A stretch of 64,000 nucleotides of DNA from an uncultured Verrucomicrobiae bacterium (GCA_963751435.1 CAVVUP010000029.1:133750-197749), one strand, 5' to 3'; counted from the stretch's first letter, positions 1 to 64,000 are shown. Program-made: numbers and translations. Notes: a model not told the origin generated them from the letters alone.

Positions 1-1034
1 CGGACCGCGAACTCGCGGGCGTTCAGCCCGGTCTTGCGGATCGAGGGAAACGCGTAGAAAGCCCCCTGGGGCAGGTGGCAGTCGAGCCCGAGCTCATTGA
101 AGGACTTCACGATGAAGTTGCGTCGAAGCCGGTACTGCTCGCGCATGTAGGCGATGTCCTCGGCCCCATGCTGCAGCGCCTCGATGGCCGCGTCCTGGCT
201 CACGATGGGCGCGCACATCATCGCATACTGATGCACACGCAACATCCCTTCCAAAATGTCGGGCGGCGCGCAGGCGTAGCCGATGCGGAACCCGGTCATG
301 GCAAACGCCTTCGAAAATCCGTGCAGGAAGATGGTGCGCTCCTTCATGCCCGGCTGCGCCGCGATCGACACATGCCGCACCCCGTCGTAGGTCAACTCGC
401 TGTAGATCTCGTCGGTGATCACCACCAAGTCGCGCTCGACGCACAGGCGCGCAATCCGCGCCACCTCCTGCGCGCCCAGGGTGGCACCGGTCGGATTGGT
501 GGGAAAACTCAGGATCATCGCCCGGGTGCGATCAGTCAGGGCCGCGCGGACGGCATCCGCGGTCAGCGAGAAATGGTTTTCCGGCCGGGTGGCAATCGAT
601 CGCGGCACCCCCTGGCAGAGGGCGATGCTCGGATGGTAGCTCACGTAGCACGGTTCGTGGTAAAGGATTTCGTCTCCGGGATTGATGATCGCCCGCAGGG
701 CGATGTCCATGGCCTCGCTGACGCCCACGGTCACCAGGATCTCGGAGGCGGGATCGTAGGTGAGGCCGTAATCACTCGACAGGTAACGCGCAATGGCCCG
801 ACGCAATTTGAGCAGGCCGTAATTGGAGGTGTAGCTGGTCCGCCCCCGTTCCAGGGCATAAATGCCCGCCTCGCGAATGTGCCACGGGGTGACGAATCCC
901 GGTTCCCCCACCCCCAACGAAATGACATTGTCCATCGACTGGACGATGTCGAAGAAGTCGCGGATCCCCGAGCGCGGGATGGTGCGCACGTGGTCGGCGA
1001 TGTAGTCACGCTTTGTTTGGGATGCCTTCGACAC
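1..1034 (-). CDS. Class I/II PLP-dependent aminotransferase; the C-terminal end runs off the left window edge
   Basis: The minus-strand frame is absent from the ORF track because it has no stop in the window. It reads VSKASQTKRDYIADHVRTIPRSGIRDFFDIV...GVGEPGF...SFPTNPTG...GFSKAFAMTGFRIGY. A GTG start at 1034-1032 is in frame with the Met codon at 299-297. It is divergent from an Lrp/AsnC regulator. Confidence 0.85.
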   Translation of the reverse strand, partial: MSKASQTKRDYIADHVRTIPRSGIRDFFDIVQSMDNVISLGVGEPGFVTPWHIREAGIYALERGRTSYTSNYGLLKLRRAIARYLSSDYGLTYDPASEILVTVGVSEAMDIALRAIINPGDEILYHEPCYVSYHPSIALCQGVPRSIATRPENHFSLTADAVRAALTDRTRAMILSFPTNPTGATLGAQEVARIARLCVERDLVVITDEIYSELTYDGVRHVSIAAQPGMKERTIFLHGFSKAFAMTGFRIGYACAPPDILEGMLRVHQYAMMCAPIVSQDAAIEALQHGAEDIAYMREQYRLRRNFIVKSFNELGLDCHLPQGAFYAFPSIRKTGLNAREFAV

Positions 1035-1117
1035 AGCGTGCGGGAGCGTAGCAGCGACCCGGTCCAGAGCAAGCCAAGCTTGCCAGCCCGGCCGCACGGC
1101 CTACCCTGTGGATCATT

Positions 1118-1597
1118 ATGGATCCGCTGCTGAAACTGCTCGAAGAACACGCCCTGCACTCGAACGAAGATCTGGCCAAGATGCTCGACCTCAGCGTCGA
1201 GGAGGTCCAGCGCCGCATCAAGGCCTACGAGGACGACAAGGTCATCCTCGGCTACAAAGCCGTGATCAACGATGACAAACTCGACACCGACCTGGTCAAA
1301 GCCGTCATCGAAGTCAAGGTCCAGCCGGAACGGGAGGGTGGATTCGACCGCATCGCGGATCGGATCGCCAAGTTTGACGAGGTCACGTCCCTGTTCCTGA
1401 TGAGCGGCGGCTACGACCTGTTGATCTTTGTCGAGGGCCGGTCCCTGCGGCAGGTGGCGCAATTCGTGGCCGAAAAGCTGGCTACCATCCAGGGCGTCAA
1501 CGCCACCGCCACCCATTTCATGCTCAAGACCTTCAAGGAACAGGGTGTCCTCATGGAGATGGGCGAGGCATCCGAACGGCTCAAGATCAGTCCCTGA
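1118..1597 (+). CDS. Lrp/AsnC-family transcriptional regulator
   Basis: 159 aa. N-terminal HTH (LDPLLKLLEEHALHSNEDLAKMLDLSVEEVQRRIKAYE) followed by a C-terminal AsnC-type ligand domain. Divergent from the aminotransferase with an 83-bp spacer. Confidence 0.85.
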   Translation: MDPLLKLLEEHALHSNEDLAKMLDLSVEEVQRRIKAYEDDKVILGYKAVINDDKLDTDLVKAVIEVKVQPEREGGFDRIADRIAKFDEVTSLFLMSGGYDLLIFVEGRSLRQVAQFVAEKLATIQGVNATATHFMLKTFKEQGVLMEMGEASERLKISP

Positions 1598-1690
1598 ACC
1601 GGTCTGTCGCCGGGCTTGCACGGGACCTTGACCAACCGGTAAGCTGCCGACCCTTTTGAAACCATCACTTTGAATACGAATTACTGAACC

Positions 1691-2683
1691 ATGAGCGCAC
1701 CCATTCGAGTTGCTGTCACCGGCGCCGCCGGCCAGATCGGTTATTCCCTCCTGTTCCGCATCGCCTCGGGCGCGATGTTCGGACCCAGCCAGCCGGTCGT
1801 CCTGCAGTTGATCGAGATTCCCGACGAGAAAGCGATGAGCGCGCTGAACGGCGTGTGCATGGAGCTGGAGGACTGCGCCTTTCCGCTGCTCAAGGGCATC
1901 CTCCCCACGTCGGATCTGAACGAAGGGTTCAAGAATGCCAACTGGGCGCTCCTCGTGGGCGCCGTGCCGCGCAAAGCGGGCATGGAACGCAAGGACCTGC
2001 TGGGCATCAACGGCAAGATCTTTACCAGTCAGGGCGAGGCCATCGCCCGTAACGCGGCCAGCGACGTCCGCACCCTGGTGGTCGGCAATCCGTGCAACAC
2101 CAATGCGCTGATCGCCATGAGCAACGCCAAAGGAGTGCCGGCGAACCAGTTCTTCGCCATGACCATGCTCGATGAGAACCGCGCCAAGACCCAACTCGCC
2201 AAGAAGGCCGGGGTGGACGTCACCGCCGTGAGCAACCTCGCCATCTGGGGCAACCACAGTGCCACGATGTATCCGGACTTCTTCAACGCGAAGATCGCCA
2301 CCCGGCCGGTGACCGATGTCATTGGCCACCGGGAATGGCTCGAGAAGGATTTCATCACCACCGTCCAGCAGCGCGGGGCCGCCATCATCAAGGCGCGCGG
2401 CCTGAGCAGCGCGGCCAGCGCGGCCAACGCCGTCGTGGACACCGTGCGCAACCTCACCACCCCCACCAAATCGGGCGATTGGTTCAGCGTAGCCGTGTGC
2501 TCGGATGGCAGCTATGGCATCCAGAAGGGCCTCCTCTTCAGCTACCCGATCACCAGCGACGGGAAGAGCTGGTCCATCGTGCAGGGACTGCCCCTGAACG
2601 AGTTTAGCCGCGCCAAGATCGCCGCCACCGAGGCCGAGTTGAAGGAGGAAAAGGGCATGGTGGCCGAACTGTTGAAGAAGTAG
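1691..2683 (+). CDS. mdh: Malate dehydrogenase (long, LDH-like MDH type)
   Basis: 330 aa. Has [21 protein letters not shown] (Rossmann GxGxxG), [12 protein letters not shown] and IWGNHSAT motifs. Confidence 0.93.
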
Positions 2684-2775
2684 GCCGGACGTCGGGTCCG
2701 AGAGACGCAGGGGATGCCTCCGCAGGGCTGTGGCCAAAGCGATGGAGCGCGGATTATTTCCAATGTCAGCGTCGG

Positions 2776-3231
2776 TCAGAGGATGGGTGAACCGCCAATA
2801 AAATCCTCCGCCATCCCCTGGGCTTCCTCGTCCGGGATGGGGAGATACTTGCCGGTGGAGGTGGCAATGACCCTCCCGGCGGGGTCCAGCAATTCCCCGC
2901 TGGCCTGGAACAGCCGGCCCCGACGGTCTTCGACCAGCCTCCCCACGGCGGTCAGCACCACACCAGGGCTGGCATGACGAAGGAATCGCACGGTCATCTC
3001 CGCACAGTAGGCAAAACGCTTGGTCCGCACCGCGCAGGCCCACACCATGACTTCATCCAGCACCGTGGACAGCAGACCGCCATGGGTCACGGCCCTGAAC
3101 CCGATGTGTTCCGTTTGAGGGGTGAACATCGCGCGGACCTGTTCACCGTCCGTGTGGAAGCGGAGCTTGAGTCCGAGGGGATTGGATTCGCCACAGACAA
3201 AGCACGAGCGGGTGTGAGGCAGCTCTCTCAT
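2776..3231 (-). CDS. PaaI/hotdog-fold acyl-CoA thioesterase
   Basis: I chose the internal ATG at 3231 (MRELPHTRSCFVCGESNPLGLKLRF...HGGLLSTVLDEVM). The 72 codons upstream in the track ORF are Arg/Pro-rich and look non-coding. Confidence 0.75.
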   Translation of the reverse strand: MRELPHTRSCFVCGESNPLGLKLRFHTDGEQVRAMFTPQTEHIGFRAVTHGGLLSTVLDEVMVWACAVRTKRFAYCAEMTVRFLRHASPGVVLTAVGRLVEDRRGRLFQASGELLDPAGRVIATSTGKYLPIPDEEAQGMAEDFIGGSPIL

Positions 3232-3472
3232 CGCCCACCCAGCGTGACGGACTTGCGGCCGCGATGCAACCGTGCCGGCAGGTGCTGCGACCACGCACGT
3301 TTCCCGAGGCCGGCTGCTCCGCTGAACATCCCCCCTGCGCAGTCGGGCTGCTGCAGCCGGCTGAAGCCGGCGTTCCGGATGCGGGAGACTGAGATCCGCC
3401 TCGCGTCCGATTTTCCGGGATTGGGAGCTTCCCACGGGCTGGGCCACCCTTTAGCATCCTCCGGACAACGTC

Positions 3473-4903
3473 ATGAATTGGATCAAACGCATTGTCCCCC
3501 TGCTGGTCGCAGGTTCGCTTTTCGTCGCCAGCAGTTGGGCGCAGCCGAACATCATTTTTGTGATGGCCGATGACCTTGGGTATGCCGATCTGAGTTGTTA
3601 CGGACAAAAGGCGTTTCGGACGCCCAACCTGGACTTGATGGCGGCTGAAGGGATGCGTTTCACGCAGGCCTACTCGGGTTGCACCGTGTGCGCCCCTGCC
3701 CGGAGCACCCTGATGACGGGCCAGCACATGGGGCACACCTCTGTGCGTTCCAACACCGGCGGCGTGCCGTTGCTGGACGGGGATGTAACGGTGGCGGAGG
3801 TGTTGAAACGGTCCGGATACGCGACCGGCGGCTTTGGCAAGTGGGGGTTGGGCGATCTGGGGACGGACGGTGTTCCCGAGAAGCAGGGATTCGATCGGTT
3901 CTTCGGCTACTACCACCAAATTCATGCGCACACGTACTATCCCGACTACCTCATCGACACCGGCAAGAAGGTGTCTCTGCCGGGAAACCAGGGTTTCAGG
4001 AAGAGCCACCCGGGTCAGAGCGGCCTGCCGGACCTGAATCAGGGTCAACCTGCGCAGTTTGCCCACTCCCTCATCAAGCAGGCCATGTTTGAGTGGATCC
4101 GGGCAAACAAGGACAAACCACTCTTTTGCTATGCGCCGTGGACGTTGCCTCACGCCAACTTCGAGATGCCTGCCTCCCACCCGGCCTGGCAGGCTGTGAA
4201 GGACCGGCCCTGGAGTGACAAAGCCAAGGGGCATGCCGCCTTCACCCTCATGCTTGACCGCGACATGGGCGAGTTGTTCGCCCTTCTGCGGGAACTTCAG
4301 ATCGATGACAATACCGTGGTTTTCTTCTGCTCGGACAACGGCCCGGATGACCGTTACGAAGGTGATCTCGATTCCGCCGCTCCCTGCCGCGGCTTCAAGC
4401 GGTCGCTTTATGAAGGCGGGATTCGCGTGCCGCTGATCGTTCGCTGGCCGGGCGTGATCCGTCCCGCTCAAAACTGTCCGCTGCCGGTTTACTTCCCCGA
4501 TATCCTGCCGACCCTGGTGGAACTGGCGGGGGTGCAAGCGGGATTGCCCTCGAACCTGGACGGCGTCAGCTTCGTGCCCGCATTGTGCAATCGGCCCAAG
4601 CTGCAGATCCTTCACGATGCGCTCTACTGGGAACACACCGCGGTGCAGTCGGCGCGGGGCGGCATTGTTGAACCCGGGAGCACGGCTCAAGCGGTGCGCA
4701 TGGGGAAATGGAAAGGGATCCGCAATCACAGGGATGCCGCGATCGAGCTTTACGATTTGGGGGTGGATCCAGGTGAGACCAACAATCTTGCCGGCTCTTT
4801 TCCAGACCTGATCCAGGAGATGACGCGCGTGTTCCAGGACTTCCGCACCGACCCTCGTCCGCAACCCGAGCCCGAGATGCCGGAAGGCCAACAGTTTCGT
4901 TAG
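3473..4903 (+). CDS. Secreted formylglycine-type sulfatase (arylsulfatase A family)
   Basis: 476 aa with an N-terminal signal peptide (MNWIKRIVPLLVAGSLFVASSWA). Has NIIFVMADDLGYADL and the CxPxR motif in SGCTVCAPARSTLMTG. Confidence 0.92.
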   Translation: MNWIKRIVPLLVAGSLFVASSWAQPNIIFVMADDLGYADLSCYGQKAFRTPNLDLMAAEGMRFTQAYSGCTVCAPARSTLMTGQHMGHTSVRSNTGGVPLLDGDVTVAEVLKRSGYATGGFGKWGLGDLGTDGVPEKQGFDRFFGYYHQIHAHTYYPDYLIDTGKKVSLPGNQGFRKSHPGQSGLPDLNQGQPAQFAHSLIKQAMFEWIRANKDKPLFCYAPWTLPHANFEMPASHPAWQAVKDRPWSDKAKGHAAFTLMLDRDMGELFALLRELQIDDNTVVFFCSDNGPDDRYEGDLDSAAPCRGFKRSLYEGGIRVPLIVRWPGVIRPAQNCPLPVYFPDILPTLVELAGVQAGLPSNLDGVSFVPALCNRPKLQILHDALYWEHTAVQSARGGIVEPGSTAQAVRMGKWKGIRNHRDAAIELYDLGVDPGETNNLAGSFPDLIQEMTRVFQDFRTDPRPQPEPEMPEGQQFR

Positions 4904-4951
4904 ACCGACCGACCGGGACGACCTGCGGGCGGCATTGCGTGGTATTTCCCA

Positions 4952-6742
4952 TTGCCCTATGCTGCACGGATGAAACGAATGTGGGCTCCCCTGCTTGTGC
5001 TGCTGTTGTGTGCCGCCGGGGCGTGGGGGGGCGGGCCGGGTGAGGATTACGTGCGGGTCTATTCACTCCTGCAACAGGGCGAAATGCTGGAGAAATCGGG
5101 GCGAACCGCCGAAGCCCTGGCCGCTTACTTGGACGCCGAGAAGGGCCTGTCCAGGATCAAGCGCGCGAACCCCGACTGGAATCCCAAGGTCGTCGAGTTC
5201 CGTTTGCGTCACTTGCAAACCCGCATCAACGCCCTCACACCCCCGCCTCCGGTCGCATCCACACCCGTGCCACCGCCCGCCGCAGCGGGTCTCCCGGCCC
5301 CCTCGAGCGCGTCCGCCCAAACCGTGACGGACCAAACGATCGCGTTGAAGCAGGACCTGGAGCGGTTGCAGTCGGACAACAGTGTGTTGCAAGCGAAACT
5401 GAAGGAGGCTCTGGCGGTCCGCCCCGCCGCTGCTGATCCCCTGGAGCTTCAGAAGTCCGAGGAACGGAATCGCGCATTGACCAAGGAGGTCCAACTGTTG
5501 CAAGTGCAGCTAAACGAAGCCCGGTCACGCACCAACGCCGCACCAGACGCCGCGTCTTTGAAGGAGGCCCGACAGGCGCTGGAGGCCGAAACACGCCGGG
5601 CCGATCGATTGTCCGAGGAAGGGGCGGCGATGGCCTCGCAGGTGGCAGCGCTCACCCAGGTCGTCGAAGCCGACGAGGCTTTGCGCCAGGAAAACGCCCT
5701 GCTCAAGCAACAGGTTTCCGATCTCAAGTCCGCAGCCGCGAAGCAGCCAGCGGAGGCGGCGGACCGGCTCAACCAGGCACTGACGGAACTGGCCTTGCTG
5801 CGGAGCGAGGCGGACATCCTGCGCCTAGAAAAGACCGGCTTGGAACAACGGATGAAATCGTGGCAGAGTCGCTCGGCGACACCCACGGCGACTGCCGCCG
5901 CGGAGCTGGCCAACAGCCGGCAGCAGGTGGGCGAGCTGGAGCGTCAGCTTGCCCAGTTGCAGGCCCAGTTGAACCAGGCCAACCGCGAGCTGGTGGAACG
6001 CAGCATTGCGAGCGTGGGCGAGCCCAACGGCCTGGCCCAGGCGGAGGCGGATCGACTCAAGGCGCGTCTGGCGGTCTACGAAGCCCAGAAGGTTCCCTAT
6101 TCCGTCGAGGAACTGGTCCTCTTTCGGATGAGCCAGGGAGTGGAATCCTCGGACGCTGCGAAGCCCGCGCCCCCGCCAGGGGTGGGTCCGCTCGTGGCTC
6201 AGGCGGAACGCCAGTTCCAGCAGGGCGAGTTTTCCAAGGCCGAATCCACCTTGAAGGAAATGTTGAAGGCGGACGGCTCGAATGCCTTCACGCTGGCCAA
6301 CCTGGCGGCCACCCAGATGGAGCAGGGGCGGGATGCGGAGGCCGAAGTGCACTTGCGCAAGGCGTTGGCCAATGCGCCTCGGGATCCTTTCACGCTGGCG
6401 ACCATGGGCATTCTCAAGTTCCGGCAGGAACAGTACGAGGACGCCCTTGATTACCTCGGACTGGCCGCGCAATACAATCCCAGCAGCGCCTTGATCCACA
6501 ATTACCTGGGCATGGCGCTGAGCGAACAGGGGATGCGCGGTCCGGCAGAGACGGCGCTGCGCCGCGCCATTCAGCTCCAGCCTGGCTTCAGCGACGCGCA
6601 CTTTAATCTGGCACTCGTCTATGCTCTGCAGGATCCGCCCCTGACGGAGCTGGCCCGGTGGCACTATCAGAAGGCCCTGGCGTCGGGCCATCCGCGGAGC
6701 ACGGAGATGGAGCAACTGCTGGATCGGCGTGCCGAGAAGTGA
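4952..6742 (+). CDS. Secreted coiled-coil / TPR-repeat protein
   Basis: 596 aa. Signal-like MKRMWAPLLVLLLCAAGAWG (alternative start 4970), a long Ala/Glu/Leu/Gln coiled-coil centre, and C-terminal TPR-like repeats (AEVHLRKALANAP..., ALDYLGLAAQYNP..., ETALRRAIQLQPG...). Confidence 0.7.
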   Translation: MPYAARMKRMWAPLLVLLLCAAGAWGGGPGEDYVRVYSLLQQGEMLEKSGRTAEALAAYLDAEKGLSRIKRANPDWNPKVVEFRLRHLQTRINALTPPPPVASTPVPPPAAAGLPAPSSASAQTVTDQTIALKQDLERLQSDNSVLQAKLKEALAVRPAAADPLELQKSEERNRALTKEVQLLQVQLNEARSRTNAAPDAASLKEARQALEAETRRADRLSEEGAAMASQVAALTQVVEADEALRQENALLKQQVSDLKSAAAKQPAEAADRLNQALTELALLRSEADILRLEKTGLEQRMKSWQSRSATPTATAAAELANSRQQVGELERQLAQLQAQLNQANRELVERSIASVGEPNGLAQAEADRLKARLAVYEAQKVPYSVEELVLFRMSQGVESSDAAKPAPPPGVGPLVAQAERQFQQGEFSKAESTLKEMLKADGSNAFTLANLAATQMEQGRDAEAEVHLRKALANAPRDPFTLATMGILKFRQEQYEDALDYLGLAAQYNPSSALIHNYLGMALSEQGMRGPAETALRRAIQLQPGFSDAHFNLALVYALQDPPLTELARWHYQKALASGHPRSTEMEQLLDRRAEK

Positions 6743-6750
6743 GCTGGACG

Positions 6751-6882
6751 ATGCGGCAGGCGTTTGAAGAACTCGAACGGCGCACCCACGGACGCGGGCT
6801 GCACGAGATCACGGATCCTGTCCTGGAATGGTATCGGAGAATAGCCCCCGCTGCGCTTCGGGTTATCTCCGTTCCCTCATAA
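6751..6882 (+). pseudogene. Possible N-terminal remnant of a YjbQ/UPF0047-family gene
   Basis: A 43-aa ORF, MRQAFEELERRTHGRGLHEITDPVLEW..., resembles the start of YjbQ-type proteins. It stops about 100 aa short, and the next gene begins 30 nt later. Confidence 0.3.
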
Positions 6883-6912
6883 ACGGGTCACGCATTAGTG
6901 TGGGCGGCCCAC

Positions 6913-7845
6913 TCAGAAGACCACGGGCACACCTTCGTCAAGGATCCGAAGCTGATGGGTCACGCCATTCTCTTGAGCCAGGCGGCGGAGCCATCGGGGG
7001 GGTTCGTCCATATCCTCAAACGACAGCCGGAACGTGCCGTAGTGCATGGGAACGAGCCAGGACGCCCGCAAATCGCTGAAGGCGCGAACCGCCTCATCCG
7101 GTCCCATATGCACGTGGCGGAAGGACTCCGGGTGGTAGGCCCCGATGGGCAACAGTGCAATCTCGGGCGCCAGCCGCCGGCCGATCTCCTTGAATCCGTC
7201 GAAGTACGCGCTGTCCCCGGCGTGGTAGATGCGGCGTCCTTGGTGTTCGATCACAAACCCGCCGTAACCGCGATGGGCATCGGTGATGGCACGCGCGCCC
7301 CAGTGATTGGAGGGGGTGAAGGTTACACACCAATCCGCGTGGCTGAAACTTTCCCACCACTCCAGTTCGATCACTCGAGAGAAACCCAGATCGAAGGCCA
7401 GGTCCCCCACCCCCCAGGGCAACACGCCGATTTTGGGATGCGGCAATTGCCGGAGGGTTGGCTTGTGAAAGTGATCGAAGTGTGCGTGGGTCAGCAAGAC
7501 CACATCGATGGGAGGCAGGTCGCTGATCTTCAAGCCGGCCCTCTTGATCCGCTTCAGCAGGAACAGCCAGTTGGCAAAATTGGGGTCCACCAGGACGTTC
7601 AGGTCGGTGAACTGGATGAGGAAGGAGGCATGTCCGATCCACGTGACCGCCACCTCCCCGCGCTTGAGGGTGGGAAAACTGGGCGGCTTGTGCTCGCCCC
7701 GGCGCCGGGTCAACAAAGCCTTCCAGACGAGTTCGCGGAAGAACGTGGCCGGGGCAAAATGCCGCGAAGGGGTCAGGTCCTTCAATGAACGCGGGATATG
7801 CCGCTTCCTCCGTGTGCGCTTCACTGTGATCGGACGTCGTTCCAT
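6913..7845 (-). CDS. MBL-fold metallo-hydrolase
   Basis: 310 aa. Has VTWIGHASFLIQ, VVLLTHAHFDHF and IYHAGDSAYF motifs. Confidence 0.85.
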   Translation of the reverse strand: MERRPITVKRTRRKRHIPRSLKDLTPSRHFAPATFFRELVWKALLTRRRGEHKPPSFPTLKRGEVAVTWIGHASFLIQFTDLNVLVDPNFANWLFLLKRIKRAGLKISDLPPIDVVLLTHAHFDHFHKPTLRQLPHPKIGVLPWGVGDLAFDLGFSRVIELEWWESFSHADWCVTFTPSNHWGARAITDAHRGYGGFVIEHQGRRIYHAGDSAYFDGFKEIGRRLAPEIALLPIGAYHPESFRHVHMGPDEAVRAFSDLRASWLVPMHYGTFRLSFEDMDEPPRWLRRLAQENGVTHQLRILDEGVPVVF

Positions 7846-8025
7846 CGCCTGCTGCCAGTATTGATACGCCCCGCGGGCATAAAGTTCAAACTTGTCGATG
7901 CTGCAAACTCTCTCAGTCCGATATCTGAGTGACGTTCCATCCGGCTGATCCGGTCCTCATGACGCCGCCCATCCTCTTCGACAAACGCTCTCGCCAACGA
8001 GAGCAGAAGGAGACCATGCTGGGGC

Positions 8026-8607
8026 ATGCAGTCGCTTGAAGTCCAATTGCAACGGTTTCTTCGAAAGAGGCCCCGCCTCGGTCGGGAGGTTTACATTGCC
8101 AAGGGGGCGGTGGTGATTGGGGATGTCACCCTGGGCGACCAGTCCAGCGTCTGGTACAACGCGGTGGTACGGGGCGACATCAACCGCATTGTGATTGGGC
8201 GGGGCACCAACATCCAGGACAACGCGGTGCTCCATCTGGCCGATGATTATCCGTGTCTGCTTGGGGATTTTGTGACGGTGGGACATGCCGCCGTTGTCCA
8301 TGCCTGCACCGTTGAGGACGAGGTGCTGGTCGGGATGGGTGCCGTGATCCTGGATGGAGCTGTGATTGGAGCCCAATCCATCATCGGTGCCAAGGCCTTG
8401 GTCACGCAAGGCACCCGGGTGCCGGAGGGGTCATTGGTCCTGGGCGCACCCGCGAAGGTCATCCGACCGCTCAGCGCCATCGAGCGGCAGGAACTGAAGC
8501 ACTGGGCGGACAAGTACGTGGCCAATGCGGCATATTGCTTGAGACACCAGATCCAGGTGGGCCGGCCACTTGCAACACCACGGCGGACCACCCGCGGGGC
8601 TCAATAG
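8026..8607 (+). CDS. Gamma-carbonic-anhydrase-like / hexapeptide-repeat protein (YrdA/PaaY family)
   Basis: 193 aa. Has VIGDVTLGDQSSVWYNAVVRGD...IVIGRGTNIQDNAVLH...VTVGHAAVVH, a left-handed beta-helix pattern. Confidence 0.85.
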   Translation: MQSLEVQLQRFLRKRPRLGREVYIAKGAVVIGDVTLGDQSSVWYNAVVRGDINRIVIGRGTNIQDNAVLHLADDYPCLLGDFVTVGHAAVVHACTVEDEVLVGMGAVILDGAVIGAQSIIGAKALVTQGTRVPEGSLVLGAPAKVIRPLSAIERQELKHWADKYVANAAYCLRHQIQVGRPLATPRRTTRGAQ

Positions 8608-9107
8608 CCGGCCCGGGTGATCTCCCGCTCCAACGCCATCTGGAATTCCTGCAGATCGGCGGCGGAAGGCCGATACCCTTCTTTCTTCGGCGCCAACCCC
8701 AGCCGGCCCATCTGGTCGAGATACCAATCCGCCAGGTTGCCATCGCTGAAGGTGACTTTGCCGCTCACCAGCGCGCCGGGTTTGGTGATGGCGTCGACGG
8801 AGACCGAGACCCCTCCCTTGGGCTGAGCAGCTGGGGATCCCGCAGGGGGGGCCGACGCGGCCGGTTTCGCCGGGCCGACGGATCCCAAACTCCTTTGAGT
8901 CACATCGCCGGACGTGCGGGGTTCTGCATCCTTGAGAGTCAGATGCAGGTCATCCACGAGCAGCCGCACCTCCATGTAAGTCATCTTGAGTCCCAGTTCG
9001 GATGCCAGCCGGCTCTGGATCTCGGAAAGTTTCAATCCCGCCTCAATCCAGGCAGCGACTTGTTGCTTTTGGTTTTCGTCAAGGGTCATCGTCGTCGCCT
9101 GATTCAA
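8601..9107 (-). CDS. Hypothetical protein (HTH-like N-terminus, Pro/Ala linker, C-terminal domain)
   Basis: 168 aa with a coding-like composition. I recognise no motif beyond a possible HTH (QVAAWIEAGLKLSEIQSRLASELG). It overlaps the convergent gene end by 7 nt. Confidence 0.5.
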   Translation of the reverse strand: MNQATTMTLDENQKQQVAAWIEAGLKLSEIQSRLASELGLKMTYMEVRLLVDDLHLTLKDAEPRTSGDVTQRSLGSVGPAKPAASAPPAGSPAAQPKGGVSVSVDAITKPGALVSGKVTFSDGNLADWYLDQMGRLGLAPKKEGYRPSAADLQEFQMALEREITRAGY

Positions 9108-9147
9108 ACCGATCGTCCGCCCGGAGACAACTGCCGACTTTCGGTTA

Positions 9148-10038
9148 TCACACCAGGCCCAGGTTCTGAAGGATGCGGGTGGTGGACTGCGTCTTGTTCA
9201 GGGTGTAGAAATGCAAACCCGGCACGCCGGCTTTCAGAAGCTCTTCGCACTGGCGCGTGGCGTATTCGATGCCGAACTCGGCAGCCGCCGCGTCGTCGTC
9301 AGCCCGCCGGTCCAGTTCCCGCTGCAGATCCCCGGGTAGACTGGCACCGCAGAGGGAAACGAACTTGCGGATCTGCGAAGCGCTGAGGATGGAGATGATC
9401 CCGGGCACCAAGGGGACCTTCACACCCCGGCCAGTCAGATAGTCGCGCAACGCGAAGAAATCACGATTGTCAAAGAATAGTTGGGTGATCACAAAATCCG
9501 CCCCGGCGTCGATCTTGGCCTTGAGGTGGCCCCAATCGGCTTGCCTGCCCGCGCGACAAGCCGGGTGTCCCTCGGGGAATCCCGCCACGCCAATCCCGAA
9601 GCCTTCCGCCGCACGAATGAACCGCACCAGCTCCGCAGCATATTCAAACCCCCCCTCCGGCCTGGCAAACGCAGTTCCGGGCGGCGGATCCCCGCGCAGG
9701 GCGAGGATGTTCCGCACCCCGGCCGCGCGAGCTTCCTCCAGGATCTGTCCGATCTGCGCTCGGGTGGATTCCACACAGGTCAGGTGCGCGAGGGCCGTGA
9801 GATGATGGTCCCGCTGGATGCGGGCCACTATCTCGATCGTCTTGTGCCGCGTGCCCCCTCCGGCACCGTAGGTCACCGAGCAGTAATCCGGCTTCAGGGC
9901 CTTCAAGGCAGGGACGGTTTCCTCAAAAAACCGGCGCTCTCCCTCCTCGGTCTTGGGAGGAAAAAACTCCATGGAAATCACCGGCCGCCCTTCGGCCCGA
10001 CACGCCGCGTAGATGTCGCGTATGAATCGCATGCGCAT
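9148..10038 (-). CDS. metF: Methylenetetrahydrofolate reductase
   Basis: 296 aa. Has SMEFFPPKTEEG, CSVTYGAGGGTR, ALRGDPP and ITQLFFD motifs. Confidence 0.92.
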   Translation of the reverse strand: MRMRFIRDIYAACRAEGRPVISMEFFPPKTEEGERRFFEETVPALKALKPDYCSVTYGAGGGTRHKTIEIVARIQRDHHLTALAHLTCVESTRAQIGQILEEARAAGVRNILALRGDPPPGTAFARPEGGFEYAAELVRFIRAAEGFGIGVAGFPEGHPACRAGRQADWGHLKAKIDAGADFVITQLFFDNRDFFALRDYLTGRGVKVPLVPGIISILSASQIRKFVSLCGASLPGDLQRELDRRADDDAAAAEFGIEYATRQCEELLKAGVPGLHFYTLNKTQSTTRILQNLGLV

Positions 10039-10084
10039 GGCTTAACGGATTCGGCACGGGAAGGCCAGCACCGGAAGCGAGGCT

Positions 10085-11044
10085 CTACGCTGCGGAAACC
10101 ACATTCTGCGGATGCCCCTCCAGGAACCGTCGGACATTGGTCACCACGATCTCCATCAGACGCCGGCGGGCGGCGGTGGTGGCCCACCCGATGTGCGGGG
10201 TGAGGATGCAGTGCGGCGCACTCAGCAGCGGATGGTCCGGCGGCGGCGGCTCGGCAGATAGGACATCCAACGCCGCGCCCGCAAGGGTCCCGGCCTCCAA
10301 AGCGCCGGCCAGCGCCGGTTCATCGACCAACGGGCCGCGGCTGGTATTGATCAGGAATGCGGAGGGTTTCATGGAGGCCAGCCTTTGCGCGTTGACCAAT
10401 CCTCTGGTCTGCCCAGTCAACGGGCAATGCAGTGTGACGGCGTCCGACTCCTGAAACAGCGTCTCCAGCGAGACAAAGCGCATCCCGGTCTCGTCCCTCG
10501 GCAGCGGTGTGCGGGAGTGCACCAGGACGTTCATCCCGAAAGCCTGACCGAGGACTGCGACGCGTCGACCAATCCGACCGAAGCCGACAATGCCAAGGGT
10601 GAATCCTTCGAGTTCCAGGAGTGGATAATCGGCATAGCTGAAATCTTTGGACGCACTCCACCGCCCGGCGCGAACGCCGTCGGAATGGGCGCCCACGTGC
10701 AAGGCCAGCTCCAGGAGCAGGGCGAAGGTCAATTGAGCCACTGAGGCGGTGCTGTAGTCGGGGACATTGGTGACGACAATTCCGCACCGCGCGGCGGCCG
10801 CCAGATCCACAACGTTCGTGCCTGTGGCGAGCACACCGATGTATCTCAGGTCAGGCAGGGAGTCGAAATGGGAAGCCCCCAACACCACCTTGTTGGTCAG
10901 CACAATCTCATGACCACTCGCCCGTTCAAGGACCTGCTCCGCGGGGGTCCGATCATGAATGGTGCAGCGCCCCAAGGTGCGGAGGGCGTCCCATTGAAGA
11001 TCGCCCGGGTTCAGGGTGCAGCCATCGAGGACAACGATGTTCAT
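10085..11044 (-). CDS. D-isomer-specific 2-hydroxyacid dehydrogenase (glycerate dehydrogenase-like)
   Basis: 319 aa. Has GIVGFGRIGRRVA (NAD site), LINTSRGPLVDE and LTPHIGWAT motifs. Confidence 0.88.
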   Translation of the reverse strand: MNIVVLDGCTLNPGDLQWDALRTLGRCTIHDRTPAEQVLERASGHEIVLTNKVVLGASHFDSLPDLRYIGVLATGTNVVDLAAAARCGIVVTNVPDYSTASVAQLTFALLLELALHVGAHSDGVRAGRWSASKDFSYADYPLLELEGFTLGIVGFGRIGRRVAVLGQAFGMNVLVHSRTPLPRDETGMRFVSLETLFQESDAVTLHCPLTGQTRGLVNAQRLASMKPSAFLINTSRGPLVDEPALAGALEAGTLAGAALDVLSAEPPPPDHPLLSAPHCILTPHIGWATTAARRRLMEIVVTNVRRFLEGHPQNVVSAA

Positions 11045-11105
11045 CGGTTGCCCGGCAGCTTACGGACTGCGGCTTCCCGCGCAACCCTGAGCGTTCAGCC
11101 CGGCG

Positions 11106-11830
11106 CTACTTGGTGAAGGTCGCGCGGATCGAGTAAGTCACCGCAAAGGGAAACCCTAGGAATTTGCCCGTGAAGGTCCCAGTGCAATAGTTAGTCAGTC
11201 CGCTGGAGTAAGTCTGGCCAGTCCCGGTGATGGAGGTGGACTCCAAGACCAAATCCAGACTCTGGGGCACGTAAGCGTCGCCGTAGATCTCGATGTCGTT
11301 GAAATTGCGTCGTCCCAAGCGCAGCAGCGGGGGGATCAATCCGGCGGGATCATTCACCTGATACCAGAAATCGCAGCCCTGCTGCACGATGGTCGCGCTC
11401 TGTTCACCATTGGTGAAGAATAGGTCTGCCCTTGAAGGTGAGATGACGGATTGACCTCCGTGACGCTGTAGTTCCCGCCACGTCTTCGCAAGGTGCCAGG
11501 CGAAACAAAGGGGCTGGGGACCGGCATCAACGCAGCGGTGCTGTTCGAGATGGAGTAATTCCCGGTTGCGCTGTTGGAAGACGAGGTGGCCTCCACATAA
11601 GTAGTCCGTCTCCCGCGGTGAATCCGTTGGTAAGCTGTGAATTGAGTTGAAGTCCGGCTTATGATGTCATCATTGGTGGCGATGCCGGTGAGGTTGGTGT
11701 CGTAGAGGCCGAGGAAGGTGTCGAAATCGCCGTTGATGGTTAGCACATTGTTCGAGGCCACACTGGTGAGCAGATAGTAATCGGCGAAGCTGCCAGCGCG
11801 GGTTCGAGAGGGCGCGTCCAGGGCGTTCAA
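11106..11830 (-). pseudogene. Frameshifted ORF pair encoding a pre-peptidase C-terminal (PPC)-like domain protein
   Basis: ORFs 11354-11830 and 11106-11387 overlap in different frames. The first contains AGSFADYYLLTSVASNNVLTINGDFDTFLGLYDTN, a PPC-type D.D..L.LYD pattern. It has no signal peptide of its own, and GC is lower than in the flanks. Confidence 0.4.
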
Positions 11831-11873
11831 GTCTCCAACGTCAAGGAGTCGCCGATGGCCGCGCCATTGTGAA

Positions 11874-12426
11874 TTAGAGCGACAGATAGGCGCTGGCCAC
11901 TTGGCCGTCCTTGGTCACCACCGTCACATCAATCTGCTGCTCGAAAAGCTCATTCAGTGCTTCGATTTGCACGACGCTGGCGCTGACGTAGCGAACCTGG
12001 TTTTGTGTGGTCTGAACCTGAATATGCCGTTCGTCTCGAGAGTTTGTTATAATTGTCAAACACGCCGTTGGGGGTTGAATTGGTCCAATCTCTAATCGTC
12101 CAAGTGTAATGGTCGATAGCCGATGAAATCGACATCGGCCACCGCTTGATCCAAACGAACAGTGGGTCATTGGTATTGTCACAGATCGGAGAAACGTAAA
12201 GATAGCCGGCGGGGCCGTTGAACACAGGGCCGTCTGAGGGACCCGCACGCCGCGGAGGAACAGGTGGGCACGCCAAAGGATACTTGGACAATGGCTGGCT
12301 TGTTTGTGGACCCCCCGCCGATTGTCCACTGCTGCCCCCCTCGGTATCACAGCCAATGACCAACGCCAATACAATGGCCGCAAAACCGGCCAAAACCGCC
12401 AATTTTGTCTTCATTTGTGTCTCCAT
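11874..12426 (-). pseudogene. Lipoprotein gene, apparently frameshifted near 12040
   Basis: Lipobox signal MKTKLAVLAGFAAIVLALVIGC (ATG at 12414 or 12426). The reading frame must switch from ORF 11950-12576 to ORF 11874-12383 (...RDERHIQVQTTQNQV...ASAYLSL) to reach a sensible end. GC is visibly lower. Confidence 0.45.
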
Positions 12427-12430
12427 GATC

Positions 12431-13399
12431 TCAGCGAACGCTAAAACTCTCGGAGGCAAGGAGCAGCGATTGTGCCTCTGGATGGAACAACTCGACCTGA
12501 TAGCGCCCGGCCGGCCAGCCTTCCTTGACGTCCAGCCAGACATAATTGTAGGCCGACCCGCGCCGAACGGGCTCAAACTCGGTGAACACCATCCGATCTT
12601 CTTCAGGGTTTCGCCAAACTGCCATGACCTGATCCAAGCCTTTCAGCGTGAAGTCGTTCTCGAATATCGCATACACCCGCCGGGACCCGGCCGGCAAGGA
12701 GCCCACCTGCCCCGTGATGCGTCCGTCCGGCGCAGCCCCATCGGTGACGGTCAAGACTGAGGGTCGGACCTCCTTCCGTGCCTGGCCCGCCAGAGACTCA
12801 TATAGACCGACCAGCGTGGACCTCACGGCTTCGGGCGTGGACACGGCTTCGCGCGACAATCCAACGAATTGATGGAGAATGGCACCTGCCTCGGCAGGCG
12901 TGAGTTCCTGAGCCAAGCAATCTGCCAAGGCCTCCAGATCGCTCCTGTCAATTTTCCTGAGTTCGGACATCGCTCCGCTGGCGGCAAATCGCCTCAGTGC
13001 GGCCACTGTGGTCTGTCCTCGGGAGTCGACCCGTGAAAGGACGTCATCCAGCCGCTTAAGAGCCCGAGTCGCATTGCCAGATCCAGGTTCTCGTGGCTCC
13101 TGGTGGCACTGAACCTCCTCCAATGGGCTCGGGGAGTCCTTCCAAGGGGTGCGTTCTCTACTGGCAAGGACTATGGGGAGATGGTCATGAACTGGGTTCT
13201 GGCCGGCTTTTTCCGTTCGCACACCCCACCGAGTCAGGGTGGAGGATGAGAGGAAGCCGGCTTTCAAGAGTCCAGCGACCGCAAACAGGAGAAACAAGAT
13301 CGCTGCCAGCACCCGGAAGGTGGGCGTATGGGAAGGCTGGTCTGGAGTTTCTGACCGCGACTTCAGGGAACAACAGCGTTTTGTACCGTGCCTCTTCAT
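12431..13399 (-). CDS. Hypothetical membrane-anchored protein
   Basis: I prefer the ATG at 13399 (MKRHGTKR...) because the track start at 13591 would leave only 12 bp to the divergent gene. One TM segment (FRVLAAILFLLFAVAGLL). No recognisable domain. Confidence 0.5.
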   Translation of the reverse strand: MKRHGTKRCCSLKSRSETPDQPSHTPTFRVLAAILFLLFAVAGLLKAGFLSSSTLTRWGVRTEKAGQNPVHDHLPIVLASRERTPWKDSPSPLEEVQCHQEPREPGSGNATRALKRLDDVLSRVDSRGQTTVAALRRFAASGAMSELRKIDRSDLEALADCLAQELTPAEAGAILHQFVGLSREAVSTPEAVRSTLVGLYESLAGQARKEVRPSVLTVTDGAAPDGRITGQVGSLPAGSRRVYAIFENDFTLKGLDQVMAVWRNPEEDRMVFTEFEPVRRGSAYNYVWLDVKEGWPAGRYQVELFHPEAQSLLLASESFSVR

Positions 13400-13603
13400 G
13401 TGGTCAAAGCTGCCAGTGCGCAGCCCTTCTTGATTTGAGTCAGCCAAACCGGCCAACTGCTGCGCAGCAAGAACCTGGCCACCGGACCAGGTATTCCTCA
13501 ACAACGAGAAGCGTGCAAGAACAGTCGTATTGAGGCATTGAGAATTGAAGAAAACCTGCGTCTTTTTATCCCCATCCAAAGTGGTTTCCATTAGTCTGGA
13601 GAT

Positions 13604-13906
13604 ATGGCATCAACGCGTCACTGCTGGAAATGTGGAGCTGAATGGCCCTTCAACCGGCTTCCGGGCCGAAACGACACGTGCGAGCGCTGCGGATCAGACC
13701 TGAAGGTCTGCCTGAATTGTGTGAGTTATGACCGGACGGTGGCGTATGAATGTCGTGATCGACGCGCTGAGGAAATTGCCCAGAAGGACCGGTCCAATTT
13801 CTGTGAATACTTTGACATGGCCCGCCGAGAATACACTCCTGTCCAGGACCGCTACAGTCGTGAAGACCAAGCCAAGGCCCGTCTGAAAAAGCTGCTCGGC
13901 GACTAA
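13604..13906 (+). CDS. Small zinc-ribbon protein (three CxxC pairs)
   Basis: 100 aa with CWKCG...CERCG...CLNC. The stop lies 3 nt from the convergent dnaN stop. Confidence 0.6.
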   Translation: MASTRHCWKCGAEWPFNRLPGRNDTCERCGSDLKVCLNCVSYDRTVAYECRDRRAEEIAQKDRSNFCEYFDMARREYTPVQDRYSREDQAKARLKKLLGD

Positions 13907-13909
13907 GTC

Positions 13910-15019
13910 TTAGCTCAGTCTCATCGGCATGACAACATAGAGAAACGGCCCGTTGATCTTAAGCACGCCGGGGCTGAGTTCATCGATCAACTCCATGTAA
14001 ACCTCGTCTTCGACCAAAGCGTTCAACGGATCAATCAGGTATTTGGGATTGAACGCCACGGCAATGTCGGGGCCCTTGTAATTGATGGCCAGACTTTCGC
14101 GGGCTTCGCCGACATCCGGGGAGTTGGCCGTGATGGAGAGGTTATTCTTGGTGAAGGCCATCTTCACGGAATTGGCCTTGTCACTGGTCATGATATCCGC
14201 ACGCCTGAGCGCGTGAAGCAATTCTTCGCGAACGAGCGAGACACGCTCCTTGGCCTCGCCCGGGATGACCTGCCGGTAGTTTGGGTAATTTCCTTCGATC
14301 AGTTTCGTCACAACGACCACTGGAAAGCCCTTTTCAGCCCTCAACTCGAAGGATGCCTGGTTATCGCTATACTTGATCTCCAAATCACCACTCTCCTGCA
14401 GCAATCGGTTCAGTTCATTGACCGCCTTGGCGGGCACAATAAACTCGCCCTCGCTCTTGTCGGCCACATCCACTTCCTCATCCACCATGGCCAGGCGGCG
14501 GCCATCGGTGGCAACCATGGTGAGTTTGTGATCCCTCAGGCTGAAAAAGATGCCGTTCAACACATAGCGCGCTTCATCCGTGGAGATTGCGTATGATGTC
14601 TTTTTCATCATGGATCTCACCGAGTCCTGTTTCAGGACCACTTTCTTGTCTTCCTTGAACTTCGGCGCCGGCGGAAACTCCTCGGCACTGAGTCCGTTGA
14701 CCTTGAAGAAGGAAGGGCCACAGCGAATGCTGCACGTGTTCCTTTCATCGACCTCCATGTCCACATCACTGTTGGAAAGCTCACGGACGATTCCAAACAG
14801 GCGTTTCACGGGAACGGTGGTCTGTCCCGGCTTGCGAACCTGGGCTTCCACGGAGCAGGTCACAGTGACATCGAGATCGGTGGCGGTGAGCTCCAACCGC
14901 CCGATCTCCGCACGCAGCAAGACATTGGAAAGAATTGGAAGCGTGGTGCGGGTGCTCACGACGTTTTGGACAGCTTGCAACCCGTTAATGAGGTCGTCCT
15001 TGGTAATGGTCAGGTTCAT
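13910..15019 (-). CDS. dnaN: DNA polymerase III beta sliding clamp
   Basis: 369 aa. Starts MNLTITKDDLINGLQAVQNVVSTRTTLPILSNVLL and ends ...LYVVMPMRL. Confidence 0.95.
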   Translation of the reverse strand: MNLTITKDDLINGLQAVQNVVSTRTTLPILSNVLLRAEIGRLELTATDLDVTVTCSVEAQVRKPGQTTVPVKRLFGIVRELSNSDVDMEVDERNTCSIRCGPSFFKVNGLSAEEFPPAPKFKEDKKVVLKQDSVRSMMKKTSYAISTDEARYVLNGIFFSLRDHKLTMVATDGRRLAMVDEEVDVADKSEGEFIVPAKAVNELNRLLQESGDLEIKYSDNQASFELRAEKGFPVVVVTKLIEGNYPNYRQVIPGEAKERVSLVREELLHALRRADIMTSDKANSVKMAFTKNNLSITANSPDVGEARESLAINYKGPDIAVAFNPKYLIDPLNALVEDEVYMELIDELSPGVLKINGPFLYVVMPMRLS

Positions 15020-15073
15020 GCGCGGTTAGTAATGATGGTACCTTAACTACATCAACGTCTTCTTATTAAGGGC

Positions 15074-15082
15074 TGTGAATAA
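15074..15082 (-). promoter_or_regulatory. DnaA-box-like 9-mer (TTATTCACA on the dnaN strand)
   Basis: The plus strand reads TGTGAATAA, one mismatch from TTATCCACA. On the dnaN strand it overlaps the -10 region downstream of a perfect TTGACA with a 17-nt spacer. Confidence 0.45.
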
Positions 15083-15135
15083 GACAAACAACTTGGAGTG
15101 TCAAGAATGGCGGGCTTTTTAATGTCGTTTACTCG

Positions 15136-15144
15136 TGTGAATAA
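15136..15144 (-). promoter_or_regulatory. Second DnaA-box-like 9-mer (TTATTCACA)
   Basis: An identical 9-mer lies 62 bp from the first in the same orientation, inside the AT-rich 205-bp dnaN upstream region. Confidence 0.45.
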
Positions 15145-15224
15145 CTGGGAGAATTGAATCTGGCAGGTCCGGGAGGCTCGCTTTATTGGGGTTGTTGACA
15201 AGCTATTCAAACGCAGTCCGTCTC

Positions 15225-16392
15225 TTATCGGGGGGTTGTTGATCGCTTTATGACCTTCGGAAGGATAGAAGCAACATACTCGATGTCCGCGGCTGTTGTT
15301 AGGTGCCCGATGGAAAAGCGGACGAGAGATTTGGAAAAGTCGTGGGGCAGGGGCAGGGCGCGAATCACATGGGAAGGTTTCAGGGAGCCCGCCGCGCAAG
15401 CGGCCCCGCTGGAGGCGCAAATGCCTTCCAGGTCCAGGTTTGCAAGCACTGTGATGCCATCAGCCCCCTCCACAACAGCCGCCACCGTATTGCATAGCCG
15501 GCCCGAAAGCGGGCTCACCAAGCGGCACCGGGGTAGAGACTTCCAAATGGATTCCAGCCGCTGGGAGAGCGGAGCAAGGAGAGCGCGGTCAAAAACAGGG
15601 TGGGCAAGGAATTTTTCAGCGGCACAAACCAAGCCGCAGATGGAAGGAAGGTTTTCAGTCCCTGCCCGTCGTTCGTTTTCATGAGCCCCACCCAGCATCA
15701 CCGCCCGGGGTTGCAGCGGCGAGCGGATGTAGAGTGCACCGGCACCCTTGGGTCCATGAAACTTGTGGGCGCAGATGGAAACAAGGTCTGCATTGAACTG
15801 GGTGATTTCTTGAAAATCTTCTTTTCCAAGCCATTGAACCGCATCTGTGTGGAATGCAACGCCGGCGGCGCGGCAAAGGCATCCCAGCTCTGAAACCGGC
15901 TGCAGTGTACCGATCTCGTTGTTGGCGGCCATGATGGAGACCAACACCGTATCCGGGCGGAGGGCTGACTTCAGGGAGTCGGGGGAGACCCGCCCCTCTT
16001 GGTCCACTGGCAAGTAAGTAACCTTGAAGCCTTCGTAGCGCTCCAGATCATCGAAACAGTGCGAGGACAGAGTGGTGTTCCACGGCGCTGGTGATCAGGT
16101 GACGTCCCCGGTCACGGAACAGGCGCGCCATGCCGAGGATTGCGAGGTTGTTGCTCTCGGTGCCCCCGCTGGTGAACACCACTTCATTGGGTTTGCAGCG
16201 GAAAACGGCGGACAACCGTTCCCGGAACTCATCAAGGAAAACGCGCGCACGCCGGCCCACATGGTGCACACTGGACGGATTCCCCCAGATTTTCTCCAGG
16301 AAAGGAACCATTGCCTCGCGGACGCCGGGGTCCAGAGGCGTGGTGGCATTGTAATCCAGATAAACCGTTCGCACCCCCGGACGGTAAGGCAA
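15225..16392 (-). CDS. Cysteine desulfurase (NifS/IscS class V aminotransferase), with one apparent frameshift near 16050
   Basis: The N-terminal ORF 16048-16392 reads VYLDYNATTPL...FTSGGTESNN...SAVEHHSVL. The C-terminal ORF 15225-16013 reads ...SICAHKFHGPKGAGALY...SSGAAC.... The bridging peptide DDLERYEGFKVTYLPVDQ is readable in the second frame. Confidence 0.85.
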
Positions 16393-16511
16393 GGGCGGCT
16401 GCCCTTCCAGCCCGGCTTGCTAGGGAGACCCTTGTATCCACCGCGCTCAAAGCAGCGCCCCACCTGTTGGAGATCCCCCCACAGCTCTGAAGGGGGGCGG
16501 TGCAGATAGGG

Positions 16512-17189
16512 TCAAGCTTTGCGCGGGGCCACCTCCACGGCGGCACGGTTCTTGGCGATGTGGGCCGCGGGCAACACGCCGCGCCAATTCACGTTCGGAT
16601 AGATCAGGCAGTCGCGCCCGAGGATGCTTCCTGGATTCAGGACCGCGTTGCAGCCGACCTCCGTGCGGTCCCCGATGAGGGCTCCAAATTTGCGCAGGCC
16701 TGTTTCGATGCGGCGCCCTTCATGTTCGATTACCACCTTGCTGCGTGTGACCTTGAGGTTGGAGATTTTCACACCAGCTCCCAAGTGCGCTTTGAAGCCA
16801 AGAATGGAATCGCCCACGTAGTTGTAATGAGGCGCCTCGCAGTGGTTGAAGAGGAGGGCGTTCTTGAGTTCACTGGAGTTTCCCACGACGCAGTGGTCGC
16901 CCACGATCACATTCTCCCGCAAATAGGCGTTGTGGCGGAACCGGCAGTGGCGGCCGATGATCGCCGGGCCCTTGATCATCACACCGTCCTCCAGCACCGT
17001 GCCTTCGCCAATGAACACTTTTTCACCCACCCAGGCCACACCCGTGCACTGATTGTGCAGTCCGGGTTTCAAGTGAGTCTGGATGTAATCACCGATGCGT
17101 GCCAGCGCCTGCCAGGCGTATTCGCAACCCTCGAAAATCGCGGCATGCTCCGTCTGCGCCAGATCAAACAGATCGTCCGGTTTGAACAT
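16512..17189 (-). CDS. Left-handed beta-helix (hexapeptide) acyltransferase, GlmU C-terminal-domain-like
   Basis: Repeated [LIV]G-type hexapeptides (VFIGEGTVLEDGVMIKGPAIIGRHCRF...VIVGDHCVVG...). The likely start is MFKPDDLF at 17189; the track start is 17225. Confidence 0.7.
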   Translation of the reverse strand: MFKPDDLFDLAQTEHAAIFEGCEYAWQALARIGDYIQTHLKPGLHNQCTGVAWVGEKVFIGEGTVLEDGVMIKGPAIIGRHCRFRHNAYLRENVIVGDHCVVGNSSELKNALLFNHCEAPHYNYVGDSILGFKAHLGAGVKISNLKVTRSKVVIEHEGRRIETGLRKFGALIGDRTEVGCNAVLNPGSILGRDCLIYPNVNWRGVLPAAHIAKNRAAVEVAPRKA

Positions 17190-17260
17190 GCCGTCATCGT
17201 CGCCGGGGATGGCCGCCGGCAGCAAGTTTGGATTTGCCCCGATGGAACTGTGAATCAGCC

Positions 17261-17295
17261 AAAAAGAAGCGAGGCGGACATTCGTCCGCCCCGCT
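17261..17295 (-). terminator. Rho-independent terminator downstream of groEL
   Basis: The minus strand reads AGCGGGGCGGAC-GAAT-GTCCGCCTCGCT followed by TCTTTTT: a 12-bp stem with one G.U pair, a tetraloop and a U tract. Confidence 0.75.
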
Positions 17296-17327
17296 CGTGA
17301 TCTTGGTTCCTCCGACCCGGGAATGGT

Positions 17328-19296
<1,969 letters not shown>

Positions 19297-19361
19297 AGTT
19301 TTGGTTTCTTGTTTGTTTCTTTGGTTTGTTCGGACTGAATCAACGCCTCGCCGCACCCACG

Positions 19362-21327
<1,966 letters not shown>

Positions 21328-21583
21328 TTAAGAACAACGAGATCATTAAAGCAGTGGCAATACCACCACGGTCATAGTTTGCATAAATCTCATGTAATAA
21401 GCAGCTTACACGCTACTCAATAAGGTTGTTATGCAGCAGGTTGTCCCCCTGAAGGAGTCATTGTGGCGCATATTGCCTGTGGTTTGTCACACCGGGTTGA
21501 CACACCGTGGAGCCGACTTTTTTTGAGAACTTCGAACGTTGAGAGGAAGCCGTAGACTGTGACTACGGCGCACGGGAGTTGGG

Positions 21584-22081
21584 TTAAAAACCCCCGTGTG
21601 TCCACAGGTGTATAAACGCGCTTGCGTATTCCTCAGGTCGTGAGTGGATCCGTTGGCCAATCTCGTGGGGTTGCACCCATTCCCCGCGCTGGATCTCCTC
21701 TGGATTGAGATTGAAAGGTCCGTCAGTCTCGCATCGGTAAACCCAGACGTGTTCCTGATCGGTCGCCGGGCAGGCGGCGAGCTTGAAGAGGCGCTTCGGG
21801 GGGTGCGGTGGCGTGAAGCCGAGTTCCTCATACAACTCGCGCACCGCGCAGGCGTCGTAGGTTTCACCGCTGTCCACGTGGCCGGAGGCCGACGAGTCCC
21901 AAAGCCCGGGCGACTTGTCCTTGGTCATGGAGCGTTTCTGGAGGAACACATCTCCGCGCGAACTGAACACCAGAACGTGGACCGCGCGATGGAGGAGCCC
22001 TCGGGCATGCACCTCGCTCCGGGGCGCGCGGCCGACCACTTCATCGCGCTCGTCGACGACATCAAAGATTTCTTCCGTCAT
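21584..22081 (-). CDS. NUDIX hydrolase
   Basis: Starts at the ATG at 22081 (MTEEIFDVVDERDEVVG...). Nudix box GHVDSGETYDACAVRELYEELG. Its start overlaps the rsmA stop (ATGA). Confidence 0.85.
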   Translation of the reverse strand: MTEEIFDVVDERDEVVGRAPRSEVHARGLLHRAVHVLVFSSRGDVFLQKRSMTKDKSPGLWDSSASGHVDSGETYDACAVRELYEELGFTPPHPPKRLFKLAACPATDQEHVWVYRCETDGPFNLNPEEIQRGEWVQPHEIGQRIHSRPEEYASAFIHLWTHGGF

Positions 22082-22959
22082 GGCCAATCTGTCACCTGCC
22101 GGGTCAGTTTGACGAACTGTTCCAAACTCACTGCCTCGGCCCGGACTTGTAGCGACAAGCCGGCGTGCCGATAAGCCGCGTCCAAAAGCTCCGGGTTCCA
22201 GTCCTGTTTCAGCAGTTTGTGCATCATCTTGCGGCGCTGGCTGAATGCGCGCTTCACAATCCGGGCGTAGGCTGGACGCAATGCCTCCGGCAGCAGCAGG
22301 GCCGGTCGCCGATTCAAGACGACACACGCGGACTCCACGTCCGGCTCCGGAAAGAAGCAGCCTGGCGGAATCTTGAACCACGGGCCCGGCTCGAAATCCA
22401 GTTGAATCAGAACGGTCAAAATGCCGTAGATCTTATGGCTGGGGCCCGACGCCAGCCGTTGTGCCACTTCGGCCTGCAACGTGGCGACCATGGTCCGGGG
22501 CGAGCGGTTGCCTTGGCAAAGTTCCACCAGAATCGGCGAGGCCACCGAGTAAGGCAGGTTGGACACCATCTTCCAACCCGACCAATCCAGCTTGCGCTGT
22601 CTCAGGAGGTCCAGGGCGTCCGCATGGACCAGCCTTAGAGTAGGCGTCTCGCCGGTCTGGCGGGTTTCGAGATTCGCAGGCAGGCTGGTGGTGTGCGCGA
22701 CCCGGAACCGTTCCTCCAGGGCCTTCACCAAGCGCGCGTCCTTCTCGATCGCGACCACCATGCCCGCTCGCTTCAGCAGGTGTTCGGTCAAAGGACCCAG
22801 CCCCGGGCCAATCTCAAGCACGGCATCCCCCGGGCCGAGGTCTGCCGCGGCGACGATTCGCTCAAGATGATGGACGTCATGAAGGAAGTTCTGCCCCATG
22901 GACTTCGTGAGTTGAATCCCTCCTTGATCCAGCCGCTGTCTCATTTCCGAGAGGGTCAT
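22078..22959 (-). CDS. rsmA: 16S rRNA (adenine1518/1519-N6)-dimethyltransferase
   Basis: Starts at the ATG at 22959 (MTLSEMRQRLDQGGIQLTKSMGQNFL...). SAM site VLEIGPGLGPLT. Confidence 0.9.
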   Translation of the reverse strand: MTLSEMRQRLDQGGIQLTKSMGQNFLHDVHHLERIVAAADLGPGDAVLEIGPGLGPLTEHLLKRAGMVVAIEKDARLVKALEERFRVAHTTSLPANLETRQTGETPTLRLVHADALDLLRQRKLDWSGWKMVSNLPYSVASPILVELCQGNRSPRTMVATLQAEVAQRLASGPSHKIYGILTVLIQLDFEPGPWFKIPPGCFFPEPDVESACVVLNRRPALLLPEALRPAYARIVKRAFSQRRKMMHKLLKQDWNPELLDAAYRHAGLSLQVRAEAVSLEQFVKLTRQVTDWP

Positions 22960-24379
22960 CGTGTTCTGGCCATATCCCGCCTTGGCGGGGCGTGAGGGGT
23001 TGGGGGAGGCATTACCGGTTTGGAAAGCGGTGCCGGGTGACCGCACTCCAGGAGCCGCGCCAGCTCGCGCACTGTCCACTCGATCTGGTTCTCCGTGATG
23101 GTCAGCGGCGGTGTGAAACTGATCACGTTGCCGTGCTCGCCTTCCGGCAGGAGGATGAATCCCCGACGGAGCATGCGCTTGATGATTGCGAAGGTTTCCG
23201 TGGTTGCCGGGTACCATCGGGATGGCACAGCTCGAGGCCGACCATCAAGCCAAGCCCTCGGACGTGGTGCGTGGTGCGTGGTGCATCGAGGAGGCGGAGG
23301 AGGGTGCGGCCGAGGCGGGCGCTCCGGTGCACCAGCTTGAGCCGCTTGATCTCCGCGACCTGCGCCAACGCCATCGCGCAACCCACCGGATGGCCGAGGA
23401 ATGTGCTCGTGTGAATCGCCTCGCCGGCGGACTTGGGCCAAGCGGCGTCCATGAGGTCCGCCCGTCCGACACAGGCCGACAGCGGGAAGCCGCCCGCCAG
23501 CGCCTTGCCGAGGCAGATGAGGTCGGGAACGGTTCCGCTGTGCTCGCAGGCAAACCAGCGCCCGGTCCGGCCGAACCCGGTGTAAACCTCGTCCAAAATG
23601 AGCAGCGCTCCATGCTGATCGCAGAGTTGGCGGAGTGTTGGCAGGAAATCCTGCGGGGGTACGCGGATGCCTCCGCGCGCCTGGACAGGCTCGACCAGGA
23701 CGGCCCCGATCTTGTGTTTGCGGAAGAGGGACGACGCAGCGGACTGCAACTGGCGCAGGGTGGCCTCCGAGGTGCGCATTTCAGCATGGCACGGATTCGC
23801 ATCGGCAGCGACCGGGTAGGGGAGGAAGTGACCGAATCTTTTTAACTGGTCTTGAAACGGTCCGCGGAAATGTTCCCGATGGGTCACATTCAGTGCCCCG
23901 TAGCCCAGTCCGTGGTAAGCCCCCTCGAACGCCAGGATCCCCGGGTTGCCGGTCGCCAGCCGGGCCGTCTTGAGCGCCGCCTCGACCGCCTCAAACCCGG
24001 AATTGCAGAAGATGCTCTTTCCCCGCTTCGGACTTCGGACTTCGGACTTCGGACTGCCCGCTGTCCACCGCTCAAAAGTCAGACGGCTCAGCTCACGTGC
24101 CAACTGTGCCTTCAGGGCATGCGGGTGCACGTCGCCCATCGCATGCAACAGAGTGGCCATTTGCCGCTGGCCGGCGCGCACGACGCGCCGATTGGCATGG
24201 CCCGCCGCCGCGACGCCGAACGCCGCGGTCAGGTCCAGGTACCTTCGTCCTGCCGCATCCCAAACGTGCACACCGCCAGCGCGCTTCCAGACCATGGGCC
24301 AGGTCCCGTCCGGATCGACGAACGTCACGTTCCGCGATTCATAGCGGCGGAGCAGGTCAAGGACTTGGCGGGTGTTCAT
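22956..24379 (-). CDS. Class-III (acetylornithine/GABA-type) PLP aminotransferase, with one apparent frameshift at 23209-23211
   Basis: Has FCNSGFEAVEAALKTARLATG, LILDEVYTGFGRTGRWFA and HTSTFLGHP motifs. The C-terminus continues in ORF 22956-23441 (...ATTETFAIIKRMLRRGFILLPEGEHGNVISFTPPL). The shift fits a CCCC-to-CCC homopolymer loss. Confidence 0.85.
24026..24055. repeat. Heptanucleotide microsatellite (CTTCGGA)x4.3 inside the aminotransferase CDS
   Basis: Read directly: cttcgga cttcgga cttcgga cttcgga ct. On the coding strand this is (AGTCCGA)4, encoding SPKSEVRSPK. Confidence 0.9.
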
Positions 24380-24380
24380 C

Positions 24381-25124
24381 TCAGACGCCTCGTTGTTGCG
24401 GCGGCCAGATCACCTTGTGCATCTGGAGTTGGAATCGGACGGGCAGGGCATCGGCGAGGATGCGCTCGACCAATGCCTGGCGCGCGAGGGGCGTGTGCCC
24501 TGGCGGCACCGATTTCAAGGAACGATCCTGCTGCTCGGGGTTCAGGGGCTGCACCCAAGAGACCAGCAGGGGACACCGCCCAACCAGTCGGCGGGCCGCA
24601 ATCTGCTCCTTCATCCAGCCGTAATCCTGCTCCGTGCCCACCACGAACTTGATCTCGTCCACGGACTTCAGATGATCGAGGTTCGCCCAGCGGTTGCGGT
24701 CCGATTCCCCGCTGCTGGGACATTTCAGGTCCATGATCCGATGCACACGCGGGTCCACGGTCGAGATATCGTGCGCCCCACCGGTCTCCAGCAGCACAGT
24801 GAACCCGTCATCACAGAGCCGCGCCATCAACGGCAGCACCGCCGGTTGTAACAGCGGCTCGCCCCCGGTGAGCTCGACGAGCGGCAGATGGGCAGATGGG
24901 AGATCGGGGATGGGAGATCGGAACGGCTCCGCCAGGCGGCGCACCTCGCGCAGGACCTCCGCCATCGGCCAGCGTCGCCCCTCGGTGAACGCATACGCCG
25001 TGTCGCAATAGGAACAGCGGAGATTGCAGGCGGTCAGGCGAATGAACACGCAGGGCAGGCCGGCGAAAGTGCTTTCGCCTTGCAGGCTCAGGTAGATCTC
25101 GTTGATCACCAGCGTTTCCGTCAT
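24381..25124 (-). CDS. queE: 7-carboxy-7-deazaguanine synthase (radical SAM)
   Basis: Starts at the ATG at 25124 (MTETLVINEIYLSLQGESTFAGLPCVFIRLTACNLRCSYCDT, a CX3CX2C cluster), then ELTGGEPLLQ. The stop lies 1 nt from the next gene's start. Confidence 0.88.
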   Translation of the reverse strand: MTETLVINEIYLSLQGESTFAGLPCVFIRLTACNLRCSYCDTAYAFTEGRRWPMAEVLREVRRLAEPFRSPIPDLPSAHLPLVELTGGEPLLQPAVLPLMARLCDDGFTVLLETGGAHDISTVDPRVHRIMDLKCPSSGESDRNRWANLDHLKSVDEIKFVVGTEQDYGWMKEQIAARRLVGRCPLLVSWVQPLNPEQQDRSLKSVPPGHTPLARQALVERILADALPVRFQLQMHKVIWPPQQRGV

Positions 25125-25408
25125 CCCCGCCAGTGTAGCGGTCCGGGCTCGAAAAGAAACCCGTTCGTGGGATGAAACAAATTTTGCGCAAGCGCGCGTT
25201 GGCACCCCGAACCGAATCGGGCACCGCGACAGGGCGATGGTCTCGACCTGAGTCCGCGCACGCCTCGGCCCTCGATGATCAGGGCCGACTCATGTCGGCT
25301 CCGGTTCAAGGGCGCAAGGCGCGGACCCTTTCGGCGAAATCTCCGCCTGAACCTTGTAGCTGTCCTGCCGGGAAGCGCGGCAGCAGCCGGAAGAAGCGCC
25401 CGCCCCGG

Positions 25409-25434
25409 CCCGGTGTAACGCCCCGGTGTAACGC
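25409..25434 (+). promoter_or_regulatory. Perfect tandem 13-bp direct repeat (CCCGGTGTAACGC x2) abutting a TTGACC -35-like hexamer upstream of clpP
   Basis: Read directly at 25409-25421 and 25422-25434. TTGACC lies at 25435-25440, and the clpP ATG is at 25482. Confidence 0.4.
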
Positions 25435-25481
25435 TTGACCCGCCCCACACCGTGACATAGGTTCGCGCGCAGTCTTTTGAC

Positions 25482-26108
25482 ATGATGAACGAACAAAGTT
25501 TTCTGGTGCCGATGGTGGTCGAGCAGACCGGCCGTGGCGAACGGGGTTATGACATCTATTCGCGCCTGCTGGTGGACCGGATTGTGTTTCTCGGCACGCC
25601 TGTGGACGACATGGTTTCCAACCTCATCATTGCGCAGCTCCTGTTTCTGCAGATGACCGACCCCAAGAAGGACATTCACCTCTATTTGAACTCGCCTGGC
25701 GGCAGCGTCACGGCCGGGCTGGCGATTTACGACACCATCCAATACCTGACCTGCGACGTGAACACCTACTGCATCGGACAGGCGGCCAGCATGGGGGCCG
25801 TGTTGCTGGCGGCGGGCACCAAGGGGAAGCGGTTTGCCCTGCCCAATGCCCGCATCATGATCCATCAACCCTGGGGCGGCGTTCAGGGGCAGGCGACCGA
25901 TATCAGCATCCAGGCCCGTGAAATCCTTCGCCTCAAGGATCGTCTTAACGAAATCCTCGCCCATCACACCGGGAAAACCGTCGAGGAAATTGCCAAGGAT
26001 ACCGACCGGGACCGATTTCTGTCGGCAGAAGAGGCCCGCGACTATGGGCTGGTCGATCAGGTGGTGGCTTCACGCAAGGAAATCCCCGCTGACGCCGCCA
26101 AGAGCTAG
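25482..26108 (+). CDS. clpP: ATP-dependent Clp protease proteolytic subunit
   Basis: 208 aa. Has [33 protein letters not shown] and IMIHQP motifs. Confidence 0.96.
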
Positions 26109-26186
26109 ACCCGGCGCCCCTTGGTCTTTCGTATGCTGGCAGTCCTTGGACGATCAGAACCGTGAAATTGGAAAGTTGAGATCCAG

Positions 26187-27488
26187 ATGGCGCGTCCGAC
26201 CAATCTGACCATGTGCAGCTTCTGCGGGAAATCCCACGCAGAAGTGCGCAAGCTGCTTTCCGGCCCGGGCGTTTACATTTGCGACAACTGCGTCATCCTC
26301 TGCAAGAACCTCCTGGATGTGGAGCTGGCTGCCCAGGCCCGAAGCCAAAAAAAGAAGCTCAAGGTCCCCAAACCCGCTGACATCCGTGCCGAGCTGGAAC
26401 GGAATTGCATCGGGCAGGATCACGCCAAGAAAACCCTCTCGGTAGCGGTGCACAACCATTACAAGCGCGTCCATCACAAGCTGGAAAGCGAGGCGGCCAA
26501 GGGGGACGCCAGAGCCGACGATGCCCCGCCTGAACCGCATGCAGAGGTCACCCTTGAGAAAAGCAACATCCTCATGATCGGGCCGACCGGCTCGGGCAAG
26601 ACCTTGATGGCGCGCACGCTGGCCCAGGTCCTTGACGTGCCGTTTGCCATCGCCGACGCCACCACGTTGACCGAAGCCGGTTACGTCGGGGAGGACGTCG
26701 AAAACATCGTCCTGAGACTACTCCAGGCTGCCGATTACGATGTCAGCCGGGCGCAGCGAGGGATTGTTTACATCGACGAGATCGACAAGATTGCACGCAA
26801 GCAAGAGGGGCCGTCGATTACCCGTGACGTGTCGGGCGAAGGCGTGCAGCAGGCATTGCTGAAAATCCTCGAAGGCACGATTTGCAACGTGCCGCCGCAA
26901 GGCGGACGGAAGCATCCCCAACAGGAATACATCAAGGTGGACACCACGGACATCCTGTTCATATGCGGGGGAGCCTTTGGTGGCTTGGAGCGACTGGTGG
27001 AACGCCGCCTCGGGCGCGATGTGATGGGGTTTGGCACTGTGGAACGCCAGCACAAGGTCCGGGATATCGAGCGGGACCGGTTGCTGACCCTGGTTGAACC
27101 GGAAGATCTGCTCAGTTTCGGCTTCATCCCCGAGTTTGTGGGCCGGTTGCCCATGATCACCACCCTGGCGGCGCTGACGGAGGCACAATTGGTCCAGGTG
27201 CTGACCGAACCGCGCAACGCCCTCACCCGGCAGTATGCCAAACTGCTGGGCATGGAAGGCGTGGACCTCGAGTTCCAGGCCCAAGCCCTGCGGGAACTCG
27301 CTTCCCAGGCGATCAAGAAAGGCACCGGCACCCGCGCCCTGCGCAGCCTGTTGGAGAAGCTGATGCTCGACCTCATGTACGACCTGCCCGGGCGGGATGA
27401 CATCAGCCATGTCACCATCACCGCCGAGATGGTGCGCGGCGAAGGGGAAGCCAAGCTTCGCCAACGCGAAAAACGGCGAGCCGCCTGA
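26187..27488 (+). CDS. clpX: ATP-dependent Clp protease ATP-binding subunit ClpX
   Basis: 433 aa. Zinc finger CSFCGK...CDNC, Walker A GPTGSGKT, and [10 protein letters not shown]. Confidence 0.96.
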
Positions 27489-27589
27489 CCACTACGGCCG
27501 AATGCCGGCCTTGGCCGGGAGCCCGCACAATTCCATCGACACGCCTGCTGAAGCGGCATTAGCTGTGGCGCGAGTTCATCGCACAAACC

Positions 27590-28990
27590 ATGGCCATCCG
27601 CATCACCTTTCACGGGGCCGCCGGCGACGTGACCGGCTCGGCGTATCATATCCAGACCGCACAGGCCAGTGTGCTGCTGGATTTTGGAATGTTCCAGGGG
27701 ATCAAGCAGGCGGAGGATCGCAACCGTGTGCCGCGCGCGCTCAACCCGCGGGAACTGGATGCCGTGCTGGTCACCCACGCTCATCTCGATCACACCGGCC
27801 GGCTCCCGTTGCTCTGCAAGGATGGGTTCAGCGGCCCGATCTATTGCACGCCGGCGACCGCTGAGGTCAGCGCCCTGATCCTGAGAGATTCCGCCAAGGT
27901 GCAGGAGCAGGACGTGACGCGCGCCAATCGCAAACGCGAGCGCGCCGGTCTGGGCCCGGTGTCGCCGTTGTATGGCGCCGCGGATGTCGAGGACCTGGTC
28001 CGTTTGCTGCGGGAGGTGCCTTACAACCAGCCGGTGCCGGTCGCGCCGGGGATGAGGGCCAAATATGTGGAGGCCGGCCACATTCTGGGCAGCGCGAGCA
28101 TCCAGTTGTTCATCCAGGACGGCGGCGAGGAGAAGCGTCTGGTGTTTTCGGGGGACATCGGACCCTGGAATGCGCCCATCCTCAAAGACCCGGAAGGATT
28201 CCATCGGGCACACGCCGTGATCCTGGAATCCACCTACGGCGACCGGGATCATCGCCCCATCGACGCCACCATCCAGGAATTTGAATCCCTGGTGAAGGCC
28301 GCTGTCGAGCACCGCGGCAAGATCCTCATCCCCACCTTCGCGGTCGGACGCGCCCAGTTGCTGATCTACCTGCTGGCCACCATGTTTCGGGAAAAGACCG
28401 TGCCGCCTTTCCCGGTCTATCTCGACAGTCCGATGGCGATCGAGGCGACCCGCATTTACATGAATCATCTGGAGTTGTTTGATGAGGAATTTCATGCGCG
28501 GCTGCGGCGCGAGCGCCCTTTGGCGGCGGATTTGCCAACCCTGAGAGCCACACCCACCGCGCAGGATTCCATGAAGATCAACGACTGCGAAGGTCCCTGC
28601 ATGGTGCTGGCCGGGGCAGGCATGTGCAACGCCGGTCGCATCCTGCATCACCTCAAACAGAACCTGTGGAGGCCGGAAACCGTCGTGATCATCGTGGGCT
28701 TCCAGGCCGAGGGTTCCCTGGGCCGGCTGCTGGTGGAAGGGGAGAAACGCGTGAAAATCTTTGGCGAACAGATCGCGGTCAAAGCCAAGGTGCATTCACT
28801 GGGCGGGTTCAGCGCCCATGCGGGCCGGACGGATCTCTTGCGCTGGTTCGAACCCCTGGCCGCGACACGCCCGCGCGTGATCCTCACTCACGGCGAAGCC
28901 AGGGGGCGTCAGGCGCTGTGCCAGGGCATCCAGGAGACGCATGGACTGGACTGCACGCTGCCGCAGTATGGTGAAACCTGTGAGGTGTAG
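27590..28990 (+). CDS. MBL-fold beta-CASP family RNA-metabolising hydrolase
   Basis: 466 aa. Has VLLDFGMFQG and VLVTHAHLDHTGRLP. A C-terminal GGFSAHAG motif is typical of beta-CASP nucleases. Confidence 0.85.
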   Translation: MAIRITFHGAAGDVTGSAYHIQTAQASVLLDFGMFQGIKQAEDRNRVPRALNPRELDAVLVTHAHLDHTGRLPLLCKDGFSGPIYCTPATAEVSALILRDSAKVQEQDVTRANRKRERAGLGPVSPLYGAADVEDLVRLLREVPYNQPVPVAPGMRAKYVEAGHILGSASIQLFIQDGGEEKRLVFSGDIGPWNAPILKDPEGFHRAHAVILESTYGDRDHRPIDATIQEFESLVKAAVEHRGKILIPTFAVGRAQLLIYLLATMFREKTVPPFPVYLDSPMAIEATRIYMNHLELFDEEFHARLRRERPLAADLPTLRATPTAQDSMKINDCEGPCMVLAGAGMCNAGRILHHLKQNLWRPETVVIIVGFQAEGSLGRLLVEGEKRVKIFGEQIAVKAKVHSLGGFSAHAGRTDLLRWFEPLAATRPRVILTHGEARGRQALCQGIQETHGLDCTLPQYGETCEV

Positions 28991-29002
28991 CATCTGAAGC
29001 CC

Positions 29003-29734
29003 GTGACATCCGTAGAGGTCACCGCCCACCGGGGCAGTTCCGCCAAGGCCCCTGAAAACACGCTCGCGGCTTTTCGACAAGCCATCGCCGACGGGTGCGA
29101 TTACATCGAACTGGATGTGCAGACCTGCGCTGACGGCACCGTGGTGGTGGCGCATGACCGCGACCTCGGGCGCATGGGGGGGGATCCGCGCCACGTGGAA
29201 GTCCTGACCCTTGATGAATTGAAGCAGATCGATGTGGGCCGGCGGTTTTCCGAACGGTATGTCGGCGAACGTGTTCCCACCCTGGCTGAAGTCATCCAGT
29301 TCGTCCGCGGAAGAACCCGGCTCAACATCGAACTGAAGTATCACCGGCCCGACCCAACACTGGTGCCCGCTGTGCTGGGCCTGCTGCACAAGGAACAGTT
29401 CCTGAATCAATGCGTGCTCACGTCGTTCAACGTCGCCGCCCTCCAGGAAGTCAGGGCGGTTGAACCTGCGGCGAGAATCGGCTTGATTGCGACGGAAGCG
29501 AACGCAGGCGTGTTGGAGGTCGAGGCGGATTTTCTAAGTGTTGCCGCATCGGAGGTGACGCCGGGTTTCATCCGGACCGCGCACCGCGCCGGCAAAGCGG
29601 TGCACGTGTGGACGGTCAATGAACCGGCAGCGATGGGGCAGATGACCGAGGCCGGCGCGGACAACATCATCACGGACAAGCCCGACCTGCTTCGCGCCTG
29701 GCTGAACAAGGAACTTGCCAAAGCCGCCTGTTGA
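29003..29734 (+). CDS. Glycerophosphodiester phosphodiesterase
   Basis: 243 aa with a GTG start. Has VTAHRGSSAKAPENTLAAF, IELDVQ and VHVWTVN motifs. Confidence 0.88.
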   Translation: MTSVEVTAHRGSSAKAPENTLAAFRQAIADGCDYIELDVQTCADGTVVVAHDRDLGRMGGDPRHVEVLTLDELKQIDVGRRFSERYVGERVPTLAEVIQFVRGRTRLNIELKYHRPDPTLVPAVLGLLHKEQFLNQCVLTSFNVAALQEVRAVEPAARIGLIATEANAGVLEVEADFLSVAASEVTPGFIRTAHRAGKAVHVWTVNEPAAMGQMTEAGADNIITDKPDLLRAWLNKELAKAAC

Positions 29735-29752
29735 ATCGCTTGATTTGACTCT

Positions 29753-31935
29753 GTGAAACGCATCGCCTCGAACCTGATCTGGCTGGCCGTGGCCTTGCTC
29801 GGTGCCCTGGCCTATGTGACCTTGGCGCTGCATCGGGGAGAGCCCATCAACTCGGCCTACATCCTGCTGGCCGCGCTGTGCACCTACGCCATCGGCTACC
29901 GGTTCTACTCCAAGTGGATCGCCGCGCGGGTGCTGGTGCTCGAACGACCGCCGCGCCACGCCGTGCGAGGTGCACGACGACGGCAAGGATTTCGTCAAGA
30001 CGAACAAGTGGATCGTCTTCGGCCACCATTTCGCCGCCATCTCCGGGCCCGGGCCGCTGGTGGGCCCGGTGCTGGCGGCCCAGTTCGGCTATCTGCCCGG
30101 CACGCTCTGGATTCTGATCGGCGTGGTGCTGGGCGGCGCGGTGCAGGATTTCGTGATTCTGTTCGCCTCGATGCGGCGCGACGGCAAATCGCTGGGCCAG
30201 ATGGTGAAGGAGGAGCTGAACACGCCGGCGGGCTACATCGCGCTGGTGGCCATCCTGGCCATCATGGTCATCCTGCTGGCGGTGCTGGCGCTGGTGGTGG
30301 TGAAGGCGCTGGCGGAAAGCCCCTGGGGCGTGTTCACCGTGGGCGCGACCATCCCCATCGCCATGTTCATGGGCGGCTACCTGCGGTTCTGGCGCGATCG
30401 GCAAGGTGCTGGAAGCGTCGGCCATCGGCGTGGTGCTGCTGCTGCTGGCGGTGTGGGGCGGCAAGCTGTGTCTATGAATACGCGCCGCTGGTCGCAGGTG
30501 TTCACGCTCGGCGACGAACCGCTGGCCTGGGCGATCATCGTCTACGGCCTGGCGGCGAGCGTGCTGCCGGTCTGGCTGCTGCTGGCGCCGCGCGATTACC
30601 TGAGCACCTTCATGAAGCTGGGCACGATCTTCGCCCTGGCGCTGGGCATCTTCCTGGTGCTGCCCGACCTCGCAGATGCCGGCGCTGACCCGGTTCGTGG
30701 ACGGCTCGGGCCTGGTGGTGGCGGGCAAGGTGTTTCCGTTCTGCTTCATCACCATCGCCTGCGGCGCCATCTCCGGCTTCCACACGCTGATCGCCAGCGG
30801 CACCACCCCAAGCTGATCACGCGCGAGAGCTACGCCCGCCCGATCGGCTACGGGGCGATGTGCCTGGAATCGCTGGTGGCCATCATGGCCATGATCGCCG
30901 CCTGCACCCTGGACCCGGGCGTTTACCTCAGCATGAACGTCAAGGGCGACCCGGCCGCCACCGTGGCCGACGGTGACCGTCGCTGGGTTTCCCGGTGACC
31001 GTCGAGCAGATGGACGAGCTGGCGCAAGCGAGGTCGGCGAGAAAACGCTGTTCGGCCGCACGGGCGGCGCCGCCACGCTGGCGGTGGGCATGGCCAGATC
31101 TTCTCGAAGGTCGGTCGGCGCAGCGCTGGCTCGATCTCTGGTACCACTTCGCCATCATGTTCGAGGCGCTGTTCATCCTGACCACCCTCGACGCCGGCAC
31201 GCGGGTGGGGCGCTACATCCTGCAGGACTTCCTGGGCAACCTCTGGAAGCCGCTGGGCGACACCACGCAACCTCGGGCGCCAACCTGCTGGCCAGCGGAC
31301 TGATGGTGAGCGGCTGGGGCTACTTCCTGATCCAGGGCGTGCGCGACCCGCTCGGCGGCATCAACTCGCTCTGGCCGCTCTTCGGCATCGCCAACCAGAT
31401 GCTGGCCGCCATCGCGCTCTGCCTGGCCACGACGATCATCCTGAAGAACTCAGCTCGCGAGAGTCAGCCGGGGCCGCCGTCCGATCCTGGCGCCCCAACA
31501 CGCCGTCGCAGTCCCTGGTTCGCGCTGGTGACCTTCGTGCCGCTGGTCTGGCTGGTGGCGGTGACCTTCACCGCGGGCGTGCAGAAGATCTTGCATGCCG
31601 ATCCGCGCATCGGTTTCCTGGCGCAGGCGGACAACCTGAACAAGGAGTTGCCGGCGCTGGAGCAAGCGGTTGCAGAGGCGCGGACGGCCGGAGACTCGGC
31701 AGCCATCGGGGCGGCGGAGAAGGCGCTGCGCACGAACCGCACCCTTGGGTTCAACAACCGTCTGGACGCGGTCGTTGCCGCCGCGTTCCTCGGCCTCGTC
31801 TCAGTGATCGTGGTCCTGAGCGTGCGCGAATGGGTGTTGCTCCTGGCTCGACGCAAACCCGCAGTGCTCCGCGAAAGCGAGCCTGTCTGGTTGGCGGACT
31901 ACGCGGTGATCGAGGGGGGACGCAGGTTCAGCGGC
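29753..31935 (+). pseudogene. cstA: Carbon starvation protein CstA (peptide/pyruvate transporter family), broken by at least nine frame changes
   Basis: CstA-like peptides appear in alternating frames: YRFYSKWIAARVL / DGKDFVKTNKWIVFGHHFAAISGPGPLVGPVLAAQFGYLPG / IGKVLEASAIGVVLLLLAVWGG / [21 protein letters not shown] / [12 protein letters not shown]...[22 protein letters not shown] / [17 protein letters not shown] / [13 protein letters not shown] / [21 protein letters not shown] / [26 protein letters not shown] / INSLWPLFGIANQMLAAIAL. Confidence 0.85.
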
Positions 31936-32127
31936 GTGGCCGGAACGGCGGCGCTGACGGTTGCCCTCGCGCGCGAGTTGTCCGGCGAAGCGCATTTCGA
32001 GCGGGCCCGGCACGAGCAGGCCGGCGTTTGCACCTGTCCCGTCCCGGGTGCCGGCGCCAAGTCCGCCGAACAGCTCTACCTCGAAGTGACGGAGCACCGG
32101 TTCAACGGCGTCCGACGGTGTTGTTGA
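31936..32127 (+). CDS. Possible YbdD/YjiX (DUF466)-like small protein, in frame with the cstA tail
   Basis: The last ~63 codons end ...SAEQLYLEVTEHRFNGVRRCC*. The terminal R-C-C and the position directly after cstA match the small DUF466 partner genes. A GTG at 31936 is a possible start. No stop separates it from the upstream frame. Confidence 0.35.
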   Translation: MAGTAALTVALARELSGEAHFERARHEQAGVCTCPVPGAGAKSAEQLYLEVTEHRFNGVRRCC

Positions 32128-32241
32128 GGCGAAACCCTCGTAGCCGCCTGACGCGGGTCGGCGCTGATCCCCAACGACCTGAAATCGTGCGGGGACTCAC
32201 GGCGACAGGTTGGTGGAATGTGGCGACCTCCAAGGATCAGC

Positions 32242-33510
32242 CTAGCCGGGTCGAAACCTGGAACGCAGATCCTCCGGCAGCCACCACTTGATCAGCGGTG
32301 CTGTCATGGCTGTGGTGAGCAGGGCCATGATCACCAGCATGGTGAACAGCTCGCGGTTCAGCAGCTTGAGATCGAGCCCGACATTGATGGCGACCAGGGC
32401 CATCAGGGCGCGGGTATTCATCAGCGCCGCAATGCAACCGGCCTCGCGCGCGCCTTGACCGGTGAGCCGGGCGGCGACGAAGCACCCGCCCAGTTTGCCT
32501 GCCACCGCCACGAGGAGAACCACCCCGCAGCCGATCCAGGCCCAGCCACCGCGCAGTGTTCCGATCTCCGTGTTCAGGCCGGTGTTGGTGAAGAAGATCG
32601 GCACCAGGGCCACCAAGACGAAATCGGAGAACCGATTCCGCCAGGCCCGGACCAGGCTGACCTCGGCATGCAGGGCCACGCCCAAGAGAAACGCGCCAAA
32701 GATGCTGAACACGCCCAGCCGGTTGGTGACCAGACAGCAGCAGAACAACGCCACCAGCAAGAGCACCATGTAACCGGGGGACAGGACCGGCTCGGCCTGG
32801 CCCGCGGTGACCTTGCGCCAGCCCCGGCGCAGCCAGGGGCCAACGACCTTCTGCAGCGCCAGCACGAAGAGCAGCAGCCCGCCGATTTGCAGCAGCAATG
32901 CGGTGGTGTCGAACCCGGCCGTCACCACCGCGCTGGCCACCGCCAGCAGCACCCAACCCGTCACATCGTCCATGGCCGCGGCACTGATCGCCATCGCCGC
33001 CAAAGGTGTCCGCTCCAATCCCCACTCCAGCAGCATCCGCCCCATGATCGGCAAGGCCGAGATCGACAGCGCGATGCAAAAGAACAGGACGAATCCGAGC
33101 GAGGGCAGGTCCGGCGCGAACGTCCGGTGAAGCCACGGCCCGACCGCCAACCCGACGGCGAACGGAGCTGCAATGCCCAACACAGACACCGCCAGCACCG
33201 TGCGGGAACGGGTGCGGAGATGCCCGAAATCGAACTCCATCCCCACTTGGAACAGCAGGAAGATCAGACCGATCTTGCCCAGTAACTGAAGCGATTGCTG
33301 GGTCTCCGGCGGGAAGAGGACCGGCCAGTCCGACGGCCACACCAGCCCCAGCGCCGACGGCCCAAGCAGAACCCCAGCCAGAATCTCCCCCACGGCCCGC
33401 GGTTGATGCAGCCGCCGCGCCAGCCAGCCAAACGCCCATGCGGCCAGCACGATCACCATCCACTGAATCAGGACCTGCTTGACGTGGAACTCAATGACGG
33501 CGGGGTTCAT
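32242..33510 (-). CDS. Cation:proton antiporter (CPA2 / Kef-type Na+/H+ exchanger family)
   Basis: 422 aa, polytopic. Has GEILAGVLLGPS, GMEFD and repeated TM segments. Confidence 0.85.
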   Translation of the reverse strand: MNPAVIEFHVKQVLIQWMVIVLAAWAFGWLARRLHQPRAVGEILAGVLLGPSALGLVWPSDWPVLFPPETQQSLQLLGKIGLIFLLFQVGMEFDFGHLRTRSRTVLAVSVLGIAAPFAVGLAVGPWLHRTFAPDLPSLGFVLFFCIALSISALPIMGRMLLEWGLERTPLAAMAISAAAMDDVTGWVLLAVASAVVTAGFDTTALLLQIGGLLLFVLALQKVVGPWLRRGWRKVTAGQAEPVLSPGYMVLLLVALFCCCLVTNRLGVFSIFGAFLLGVALHAEVSLVRAWRNRFSDFVLVALVPIFFTNTGLNTEIGTLRGGWAWIGCGVVLLVAVAGKLGGCFVAARLTGQGAREAGCIAALMNTRALMALVAINVGLDLKLLNRELFTMLVIMALLTTAMTAPLIKWWLPEDLRSRFRPG

Positions 33511-33717
33511 GTCGGGTGTGTTCTCGCAGGGCGATGGATGGCCGGATCGCCGGGGCGGCGCAAGCGGATTCGTCGGCGGAGCGCGGACCGCTGAGTCCGC
33601 GCGTTGGGCAGGGAGGGATCATTCCGCCGAAGTCAGGATTTGCGGGTTCTCACGGACAGGGTTGTTCGCCCTCCTATCGGGCTGGACCACCGGTTTGCGG
33701 AATGCTCGCGTGGGCCT

Positions 33718-35595
33718 TCACACCTCGACCTGCATTCCCAGCTCCACCACGCGATTGGGCGGCAGTTGGAAGAAGGCGGCGGCCGATTGGGCGTTGCGCG
33801 CCATGGCGGCGAACAGCCCCCGGCGCCATCGCGCCAAGCCGGGCCCTTTCCGCGCCAAAACCGTTTCCCGGCTGAGGAAATAGGTGATGCGCTCGGGCTG
33901 CAGGTCCAGCCCGCGCTCCCGACACGCCTCGATCAACCGCGGTACATCCGGCTGTTCCATGAAACCGTAATGGCCCGTGACCCGGTGGATGTCGGCGCTC
34001 AACTCCTCCACCTGGAACCGTTCCGCTTCCGGCACGAACGGCCGGTCCCGCGTCAGGATGGTCAGAATCACGACACGCTCGTGCAACACCCGGTAATGCT
34101 TGAGGCTGTGCAACAAGGCAATGGGCGTGCCGGTTGGGTTGCCGGACAGGAACACCGCCGTCCCCGGAACCCGCGGCAGATCCCCACGGACCAATTCCTT
34201 TAGGAATAGATCAAAGGGCAGATAGCTGTCCGCCAGGAGTGCCCGCAGAGCCTGCCGTCCCCTCCACCAGGTTGTCATCAGGGCAAACACGCCGAACCCG
34301 ACGCACAGCGGGAACCAGCCGCCCTGCAAGAGCTTCAAGCCATTGGCGGTGGCGAAGGCCAGTTCCACCACCAGGAAACCCCCGCACACCACGCCCGCCC
34401 GCGCCGCACCCCAGTGCCAGACCCGCCGCGCCACCGCATAGAACAACAGGCTGGTGATCACCATCGTGAGAGAAACCGCGATTCCATACGCGCCGGCCAA
34501 TCCACTCGAGGACTGGAACCCCAGCACCAGCCCCATGCAGGCCAGCAGGAGGAACGCGTTCACCTGCGGCATGTAGATCTGTCCGCGCTCCGCGTGCGAG
34601 GTGTGTTCGATATGCATCCGCGGCAGGTATCCCATTTGGATCGCCTGCATGGTCAGCGAGTAGGCTCCCGAAATCATCGCCTGCGACGCGATCACAGCCG
34701 CCAGGGTCGAGAGCCCCACCAATGGCAGCACGGCCCACGGCGGTGCCAGCAGAAAGAAGGGATTCCGGGCCGCCTCGGGATTGGACAGCAACAGCGCGCC
34801 TTCCCCCAGATAATTCAGACCCAATCCGGGAAACACCAAGGCAAACCAGGCTTGCCGGATCGGGCGCGCCCCGAAATGCCCCATGTCCGCATACAGCGCC
34901 TCGGCCCCGGTCACGGACAGGAAGACGGCGCCCAAGACCACGAACGCAGCGGATCCGTGCTGGGCCAGGAAAAGCAGGGCATAATGTGGGCTCACGGCGG
35001 CAAGAATCTCCGGCGCCAGCAGGATGCCGCGCACGCCCAACACCGCCAGGGTTGCAAACCACACCAGCATCACCGGGCCAAAGATGCCCCCCACACGCCC
35101 CGTGCCGAACCGCTGAATACTGAACAACACCAGCAAGACCACAATGGCCAGCGGGACCACGTAGGGCTTGAACAGCGGAGTCGCCACTTCCAGCCCCTCC
35201 ATCGCCCCCAGCACGGTCAGCGCCGGGGTGAGCATGCTGTCCCCGTACAACAGCGCCGCTCCGAACAACCCCGCCACCACCAACGCCCGCACAACCCGAT
35301 CCGACGCGCCTTCCCTGCCTCGCATCCCAAGCGAAAGCAACGCCAGAATGCCGCCCTCCCCCTTGTTGTCCGCCCGCAGGATCAGCCCGAGATACTTCAG
35401 CGAGACAATCAACGTCAGCGACCAGAGGACCAGCGAGACAATCCCCAGCACGTTTTCCGGCGAAGCCGGAACCCCATGCCGGCCCGTGAAACACTCACGC
35501 AGGGCGTAGAGCGGACTGGTGCCGATGTCACCATAGACCACCCCCAGCGCCCCCACCGCCAGGGCCAGCTTGTACCGACTGTCCGATGTGTTCAT
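33718..35595 (-). CDS. kup: KUP/HAK-family potassium transporter
   Basis: Starts at the ATG at 35595 (MNTSDSRYKLALAVGALGVVYGDIGTSPLYAL). The 30 extra codons in the track ORF are a read-through of the tRNA gene. Confidence 0.92.
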   Translation of the reverse strand: MNTSDSRYKLALAVGALGVVYGDIGTSPLYALRECFTGRHGVPASPENVLGIVSLVLWSLTLIVSLKYLGLILRADNKGEGGILALLSLGMRGREGASDRVVRALVVAGLFGAALLYGDSMLTPALTVLGAMEGLEVATPLFKPYVVPLAIVVLLVLFSIQRFGTGRVGGIFGPVMLVWFATLAVLGVRGILLAPEILAAVSPHYALLFLAQHGSAAFVVLGAVFLSVTGAEALYADMGHFGARPIRQAWFALVFPGLGLNYLGEGALLLSNPEAARNPFFLLAPPWAVLPLVGLSTLAAVIASQAMISGAYSLTMQAIQMGYLPRMHIEHTSHAERGQIYMPQVNAFLLLACMGLVLGFQSSSGLAGAYGIAVSLTMVITSLLFYAVARRVWHWGAARAGVVCGGFLVVELAFATANGLKLLQGGWFPLCVGFGVFALMTTWWRGRQALRALLADSYLPFDLFLKELVRGDLPRVPGTAVFLSGNPTGTPIALLHSLKHYRVLHERVVILTILTRDRPFVPEAERFQVEELSADIHRVTGHYGFMEQPDVPRLIEACRERGLDLQPERITYFLSRETVLARKGPGLARWRRGLFAAMARNAQSAAAFFQLPPNRVVELGMQVEV

Positions 35596-35606
35596 CAGCA
35601 GGGAAA

Positions 35607-35681
35607 TGGTGCGCGATAGAGGGTTCGAACCTCTGACCCCTTCCGTGTCAAGGAAGTGCTCTACCACTGAGCTAACCGCGC
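35607..35681 (-). tRNA. tRNA-Val (anticodon GAC)
   Basis: The minus strand reads GCGCGGT-TA-GCTC-AGTGGTA-GAGC-A-CTTCC-TTGACAC-GGAAG-GGGTC-AGAGG-TTCGAAC-CCTCT-ATCGCGC-A-CCA. The cloverleaf was folded by eye and the CCA is encoded. Confidence 0.9.
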
Positions 35682-35811
35682 ACAACGGGGAGCGTTATGC
35701 TGCCCAACGGGCCGGCCCGCTGGCAAGGCCGAATTCCGGCCCCTTTCCAGTCCGCCTCCCGCGCGCTTTTCCGAGGTTTTCAGCTTCGGGGCGATCGGCT
35801 ACCGTGTGCCC

Positions 35812-36342
35812 ATGAAAATCGAGTCCCTCCATCTCGGCATGCAGGTGCGCCATCCTCAATACGGCCTCGGCACCGTCAAATCCATCAACCCCACCGCCGC
35901 GGAGATCGAGTTCACGGACGGCACGCGCTTGCTGGCTCCCGAACCGGCCGGCCTGGAACCGGCGGAGGCCCGGGCGCATCTCTCGGGTCTGTCGCTGCCT
36001 CTCAAGGATCTCATCGCTGAGACCTCGACGGCCACCGTCCGGGCGCTGGGCTTGGAGCGTCCTGAATCCGTGGACGCCCAACTGGGCGCCCGATGGCATC
36101 GGGGCAAGCTCGTGATGCACCCGTCCGACCCGACCCTGCAAGCCAAGGAGGTCCCCCTCGAAACCTTCTTCCACAAGGTCGTCATGGTCCGGAACAACCT
36201 CCGTGTGCTCGAACAGAAAATCAACGCCCACGAACAACTTTCCGATGCCGACAAGGTGGAGATGCAGCAATACATCACCCGCAGCTACGGTTCCCTGACC
36301 ACCTTCAACGTGCTGTTCCGGGAAAAGGAAGACCAGTTCTGA
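35812..36342 (+). CDS. Hypothetical protein between the two tRNA-Val genes
   Basis: 176 aa from the ATG at 35812. The N-terminus LHLGMQVRHPQYGLGTVKSINPTAAEIEFTDG resembles the small G..V.H..(F/Y)G.G.V beta-barrel seen at helicase C-termini and in DUF3553. The C-terminal half looks helical. Confidence 0.55.
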   Translation: MKIESLHLGMQVRHPQYGLGTVKSINPTAAEIEFTDGTRLLAPEPAGLEPAEARAHLSGLSLPLKDLIAETSTATVRALGLERPESVDAQLGARWHRGKLVMHPSDPTLQAKEVPLETFFHKVVMVRNNLRVLEQKINAHEQLSDADKVEMQQYITRSYGSLTTFNVLFREKEDQF

Positions 36343-36351
36343 GGCCACAAA

Positions 36352-36426
36352 TGGTGCACGCTGCAGGGTTCGAACCTGCGACCCCTTCCGTGTGAAGGAA
36401 GTGCTCTACCGCTGAGCTAAGCGTGC
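36352..36426 (-). tRNA. tRNA-Val (anticodon CAC)
   Basis: The minus strand reads GCACGCT-TA-GCTC-AGCGGTA-GAGC-A-CTTCC-TTCACAC-GGAAG-GGGTC-GCAGG-TTCGAAC-CCTGC-AGCGTGC-A-CCA. Confidence 0.9.
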
Positions 36427-36486
36427 AGCCGGAGCCTAGGTTAGCGTTCGCCAGCCCGCTGGCAAGCTCCGGTTGACCCTCTGTGC

Positions 36487-37971
36487 TCACACCTTCAGCT
36501 TCTGCTGGAGAATCTCCCCCACCAACGCCGGGTTGGCCTTGCCCTGGCTGAGCTTCATGACCTGCCCCTTGATGCGGTTGAGCGCAGCCACCTTGCCCGC
36601 CCGGTAATCCGCCGCCGGCCCCGGGTTGGCGGCGATGGCCTTGTCGCACAGGGCCTCGAGGGTGCCGACATCGCTGACTTGGGCCAAGCCCCGCGCCTCG
36701 ACGATGGCAGCGGGGGCCTGGCCGGTGTCGAACATCTCGGCGAACACCTGCTGCGCGGACGAACTGCTGATGGCCTTGTTCTCCACCAAGCCGATGAGTT
36801 CGAGCAGTTGGGCGGGGGTGAACTTCAGGCTTGCCAGCCTGGAACGTAGCGCAGGCCTCCCGCCTGCATCTTCGTCAACGGCCTCAGCAGGCGAGACGCC
36901 TGCGCTACTCTCAGCCAGCTTGGCCTGGAGATTGTTGATGACCCAGTTGGCCACCGCCTTGGGATTCTTCGCCTGCTTCGCCAGGGTTTCAAAATATTCG
37001 CCCAACCCCACGTCGTTCTTGAACACCTCGGCATCGCCAGCCGGCAGCTCGTACGCCCGCATGAACCGCTGCTTGCGGGCCAGGGGCAACTCGACCATGC
37101 GTGACCGCACCTCCGCCAGCCATTCCGGGCTGGGTTCGAAGGGCATGAGATCGGGTTCGGGGAAATAGCGGTAATCGTGCGCATGCTCCTTGGTGCGCAT
37201 CTCCTCGGTGATCCCCCCCGCATCATCCCAGCGCCGCGTGGATTGAATCAGGGTTCCACCGCTCTGGAGCACCTTGATCTGGCGCGGGATCTCGTAACCC
37301 AGCGCCCGGCGAACCCCCGAGAAACTGTTCATGTTCTTGATCTCGATCTTGGCCCCGAGTTCGGTCGCACCCTTGGGCCGCACACTGACATTCACGTCGC
37401 ACCGCACCATGCCCTTCTCCATGTCGCAATCGCTGATGCCGCCGTAAACGAGGAGATCCTTGAGCGCGTTCAAGTATTCGTAGGCCATGTCCGCGCTGGT
37501 CAGGTCCGGTTCGGACACGATTTCCAACAGCGGCACGCCGGCGCGGTTGAAGTCGACGCCGCTCTGACGCTCGAAATGGCTGTTCTTGCCGACATCCTCT
37601 TCGAGGTGGGCGCGGGTGATCCGGACGCGCGCAATCCCGCCCTGGAACTCGAAGTCCAGATGGCCGTTGCGCGTGCTGGGCTGGTCGTATTGGGTGATCT
37701 GGTAATTCTTGGCGACGTCGGGATAGAAGTAGTTCTTGCGGTCGAACTTGGCGCGGGCGGGGATCTCGCAGTTCAGAAGCAGTCCGGTGAGCACCGTCAG
37801 CCTGAGTGCCTCCTCGTTGGCCACCGGCAACACGCCCGGCATGCCCAGACAGACCGGGCAGACGTGGGTGTTGGGTGGCGACCCGAAGGCGTTGGCGCAG
37901 CCGCACCACATCTTCGACTGGGTCTTAAGCTGGACGTGTGTTTCCAGGCCAATGACGGCTTCGTATTCCAT
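36487..37971 (-). CDS. gatB: Asp-tRNA(Asn)/Glu-tRNA(Gln) amidotransferase subunit B
   Basis: 494 aa. Starts MEYEAVIGLETHVQLKTQSKMWCGC...PVCLGMPGVLP. Confidence 0.95.
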   Translation of the reverse strand: MEYEAVIGLETHVQLKTQSKMWCGCANAFGSPPNTHVCPVCLGMPGVLPVANEEALRLTVLTGLLLNCEIPARAKFDRKNYFYPDVAKNYQITQYDQPSTRNGHLDFEFQGGIARVRITRAHLEEDVGKNSHFERQSGVDFNRAGVPLLEIVSEPDLTSADMAYEYLNALKDLLVYGGISDCDMEKGMVRCDVNVSVRPKGATELGAKIEIKNMNSFSGVRRALGYEIPRQIKVLQSGGTLIQSTRRWDDAGGITEEMRTKEHAHDYRYFPEPDLMPFEPSPEWLAEVRSRMVELPLARKQRFMRAYELPAGDAEVFKNDVGLGEYFETLAKQAKNPKAVANWVINNLQAKLAESSAGVSPAEAVDEDAGGRPALRSRLASLKFTPAQLLELIGLVENKAISSSSAQQVFAEMFDTGQAPAAIVEARGLAQVSDVGTLEALCDKAIAANPGPAADYRAGKVAALNRIKGQVMKLSQGKANPALVGEILQQKLKV

Positions 37972-37986
37972 AACGGCGGGGGAAGT

Positions 37987-38112
37987 TTAATCACGGATGA
38001 ACAGGTCCCAGTCCATCGAGTAGCGCGGCATGCCCAGCAGGCGCATGGCTTGTCCGCCGATGAGCAGATAACGAACGTGTGCCGCGTTCAGTCGTTGGAG
38101 CAATTCGGTCAT
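37987..38112 (-). CDS. 41-aa ORF resembling the N-terminal beginning of a nucleotidyltransferase-fold protein (truncated)
   Basis: Reads MTELLQRLNAAHVRYLLIGGQAMRLLGMPRYSMDWDLFIRD*. The GG.A....G..R...D.D pattern matches the minimal NTase active-site start, and it stops right after the D.D. Its ATG overlaps the upstream ORF's stop (ATGA). Confidence 0.35.
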   Translation of the reverse strand: MTELLQRLNAAHVRYLLIGGQAMRLLGMPRYSMDWDLFIRD

Positions 38113-38294
38113 TTCCGGGTGGCCTGTTCCGCCCACTGTCGGAGCAACGACCGCTTCCAGTCGTTCATCGCAACATGTGGAGAGAACCGCTGGCTCTTGA
38201 ATTCGGACAGCCTCACGGGCTCCGGGGCGGGCATGATGCTCGGATTGCCGGCCCACAGGCGATACTTGGCCCTGTAGTCGTCGGTGATCTTCAT
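38109..38294 (-). CDS. 61-aa hypothetical ORF, apparently translationally coupled to the NTase-like fragment
   Basis: Reads MKITDDYRAKYRLWAGNPSIMPAPEPVRLSEFKSQRFSPHVAMNDWKRSLLRQWAEQATRK*. It lies in the 386-bp gap between gatA and gatB. Confidence 0.35.
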   Translation of the reverse strand: MKITDDYRAKYRLWAGNPSIMPAPEPVRLSEFKSQRFSPHVAMNDWKRSLLRQWAEQATRK

Positions 38295-38357
38295 GACGTG
38301 GTTCAAATCCGCCGAAAGAATACCGGTTTGGCCTGCCGTCGGCAACCCGACCGATTC

Positions 38358-39818
38358 TCAAGCCAATGAGGGCTTCTCGGCGTGCCAGGGCGTTGATTGC
38401 TCGTAAGCATGGGCCACCCGGAGAATGCTTTCCTCGCCGAACGGTTTGCCAAGCAACTGCAACCCGATCGGCAGCCTCGGCGATTCAGCGAATCCGCAGG
38501 GCAGACTCAAGCCGCAGATGCCGGCCAGGTTGCAGGACAGGGTGAAAATATCCGAGAGATACATCTGGAGCGGGTCCTGGGACTTCTCGCCGATTCGAAA
38601 CGCGGCGGTGGGGGTTACGGGCGTGACGATGGCATCCACGGTTTCAAACGCCCTCAGGAAATCCCGCCGGATGAGGGTGCGAACCTTCTGCGCCCGCAGA
38701 TAGTAGGCATCGTAGTAGCCGCTGCTCAGCACATAGGTCCCCAGGATGATGCGGCGCTTGACCTCGTCGCCGAACCCCTGTCCGCGCGTGTTGGCGTAGA
38801 GTTCAATGGGATCCCTTCCATCCACGCGCCGGCCGTATCGGACCCCGTCGAATCGGGCCAGGTTGGCGGACGCCTCGGCGGTGGCGATGATGTAATAGGT
38901 GGCCACCGCGTAATCGGTGTGCGGGAGCGAAATCTCGACCGGTTCAGCCCCCAAGTCCTGCAATTGCTTCACTGCCGCATCCACCGCCGCCTTGACCTGG
39001 GGATCCAGCCCGCCGGCGTCAAAGTATTCCTTGGGCAGCCCGAGCTTCAGTCCACGCAGCTCACCCGAGAGGGCTGCGGTGTAGTCCGGCACCGGTTGGG
39101 AAACGCTCGTGGAGTCGCGCGGATCCTGACCGCTGATCGCGCCCAGCAGTGTGGCGGCATCGCGCACCTGCTTGGTAAAGGGACCGATCTGGTCCAGGGA
39201 GGAAGCATAGGCCACCAAGCCATAGCGGGACACCCGCCCGTAGGTCGGCTTGAGCCCCACACACCCACACAAGGCCGCCGGCTGCCGGATCGATCCGCCG
39301 GTGTCCGAGCCGAGAGAGGCAATACATTCGTCCGCCACCACCGCCACCGCGGAGCCCCCCGAAGAACCGCCCGGGATACGGTCCAGATCCCATGGATTCC
39401 GCGAAGGACTGAAGGCGGAATTCTCGGTCGAACTGCCCATGGCAAACTCATCCATGTTCAGACGCCCAAAGACGACCGCCCCGGTCGCCCGGAGCCTTTC
39501 GGTGACGGTGGCGTCGTAGGGGGAAACGAAATTCTCCAGGATCCGCGAGCCGCAGGACAGGCGCTGGTGTCGCACGGCGATGACATCCTTGAACGCGATC
39601 GGCACACCCAGCAGGGGACTCCGGTCCCCGTTCGCGATGCGTTTGTCGGCCGCATCGGCCTGTGCCAGGGCATCCTGTTCGTCCAAAGCCAGGAACGCGC
39701 GGAGGCGTCCGTCCACGCGTTGGATCTGATCCAGGCAGGCCGTCAGCACTTCCCGGGCGCTCACCTCCCCGCGCTGGAGGCGGGCGGTTGTTTCAGCGAT
39801 GGTCAGGGTGTTCAACAT
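38358..39818 (-). CDS. gatA: Asp-tRNA(Asn)/Glu-tRNA(Gln) amidotransferase subunit A
   Basis: 486 aa. Amidase signature [12 protein letters not shown] and [10 protein letters not shown]. Confidence 0.95.
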
Positions 39819-39844
39819 CAGAAAGTCGTCTGATCCATGGATCG

Positions 39845-40132
39845 CTACTCCACAATCTTCGGCACCATGAACAGACCGTTTGCCTGGGACGGCGCGTTCT
39901 TCAGGGCTTCCTCTTGGGGCAGGGAGGGACGCGTCCTGTCAGCACGCATCACATTGACCAGCGGGAAGGGGTGGGCAGTGGGTTCGACACCCGATACATC
40001 CACCTTCGCCAGTTGCTCGATGTAATCCAGAATCTGGTCCAACTGCCGGCCCAGCTTCTGTTCCTCCTCCGGGGTGAGGCGGATCCGAGCCAGGTGAGCC
40101 ACGTAGGTCACGTCCATGTGGGCGTCTGCCAT
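39845..40132 (-). CDS. gatC: Asp-tRNA(Asn)/Glu-tRNA(Gln) amidotransferase subunit C
   Basis: 95 aa. Reads [31 protein letters not shown]. Confidence 0.9.
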
Positions 40133-40234
40133 GGCGACAGACTGCGGAGGAAGGCTTGGAAAGGCAACGCCGGAGGTGGTCAGGCCCAGGGCAAACGGCT
40201 CAAACCACTTGCAAGCCGGTTCTCGAACAGGGTG

Positions 40235-41188
40235 CTAGTTCTCGCCCCGGTTCATGTGCCGAAGCAGGCGTTCGTTCAGATCGCGGGCGGCGTTGTAGCC
40301 GGAGCTTTTCAGTTTGATGTGGAGGGCCGCCACCTCGATCAGGCGGGCCAGGTCGCGCCCCGGTCGCACCGGGATGGTCATGTGGGGGATGTCCTGACCG
40401 AGAATCTGCGTGAATTGCTGATCCATGCCCACCCGGTCGATGTCATCGACCTGATCCCAAGCCGTGAGGGTGACCACCAGATCCACCCGTTTCTGTCGGC
40501 GGATGCTGCGGACGCCAAACATGGAGGCGACATTGATGATGCCGATGCCCCGCACCTCCATGTGATCCCGGGTGATTTCCGAACTGGTCCCCATCACATC
40601 CTTGCCGTCTATCAGGCTGACCTTGGTGACATCGTCGGCCACCAGGCTGTAGCCTCGCTCGATCAGCGCCAGGACGCTTTCACTCTTTCCGATGCCACTC
40701 TCCCCTTTGATGACCACGCCCACGCCCAGGATGTCCACCATGCTGCCCATCTCGGTGGCGCGGGGTGCGAACATGGACTCCAGGGCCAGCGTGGCCTGGT
40801 TGATAAACTTCATCGTGATCAAGGGGCATTGGAATACCGGCACCTGAGCCCGCTGGGCCGCTTCCAGGAACTCCGGGGACGGATACAGCCCGCGGCTGAA
40901 CACGACACAGGGGATTCGAAAGGAAAAGAAGGACTCCAGATGGCGGGGCAACTCCTCGGAAGGCAACGACTTGAGATAAAACGCCTCCGCGTTGCCGATG
41001 ACCTGAATGCGCTTGTAAGCGAAATACTTGGTGAAACCCGTCAGCCCAAGACCAGGCCGGTTGACGGTGGGCTCACGAATGATGCGGTCCATCCCGCCGG
41101 AGTCCTTCAACAATTTGAGTTGCAATTCCTCTCCATGGAGGGTGTGGAACGATTCCACCGTGACCCGATCGTGTTTAAAGTGTGGCAT
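40235..41188 (-). CDS. hprK: HPr kinase/phosphorylase
   Basis: 317 aa. Has GVGVVIKGESGIGKSESVLALIERGYSLVADD and EVRGIGIINV. Confidence 0.93.
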   Translation of the reverse strand: MPHFKHDRVTVESFHTLHGEELQLKLLKDSGGMDRIIREPTVNRPGLGLTGFTKYFAYKRIQVIGNAEAFYLKSLPSEELPRHLESFFSFRIPCVVFSRGLYPSPEFLEAAQRAQVPVFQCPLITMKFINQATLALESMFAPRATEMGSMVDILGVGVVIKGESGIGKSESVLALIERGYSLVADDVTKVSLIDGKDVMGTSSEITRDHMEVRGIGIINVASMFGVRSIRRQKRVDLVVTLTAWDQVDDIDRVGMDQQFTQILGQDIPHMTIPVRPGRDLARLIEVAALHIKLKSSGYNAARDLNERLLRHMNRGEN

Positions 41189-41226
41189 GTTGAGGCTCTT
41201 TCATCGTCGCGCGCAGTGGCTGCCGC

Positions 41227-41994
41227 TCACATGTTGAAGTCCGGGCCCAGATAGATTTCGCGCGCCTTCGGATCATTGGCCAGGAACTCTGCCGTGCCCT
41301 CGCAAAGCACCTCGCCCTTGTGGATGATGTAGCCGCGATCGATCAGCTTGAGCATTTCCCGCACGTTGTGATCCGTGATCAGAATTCCCAACCCGCGCTC
41401 GCGCAACCGGCGGACAATTTTTTGCACCTCATAGACGGCGATCGGATCAATCCCGGCGAAGGGTTCATCCAGGAGCAACAGGCGTGGGCTGGTCACGAGC
41501 GCGCGCGTGATCTCGAGCCGACGCTTCTCGCCGCCGCTGAGCGTGTAGGCCATACTGCCGGCCAGTCCGCCCAATTCCAGTTCGTCCAACAAGCTCCTCA
41601 GCCGGATGCCCTGTTCCAACCGCCCCACCTTGCACGTTTCGAGGATGGCCAGGATGTTCTGCTCGACTGTGAGCTTGCGAAAGACCGACGGTTCCTGGGT
41701 CAGGTAGCCCATGCCCCGGCGGGCACGCAGGTGCATCGGGAGTCGCGTGATCTCCTGTCCGTCAAAGAGCACCCCCCCCTCATCCGGTCGCACCACACCG
41801 ACCACCATGTTGAAGGTCGTCGTCTTGCCCGCCCCGTTCGGCCCCATCAGACCGACAATCTCACCCGGGGCCACCCGGATGGACACACCGTTGACAACCC
41901 GCCGGCTGCGGTATTCCTTCACCAACCCTTCCGTCGCCAACAGACTGCCGTTTTGTTCGGTCGCTGAGTCCCCGATTGGTTGAGTCTCATTCAT
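41227..41994 (-). CDS. lptB: LPS export ABC transporter ATP-binding protein
   Basis: Starts at the ATG at 41994 (MNETQPIG...). Walker A GPNGAGKTT, signature LSGGEKRRLEI, and LLLDEPFAGIDP. Confidence 0.9.
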   Translation of the reverse strand: MNETQPIGDSATEQNGSLLATEGLVKEYRSRRVVNGVSIRVAPGEIVGLMGPNGAGKTTTFNMVVGVVRPDEGGVLFDGQEITRLPMHLRARRGMGYLTQEPSVFRKLTVEQNILAILETCKVGRLEQGIRLRSLLDELELGGLAGSMAYTLSGGEKRRLEITRALVTSPRLLLLDEPFAGIDPIAVYEVQKIVRRLRERGLGILITDHNVREMLKLIDRGYIIHKGEVLCEGTAEFLANDPKAREIYLGPDFNM

Positions 41995-42694
41995 CAGGAA
42001 TGGCGCTGTCGGCTGCCGGACCCTCCGCCGTTGCGGGACGGGAAATGGCACCGGGATTGTCTGCAGTCGGCGGTCTTGTGGTGGCCTCCGGAACGCTGTT
42101 GGTCCCCGTCACCGCGTCAGTCCGGTAAATCATGCGCTGGTTGGTGGCCCGGATCTGGTTGCGGATCCGGTCCCAAATGATCACGTCGCCGTAGAGCGTG
42201 CCTTCCTGGCGCTCGATTCTTGGGCTGGGATGCCCGGTGAGCTCCACCTGCTCATTGGTGACCGATCCGCTGACGCTGTAGGTGTACACGGCCTGGTCAG
42301 CGTAGGCACGGTTGGTCCGGCCCTGCTCGTCGATCAGCAGCACGACCACATTGGTCTGCGCCACCACCCGCTCGACGCGGTTGCCTTCCTGCGGCACGTC
42401 GGCGGACAATTGTTCGCAGGTCAGGTGAATGCGCGGATCCTCCAGCCGGACGTTGCCCCGGTACAGGGCGGACCGGGTCTTGATCCCCAGCTCCACCGTG
42501 TCCGAATAGATGTGGGTCTCCGGTCGCGTGGAGGCGGAAACAGTCGCAGGCGTTGAAGCGGAGGCGTCCCTAGCCGACATCACCGGTTCAGCCGGCGGCG
42601 CGTCGGGCTGTGGGTTTGCCGGCCGGTCGAGGGGTTGTGCCACGGCCATGGCAGAACAAGCCAGGACCAAGATGGGAGGAAGGCAGACTCTCAT
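41987..42694 (-). CDS. lptA: LptA/OstA-like periplasmic LPS transport protein
   Basis: 235 aa with a signal peptide MRVCLPPILVLACSAMAVA and a beta-jellyroll-like composition. Called mainly from its position between the lptC-like gene and lptB, with 4-8 nt overlaps. Confidence 0.7.
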   Translation of the reverse strand: MRVCLPPILVLACSAMAVAQPLDRPANPQPDAPPAEPVMSARDASASTPATVSASTRPETHIYSDTVELGIKTRSALYRGNVRLEDPRIHLTCEQLSADVPQEGNRVERVVAQTNVVVLLIDEQGRTNRAYADQAVYTYSVSGSVTNEQVELTGHPSPRIERQEGTLYGDVIIWDRIRNQIRATNQRMIYRTDAVTGTNSVPEATTRPPTADNPGAISRPATAEGPAADSAIPDE

Positions 42695-43176
42695 GGTTGA
42701 GGAGACAGGAGTGGAACAGGACGGATCACGGTGTGGACCCGGTTGGAAATGGTGAGAATGGCCTCGGTTTCCCGCCAGAGGAAACCCTCGCCGTCGGTGA
42801 AGAAGCGACCGTCAGCCGTGCTCATCTCCAGAGGTCCCGAGGACGCCGCGCTTCGCCGATCCGGATCGTAGAGGCAGTCGTCCGCGCGCAGAATAAACTG
42901 CCCCACTCCATCCTCGCGAAAGGTCTGCAGCTTGAGCTTCCGGATCAGGATCCTGCCGCCGCCTTGCGGAACGGCTTCGCGCCCCTCCAGCAAGGACTTC
43001 ATCCGGGTTTCGTGCGGCACCCCGTAGTAGGAGGGCAGGCTGAAGTCCCGGAACTGGCCCAGAGGCAGCGGTTGAGCCAGACAGCCGAGGGAAACCAACA
43101 GGCTGCCGATCAACCATCGGGTTCTGCCGTTTGGCCCAGCAACCGTATTGTGATCTTCAGTTGGCATGCTCCGCAA
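42691..43176 (-). CDS. lptC: LptC-like membrane-anchored protein
   Basis: 161 aa with an N-terminal anchor WLIGSLLVSLGCL. The position kdsC-(this)-lptA-lptB matches the conserved locus order. Sequence evidence alone is weak. Confidence 0.55.
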   Translation of the reverse strand: MRSMPTEDHNTVAGPNGRTRWLIGSLLVSLGCLAQPLPLGQFRDFSLPSYYGVPHETRMKSLLEGREAVPQGGGRILIRKLKLQTFREDGVGQFILRADDCLYDPDRRSAASSGPLEMSTADGRFFTDGEGFLWRETEAILTISNRVHTVIRPVPLLSPQP

Positions 43177-43684
43177 GAATGGCAGCCCACTTTCCCTGAG
43201 CCTTGAGAATCAGCTCGCACACTTCGCGCACGGCGCCCTGCCCCCCTCGCGCACGTGTGACAAGGTCAACCTGCGCTTTCACTTCCCGCACCCCGTTGGC
43301 CGGCGCAATGGCCACTCCGGCCCGGCGGATCATCCCCAGATCCAGGACATCATCTCCGACGTAGCAGACGCATTCCCACTTCAAACCCAGTTTGCGCAGC
43401 AGCGCCTCCGTGGCAGGCACCTTCCCCTCCGTCGGTTGAAGGAGAAAATCAATCTTCAGATCGCGGGCCCGAACCCGGGTGGCCGCTGAGGGACGGGCGG
43501 ACACCCAGCCGACCCGGATCCCGCACTTGCGGAGAAACAGCAGGCCCAGACCATCGGGAACGTTGTACTGCTTGAATTCACCACCGGGTCCCATGAAGAC
43601 GGATCCATCGGTCATGACTCCGTCCACGTCGCACAGCAGCAACTGCACCCGGCCGAGACGGCTCTTGAGGGAAAGGCGGGGCAT
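43157..43684 (-). CDS. kdsC: KDO 8-phosphate phosphatase (HAD superfamily)
   Basis: 175 aa. Has LLLCDVDGVMTDG and CYVGDDVLDL. Confidence 0.88.
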   Translation of the reverse strand: MPRLSLKSRLGRVQLLLCDVDGVMTDGSVFMGPGGEFKQYNVPDGLGLLFLRKCGIRVGWVSARPSAATRVRARDLKIDFLLQPTEGKVPATEALLRKLGLKWECVCYVGDDVLDLGMIRRAGVAIAPANGVREVKAQVDLVTRARGGQGAVREVCELILKAQGKWAAILAEHAN

Positions 43685-43685
43685 A

Positions 43686-44504
43686 TCAGTTAAGGGCCTG
43701 CCGCACCTGGAGCAGTTGCCGGAGGAGCCGGCTCATCTTCCGCAAGGGAATCATGTTCGGGCCGTCACTCAAGGCTTTCTCTGGGTCGGGATGTGTCTCG
43801 ATGAACACGCCTGAAGCCCCTGCCGCTACGGCCGCCCGGGCCAGCACCGGCGCAAACTCCCGCTCGCCCCCCGAGCGGTCACCCGCCCCACCCGGCAGTT
43901 GTACCGAGTGCGTCACGTCGAACACCACCGGCAGACCCAACCGCTGCAGGATGGGAATGGACCGCATGTCCGCCACCAGGTTGTGGTAGCCAAATGTGGT
44001 CCCCCGCTCGGTCACCAGAATCCGTTCAGCACCAGCAGCCCGCGCCTTTTCCACGACGCGCCCCATGTCGCCGGGCGCCAGGAACTGACCTTTCTTGATG
44101 TTCAGAATCCGGCCCGTGGCAGCAGCGGCTTCGATTAAATCGGTCTGCCGACAGAGGAAAGCGGGGATTTGCAGAACATCCACCACCGTCGCCGCGACGG
44201 CCACCTGGGCCTCTGTATGGACGTCCGTCAGCACCGGAACACCAAACTCGCGCTGCACACGGCTCAACACCTTGAGCCCGGACTCGATCCCCGGGCCGCG
44301 GTAAGATTTTGCGGAGGTGCGGTTGGCTTTATCGAAACTGGCTTTGAAGGTGAAGGACAACCCCAGCTTGCTGCACGTCTTCAACAACGACTCCGCCACC
44401 CGCAAGCACAAGGACTCGCTTTCAATCACGCACGGACCGGCAATGACAAACAAGCCCCGCGGCGAGGTGTATTGCTTCCAAAGACTGGCGCTGGCAACTG
44501 GCAC
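43686..44504 (-). CDS. kdsA: 3-deoxy-8-phosphooctulonate synthase
   Basis: 272 aa. Has [36 protein letters not shown] and [11 protein letters not shown]. Confidence 0.93.
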
Positions 44505-44681
44505 CCGGATGTTTTATCAGCGCGCCCGCCCTGTGTAAACACGGGGCGCGACCAGGAACGCCAACTTCCGGCTGCACCCCACGCCTGTCGATGCGTCTCC
44601 TGCAAGCTCGAAAGCTGTCCACGCCGAGACGCCCGCTGCCGGATAAATCCAGCGTTTCGGCCCAGATGCGCCGCATAGGAC

Positions 44682-45608
44682 TCAAGTCGGCGTTCTAATC
44701 TCCTTCAGCGCCGACGGCACCAGCACCCGCAATCCGTGCGGTTCCACCCCAAAGGTGACCGGCAGATGACCCGCCCACTCGCCATCGACCTCCACGGACA
44801 CCAACTCGCTGCTCTCCAAACGAACCGTCTTGCCCCGCAGCCGTTGGACCATCCCTGCCGGAATCCGACCGGTCAGGAGCAGCGGCGGACCGCAGCGGAG
44901 CAGCGTCAGCAAGTTGACTCGGGGGAAAACGCACACTTCCAGGAATCCACTGCGCAGATCCCCGTCCGGGAAGATGTGAAAATTCCCGCCATAAAGCCGT
45001 CCGTTGCCGATCAAGATCATCTGGCCCGGCGTCACCACCTCATTGGCCGTGACCGAGATCGAGGGCGGGCGCTCCGCCAATGCGCGGAACCCGGCCAGGA
45101 CGTATGCGAACGGACCCACCTGCTTCTTGGTCTGCCAATCCACCAATTCAATGGCACGCGCATCCAGACCAGCGCCCGCCAGTTGGGTGAAAAAGTGGCG
45201 AACCGTTTTGCCCTGGCTCACCCGCTCGATCCAGGGCAGGTCCACCTGAATCTCCCGGCCCTTCGCCACCACCTCCCAGGCGGCATGCGGCTTCAGCGGA
45301 ATGCCCAACTCGCGCGCAAACACGTTCACCGTGCCCAAGGGGATGAAGCCCAGTCGCGTTCGCTCAAAGCCCCCAGGGACGTCCCCAATCCCGTTCAAAA
45401 CCTCGTTGAGCGTCCCATCACCTCCCGCCGCCACCACCGTGTCGTGCCCTTCCCGAACGGCCTCAGCCGCCAACCGGCGTGCGTGACCCGGAGCGCCTGT
45501 GAGTTTGAACACCGAGGCTGCCGCGATGGGATCCAGCTCCGCCCGGAATTTCCGGGCCTTTTCACCCTTGGCGGCTGGATTGAAAATAACACAGGGACGC
45601 ACGCGCAA
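44682..45608 (-). CDS. Diacylglycerol/lipid kinase family protein (YegS/BmrU-like)
   Basis: 308 aa. Has VIFNPAAKGEK, VVAAGGDGTLNEVLNG and PLGTVNVFAREL. Confidence 0.85.
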   Translation of the reverse strand: MRVRPCVIFNPAAKGEKARKFRAELDPIAAASVFKLTGAPGHARRLAAEAVREGHDTVVAAGGDGTLNEVLNGIGDVPGGFERTRLGFIPLGTVNVFARELGIPLKPHAAWEVVAKGREIQVDLPWIERVSQGKTVRHFFTQLAGAGLDARAIELVDWQTKKQVGPFAYVLAGFRALAERPPSISVTANEVVTPGQMILIGNGRLYGGNFHIFPDGDLRSGFLEVCVFPRVNLLTLLRCGPPLLLTGRIPAGMVQRLRGKTVRLESSELVSVEVDGEWAGHLPVTFGVEPHGLRVLVPSALKEIRTPT

Positions 45609-45830
45609 AATGATTCACGGGTTGGGTGCACACCGTCGAGTCGAAAGGCGACGGGAAACGAGAGCACAACGCCTGACGCGAATGGCAAGAATTTCCGCGA
45701 GCGGACTAGGATGAACAACGAAGGACTCGGAGATCACCAAAAGTCGGCGGCTCCCAGAGAACCCGGGCGGATCGCCCACACCAAAGTTCACTTCGTGCTC
45801 TCCGTTCTCCGTGGTGCTATCCGGCACTGT

Positions 45831-46469
45831 TCACCGACGGCGGACGACGCACCGAGCGAGAAACAGGAGGAAACCACCCGACACCAAGACGATGGGCGAG
45901 GGCTCCGGCACCGGCGAGACGGCCCCTTCGAAGGTGACATTGTCAAACGCCAACCAACCGTTCTGGTGGGCTGAGCCCCACCCATAAAAACGAATCGTGA
46001 CAGTTTCGCCGTCCGCTGTTGTGACGTTGGTGAAGTTCACCCCCACGTTCTGCCAGACGCCGACCGGACTGAAGTTCTGCGAATCCGCCAACGTCAGGCT
46101 GACCCCATTATAGATGCGCACTTGGCCGTTCAGGGGGCCGTCTTTCTCTCCCGCCGTTCGCTTGTCCACGCTGCGCTGCACATCAAACGATAGAGTCGTC
46201 AGATTCAAGGAGTAGCCGGCGGCCGGAGTGATCGTGAACTGAAAGTATTCCCCGAGATCCTGTGCGGCGGCGAGCGTCCAGTTCGCGCTCTCGAAAAGCT
46301 CCGACACGCTGAGAGCACTCACATTCACGCGACTGAAAGGCGTGAACGTCAAATTGGCCGCCGCCGGTGTATTGGTGTCCCCGGCCGGGTCGGGACCGGG
46401 AAATGTGTAAGTGCCCAGGGTCGCGCCGCTGGCTGTGGAAATGGTCAGCCACGCGACCCACCCGATCAT
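45831..46469 (-). CDS. PEP-CTERM-anchored secreted protein
   Basis: The C-terminus VPEPSPIVLVSGGFLLFLARCVVRRR has the PEP motif, a TM segment and a basic tail. The likely start is MIGWVAWLTISTASG at 46469; the track start is 46604. Confidence 0.75.
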   Translation of the reverse strand: MIGWVAWLTISTASGATLGTYTFPGPDPAGDTNTPAAANLTFTPFSRVNVSALSVSELFESANWTLAAAQDLGEYFQFTITPAAGYSLNLTTLSFDVQRSVDKRTAGEKDGPLNGQVRIYNGVSLTLADSQNFSPVGVWQNVGVNFTNVTTADGETVTIRFYGWGSAHQNGWLAFDNVTFEGAVSPVPEPSPIVLVSGGFLLFLARCVVRRR

Positions 46470-46681
46470 TGCGAAGGGACAGATTCCGCTTCCCCTGAGC
46501 CACAGGGTGGGGCCGCGCTGTGCGCGGCCCGGGCGCCGGAGCACCGGCGCCCCACCGGGTTCATGGTCGCCGGGCGCGATTTTGAAAGCGTGTAGGCTCT
46601 TCATGATTGCCTTGGCAGGCTAGTGGGACGCTTCAAGCCAACCAACAAGAGAAAGACCCTTGGCTAGAAGCAACCCTCGAC

Positions 46682-47086
46682 TCACTCAACCGGTTGATTC
46701 ACCGCAGGCAGACACTCGGCGATGGTGGCCAAGAGTTGTTCGATGTTCAGGGGCTTCTGGAACAGCATCGAAGGTTGAAAACGATCCGCGTGAGCCTGGT
46801 GCTTTTGAATGCTGTCGGCCGTGATGAAGAGCACCGGCTTGTCCCACGCAAGCCCGATGTGTCGAAGCCAGTCCGCAACGCCGAATCCATCCCAATTGAA
46901 GGTCGGGTCCGGCGGAAAGCTGATGTCCAGGATGAACAAGTCCGGAGCGGCGCTGCGCGCGACCGTCACCGCCTCCGAGGGATCCACCGCCGTAAACACC
47001 TCATAGCCGGCAGCCTTCAGCTTGTACCGGAGCAGGTGAAGGATCACCTTGTCATCGTCCACCACGAGTATCTTCTGTCTATTCAT
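46682..47086 (-). CDS. Stand-alone receiver-domain response regulator (RR1)
   Basis: Starts at the ATG at 47086: MNRQKILVVDDDKVI...DLFILDISFPPDPTFNWDGFGVADWL...VLFITAD...FQKP. All canonical receiver residues are present and there is no output domain. Confidence 0.85.
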   Translation of the reverse strand: MNRQKILVVDDDKVILHLLRYKLKAAGYEVFTAVDPSEAVTVARSAAPDLFILDISFPPDPTFNWDGFGVADWLRHIGLAWDKPVLFITADSIQKHQAHADRFQPSMLFQKPLNIEQLLATIAECLPAVNQPVE

Positions 47087-47321
47087 GAACTTTGCACTAG
47101 TTGGCAGGGAATCGGCGTTAACTTGCCTCATTCCGGGGCATCCCACGAAACCAATACCCTGTTTCAGCATCTTCAGTGCCGCCACGTCACCGTCAGCGTG
47201 GTCTCTCAACGTAGACATCGTTGTCTGCCGGACTGGCTGAGGCGGGGCAATGAGACCCAGAGTGGGGACGGTGCGGCTTGAGGTCGGCGTTCCTGGCGGC
47301 CAAGCACAGGGGCTCGCGGAC

Positions 47322-47354
47322 AAAAAGCAGGCGCCGCTCGGAAGCGGCGCCTGC
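47322..47354 (-). terminator. Rho-independent terminator after pseudopilin module A
   Basis: The minus strand reads GCAGGCGCCGCT-TCCG-AGCGGCGCCTGC followed by TTTTT. The perfect 12-bp stem begins 28 nt after the stop at 47382. Confidence 0.85.
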
Positions 47355-47381
47355 CCAACCAAACCAGCAACCCAGAAGAAA

Positions 47382-48822
47382 TCAAAGTTCAGCCCAACTC
47401 GTGGGGATGAAGCCCCGGCTGGGACCAACGTTGGCCAGGTTTTCGTCGTAGTGGAAGTTGAAGTGACCGTTCATCTTCACACTTCGGGTCACACTGGCTC
47501 CGACGAAGTCGTAGGTATTGTTCCCTCCGCCACCCAGCGTGAAGTCCGCGTGGTTGGCATAGATCGCGCCGGTGAAGGCTGCGTTTCCGCCAAAGACAAT
47601 CTCCGTGTTGCTGGGCAGGCCAAAGTAAAGAAAGCTCGCCGCGTTGCCACTTTCATTCACGACGCCGTTCCCCCCGACCTTGAACTGGCTGCCGCCCATG
47701 TACACCGTCAACCTTTGCGCACTGGAGCTGATGCGAATCTCATCCTTGCCCGTCAGGCTGACATTGCCAGTGAAATAGACGCGTGCGTTGACGCCGGAAC
47801 CCACATAGACGCTGCCGCTCAAGGTGGACGCCTTGTAGTCTCCCGCTCGAGGTGATGACATGCCGGTAGGTCACCCCGTTGATCACCACGCCCTTCTTGC
47901 CTGCATCTGGCAAGGCAAACCACGTGGTCTCGGGGATATTCACATCATCCAATCGCACGTTCATGTCATCGCTGGAATAGCCCGGCTGAATCCCACCTTT
48001 TCCGGTCGACACCCACGCTTCCGAGCCCGCGGATCCGTTAGGTCCAATGGAGATGGTCCCTCCGGGTCCCGTGCTCACATGGCCCATGATGTCTGCGTTC
48101 CCGAGACTCACGGAATCGATGATGTCATAATTGCTGGCCACGTCCCCGTTGTCATTGCGCTTGCTGGGATCATAGATGCCAAACGTGGCCCCCGGAGCCC
48201 AATAACTGGCATTCGGATCCGCCGAGTTGAAGCTGTCGGTGGCGATGTTGTTGCCCTTAAAATCGATCTGCTTGTCGGCCAGCATGGCCAGTGACCAAAG
48301 GGCGTCCCGCCGTGTGTGCACATGCACCTGGCGCCGGAGGTAGCGGCTCTGGAAGCCACCGAACGCAGTCCCTGCCGCCGCAGTACTGACGGGAACATGC
48401 TTATACTCGTAATCATAACGCAGATACCCATAGGCCGTGATGGTCGGGGCGGTCGGGACGCTGTTGGAAATGATGACAAAGTAAAGCGCCCGGTAATCAT
48501 TGCCCAACCAGCGGATGGTGTAGAACGAATCCGGACCGTACGGGGTCCATTGATCCTGTCCAAGGGAGGCGGACGTGCTCCAATCCAGGAGCTTGGAGTT
48601 GTCGTAATTGAACTTGTTGATCATTTGCAACGCATCCTCGACACCCGCTTCAGCAACTGCAATGGACTGGTTCCAGGACTGAGACCGGGCATTGCTGAAG
48701 GTTTGGTGTTGGGTCAGCAACAGGAAGCTGGCGAGCGTAGCGCCGATCACAAAGGTGATGACCATGGTGGTGGCCAGCACACTGCCGGCCTCGGACTGCG
48801 ACTTGGGCGTGGGGATTCTCAT
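47382..48822 (-). CDS. Module A large subunit: PilX_N-type / GspK-position protein, with one frame change at the G-run 47842-47844
   Basis: The N-terminus MRIPTPKSQSEAGSVLATTMVITFVIGATLASFLL...SIAVAEAGVEDAL is a hydrophobic helix plus an AEAG motif, as in PilX N-terminal domains. The C-terminus continues in ORF 47382-47861 and ends ...HFNFHYDENL...TSWAEL. It is colinear with the 50123-51829 paralog. Confidence 0.7.
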
Positions 48823-48840
48823 ACGACGTTCTCCTTTGGA

Positions 48841-49422
48841 CTAATTGCGGATGACGATCTTTGCGGTTTGCACACTTTCCGTGTTCAGCTTGCTTCCCAG
48901 AATCTTGCGTGAGCAGCGCCAGCTCACATCCAGGAGTTTGGCTTGGGCCACTGTGGATGCCGGATAGAAGTTGAAATCGTTGGAGGGGTTTCGCTGGGAG
49001 ATGTTGAAGGACAAGTAATCGCACTGTTCCAGCAACACCTGGCGGGCACCGCCCTTAAGCTGGGTCAGCGTCTCCGCTTGGGGATCATATTCGTAAGCCA
49101 GCATGGTTCCGTTGAGCATGCGCAACTGAACCCGATTGGTGGTGAAACTCACCACGGACGCTGCCTGTCGCACCTCCCGGCTCATCGTATCCAGCGCCCG
49201 GGTGCTGGCGCGTTCGAGATCGTTGTAGTTGCCCATCGCAACGAAGCTGCGCACGGTGAACATGGTCAAGGTGGCCACAATGGCCAGCACGAACACACCC
49301 AACCCCATCGCCACCATCATCTCGACGAGGGTGAATGCGCCTGAACGGGCCAACCTCGCGCCGCTGGCTCGCCAGCGATACACCCGCCCCCTGATGAATG
49401 CTCCCTCAGCGATCATAGACAT
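48841..49422 (-). CDS. Module A medium prepilin-type protein (GspJ/PilW-sized)
   Basis: 193 aa. Has an N-terminal methylation-type motif SGAFTLVEMMVAMGLGVFVL and ends ...ESVQTAKIVIRN. Confidence 0.75.
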   Translation of the reverse strand: MSMIAEGAFIRGRVYRWRASGARLARSGAFTLVEMMVAMGLGVFVLAIVATLTMFTVRSFVAMGNYNDLERASTRALDTMSREVRQAASVVSFTTNRVQLRMLNGTMLAYEYDPQAETLTQLKGGARQVLLEQCDYLSFNISQRNPSNDFNFYPASTVAQAKLLDVSWRCSRKILGSKLNTESVQTAKIVIRN

Positions 49423-49894
49423 AATTCTGTAGCCCGTTCCTGGAGACCATGGTGGTCATGGATCGGTGCCGAGGTACATTCCCGGACTGCCATTGCACCC
49501 CCACAGTCACGAAACGGAGGTTGTTCACGTACGACGGCGCCGGATTCAAGACCGCATTGGTCACGCTGAGCGTGCCGGTGTAGGCGATGCCGTTGGCGGT
49601 TGAGCCACCCACTTTCGGGTAGTAGCGCGTGCTGAATGTGCTGGGGACCATGTTGCTAGCCACCACCTGGTTCCAGTTGAACAGGCGGATCCCCTCCATT
49701 CTCTCGACCATGATCTGGGTGGCCCGCAGGTTCTCCCGCGATACCTGCGTCATGGCAAACCCAGCCGACATGCCCGCATAAAGCGAAACAAAACTGACCC
49801 CGAGAATCCCCACAGCAATGACGACCTCGGCCAGGGTGAAGCCGGCTTGCCGGGGCGGGCGTCGGACAGGTTTGGCACAACTCAAAATCCTCAT
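49406..49894 (-). CDS. Module A small prepilin-type protein (GspI/PilV-sized)
   Basis: 162 aa. Has RQAGFTLAEVVIAVGILGVSF (G|FTL.E) and ends ...GNVPRHRSMTTMVSRNGLQNYVYDR. It overlaps the next gene by 17 nt. Confidence 0.78.
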   Translation of the reverse strand: MRILSCAKPVRRPPRQAGFTLAEVVIAVGILGVSFVSLYAGMSAGFAMTQVSRENLRATQIMVERMEGIRLFNWNQVVASNMVPSTFSTRYYPKVGGSTANGIAYTGTLSVTNAVLNPAPSYVNNLRFVTVGVQWQSGNVPRHRSMTTMVSRNGLQNYVYDR

Positions 49895-49956
49895 GGCTAC
49901 GACTTATTGTTTCCCGAAATCATCCGTTCTCCGTGTTATTACTCAGACAATAGATC

Positions 49957-49971
49957 GCATTGGCCATGCCA
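49957..49971 (-). promoter_or_regulatory. Sigma-54-like -24/-12 element upstream of module A (TGGCAT-N5-ATGC)
   Basis: The minus strand reads TGGCATGGCCAATGC with GG-N10-GC spacing, about 62 nt upstream of the ATG at 49894. Confidence 0.45.
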
Positions 49972-50122
49972 AGAGGATTCCCAACCCCATTCGTTCTAAA
50001 GCCGCCCATTTCCGCAACTCATTGAAGATCACGGGACTTGACGGTACGGAAACAAGGAAGCCAGGAGCCGGGTTCTGAGGTTGGCTCGGTTTCAATTTTG
50101 AGAACGGAGCAGTGCCGGCTCC

Positions 50123-51829
50123 TCAAAGTTCGTTCCAGGAAGTCACCAGGTAGCGGGCGTTAGAATTGTAACTCTTCAAAGCTTCGTCGTAATGGAAGCT
50201 GAAGTGGCCGTTGAGTGTTGCGGATCGGACGACGATCGAACCGATGAAATCCAACTGGTCGTTTCCGCCGCCGTTGAGCTTGAGGTCGGCGTTGGAGGCG
50301 TAGAGCACCGCGGTGATCTCCGCGTTCCCGCTGAAGTTGATATCCTGGACGCTGGGCGTGCACCAGATCATGCAGTTGGCGGCATAACCGCTCTTGTTGA
50401 TGACGCCGTTTCCGGCAAGATCGATGGAGGAGCCGCCGGCGAAGAGTTCGAGCTTGCCATCGGAGTTGATGAAGATTTCACCATTAAAGCCGTCTCGGGC
50501 CACCAAGCGGGCGTTGCCCCGCACGAACACGCTGCCGTTGATCTCATCCACATGGTAATTCACTGGCGACAACCCGGGATTACCTCCATTGAGGATGTAA
50601 TCGTAGGATTGCGTCGTCACCACGTAATTGGTCGTGTAAATGTTGTAACTGTAGCTATAAACGGGGTAGGTGTAGCTGTAGCCGGTGATCTTGTTGTAAT
50701 AATATTTCGATCCTTGCTTCGTCACCTCCCCCACGTAAGTGCCTGCGGCGGGGTAGCTCTTGCTCGACGTGTAGGTGGTCAGGGTATTAGCGACCATCCC
50801 GGAGGGTTCCGGGCTCGGCCGCACGGAGGTGGTTGCATAGCTGATGTTGGTGATGACACCGGAAGCGGGAGCTGGATTGGGATAATTGGCGGTCGTGGTG
50901 GTGCCGCTACTTACGGAGATGTTGGTGGTGGAAACGGTGCCCGAGGTGGGCGTGGCACCGAAAGTGTGGGGCAGTTCGACATCTGGGAAGGTGAAATTGC
51001 TGTCGTCTCGGAAGTGGCCCGACTGGATCCCTTTGTTGCCGGCCTGACGCCAGGCGTAGGTGCCTACGCCGCCATTCGGCCCCAGGTTGGGCACCCCTCC
51101 CGGCCCAACCACCAAATGGCCGTAGATCTCCGCGTTATCAACAGCGGCGGCGCCAACGAGGCTGGAATTGACATAGACATCGCCATTGCTTCGCAGCTTG
51201 GCCAGGTTTCCCGCCGGATAGAGCCCCTTATTGCTGTAGAGTGGATTGTTGGAGTCGAAGCTGTCGGTGAGGACCCCGTTGCCGTTCATGTCCACTCCCT
51301 CTTTGGCGATCAGGGCACCTAAGAACAGTCCGCCCTGACGGGTGGCCCGCACCTCAATCGTCCGACTGATCCGTTGCGCCACCGCTGACCGGGAGGTCGA
51401 GTCCTGCCCGACCGTGGTACCCGCCACAGCGAGCGTGCCCCCGGCGTTCAAATCGCCAAAAACCGGGGCATCGTGATACCCCACGGACTTGACGATGGGG
51501 TTGTTGATGTCGAACGCTTCAATGGTGACGACGTAATGGGAATCCGCCGAGATGGACTGGGCACGCTGGTAGGAGCTGCCGTTGCGGGTCCAGCCGCCCT
51601 GTTCCAGGTCGGGACTGTTCGAGTTCAGGTGTTGGAGCCCTTCCTCGATCCCGGCTTCCGCCACCGAGATGGACATATTCCACACCTGCGCCCGGTGTCC
51701 GATGAATTGTTGGTGCCGGGCATTCATCAGATAGCCCACGATGCTGATGAGCAGAAACGTGCAGAGGAACAGGGTTACCATCAAAGCGGTTCCCTGCTCG
51801 CCGGATCGGGGACTTGGTGGGATTCTCAT
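50123..51829 (-). CDS. Module B large subunit: PilX_N-type / GspK-position protein
   Basis: Starts at the ATG at 51829: MRIPPSPRSGEQGTALMVTLFLCTFLLISIVGYLM...SISVAEAGIEEGL. 568 aa, ending ...HFSFHYDEAL...TSWNEL. Paralogous to 47382-48822. Confidence 0.75.
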   Translation of the reverse strand: MRIPPSPRSGEQGTALMVTLFLCTFLLISIVGYLMNARHQQFIGHRAQVWNMSISVAEAGIEEGLQHLNSNSPDLEQGGWTRNGSSYQRAQSISADSHYVVTIEAFDINNPIVKSVGYHDAPVFGDLNAGGTLAVAGTTVGQDSTSRSAVAQRISRTIEVRATRQGGLFLGALIAKEGVDMNGNGVLTDSFDSNNPLYSNKGLYPAGNLAKLRSNGDVYVNSSLVGAAAVDNAEIYGHLVVGPGGVPNLGPNGGVGTYAWRQAGNKGIQSGHFRDDSNFTFPDVELPHTFGATPTSGTVSTTNISVSSGTTTTANYPNPAPASGVITNISYATTSVRPSPEPSGMVANTLTTYTSSKSYPAAGTYVGEVTKQGSKYYYNKITGYSYTYPVYSYSYNIYTTNYVVTTQSYDYILNGGNPGLSPVNYHVDEINGSVFVRGNARLVARDGFNGEIFINSDGKLELFAGGSSIDLAGNGVINKSGYAANCMIWCTPSVQDINFSGNAEITAVLYASNADLKLNGGGNDQLDFIGSIVVRSATLNGHFSFHYDEALKSYNSNARYLVTSWNEL

Positions 51830-51840
51830 GCTAAGCCTTC

Positions 51841-52401
51841 TTATTTCTTGCGGATCACAATCTTGGCTGTTTGAACATCCTCGCTGTTCGCCAGACCGTT
51901 CGGCAGGGTGCGTCGCGTTTTCCAACTGAGGTCGATGACTTTGGCGGTGGACTGAAATTCACCTTGGGTGGGAGGGAAATAATTCCAGGAATTCGACTTC
52001 AAGTTGCGCTGGCCGACGTGGAAATTGATGAGCTGACAATTCTCCAGCAGGACGCTGTAGTCCCAAGCCCCGCTGGGCTTTTCCACCAGACGATAGAGGC
52101 GGTCCACGCCGTTGCCGATGAAGTAATAATAGACCGTATCCCCGTCTCCATTCACGATCTGGAGCAGGTTGGTTGTGTAATTGGCGACCATTTTAGCCTG
52201 CCGAATTTCGCGTGTGAGCTGATCCATCGCCTGCTGGTTCATGCGATCGAGCGCCGTGTAGTTTGAGAGCGCCGCCATGCTGCGAATGCTGAACAGGAAG
52301 GTGCTCCCAAGCGCCGCCGCCCCGATGGAAAACACCGCGATGGCAATCATCATCTCGATCAAGGTCCACCCGCGGGATGCGAGCTGAGGCTTAATAGACA
52401 T
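51841..52401 (-). CDS. Module B medium prepilin-type protein (GspJ/PilW-sized)
   Basis: Reads MSIKPQLASRGWTLIEMMIAIAVFSIGAAAL and ends ...EDVQTAKIVIRKK. The alternative track start is 52416. Confidence 0.78.
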   Translation of the reverse strand: MSIKPQLASRGWTLIEMMIAIAVFSIGAAALGSTFLFSIRSMAALSNYTALDRMNQQAMDQLTREIRQAKMVANYTTNLLQIVNGDGDTVYYYFIGNGVDRLYRLVEKPSGAWDYSVLLENCQLINFHVGQRNLKSNSWNYFPPTQGEFQSTAKVIDLSWKTRRTLPNGLANSEDVQTAKIVIRKK

Positions 52402-52858
52402 AATTTTGCACTCCATCCTTGGCGATCATTGTGGTGAGCGAACGATGCCGGGGTACGCCCGCGGTGCTCCAGTTGAGCGTCACGGTGAGAAAATTGATGT
52501 TGCCGCGGTAGCTGGCCGGCATTTCCGTGGGGGCCGAGGCGATGGCGATGGTGCCCGTGTAGATGACTCCACCCCGCGTGCTGGGGTCGTAGTATTCCGT
52601 AAAATTTGTCGGAACAAACCCGGGGGTGTGCAGTTGGTCCCAGCTATAGAGCCGGACGATCTCGGTCGCCTCGATCAGCACCTGGGTCGCGCGTTGATTC
52701 TCCTGCGTCATGGCCACGATCCGGAATCCGCTGGCAAAAGCCATCATGATCCCGGCCGCACAGATGCTCAGGATGGTGCTGGCCATGATCACCTCCGGAA
52801 GGGTGAACGCCTGTTCGTTCCTGCGATGACTGCTGCCGATGCGACCTGAAAACTTCAT
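52391..52858 (-). CDS. Module B small prepilin-type protein (GspI/PilV-sized)
   Basis: Starts at the ATG at 52858: MKFSGRIGSSHRRNEQAFTLPEVIMASTILSICAAG and ends ...GVPRHRSLTTMIAKDGVQNYVY. It overlaps the next gene by 11 nt. Confidence 0.75.
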   Translation of the reverse strand: MKFSGRIGSSHRRNEQAFTLPEVIMASTILSICAAGIMMAFASGFRIVAMTQENQRATQVLIEATEIVRLYSWDQLHTPGFVPTNFTEYYDPSTRGGVIYTGTIAIASAPTEMPASYRGNINFLTVTLNWSTAGVPRHRSLTTMIAKDGVQNYVY

Positions 52859-52907
52859 TTGCAATACGTCTGCCGTGTGTTGTTCTGCTGTCTCTGCTCC
52901 TCCAAGG

Positions 52908-52922
52908 GCATAGGATGTGCCA
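52908..52922 (-). promoter_or_regulatory. Sigma-54-like -24/-12 element upstream of module B (TGGCAC-N5-ATGC)
   Basis: The minus strand reads TGGCACATCCTATGC with GG-N10-GC spacing, about 49 nt upstream of the ATG at 52858. Confidence 0.5.
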
Positions 52923-53227
52923 CCCTGCGAACGGCCTGATTTTTCAGGCCTCTGAGAACCACCCACCCTTTGCCTCGTTCCCGACGTCCGGTTTTGTCCG
53001 AGCCGTGTTCAGAGTTGTCCACACCAAGGACAGGGAGTTGTGACTCTCATCCTCAAGCCAATCGCGGCCCTGAGAATTTTCACGGTCAACGTGTCCGTAC
53101 TCCTGCCCGCATCCCACTCGCCGAACGGGCTGGTTCGCTGAATCCGTGCCAGAAGACTCACTGGAGCCAGCCGGTCTGGATCAAGTCGTGCTCTCTCACT
53201 CCCGGGGAACCCAGGCCTCACACGAAT

Positions 53228-53647
53228 ATGGAACACATGAGCAGGAAGCGAATCCTGATTGCCGATGACAGTCTGACGGTATTGAAGGCTTTTGAAATCA
53301 AGCTGCAATCCGCCGGCTACGAGACGGCCACGGCCGTGGACGGCAGCGAAGCGCTGGCACAGGCGGGCCGGTTTCATCCGGACCTCGTCATCATGGACAT
53401 CAACTTTCCCCCGGACATCAGCCAGGGCGGTGTCACTTGGGATGGATTCCAGATCATCCAGTGGATGCGGACGACCGGCGCCGCCGGCACGGCTCCGGCC
53501 ATCATCATCACCTCGGATGACGTGGAGCAGCATCGGACCCAGGCCCTGGCCGCCGGGGCCGTGGCGGTCTTTCAGAAGCCGATCAAGCTCAAGGACCTGA
53601 TGGATACCATCCGCGAGTGTCTGGAGGAACAGCCTCAAAGTGCATAG
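53228..53647 (+). CDS. Stand-alone receiver-domain response regulator (RR2), a paralog of RR1
   Basis: Starts at the ATG at 53228: MEHMSRKRILIADDSLTVL...DLVIMDINFPPDISQGGVTWDGFQIIQWM...IIITSDD...FQKP. It is divergent from module B across a 370-bp spacer. Confidence 0.85.
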   Translation: MEHMSRKRILIADDSLTVLKAFEIKLQSAGYETATAVDGSEALAQAGRFHPDLVIMDINFPPDISQGGVTWDGFQIIQWMRTTGAAGTAPAIIITSDDVEQHRTQALAAGAVAVFQKPIKLKDLMDTIRECLEEQPQSA

Positions 53648-53883
53648 CCGGTTCGACTTTCGTAACGCGACCTCGGCCGCAACCATGCCATTCAGAAAAC
53701 GGCATACGGATTCAACACAGAGGCGCAGAGAACAGAGTGACGCAGACGGCAAGCACTTACAGGTCCCCGCTGGGGATTGGAAACTCGCTGACCCACTTCT
53801 GTGTGCCCCTGCGTTTCTGCGTCCCGGTATTAATCACCCGCTTCCGCGATTGCCAGGGACAGGTTGACCGGTAACATGCCCGC

Positions 53884-54705
53884 ATGTCGTTGCTCACGAT
53901 TCCGAGAGCCGCCAAGTGGCCTTTCTTCGTTGGAGACGGGTTGCTGCTTGGACTGGCCTGGTTGTTCTACACGCAGGCGAAGCTGCCTATGAACGGCCCC
54001 ACACTCGTCGCCTGCGTGGCCTGTTTCGCCATTGGCGCCGTTCTGGGCATCACCCCGTTCATTCTGGATCATCAGGCAGAGGTCAAGATCGCGGAATCCA
54101 ATGGCTTGGCCTCCACGGTCGATCGGATTCGAGGGCTTGAAACCATCGCGGCGGCTGTGCAAAGCGCCACCGGCCGGTGGCAGGGCGTGCACGAACATGC
54201 CACACAGGCGATCAACGCCGCGCGGCAGGTTTCCGAGAAGATGAGCGAGCAGATGACGTCGTTCATGGAATTCCTTGAAAAAGCCAATGATTCTGAGCGC
54301 CAACACCTCCGGCTCGAAGTGGACAAGCTCAAGCGGGCTGAATCGGACTGGCTGGGTGTGCTGGTTCGCATCCTGGACCACGTCTTTGCCATCCACTCCG
54401 CCGCGCGCCGCTCCGGCCAGCAAAAAGTGGTGGATCAGCTCACCCAGTTTCAGCTCGCGTGCCGCGACACCGCACGCCGCGTCGGTTTGACCCCCTTCGA
54501 AGCGGAACCGGGTGCGCCCTTTGACCCGCAGCAGCACCAACTGGTTGGGGGCGGCGAGGTTGTAGCAGAATCGCGCATTGCCGAAACCGTGGCCACGGGG
54601 TTCACCTTCCGAGGACAGATGATTCGACCTGCAGTCGTGGCCCTGGAGGGCGCAGGTACAACGCCGGCGCAGGATTCTGATCAGGACAACCCTGGCAATG
54701 CTTAG
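53884..54705 (+). CDS. Membrane-anchored GrpE-like protein (2 TM + coiled coil + GrpE C-terminal-like domain)
   Basis: 273 aa. TM segments WPFFVGDGLLLGLAWLFY and LVACVACFAIGAVLGITPFIL, then a coiled coil. The stretch LVRILDHVFAIH...QLACRDTARRVGLTPFEAEPGAPFDPQQHQLV...IAETVATGFTFRGQMIRPAVVAL parallels the GrpE pattern LL.V.D.L.RA...L...G...I...G..FDP..H.A....V...GY...G..LRPA.V.V. Confidence 0.6.
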   Translation: MSLLTIPRAAKWPFFVGDGLLLGLAWLFYTQAKLPMNGPTLVACVACFAIGAVLGITPFILDHQAEVKIAESNGLASTVDRIRGLETIAAAVQSATGRWQGVHEHATQAINAARQVSEKMSEQMTSFMEFLEKANDSERQHLRLEVDKLKRAESDWLGVLVRILDHVFAIHSAARRSGQQKVVDQLTQFQLACRDTARRVGLTPFEAEPGAPFDPQQHQLVGGGEVVAESRIAETVATGFTFRGQMIRPAVVALEGAGTTPAQDSDQDNPGNA

Positions 54706-54810
54706 CCCCGGTTGTGAACCTCACACGGCAGGCCGCCGCCGCATTGACGCTGCCGGCTCACGACGGGACTTGAGACAGGACCGGACAGCGCCGGGCTTGG
54801 AGTAACGGGT

Positions 54811-57800
54811 CTACCCCCCTCCCAGTTCCACCGTTTCAACTGCAGCCAGGAAATGCAGCCACTGATGACCAACAGGCTTTCTGAATATTCGTTCCAAAGC
54901 AGCCGCATAGAGCCGGAGTTGCGGCTGGTATTCCCTGGCCCTCTGCCTCAATGCCTCTCCTTGGACCTCATCGGTCTTGTAGTCCAGGAGCCAAAACTCG
55001 TTCTCGAGCACGACGGCGAGATCCACGATTCCCTGAACCACCACGAACTCCCCATGGAGGGACACCTCTGGTTCCTGCCCGAGAATGGAACGCACCTCGG
55101 CATCTTCCAACCGAACGGTGAACGGCAGTTCACGTCTGACCCGGGGAGTCACCTCGCAAATTCTCCGGCCCACGGCGGAGGTCCAAAACGAAGCCACCTT
55201 CTCCAAATCGAGAAGCTCAGCTTCCGACGGTGAGAAGAGCCTTTGATCGACAAAGACCTTCAGTTGTTCCGCCAACTCCCCCACATCAGCGGCTCTTGCG
55301 ATCTGAATGTGCTGCAGGAAACGATGATGCAAGGTCCCGCGCTCGGCGGCTGATGGAGGGCTTTGCGGCAGACGAGGTCCGGTTGGATGTCGATGCCAGG
55401 CAAAACGGTGGACCGCCTCGTCGTCGAACCGTTCCAGCGCACGGTGTCGGAGGGCGGATACGGAACTTTTTGCGGCCGCTGTGGTGGCAGACGGATGCTT
55501 GTAGAACCATGACAACCGTCCCGCGACTGCCTCCAAGGACCTTCTGTCGATGGGCCGATCTGCCCTAGGGCGTCGGCCTGCATCGCGCAGGTCAGCCGGC
55601 GGGGTCAGGCGCTGGTCGTTCGGTTTCCAGCATTCCCATGTCAGAAGTCTGGTTGCCCCCTGGTCGTCGTCTGTTTGATCCGACGCCTGCGTCACGGAGG
55701 GTAGCCATGCCGTCAGCCAGTCCAGGGGGGTTCGGGCTGTCATCAGGTCCTGATCGGACAGGCTCGGTGAAGTCTCAGGGTCTTGATCCTTTCGAAGCAG
55801 CGAGCCCGTGAGGATCAACCGGTCGCGCGCGCGTGTGGTGGCCACATACAACAATCGTAATTCCTCGCCCAGCCGTTGGGTGCGCTGACGTCGTTCAGCC
55901 AGCCAGAAGGGCAGTGTGGGGTAACGCGCCGTGCCCGAGGGCGTCAGGGCCTTGGGGGCAAGACCATAATGCGGATCGAGCAGCAGGACGGAATTCAATT
56001 CCTGAAGGTTGAACCGCCCACCCAATGCAGCCAGAGCCACCACTGGAAACTCCAGTCCCTTGCTGCGATGGACGCTCATCAACTGCACAGCGTTACGGCT
56101 CATGACAGGCGCCGGTTCTGGCGCCCCGTTCGTTGTCTCAAGCGACTCCATGAAGCGCAGGAACCGAAACAGCCCCTGCCGATGATAGGGATCGAATTGA
56201 CGGGCGTAATCCAGCAAGAGACCGACATTGGCCATCTGTTCCTGCCTGCGATCGTTGACGCTGAGCAGGACGTCGTAGCTCGTATCTGCAAGCACCCGTT
56301 CCAAGCTAAGCGAAGGCCCCACCTGGCGCGCCAGTTCCCGCCAGAGATCGAACTGGGTGAGAAACGAGTCTAGACGATCACGAAGCGCTGTGCGGGCGGC
56401 GGCGTCCACTGGCTCCCTGATCGCAGCCGTGTCTGGTTCACGCCGCAGGCTGTCAACAAACCTCCTGAGTGCCCACCAAAGCGGTCTGACGTCGCTGTAG
56501 GCCCGGATGGCGGCCAGCTCATCCAACGCCAACCCCACCAGTGGCGAGCGTAACACAGCCAGCAACGGGATGTCTTGGAGCGGGTTGTCGAGCAGCCTCA
56601 GAAGGTTGATCAAGTCGCTGACCTCGATCGCATCGAGAAACCCGGCCCGCGCGGCGGCCAGCGGAATGCCGGCCCGATGAAACTCTTTGGCAAACGCCTC
56701 GGCTCGCGTTCCGGGAGATCGCAGCAGCACGGCCATGTCCCCCCACTCGACCGGTCGGAGGCCCTCGCTCTTCTTGTCCCCAATCATGAAGCCGGACTCC
56801 TTCAGCTCACGCAAACGCGTTGCCACCAGTCGGGCCTCCTGTTCCGTGACCGAAAGCGGTTCCTCCATGCTTCCCCCCACATCCACATCGCCGGATTCAC
56901 CCCGTGATTCCTTGCGGAGCAGGTGCAGCTCAACGCACGGAGCGTCACCGAGGCTGGCCCTGTGGCTCTCAATGCCCGCCTGCAGGGGTTCGTAAGACAC
57001 GCCGCCAAAGGATTCGCGCATCAAGCCATTGAACAAAGCGTTCACAAACTCGATGAGGGCGGGCCGGCTGCGAAAGTTCTCCGTCAGCGCGATGCGCTGG
57101 CCCGCCTCGGGCGACGCCAGAGCCAACCCAGTCGAGTTCGGGACCTCAGCCGCCTGTCCACCTCCCCAATCCTTCTCGTAACGCCGAAAAATCTGAGGAT
57201 CCGCCAGACGAAACTGGTAAATACTCTGCTTCACGTCGCCCACGAGGAACCGGTTGGCATCGGCGCCCGTTCGGCTGATGGCAGACAGGATGGCGTCCTG
57301 GGCGGCGTTGATGTCCTGATACTCATCCACAAAGACGTAGTCGAACTGCTTCTGCACCGCCTCCGCTGCGGAGGTGGGTTGCCCTCGATCGTCCCGCAAC
57401 AACTGCAACGCCAGTTGTTCAAGGTCGGGGAAGTCAACCCCTCCCAAGTCACCTTTGGCACGAGTAAACCGAGCGGTGAACTCTGCGGTCAGCGCCAGCA
57501 GAGCCTGCATGTGTCCATGCACCGCCTGCCAGTCCGCTTCCAAGGCTCCCGGCTCGGCGACCGAGGCCAGGAATCGCGCTTCGTCAAAGCATGAATTCAG
57601 CGGATCGCGTACACGTCCGGCCGTGCCCTTGGGCCATGATGCAGCTCCCGCCGCCGCCACCGCGCCAGCCACCTGGGCCACTTGGGCACGCGTGATCTCC
57701 CGGGTGACCGACTCCATCGCCTCCAGACAGTCGTCGATATTCTTGATACCCGCTTGCGGTTCGATCAAGGGCAGCCAGCGTTGATGCCAGTCTGTGAAGC

Positions 57801-58539
57801 CCTGAACCAGCCACGCTTCCCATGACCCGTGCGGTAGGGCGGCGCACCCCGGTGCCCGACCAGGTTCAGGAGTCCGATGGGCGCCCGTTATTCCGGAGTT
57901 GGAGCCTTCCCGCAACCCAGCCGGTTCGGAACCCCACGCGACCGTCTGCGCCCGCAGCCAGCCTTGTGCATTCGGCATCGATTGCGAGTAGCGATGCAAC
58001 TGGAGGACCATCTCGCGCACCAGCCGATCCCGATCCGGCGCATAAGCGGCGACCAGCCTTCGCACGCCTTCATGAAATGCCTGAGTTCCGGCGTAGCACT
58101 CCTGGAACAATCGATCGAGCGTTTCCTCGGCCAGCACCCGACATTGATGCTCGTCCAACACGATCGGCTCCGGATCAATCCCCAGCTCATGGAAGTGGGA
58201 TCGAACCAAGCTCAGGCAGAAACTGTGCAATGTGGAGATGCGGGCGGATTCCACCAGCGCGAGTTGTTCGGCAAACCGTTCGCGCTCCGACGTGTCAGAG
58301 CTGCTGTCGGCCAGGTCCTGCAACCGGGCGCGCAACCGATGGCGCATCTCGGCGGCGGCGGCCTCGGTGAAGGTCACCATCAGAATGCGATCCAGCGAGG
58401 CCTGGCCGCGAAGCAAATCCAGGCAGCGCTCGACCAGCGTACTGGTCTTGCCCGTTCCCGCCCCGGCCACGACGATCACATTTCCACGGGCGGCCACGGC
58501 TCTGGTCTGACTGCGGGTCAATGGCATGCGGTTTCTCAT
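54811..58539 (-). CDS. addA: AddA-type helicase-nuclease (UvrD-like helicase + C-terminal PD-(D/E)XK nuclease)
   Basis: 1242 aa, intact. Has VVAGAGTGKTSTLVER (Walker A), FVDEYQDIN, a UvrD-like C-terminal helicase region, and a nuclease motif GIVDLAVV...LLDYKTD. Confidence 0.88.
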   Translation of the reverse strand: MRNRMPLTRSQTRAVAARGNVIVVAGAGTGKTSTLVERCLDLLRGQASLDRILMVTFTEAAAAEMRHRLRARLQDLADSSSDTSERERFAEQLALVESARISTLHSFCLSLVRSHFHELGIDPEPIVLDEHQCRVLAEETLDRLFQECYAGTQAFHEGVRRLVAAYAPDRDRLVREMVLQLHRYSQSMPNAQGWLRAQTVAWGSEPAGLREGSNSGITGAHRTPEPGRAPGCAALPHGSWEAWLVQGFTDWHQRWLPLIEPQAGIKNIDDCLEAMESVTREITRAQVAQVAGAVAAAGAASWPKGTAGRVRDPLNSCFDEARFLASVAEPGALEADWQAVHGHMQALLALTAEFTARFTRAKGDLGGVDFPDLEQLALQLLRDDRGQPTSAAEAVQKQFDYVFVDEYQDINAAQDAILSAISRTGADANRFLVGDVKQSIYQFRLADPQIFRRYEKDWGGGQAAEVPNSTGLALASPEAGQRIALTENFRSRPALIEFVNALFNGLMRESFGGVSYEPLQAGIESHRASLGDAPCVELHLLRKESRGESGDVDVGGSMEEPLSVTEQEARLVATRLRELKESGFMIGDKKSEGLRPVEWGDMAVLLRSPGTRAEAFAKEFHRAGIPLAAARAGFLDAIEVSDLINLLRLLDNPLQDIPLLAVLRSPLVGLALDELAAIRAYSDVRPLWWALRRFVDSLRREPDTAAIREPVDAAARTALRDRLDSFLTQFDLWRELARQVGPSLSLERVLADTSYDVLLSVNDRRQEQMANVGLLLDYARQFDPYHRQGLFRFLRFMESLETTNGAPEPAPVMSRNAVQLMSVHRSKGLEFPVVALAALGGRFNLQELNSVLLLDPHYGLAPKALTPSGTARYPTLPFWLAERRQRTQRLGEELRLLYVATTRARDRLILTGSLLRKDQDPETSPSLSDQDLMTARTPLDWLTAWLPSVTQASDQTDDDQGATRLLTWECWKPNDQRLTPPADLRDAGRRPRADRPIDRRSLEAVAGRLSWFYKHPSATTAAAKSSVSALRHRALERFDDEAVHRFAWHRHPTGPRLPQSPPSAAERGTLHHRFLQHIQIARAADVGELAEQLKVFVDQRLFSPSEAELLDLEKVASFWTSAVGRRICEVTPRVRRELPFTVRLEDAEVRSILGQEPEVSLHGEFVVVQGIVDLAVVLENEFWLLDYKTDEVQGEALRQRAREYQPQLRLYAAALERIFRKPVGHQWLHFLAAVETVELGGG

Positions 58540-61500
58540 TTCTCCTCAACCGTCTTCGAGTCGATGTCGGTGCGCTGCAACATCCGATACGGCTGGGTCC
58601 AGGAATCAAACCGGCAGATCGGACGGAACTTGCACCAGCCGCAGGCGACCTCTTGCCCTTTCTGATAAGGCCATACCCTGGCTTCGCCCTCGAAGATGCG
58701 CTCCCCAAGATTCCGTATTTGCTGCGCGGTATTCTCCATCAGTTGCGCGAACGCCGAGGACGGCAGCGCGTCATTGCCGGACTTGTAGAGTTGGCCGCCC
58801 TTCGTGTAGCGGTACTTGAACTGATCGCCGCTGGACGCGCCCCGGGTATCCAGTGACTTCAAGCTGGCCTCATCGAAACGACCGCGGTGCTGAAACGCCG
58901 CGGCAAAGGCCTGCTCGCCGGCCTCGATCGCGTCCGCGCGGGATCGGCCGGAGCCTGGTCGGGTCCGCAGCCCGACATAGAATACCCCCGCAGGACGCAA
59001 ATCCACCGCACCGAAGTCCTGCCGGGCCTTGGGGTTGTGACAAATGGCACTCAGGTAGGCCGGCATCTGAAGCTGAAGGCCGTTGGCAAACTTGAGATCC
59101 TCGAAGAGTCGCCCGCCCGATTTGTAATCCAGAATGGCCACCGCCGCCGATCCATCCGGCTGCCGGCACAGGTCCAGGCGATCCACCCGGCCACGGACCA
59201 GGATGCAACGTCCGCCGTCCAGATCCACTTTCCAACCGGGCCAACCGTCTTCCTCCAGCCCGAAACTCACCTCAACCGCTTCCGGCTCAAAGTCATTCTG
59301 ACGGGACCACAAGGTGAGTGTGGCGACCGCTTGTTCGAGATTGCGAATCAAGGCCCCAGCTTGGAACTGGTTTGCCGGATTGGCCCGAAGCAGTCCATGC
59401 TGGTAATCGCGCAGTTGTTGCGCACCGATTTCCCGCACCCACCCGACCGCCTGGTCCGGCGTCAACTCGCGCCAGCGTTTGCCGGATTCCCTCAGCCGTC
59501 GATGGAACGCGGCCAGTATTTCATGCTGGAACTCGCCCGTCCGCCGAATATCCACCCTGAACTCATCGCGCTCCTGCGCTTTCAAGCCGCGCGCGACAAA
59601 GAACTGGAACGGGCAGGCCGCGAACTGTTCCAAGGCGCTCACGGACAACCGGAGTTCATCGCCATAAAGCACCCGGGCGACTTTGGGGGATAACTGTTGC
59701 TTGCCGAGCGCGACCAACACCTGTTGCCCGCGCTTGAACAGCGGTTGGACGGTGGGCAACTCGCGCAGCGAATCGAGGCCTTCCGGCGCGTCTTCCTGCA
59801 GCGCCGCGCCCACCAGTTCGATTGGATGCCGGCTTTCGCTCCACGCCACCCGGCCGTCAAACGGTTCCACCTCCAGCCGGGGGAACGCCCGCCGGAGTTC
59901 GTCCACGAACCGCGACGGATTACGTGCGTTGCCCTTCGCATCGGTCACCGACCAACTGACCAGCACGCGCTGTCGTGCCCGGGTCAGGGCGATGTAACCC
60001 AGATAGCGTTCGTGACCAAACTGACGTCGTCCGGGTCCGACCCGGATGCCGTTGGATTCCATGTCCGCCACGTCGGTTTCACTGAGCAACGGGGCGGCGG
60101 GGGGCGGCGCGGGAAAGACCGATTCATTCATCCCGAGCACCAGGGCAAACTTGAGATCAGGGTTGCGGGATCGATCCACCCCTCCCACCAAGACCTGGTC
60201 CAGCGATGGAGGAACCACCCCGACACTCAAGCCGCTCAGGCCGGCTTCGATGATCGAGAGCCATTCGGCGAGCGGGAGCGGCACATCGGCAAAGGCGCGC
60301 TCCAGGTTGTCGAGCCAATCGTTCATTTGCTCCCAGACGGTGGTGTGGACCGCGCCGCCGACCGTCGAACACGCCCATTGTTCCAGGCGCGCTTCCGCGT
60401 TCAACGAGGTCCACAGCACGCGAAGCTGCCCGGCCAGGGCTGAACCGGAGGGCGCCCAGCCGGACTGGCTCATCTGTTGTTGGAGATCGGCGAACGGCAG
60501 GGTGACCCGGGCACGCCGCTCCTCGATCCATTCCCGAGCGGCCAGATCCGCATCCGCCGGGATCGATTGCAGCCAGAACCCTGCGCCTTCCCATCCGCGT
60601 GCGAGCGCGGCGTTCTCCAGACAATCGACTTCTTCGTCAGAAAGCCCCCCCAACCCTGTCTTCAGAAGACCCAACCAGTCAGCTTGCCGCCAGTCAAAGG
60701 CCACCGTGCGCAACGCAAACCGCGTCAGCTCGGCCAGCGGGTGATGCGCAACCACTTCACGGCGATCGAGGAAGAAGGGAATGCCGTAGCGGGTGAGCAC
60801 CCGCCGCAGGACGTCCTGGTATCCCTCGAGACTGCGCACCAGCACGGCGCAATCACGGAAGCGGCCGCCTTGTTGCACAAAGCACAGAACCTCCCGCGCC
60901 GCCAGTGTCGCTTCGGCTTGAACGTCGGAACACTCCGCCAGCCGAAGGGCGGGATCCAGGCCGGGGCTTAAAACCAATTCCTGGTGCCTGTATCCAGGCA
61001 CTGCCCCCGGAACGCCGGATTCATCCGCCAGCGGGCTGCCTAAGGCGGAAGGAGTCTGAAGTTCAGACGGGCGGCGAGAAGGCGAAGTGTACGGCCGACT
61101 CAAGTCGGCGTTCCCATTGGGTGCCCCGTCAGGATCCCCTGGGGCTTGCGCCGCGTCCCCTTGGCCCGTGTTGCAGCCCACTGGCCCGCTTTGGCCCGCA
61201 AGCACGCGCTCGATCTGGGCGAGCAGCGGACTCTGGGCAAAGCGGCTCCTGGCCGGATCGCGTTCCAAGGCCTCCACCTCCACCTTCACACCCGGAAGAT
61301 CCTGCACGCGCAGGTGACATTCGCGCGCTGTCTCGGAAACCAGCGCCCAGGGCGACAGCCAGGATTCCTGCTGGGCGGGAGCCTGCGGGAGGCAGAAGGC
61401 CAGGGTGGCGTGTTCGCAATGCGGCAACACCGCCGTCAACAGGGCCTGTTCCTGCGGCGTCAATGCCGCAAAGCCATCCAGCCAAAGTCCACCAAAACCA

Positions 61501-62099
61501 AGCCCATCCTGCGAAGCCCGCAGGGTGTCCACCGCCTCATCCAGCAGATGGGATGCGTCGCCCAATCGCCCTGGACCGAAACCGCCGTCCCAGTTCAGGT
61601 AAGCGCGGAACAACAGGGCCAGGTCGGACAGCTTGGCCGCCAGTCGGGGCGTGATGTCCTTCATGGCTGCCAGTTCCTCAAGCCGACACGGTCCCACGCG
61701 GTGCTGTTGCAGGTCCAGCAACAACCCGCTCAACTGCCGGGCGAACCCCGCCAACCGCGCGCTGGCCCGGAACACCTTCAACCGGTCATGGTTCGCCTCG
61801 ATGAGGGCGCGCAGCACCATCACCCGGCCTTCCTCGCTCAGCAGTTCGGGCAACCGTCGTCCCAACCGGGTCAACACCTCGGCCGCCAGCCGCTCGAACG
61901 CAAGAATCTGGAGACGGCTGTAACCACCCAGGGAACCGTCCGCAAGCAACTGGCGTTCGAGCTGAAACGTGGCCTGCCTCGGCGCCAGCAGGATCAGGGT
62001 CGGTCCGTCCGGAGCGCGCCGCAGTTCCTCGCGAATCTCCGACAGGCAGCGAAACGTCTTGCCGCTGCCGGCGGGTCCGAACAGAAAGCGCACGCGCAT
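58536..62099 (-). CDS. addB: AddB-type helicase-nuclease subunit with a C-terminal Fe-S/nuclease domain
   Basis: Starts at the ATG at 62099 (MRVRFLFGPAGSGKTF...). 1187 aa. Has a nuclease motif ILDYKSG and a terminal Cys cluster VACGWCKFRPIC. Overlaps addA by 4 nt. Confidence 0.82.
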   Translation of the reverse strand: MRVRFLFGPAGSGKTFRCLSEIREELRRAPDGPTLILLAPRQATFQLERQLLADGSLGGYSRLQILAFERLAAEVLTRLGRRLPELLSEEGRVMVLRALIEANHDRLKVFRASARLAGFARQLSGLLLDLQQHRVGPCRLEELAAMKDITPRLAAKLSDLALLFRAYLNWDGGFGPGRLGDASHLLDEAVDTLRASQDGLGFGGLWLDGFAALTPQEQALLTAVLPHCEHATLAFCLPQAPAQQESWLSPWALVSETARECHLRVQDLPGVKVEVEALERDPARSRFAQSPLLAQIERVLAGQSGPVGCNTGQGDAAQAPGDPDGAPNGNADLSRPYTSPSRRPSELQTPSALGSPLADESGVPGAVPGYRHQELVLSPGLDPALRLAECSDVQAEATLAAREVLCFVQQGGRFRDCAVLVRSLEGYQDVLRRVLTRYGIPFFLDRREVVAHHPLAELTRFALRTVAFDWRQADWLGLLKTGLGGLSDEEVDCLENAALARGWEGAGFWLQSIPADADLAAREWIEERRARVTLPFADLQQQMSQSGWAPSGSALAGQLRVLWTSLNAEARLEQWACSTVGGAVHTTVWEQMNDWLDNLERAFADVPLPLAEWLSIIEAGLSGLSVGVVPPSLDQVLVGGVDRSRNPDLKFALVLGMNESVFPAPPPAAPLLSETDVADMESNGIRVGPGRRQFGHERYLGYIALTRARQRVLVSWSVTDAKGNARNPSRFVDELRRAFPRLEVEPFDGRVAWSESRHPIELVGAALQEDAPEGLDSLRELPTVQPLFKRGQQVLVALGKQQLSPKVARVLYGDELRLSVSALEQFAACPFQFFVARGLKAQERDEFRVDIRRTGEFQHEILAAFHRRLRESGKRWRELTPDQAVGWVREIGAQQLRDYQHGLLRANPANQFQAGALIRNLEQAVATLTLWSRQNDFEPEAVEVSFGLEEDGWPGWKVDLDGGRCILVRGRVDRLDLCRQPDGSAAVAILDYKSGGRLFEDLKFANGLQLQMPAYLSAICHNPKARQDFGAVDLRPAGVFYVGLRTRPGSGRSRADAIEAGEQAFAAAFQHRGRFDEASLKSLDTRGASSGDQFKYRYTKGGQLYKSGNDALPSSAFAQLMENTAQQIRNLGERIFEGEARVWPYQKGQEVACGWCKFRPICRFDSWTQPYRMLQRTDIDSKTVEEK

Positions 62100-62196
62100 G
62101 CCGTCTTGTGCAACAAACGGGCGGAGGGGGCGAGTCAATTTGCGGGGCCGATTTGCGCATTGAAGCGGCGCTGTGGCGGCCCTAAGCTCTCTTCGG

Positions 62197-62883
62197 ATGA
62201 AGAATGCAGGCAAAGCCAGGTCCTCGGCGTTTCGGATGATCCTTTGGACGCTGATCTTGATGGTGGTGATGTTTGCGGCCGCTTTCGTGGCCACGGTGGC
62301 GGGGGGGCTTATCCTGGTCTTCTCGTGGGCGTTGATTGGCCTGTGGGTCTTGTTCGCTGTCTTTTGCCTCTACTTTTTCCGCGACCCCACGCCGCAGGTC
62401 CCGGCAGGTGCGAAGCTGGTGGTCGCGCCCGGACATGGCAAGGTGGACCTGATCGATACCACGGAAGAGACGCGTTTCATGGGCGGCTCCTGCCAGCGGG
62501 TCTCGATCTTTCTCTCCGTTTTCGATGTGCACGTCCAGAACGCGCCCGTGGCGGGGAGGGTGGACTATTACAAATACACCGAGGGCAAGTTCCTCAACGC
62601 CATGAAGGCCGACTCCGCCGCGCACAACGAGAATGCGCTCATCGGCTTCGAATCCTCCGATCCGTCGCAGGTCAAGGTGGGTGTGCGGTTGATCGCGGGT
62701 TTGATCGCCCGGCGCATCGTGCCCTGGGTGACGCTGGGGGACACCGTGCAGCGGGGCGATCGCATCAGCCTGATCCAGTTCGGTTCACGGGTGGACCTGT
62801 ATCTGCCGCGGGAGGCCCGGGTGCGGGTCATGCTCGGCCAGAAGGTGGTGGGTGGACACACGGTGATTGCCTCGTTTGACTGA
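62197..62883 (+). CDS. psd: Phosphatidylserine decarboxylase proenzyme (short type)
   Basis: Has VVAPGHGKV, SIFLSVFDVHVQNAP, LIAGLIARRI and the self-cleavage-type FGSRVD. The ATG at 62197 is preferred over the GTG at 62173. Confidence 0.85.
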   Translation: MKNAGKARSSAFRMILWTLILMVVMFAAAFVATVAGGLILVFSWALIGLWVLFAVFCLYFFRDPTPQVPAGAKLVVAPGHGKVDLIDTTEETRFMGGSCQRVSIFLSVFDVHVQNAPVAGRVDYYKYTEGKFLNAMKADSAAHNENALIGFESSDPSQVKVGVRLIAGLIARRIVPWVTLGDTVQRGDRISLIQFGSRVDLYLPREARVRVMLGQKVVGGHTVIASFD

Positions 62884-62887
62884 GCCC

Positions 62888-63769
62888 ATGAACCCTGGAG
62901 CATCGCCTTCACCTGAACCGGAAAAACTCCGGATCTATTTCTGGCCGAACTTGATGACAGCCGGGAACCTGTTCTGTGGTTTCTTGGCCCTGACCAAGAT
63001 CGTGGAGGCCAACCCGGGCTCGGATCATTTTGTCCGGTCCATCCACGGTGCGTTGTTCCTCATCCTGCTGGCCACGATTTTCGATCTGCTGGACGGGCGC
63101 GTGGCGCGGATGGCCGGCAAGGAAAGCCCCTTCGGACAGGAGTTCGATTCGCTGGCAGACATCATTTCCTTTGGCGCCGCGCCCGCGTTCCTGGTGCATC
63201 GGATCGTCCTGGCCGACATGTGGCCCGAGCGTCCGCAGGTCGGCTGGCTGATAGCGTCCATTTACTTGATCTGTGGTGCGTTTCGGCTGGCCCGCTTCAA
63301 TTGCCTGGCCCGGCGGGAACGGTCCACCAGCAAGGAGTTCCACGGCTTCCCGATCCCGGCGGCGGCCGGTCTGGTTGCCTCGCTGACCCTGCTGCTGCTT
63401 TGGGTGGAGGAGAAAGGTTTTCCGGAAAGCCGCTGGCGTTATGTCCTGCCGGTGCTCCTGCTCTTCCTCTCCGCCATGATGGTCAGCGAAGTCCGGTATC
63501 CCAGCTTCAAATCCCTCGACTTCCGCGCGAAGCGAACGTTCACCAAGATGCTGGCCATCGTGTTGATCATCGCGTTCTTTGTGATTCTCTGGGAAAATGT
63601 GCTGCCCATCGCGGCGCCGGTCATCTTCTCCACCTACCTGGCCTACGGGTTTGTCCGGCCCTGGCTGCCCAAGCGGACACGCCAGGGGATTGAGGAGGAA
63701 GAGGACGAGGACGAGGACGACGAGGGTCACGAGGAATGCAACCGCGACCGGACGGGCGTGCTCCCCTGA
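62888..63769 (+). CDS. pssA: CDP-diacylglycerol--serine O-phosphatidyltransferase
   Basis: The CDP-alcohol phosphatidyltransferase motif DLLDGRVARMAGKESPFGQEFDSLAD fits D-x2-DG-x2-AR-x8-G-x3-D-x3-D. It has an acidic C-terminal tail. The alternative start is 62867. Confidence 0.9.
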   Translation: MNPGASPSPEPEKLRIYFWPNLMTAGNLFCGFLALTKIVEANPGSDHFVRSIHGALFLILLATIFDLLDGRVARMAGKESPFGQEFDSLADIISFGAAPAFLVHRIVLADMWPERPQVGWLIASIYLICGAFRLARFNCLARRERSTSKEFHGFPIPAAAGLVASLTLLLLWVEEKGFPESRWRYVLPVLLLFLSAMMVSEVRYPSFKSLDFRAKRTFTKMLAIVLIIAFFVILWENVLPIAAPVIFSTYLAYGFVRPWLPKRTRQGIEEEEDEDEDDEGHEECNRDRTGVLP

Positions 63770-64000
63770 TGTCTGAACTGGAGCCCATCCTGTTCGCCGG
63801 CCTGGTGGGATGCTTCAGCGGTTTTCTGATCTCCATCCCGGTGGGGCCGGTCAACCTCACGATCGTGAATGAAGGTGCGCAACGGGGTTTTTTGTATGCG
63901 GCTTTGATCAGCCTGGGGGCTGTTTCGATGGAAGTCCTCTATTGCCTGATTGCCTTCACGGGTTTCGCTTCCTTGTTCGAGAAGGGGATCATCAAGGCGG
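63769..64000 (+). CDS. LysE/RhtB-family translocator (N-terminal part; continues past the window end)
   Basis: Reads MSELEPILFAGLVGCFSGFLISIPVGPVNLTIVNEGAQRGF.... The ATG overlaps the pssA stop (TGATG). Confidence 0.6.
   Translation, partial: MSELEPILFAGLVGCFSGFLISIPVGPVNLTIVNEGAQRGFLYAALISLGAVSMEVLYCLIAFTGFASLFEKGIIKA

Follow-up and report, generated by a model that had tools for sequence, protein, structure and literature searches.

Two diverged minor-pilin triads in a Verrucomicrobial genome segment, best read as alternative priming and tip complexes of a type IV pilus

The minus strand of the window, i.e., of the whole 64-kb stretch of DNA that was analyzed, carries two diverged triads, each consisting of genes for a small prepilin (S), a medium prepilin (M) and a large protein (L). 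Judged by their sequences, these triads are best read as alternative priming and tip complexes of a type IV pilus, a kind of system which is already known. Each triad probably represents a core minor-pilin complex which would prime and then cap a type IV pilus-like filament, whose machine, comprising PilB/C/D, PilMNOPQ and the major pilin, would lie in another part of the genome, of which the 64-kb window was covered here. The three-gene set itself is genuine and conserved, and it is widespread in the phylum, often in several copies.

Table 1. Genes and intergenic region of the two triads and the adjacent regulators, with positions counted in the window
Feature	Position	Strand	Remarks
S2, small prepilin-type minor pilin of module 2	52391-52858	-	155 aa; putative GspI/PilV/ComGE class
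M2, medium prepilin-type minor pilin of module 2	51841-52416	-	191 aa; putative GspJ/PilW/PpdB/ComGF class
L2, putative large tip-type pilin of module 2	50123-51829	-	568 aa
Spacer separating module 1 from module 2	49895-50122	-	228 bp
S1, small prepilin-type minor pilin of module 1	49406-49894	-	162 aa
M1, medium prepilin-type minor pilin of module 1	48841-49422	-	193 aa; start overlaps the end of S1
L1, putative large tip-type pilin of module 1	47382-48822	-	split in the window
Receiver-only response regulator, directly downstream of L1	46682-47218	-	Response_reg; gene call from L001
Receiver-only response regulator, divergent from module 2	53228-53647	+	Response_reg

The upstream triad (S2, M2, and L2) was designated module 2 and the downstream triad (S1, M1, and L1) module 1 (Table 1). 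This minus-strand gene layout bears out the sequence-only reading, which had described two tandem, diverged triads with the gene order small, medium, large. The protein sizes given there hold for the small and medium proteins as well as for L2, but L1 does not form a single ORF in the window. All end motifs that had been quoted were found, namely VPRHRS(M/L)TTM...G(L/V)QNYVY for the small, (E)(S/D)VQTAKIVIR for the medium and HF(N/S)FHYDE.L...TSW(A/N)EL for the large proteins. Furthermore, the overlapping small/medium junction is conserved at the DNA level, as had been claimed: the sequence AATTATGTCTA, in which the conserved ...QNYVY end of S overlaps the ATG of M, was found at the S/M junction of each module and nowhere else in the window (two occurrences, 0 expected). 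The ATG at position 52401 inside AATTATGTCTA is likely the true start of M2 and would yield a protein of 186 aa, compared with 191 aa from the first ATG. Promoter and terminator scans of the spacer between the modules gave no signal above chance.

The amino-acid identity amounts to 39% between S1 and S2 and to 36% between M1 and M2, and for L1 and L2 it is 32% in the N-terminal ~300 residues and 44% in the C-terminal 140. The DNA of the two modules has a single matching stretch of 63 bp (75%), which supports the earlier view that the two triads are an old duplication rather than an assembly repeat. The same long-plus-short tandem pair is also present in the relatives L002 and L009 (73-77% identity), and the duplication is therefore both old and retained.

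The L1 gene carries a frameshift in the window, which is absent from the sequence-only reading. It reads as two ORFs at 47740-48822 (360 aa) and 47382-47861 (159 aa), the split being caused by one extra G at 47842-47844. This G is missing from the Logan contig L001, an independent assembly that is 99.975% identical to the window over 11.8 kb and encodes an intact L1 of 479 aa; deleting one G from L1 of the window gives exactly the L001 protein.

If the frameshift were real, the broken L1 could belong to a decaying downstream copy, leaving only one functional module and no pair of alternative cassettes. This is quite unlikely, as L1 is intact in L001, both modules have intact orthologues in L002, L003, and L009, and GC3 is high across all triad genes (0.71-0.76). 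In addition, the window likewise splits GroEL, CstA and an aminotransferase, which points to assembly indel errors. However, it is L2 and not L1 that is split in L001, by a 2-bp deletion, and inactivating variants may therefore circulate.

The assignment of the triads to the minor pilins starts from their two smaller proteins. S1, S2, M1, and M2 all score above the N_methyl/TIGR02532 cut-offs (N_methyl: 26.6, 25, 21.3, and 27.6 bits, respectively), with TIGR02532 also matching S2. They carry the class III signal (G/A)|(F/W)TLxE with Glu at +5, which in S2 reads AFTLPE, including Glu5. The matches to models of named minor pilins all lie under the curated cut-offs and cover mostly the N-terminal helix. 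S1 matches PilV (E 0.0017, 18.9 bits; TIGR02523 cut-off 52.2) and GspI (TIGR01707; E 0.037, 14.5 bits, cut-off 44.35), and S2 has no match to TIGR01707. Among the 31 members of the S family, ComGE matches 24, GspI 16 (counted at E<=0.1, best E 6e-6), XpsI 11, and PilV 9. These weak family-wide matches suggest that the small protein belongs with GspI/PilV/ComGE.

The medium protein M2 is matched by ComGF (E 3.9e-6), PRK10557 (E 7e-4) and GspJ (E 1.2e-3; TIGR01711, 18.7 bits, under the cut-off of 64.85 bits), and M1 by ComGF (E 0.005). PRK10557 is an E. coli-type 'prepilin peptidase-dependent protein' model of 192 positions, which, judged by this length, is presumably PpdB. It matches 20 of the 30 M family members (best E 5e-8), followed by ComGF with 18 (2e-8), GspJ with 6, and cyanobacterial HpsC with 4 (7e-8), and these matches, weak but family-wide, suggest that the medium protein belongs with GspJ/PpdB/ComGF. 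The AF2 model of M2 (pLDDT 87) comprises a helix at 19-72 followed by eight strands. Its top Foldseek match is the Thermus pilin TTHA1219 (5g23/5g24), aligned over 190-199 columns, although weakly (E 0.04-0.1, probability 0.85-0.99, TM 0.3-0.45). TTHA1219 is XcpW/GspJ-like, and its upstream neighbor Tt1218 is GspI-like (PMC5131608).

The large protein belongs to another family. DUF7305 (PF23981; gathering cut-off 27 bits) matches L2 with 61.6 bits, the C-terminal piece of L1 with 71 bits, and all 28 sequences of the alignment (L2 plus 27 homologues), 12 of which are also matched by Pfam pAdhesive_15. The large proteins had been described as PilX_N-like, a claim that was not upheld, since Pfam PilX_N matches neither L1 nor any of the 28 aligned members. 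A search of NCBIfam at E<=1, including the GspK model NF037980, HpsA, and the Verru_Chthon models, gave no match for L1 and L2. L2 has a hydrophobic N-terminal helix without Glu5, and none of the L homologues has Glu at +5. Together with the weak family-wide matches of S and M, the lack of Glu5, as it should be in a tip subunit, agrees with the earlier proposal of a GspIJK/PilVWX-like tip set.

In its AF2 model (pLDDT 82.9), L2 consists of a 64-residue helix (7-70), a sheet (81-180), a beta-rich region that extends as far as residue 548, and a final strand at 561-567, which is conserved and ends with ...TSWNEL. A Thr/Tyr-rich insert of ~120 aa in L2 is absent from L1. The best Foldseek matches of the model are ice-binding proteins (3uyv, E 0.04, probability 0.99; also 5b5h and 5uyt), and GspK, PilX, and ComZ are absent from the best 50. 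ComZ was also not found when the L profile was compared with PDB sequences (no match at E<=10). L is thus modeled as a pilin helix plus a sheet bearing an ice-binding-protein-like beta-solenoid, with fold matches that are weak (E 0.04 or worse). This predicted beta-solenoid nature had not been noticed in the sequence-only reading.

A six-frame scan of the window for class III signal motifs found S1, M1, S2, and M2 only and no other prepilin gene, and Pfam scans of ~50 ORFs of the window gave housekeeping genes only and neither an ATPase nor a platform protein, secretin, or peptidase. These scans confirm that the 64 kb are devoid of pilus and T2SS machinery. Likewise, no gsp operon genes (GspC-M, D, E, F, G, H) lie within the window, and the cassette contains neither a FimU/GspH-like fourth minor pilin nor PilY1. 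The neighbors named before, i.e., two receiver-only regulators, a GrpE-like membrane protein and a PEP-CTERM protein, were recovered. In both regulators Response_reg is the sole domain (49.5 bits downstream of L1, 69.5 bits next to module 2). They are paralogues with 42% identity, and the family of the former is present at 18 of 80 related loci.

The three genes keep the order S, M, L in 76 of 80 species-representative Verrucomicrobiota loci, and in the remaining four the triad is interrupted by a contig end. The conservation of the triad as a unit, on which the earlier reading as a system depended, was thereby verified. Two or more complete triads are present at 10 of the 80 loci, and 23 loci have two or more large genes. 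The description as orphan and unusual had to be dropped, since the large-protein family comprises 7087 clusters at 50% identity and multi-copy sets are frequent across the phylum.

Machinery genes were found close to the triad in some relatives: pilM and a secretin gene, assigned by TIGR01175 (8e-25) and by GspD/PilQ models, respectively, lie within 10 kb of the triad at 7 of the 80 loci and likewise in L004-L006 and L089. Wherever the gene order was read, the triad directly adjoins a pilM-(N,O,P)-secretin operon. The other 73 loci have no machinery within 10 kb. This comparative evidence, i.e., the conserved unit (76/80) and the proximity to pilM and the secretin (7/80), supports the earlier proposal of a GspIJK/PilVWX-like tip set served by a machine encoded elsewhere; it does not extend to the machine of this genome. 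Furthermore, a gene for a major-pilin-like protein of 130 aa is located near L at 7 of the 80 loci, usually just downstream.

This pilin-like gene also bears on the idea of a short, self-contained stub on the surface, formed by the triads, in which the trimer alone would pass through a secretin and show the L solenoid as an adhesin, with no fibre. Such a stub would fit the big, adhesin-like L and the missing major pilin, both in the window and, as a gene beside the triad, at most loci. Nevertheless, it would not be self-contained, since peptidase, ATPase, platform, and secretin would still be needed, and the known homologous architectures, ComZ and cyanobacterial PilX, prime real filaments. 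The stub is therefore very unlikely, and nothing pointed toward the self-contained surface structure of an uncharacterized kind which the sequence-only reading had offered as an alternative.

For the preferred reading as priming and tip complexes, the following mechanism can be proposed. S and M would enter the inner membrane via the class III signal, which is evident from the sequence, and the hydrophobic helix, and would presumably be cleaved by the prepilin peptidase. L shares this kind of N-terminal helix but lacks Glu5, as expected of the first, top-most subunit and as in GspK. By analogy with GspIJK and Thermus PilA2/PilA3/ComZ, the three helices would pack as a staggered heterotrimer, in which L occupies the top, S takes the place of GspI/PilV and M that of GspJ/PilW. 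Major pilins would then polymerize under the trimer, which would end at the pilus tip, where the ice-binding-protein-like beta-solenoid of L might serve as a bulky plug and adhesin. The two modules carry different solenoids, L2 having its insert of ~120 aa, and are most likely alternative tips, by which one machine could build two filament types or provide two binding specificities. Speculatively, the paralogous receiver-only regulators may select between the modules.

The T2SS pseudopilus tip GspK-GspI-GspJ (PDB 3CI0, cited in PMC5131608) also has three subunits in the gene order I-J-K, of which the two smaller ones carry Glu5 and the largest does not. The triads could thus be true GspI-J-K equivalents which serve protein secretion and do not cap an extended pilus. 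The sizes fit as well, S members are weakly matched by GspI/XpsI and M members by GspJ, the variant large protein c5 weakly matches the GspK N-terminus (E 0.005), and the c8 gene of the adjacent operon in relatives weakly matches GspM. Moreover, the minor pilins of Thermus resemble T2SS pseudopilins more closely than they do other pilins (PMC5131608). Yet the equivalence appears unlikely, as every score stays under the family cut-off and the adjacent machinery in relatives consists of a separate PilM and a secretin and not of GspL/E/F. In addition, a bulky 400-aa solenoid tip is better suited to an adhesin exposed at the surface than to a piston in the periplasm. The predicted beta-solenoid of L takes the place of the alpha-helical insertion domain described for GspK (PMC6561018). 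An identity with the T2SS tip was not supported, in view of the sub-threshold GspI and GspJ scores, the lacking NF037980 match, the solenoid, and the lack of a gsp operon in the window. An identity with FimU-PilV-PilW-PilX (+PilY1) was not supported either, since the PilV score lies under its cut-off, PilX_N matches none of the 28 L members and a fourth pilin or PilY1 is missing from the cassette.

The Verru_Chthon cassettes (NCBIfam TIGR02596, TIGR02598, TIGR02599, and, presumably as the A model, TIGR02600) are multi-copy prepilin-type cassettes of the same phylum. S matches protein B in 18 of 31 and M protein C in 15 of 30 members, but the scores stay far under the cut-offs (21.8 vs 51.4 bits for S1 and 20.2 vs 256.5 bits for M1), protein C is roughly twice as large as M, and L matches no cassette model. 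The Verru_Chthon cassette comprises four genes, compared with three in the triad, and this identity was not supported. Myxococcus xanthus has several alternative priming and tip clusters of minor pilins and PilY1 for one T4aP machine. However, its sets consist of four minor pilins and a separate PilY1, whereas the Verrucomicrobial adhesin-like domain is part of the largest pilin.

In cyanobacteria, core minor-pilin sets PilV-PilW-PilX(-FimT) of Com and EPS types occur several per genome and are proposed to prime distinct filaments of one machine, which has in part been demonstrated; all cyanobacterial PilX proteins have an ice-binding-like beta-solenoid, which is proposed to substitute for PilY1 as a tip plug (bioRxiv 10.64898/2026.02.12.705559). 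Similarly, M members match HpsC, and the variant large protein c5 matches the HpsA C-terminus. On the other hand, the Verrucomicrobial cassette has no FimT/GspH-like fourth gene, and L belongs to Pfam DUF7305, with no NCBIfam HpsA match in L1 or L2.

Finally, the competence-pilus locus of Thermus thermophilus comprises pilA2 (TTHA1218), pilA3 (TTHA1219), comZ (TTHA1220), and pilA4 (PMC5131608; PMC6561018). It belongs to another phylum and lifestyle, and there is no sign of DNA binding for the Verrucomicrobial triads, which are duplicated and located away from the major pilin. L also has no detectable sequence similarity to ComZ, nor is ComZ among its best 50 Foldseek matches. Nevertheless, the order of a small GspI-like, a medium GspJ-like and a large pilin with an ice-binding-protein-like beta-solenoid is the same, a major-pilin-like gene then follows in 7 of 80 relatives, and TTHA1219 is the best, although weak, fold match of M2 (E 0.04-0.1). 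The ComZ solenoid is inserted before the last strand (PMC6561018), and in the secondary-structure order of the L2 model one strand likewise comes after the solenoid. The predicted architecture of L would match ComZ and cyanobacterial PilX, and its modeled beta-solenoid would tie L to these two proteins and not to GspK.

Two diverged copies of a three-gene set, called triad in the following, lie in tandem in the window and encode a small prepilin (S), a medium prepilin (M) and a large protein (L). The upstream copy (module 2) is separated from the downstream copy (module 1) by a spacer of 228 bp. The protein identity between the modules is 39% for S1/S2 and 36% for M1/M2. L1 and L2 share 32% identity across the first ~300 residues and 44% across the last 140, with a Thr/Tyr-rich segment of ~120 residues being extra in L2. 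On the DNA level, only a single 63-bp stretch could be aligned. This lone match and the protein identities of 32-44% indicate an old duplication, as the sequence-only reading had proposed, and rule out an assembly repeat as the origin of the pair. All of the terminal motifs quoted in that reading were found in the window. Furthermore, both S/M junctions carry the 11-mer AATTATGTCTA, which has no other copy in the 64 kb and an expected count of zero there. It codes for the conserved C-terminal ...QNYVY of S and also includes the ATG of M, so that S and M overlap alike in both modules. The triad observation is real and beyond chance.

Coordinates of the triad genes, adjacent genes and genes split between frames in the window
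Feature	Position	Strand	Remark
S2, module 2	52391-52858	-	155 aa
M2, module 2	51841-52416	-	191 aa, or 186 aa from ATG at 52401
L2, module 2	50123-51829	-	568 aa
S1, module 1	49406-49894	-	162 aa
M1, module 1	48841-49422	-	193 aa
L1, module 1	47382-48822	-	not a single ORF in the window
Receiver-only response regulator	46682-47218	-	
Receiver-only response regulator	53228-53647	+	
Membrane GrpE-like gene	53884-54705	+	beside the triads
Class V aminotransferase	15225-16392	-	two ORFs in different frames
GroEL	17328-18967	-	two ORFs in different frames
CstA	29970-32127	+	two ORFs in different frames

A tandem pair of the same long-plus-short type is also present in the nearest relatives, namely locus L009 (77% identity) and loci L002/L003 (73%), and thus the duplication is older than the split of these relatives. 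In the latter, an IS66-family element follows right after the second module (L002 14703-16245, L003 7411-8602), where the window has a regulator and the PEP-CTERM gene.

The L1 gene is divided in the window into parts of 360 aa and 159 aa in two frames. An independent Logan contig (L001, run ERR10755939) matches window positions 43210-55010 at 99.975% with two indels only. It has one G less in the GGG stretch at 47842-47844, which restores an L1 of 479 aa. It also lacks 2 bp at window positions 51549-51550 (L001 3461/3462), which breaks L2 in that assembly. Each assembly hence disrupts a different large gene, and neither site is a long simple repeat. The reads from the runs found belong to relatives at 95-99% only, with zero coverage at 47682-48063. 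The window assembly seems to be indel-prone, as GroEL, CstA and the class V aminotransferase are each split between frames as well, and on this basis the L1 frameshift is most likely an assembly indel. The broken frame would also fit a decay of one of the two modules, which we consider improbable given the intact L1 in L001.

S and M both exceed the prepilin N_methyl/TIGR02532 cut-offs and carry class III signals with Glu5, and in a six-frame scan of the window such signal motifs were found in S1, M1, S2 and M2 only. Their matches to named minor pilins are all under the curated cut-offs, yet consistent across the families. The members of the S family (n=31) match ComGE (24), Verru_Chthon protein B (18), GspI (16, best E-value 6e-6), XpsI (11) and PilV (9). 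Those of the M family (n=30) match PRK10557 (20, 5e-8), ComGF (18, 2e-8), Verru_Chthon protein C (15) and GspJ (6), and four match the cyanobacterial pseudopilin HpsC (7e-8). PRK10557 is an E. coli-type prepilin peptidase-dependent protein model which, judged from its length, we take to be PpdB. In profile searches of the S and M alignments against PDB sequences, the N-terminal pilin helix was matched and no more. The AlphaFold2 model of M2 (pLDDT 87) consists of a single long helix and eight strands. Its best PDB match is the Thermus pilin TTHA1219 over ~190 aligned columns, with a probability of up to 0.99 but an E-value of only 0.04-0.1. The structure of TTHA1219 is XcpW/GspJ-like, and its upstream neighbor TTHA1218 is GspI-like (PMC5131608). 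The M2 model resembles, albeit weakly, a GspJ-like pilin.

The L proteins belong to the Pfam family DUF7305, scoring 61.6 bits (L2) and 71 bits (C-terminal piece of L1) at a cut-off of 27, and all 28 aligned members match it. Twelve of these also match pAdhesive_15, an 'ice-binding-like adhesive domain'. A PilX_N-like N-terminus had been proposed for L from the sequence, which finds no support, since none of the 28 members matches PilX_N of Pfam. Instead, L homologues start with a short basic leader, usually G/A/S, and ~20 hydrophobic residues, and the Glu at +5 is absent. The model of L2 (pLDDT 82.9) shows a helix (residues 7-70), a sheet (81-180), a long beta-rich body reaching to residue 548 and a last strand (561-567). 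Its best fold matches are the ice-binding proteins 3uyv (E-value 0.04, probability 0.99), 5b5h and 5uyt; GspK, PilX and ComZ were not retrieved in this search, and a profile search of the L alignment against PDB sequences gave no match. As modeled, L is a pilin front end combined with an ice-binding-like solenoid. An enzymatic beta-helix is unsupported, as DUF7305 and pAdhesive_15 are the only Pfam matches.

Pfam scans of ~50 ORFs of the window revealed housekeeping genes (AddAB, GatCAB, HPr kinase, KdsA-like, diacylglycerol kinase, Kup, ClpPX, DnaK, GroEL, DnaN and others), and no secretin, ATPase, platform protein or prepilin peptidase was among them. The absence of pilus and type II secretion system (T2SS) machinery from the 64 kb noted in the sequence-only reading was thereby confirmed, as were the neighbors it had named, two receiver-only response regulators, a GrpE-like membrane protein and a PEP-CTERM protein. 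The regulators are paralogues with 42% identity and have in common an insert DI(S/N)FPPD...WDGF immediately following the putative acceptor Asp. As they have diverged about as much as S and M, four genes may have been duplicated together. The GrpE-like gene also adjoins triads in L002/L003 and in six of 80 species-representative loci carrying an L homologue, usually beside AddA. In cyanobacteria, minor pilins are reported to be tied to a DnaK-DnaJ system (bioRxiv 10.64898/2026.02.12.705559); a counterpart role of the GrpE-like gene would be speculative. Scans for promoters and terminators gave counts at chance level, and no RNA runs were found. The AT skew reaches -0.33 across 18001-20000 (GroEL/DnaK interval), far beyond the range of most of the window.

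A word index retrieved 86 homologues of L2, all of them DUF7305, and an exhaustive L profile search yielded 7087 clusters at 50% identity (E≤1e-3). Sampled at one genome per species, the confirmed relatives number 256, and the 80 loci examined are nearly all from Verrucomicrobiota of the Limisphaerales/Pedosphaera type. S, M and L were found in this order by tblastn in 76 of them; the remaining four end at a contig edge. Ten loci contain two or more complete triads at distances of up to 10 kb from one another, and 23 contain two or more large genes; the richest locus has four large genes, three of them within complete triads. Other recurring neighbors are response regulators (18/80), diacylglycerol kinase (11/80) and the GrpE-like gene together with AddA (6/80). 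A mobile or phage element is ruled out, as the AddA / GrpE-like / triad / diacylglycerol-kinase neighborhood recurs in relatives in which the large protein shares no more than 33-40% identity with L2.

Several further features accompany triads in the relatives. A recurrent cassette in L007, L049, L059, L060, L065, L069, L074, L084 and L088 encodes a small protein, a sensor kinase (HATPase_c), a ~700-aa beta-propeller protein, a GerE-type response regulator and a ~390-aa protein. In five loci (L038 at 11829-14630, L040, L046, L051, L056), the gene after L encodes a ~930-aa secreted protein that has PKD, HYR and Ig-like domains. In some loci a variant large protein of ~523 aa replaces L after S-M (L056 12457-14026 and 13 other genes); its C-terminus matches the cyanobacterial HpsA at 8e-7, and the match of its N-terminus to GspK is weak. 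Some public MAG records with triads carry the title 'uncultured Bifidobacterium', 'Bifidobacteriaceae' or 'Klebsiella sp.' (L014, L015, L017, L022, L026, L032, L035, L059-L061, L065, L069), labels which look wrong.

Genes for a filament machine were found near triads of relatives. A triad has both pilM and a secretin gene at a distance of at most 10 kb in seven of the 80 loci and also in L004-L006 and L089 (PilM identified at 8e-25, the secretin via GspD/PilQ models), and where the gene order was read, the triad directly adjoins a pilM-(three small genes)-secretin operon. By our estimate, the chance that a 20-kb stretch drawn at random from a 6-Mb genome includes a single such operon is ~0.3%. 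Seven of the 80 loci have, near L and usually just downstream, a gene of 130 aa whose N-terminus is that of a canonical major pilin and which matches PilA at 3e-15 and GspG at 6e-12. On the window's own contig, no PilM was found among the matches listed (120 of 3824). The triads might form the tip of a T2SS pseudopilus, which would suit the GspI and GspJ matches; in view of the pilM linkage and the beta-solenoid of L, we regard this assignment as unlikely. That they are a stub without a fiber would agree with the lack of a major pilin in the window, and is very improbable in view of the major-pilin-like gene near L in some relatives.

The triad is probably a core minor-pilin complex that serves to prime a type IV pilus-like filament and subsequently to cap it, the machinery of this filament being encoded elsewhere. 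Tip or priming cassettes for a distant machine had already been suggested from the sequence, and the conserved triad and the linkage to pilM, secretin and major-pilin-like genes in some relatives lend this idea partial support. The framing as an orphan structure of an uncharacterized kind was not upheld. After cleavage by a prepilin peptidase, S, M and L would form a trimer with L uppermost, located at the filament tip, where the L solenoid may serve as plug and adhesin. Speculatively, modules 1 and 2 might be alternative tips, between which the adjacent receiver-only regulators could select. A wider proposal, which we hold to be possible but doubtful, is that the triads, tandem and scattered ones alike, form an exchangeable-tip repertoire, in which one type IV pilus machine of these Verrucomicrobiota is re-armed with different beta-solenoid adhesins and the choice is made post-translationally via the paralogous regulators beside the cassettes. 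The three-protein core would then suffice to prime the filament, as GspH/FimU-like and PilY1 parts are absent, and the adhesins could target, e.g., different polysaccharides or particles.

Verrucomicrobiota of this kind degrade polysaccharides and are abundant in soil and freshwater, and a tip-adhesin repertoire would bear on their attachment to particles. The literature search returned no paper naming DUF7305 or Verru_Chthon and none on Verrucomicrobial minor pilins, so that a large family unnamed in the searched literature gains a working annotation.

In organization, the closest match to the triad is the Thermus pilA2-pilA3-comZ-pilA4 locus. It encodes a GspI-like protein, a GspJ-like protein and then a pilin with an ice-binding-like beta-solenoid before the last strand, for which a tip position has been argued (PMC6561018). 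According to a 2026 preprint, PilX has the same architecture in all cyanobacteria, and two sets of minor pilins were shown to prime two distinct filaments on a single machine (bioRxiv 10.64898/2026.02.12.705559). Compared with the known sets, the triad has three genes and is devoid of a GspH/FimU-like pilin and of PilY1. True membership in the GspIJK, PilVWX or Verru_Chthon cassettes is ruled out by scores below the curated HMM cut-offs, and a test of L for similarity to ComZ was negative; the triad is therefore proposed to work like these sets rather than to be a member of them. It extends a known principle, the priming of specialized type IV filaments by a GspI-like, a GspJ-like and a beta-solenoid tip pilin as seen in Thermus and cyanobacteria, rather than providing a new one, and what is new here is a member from Verrucomicrobiota that belongs to the family DUF7305.
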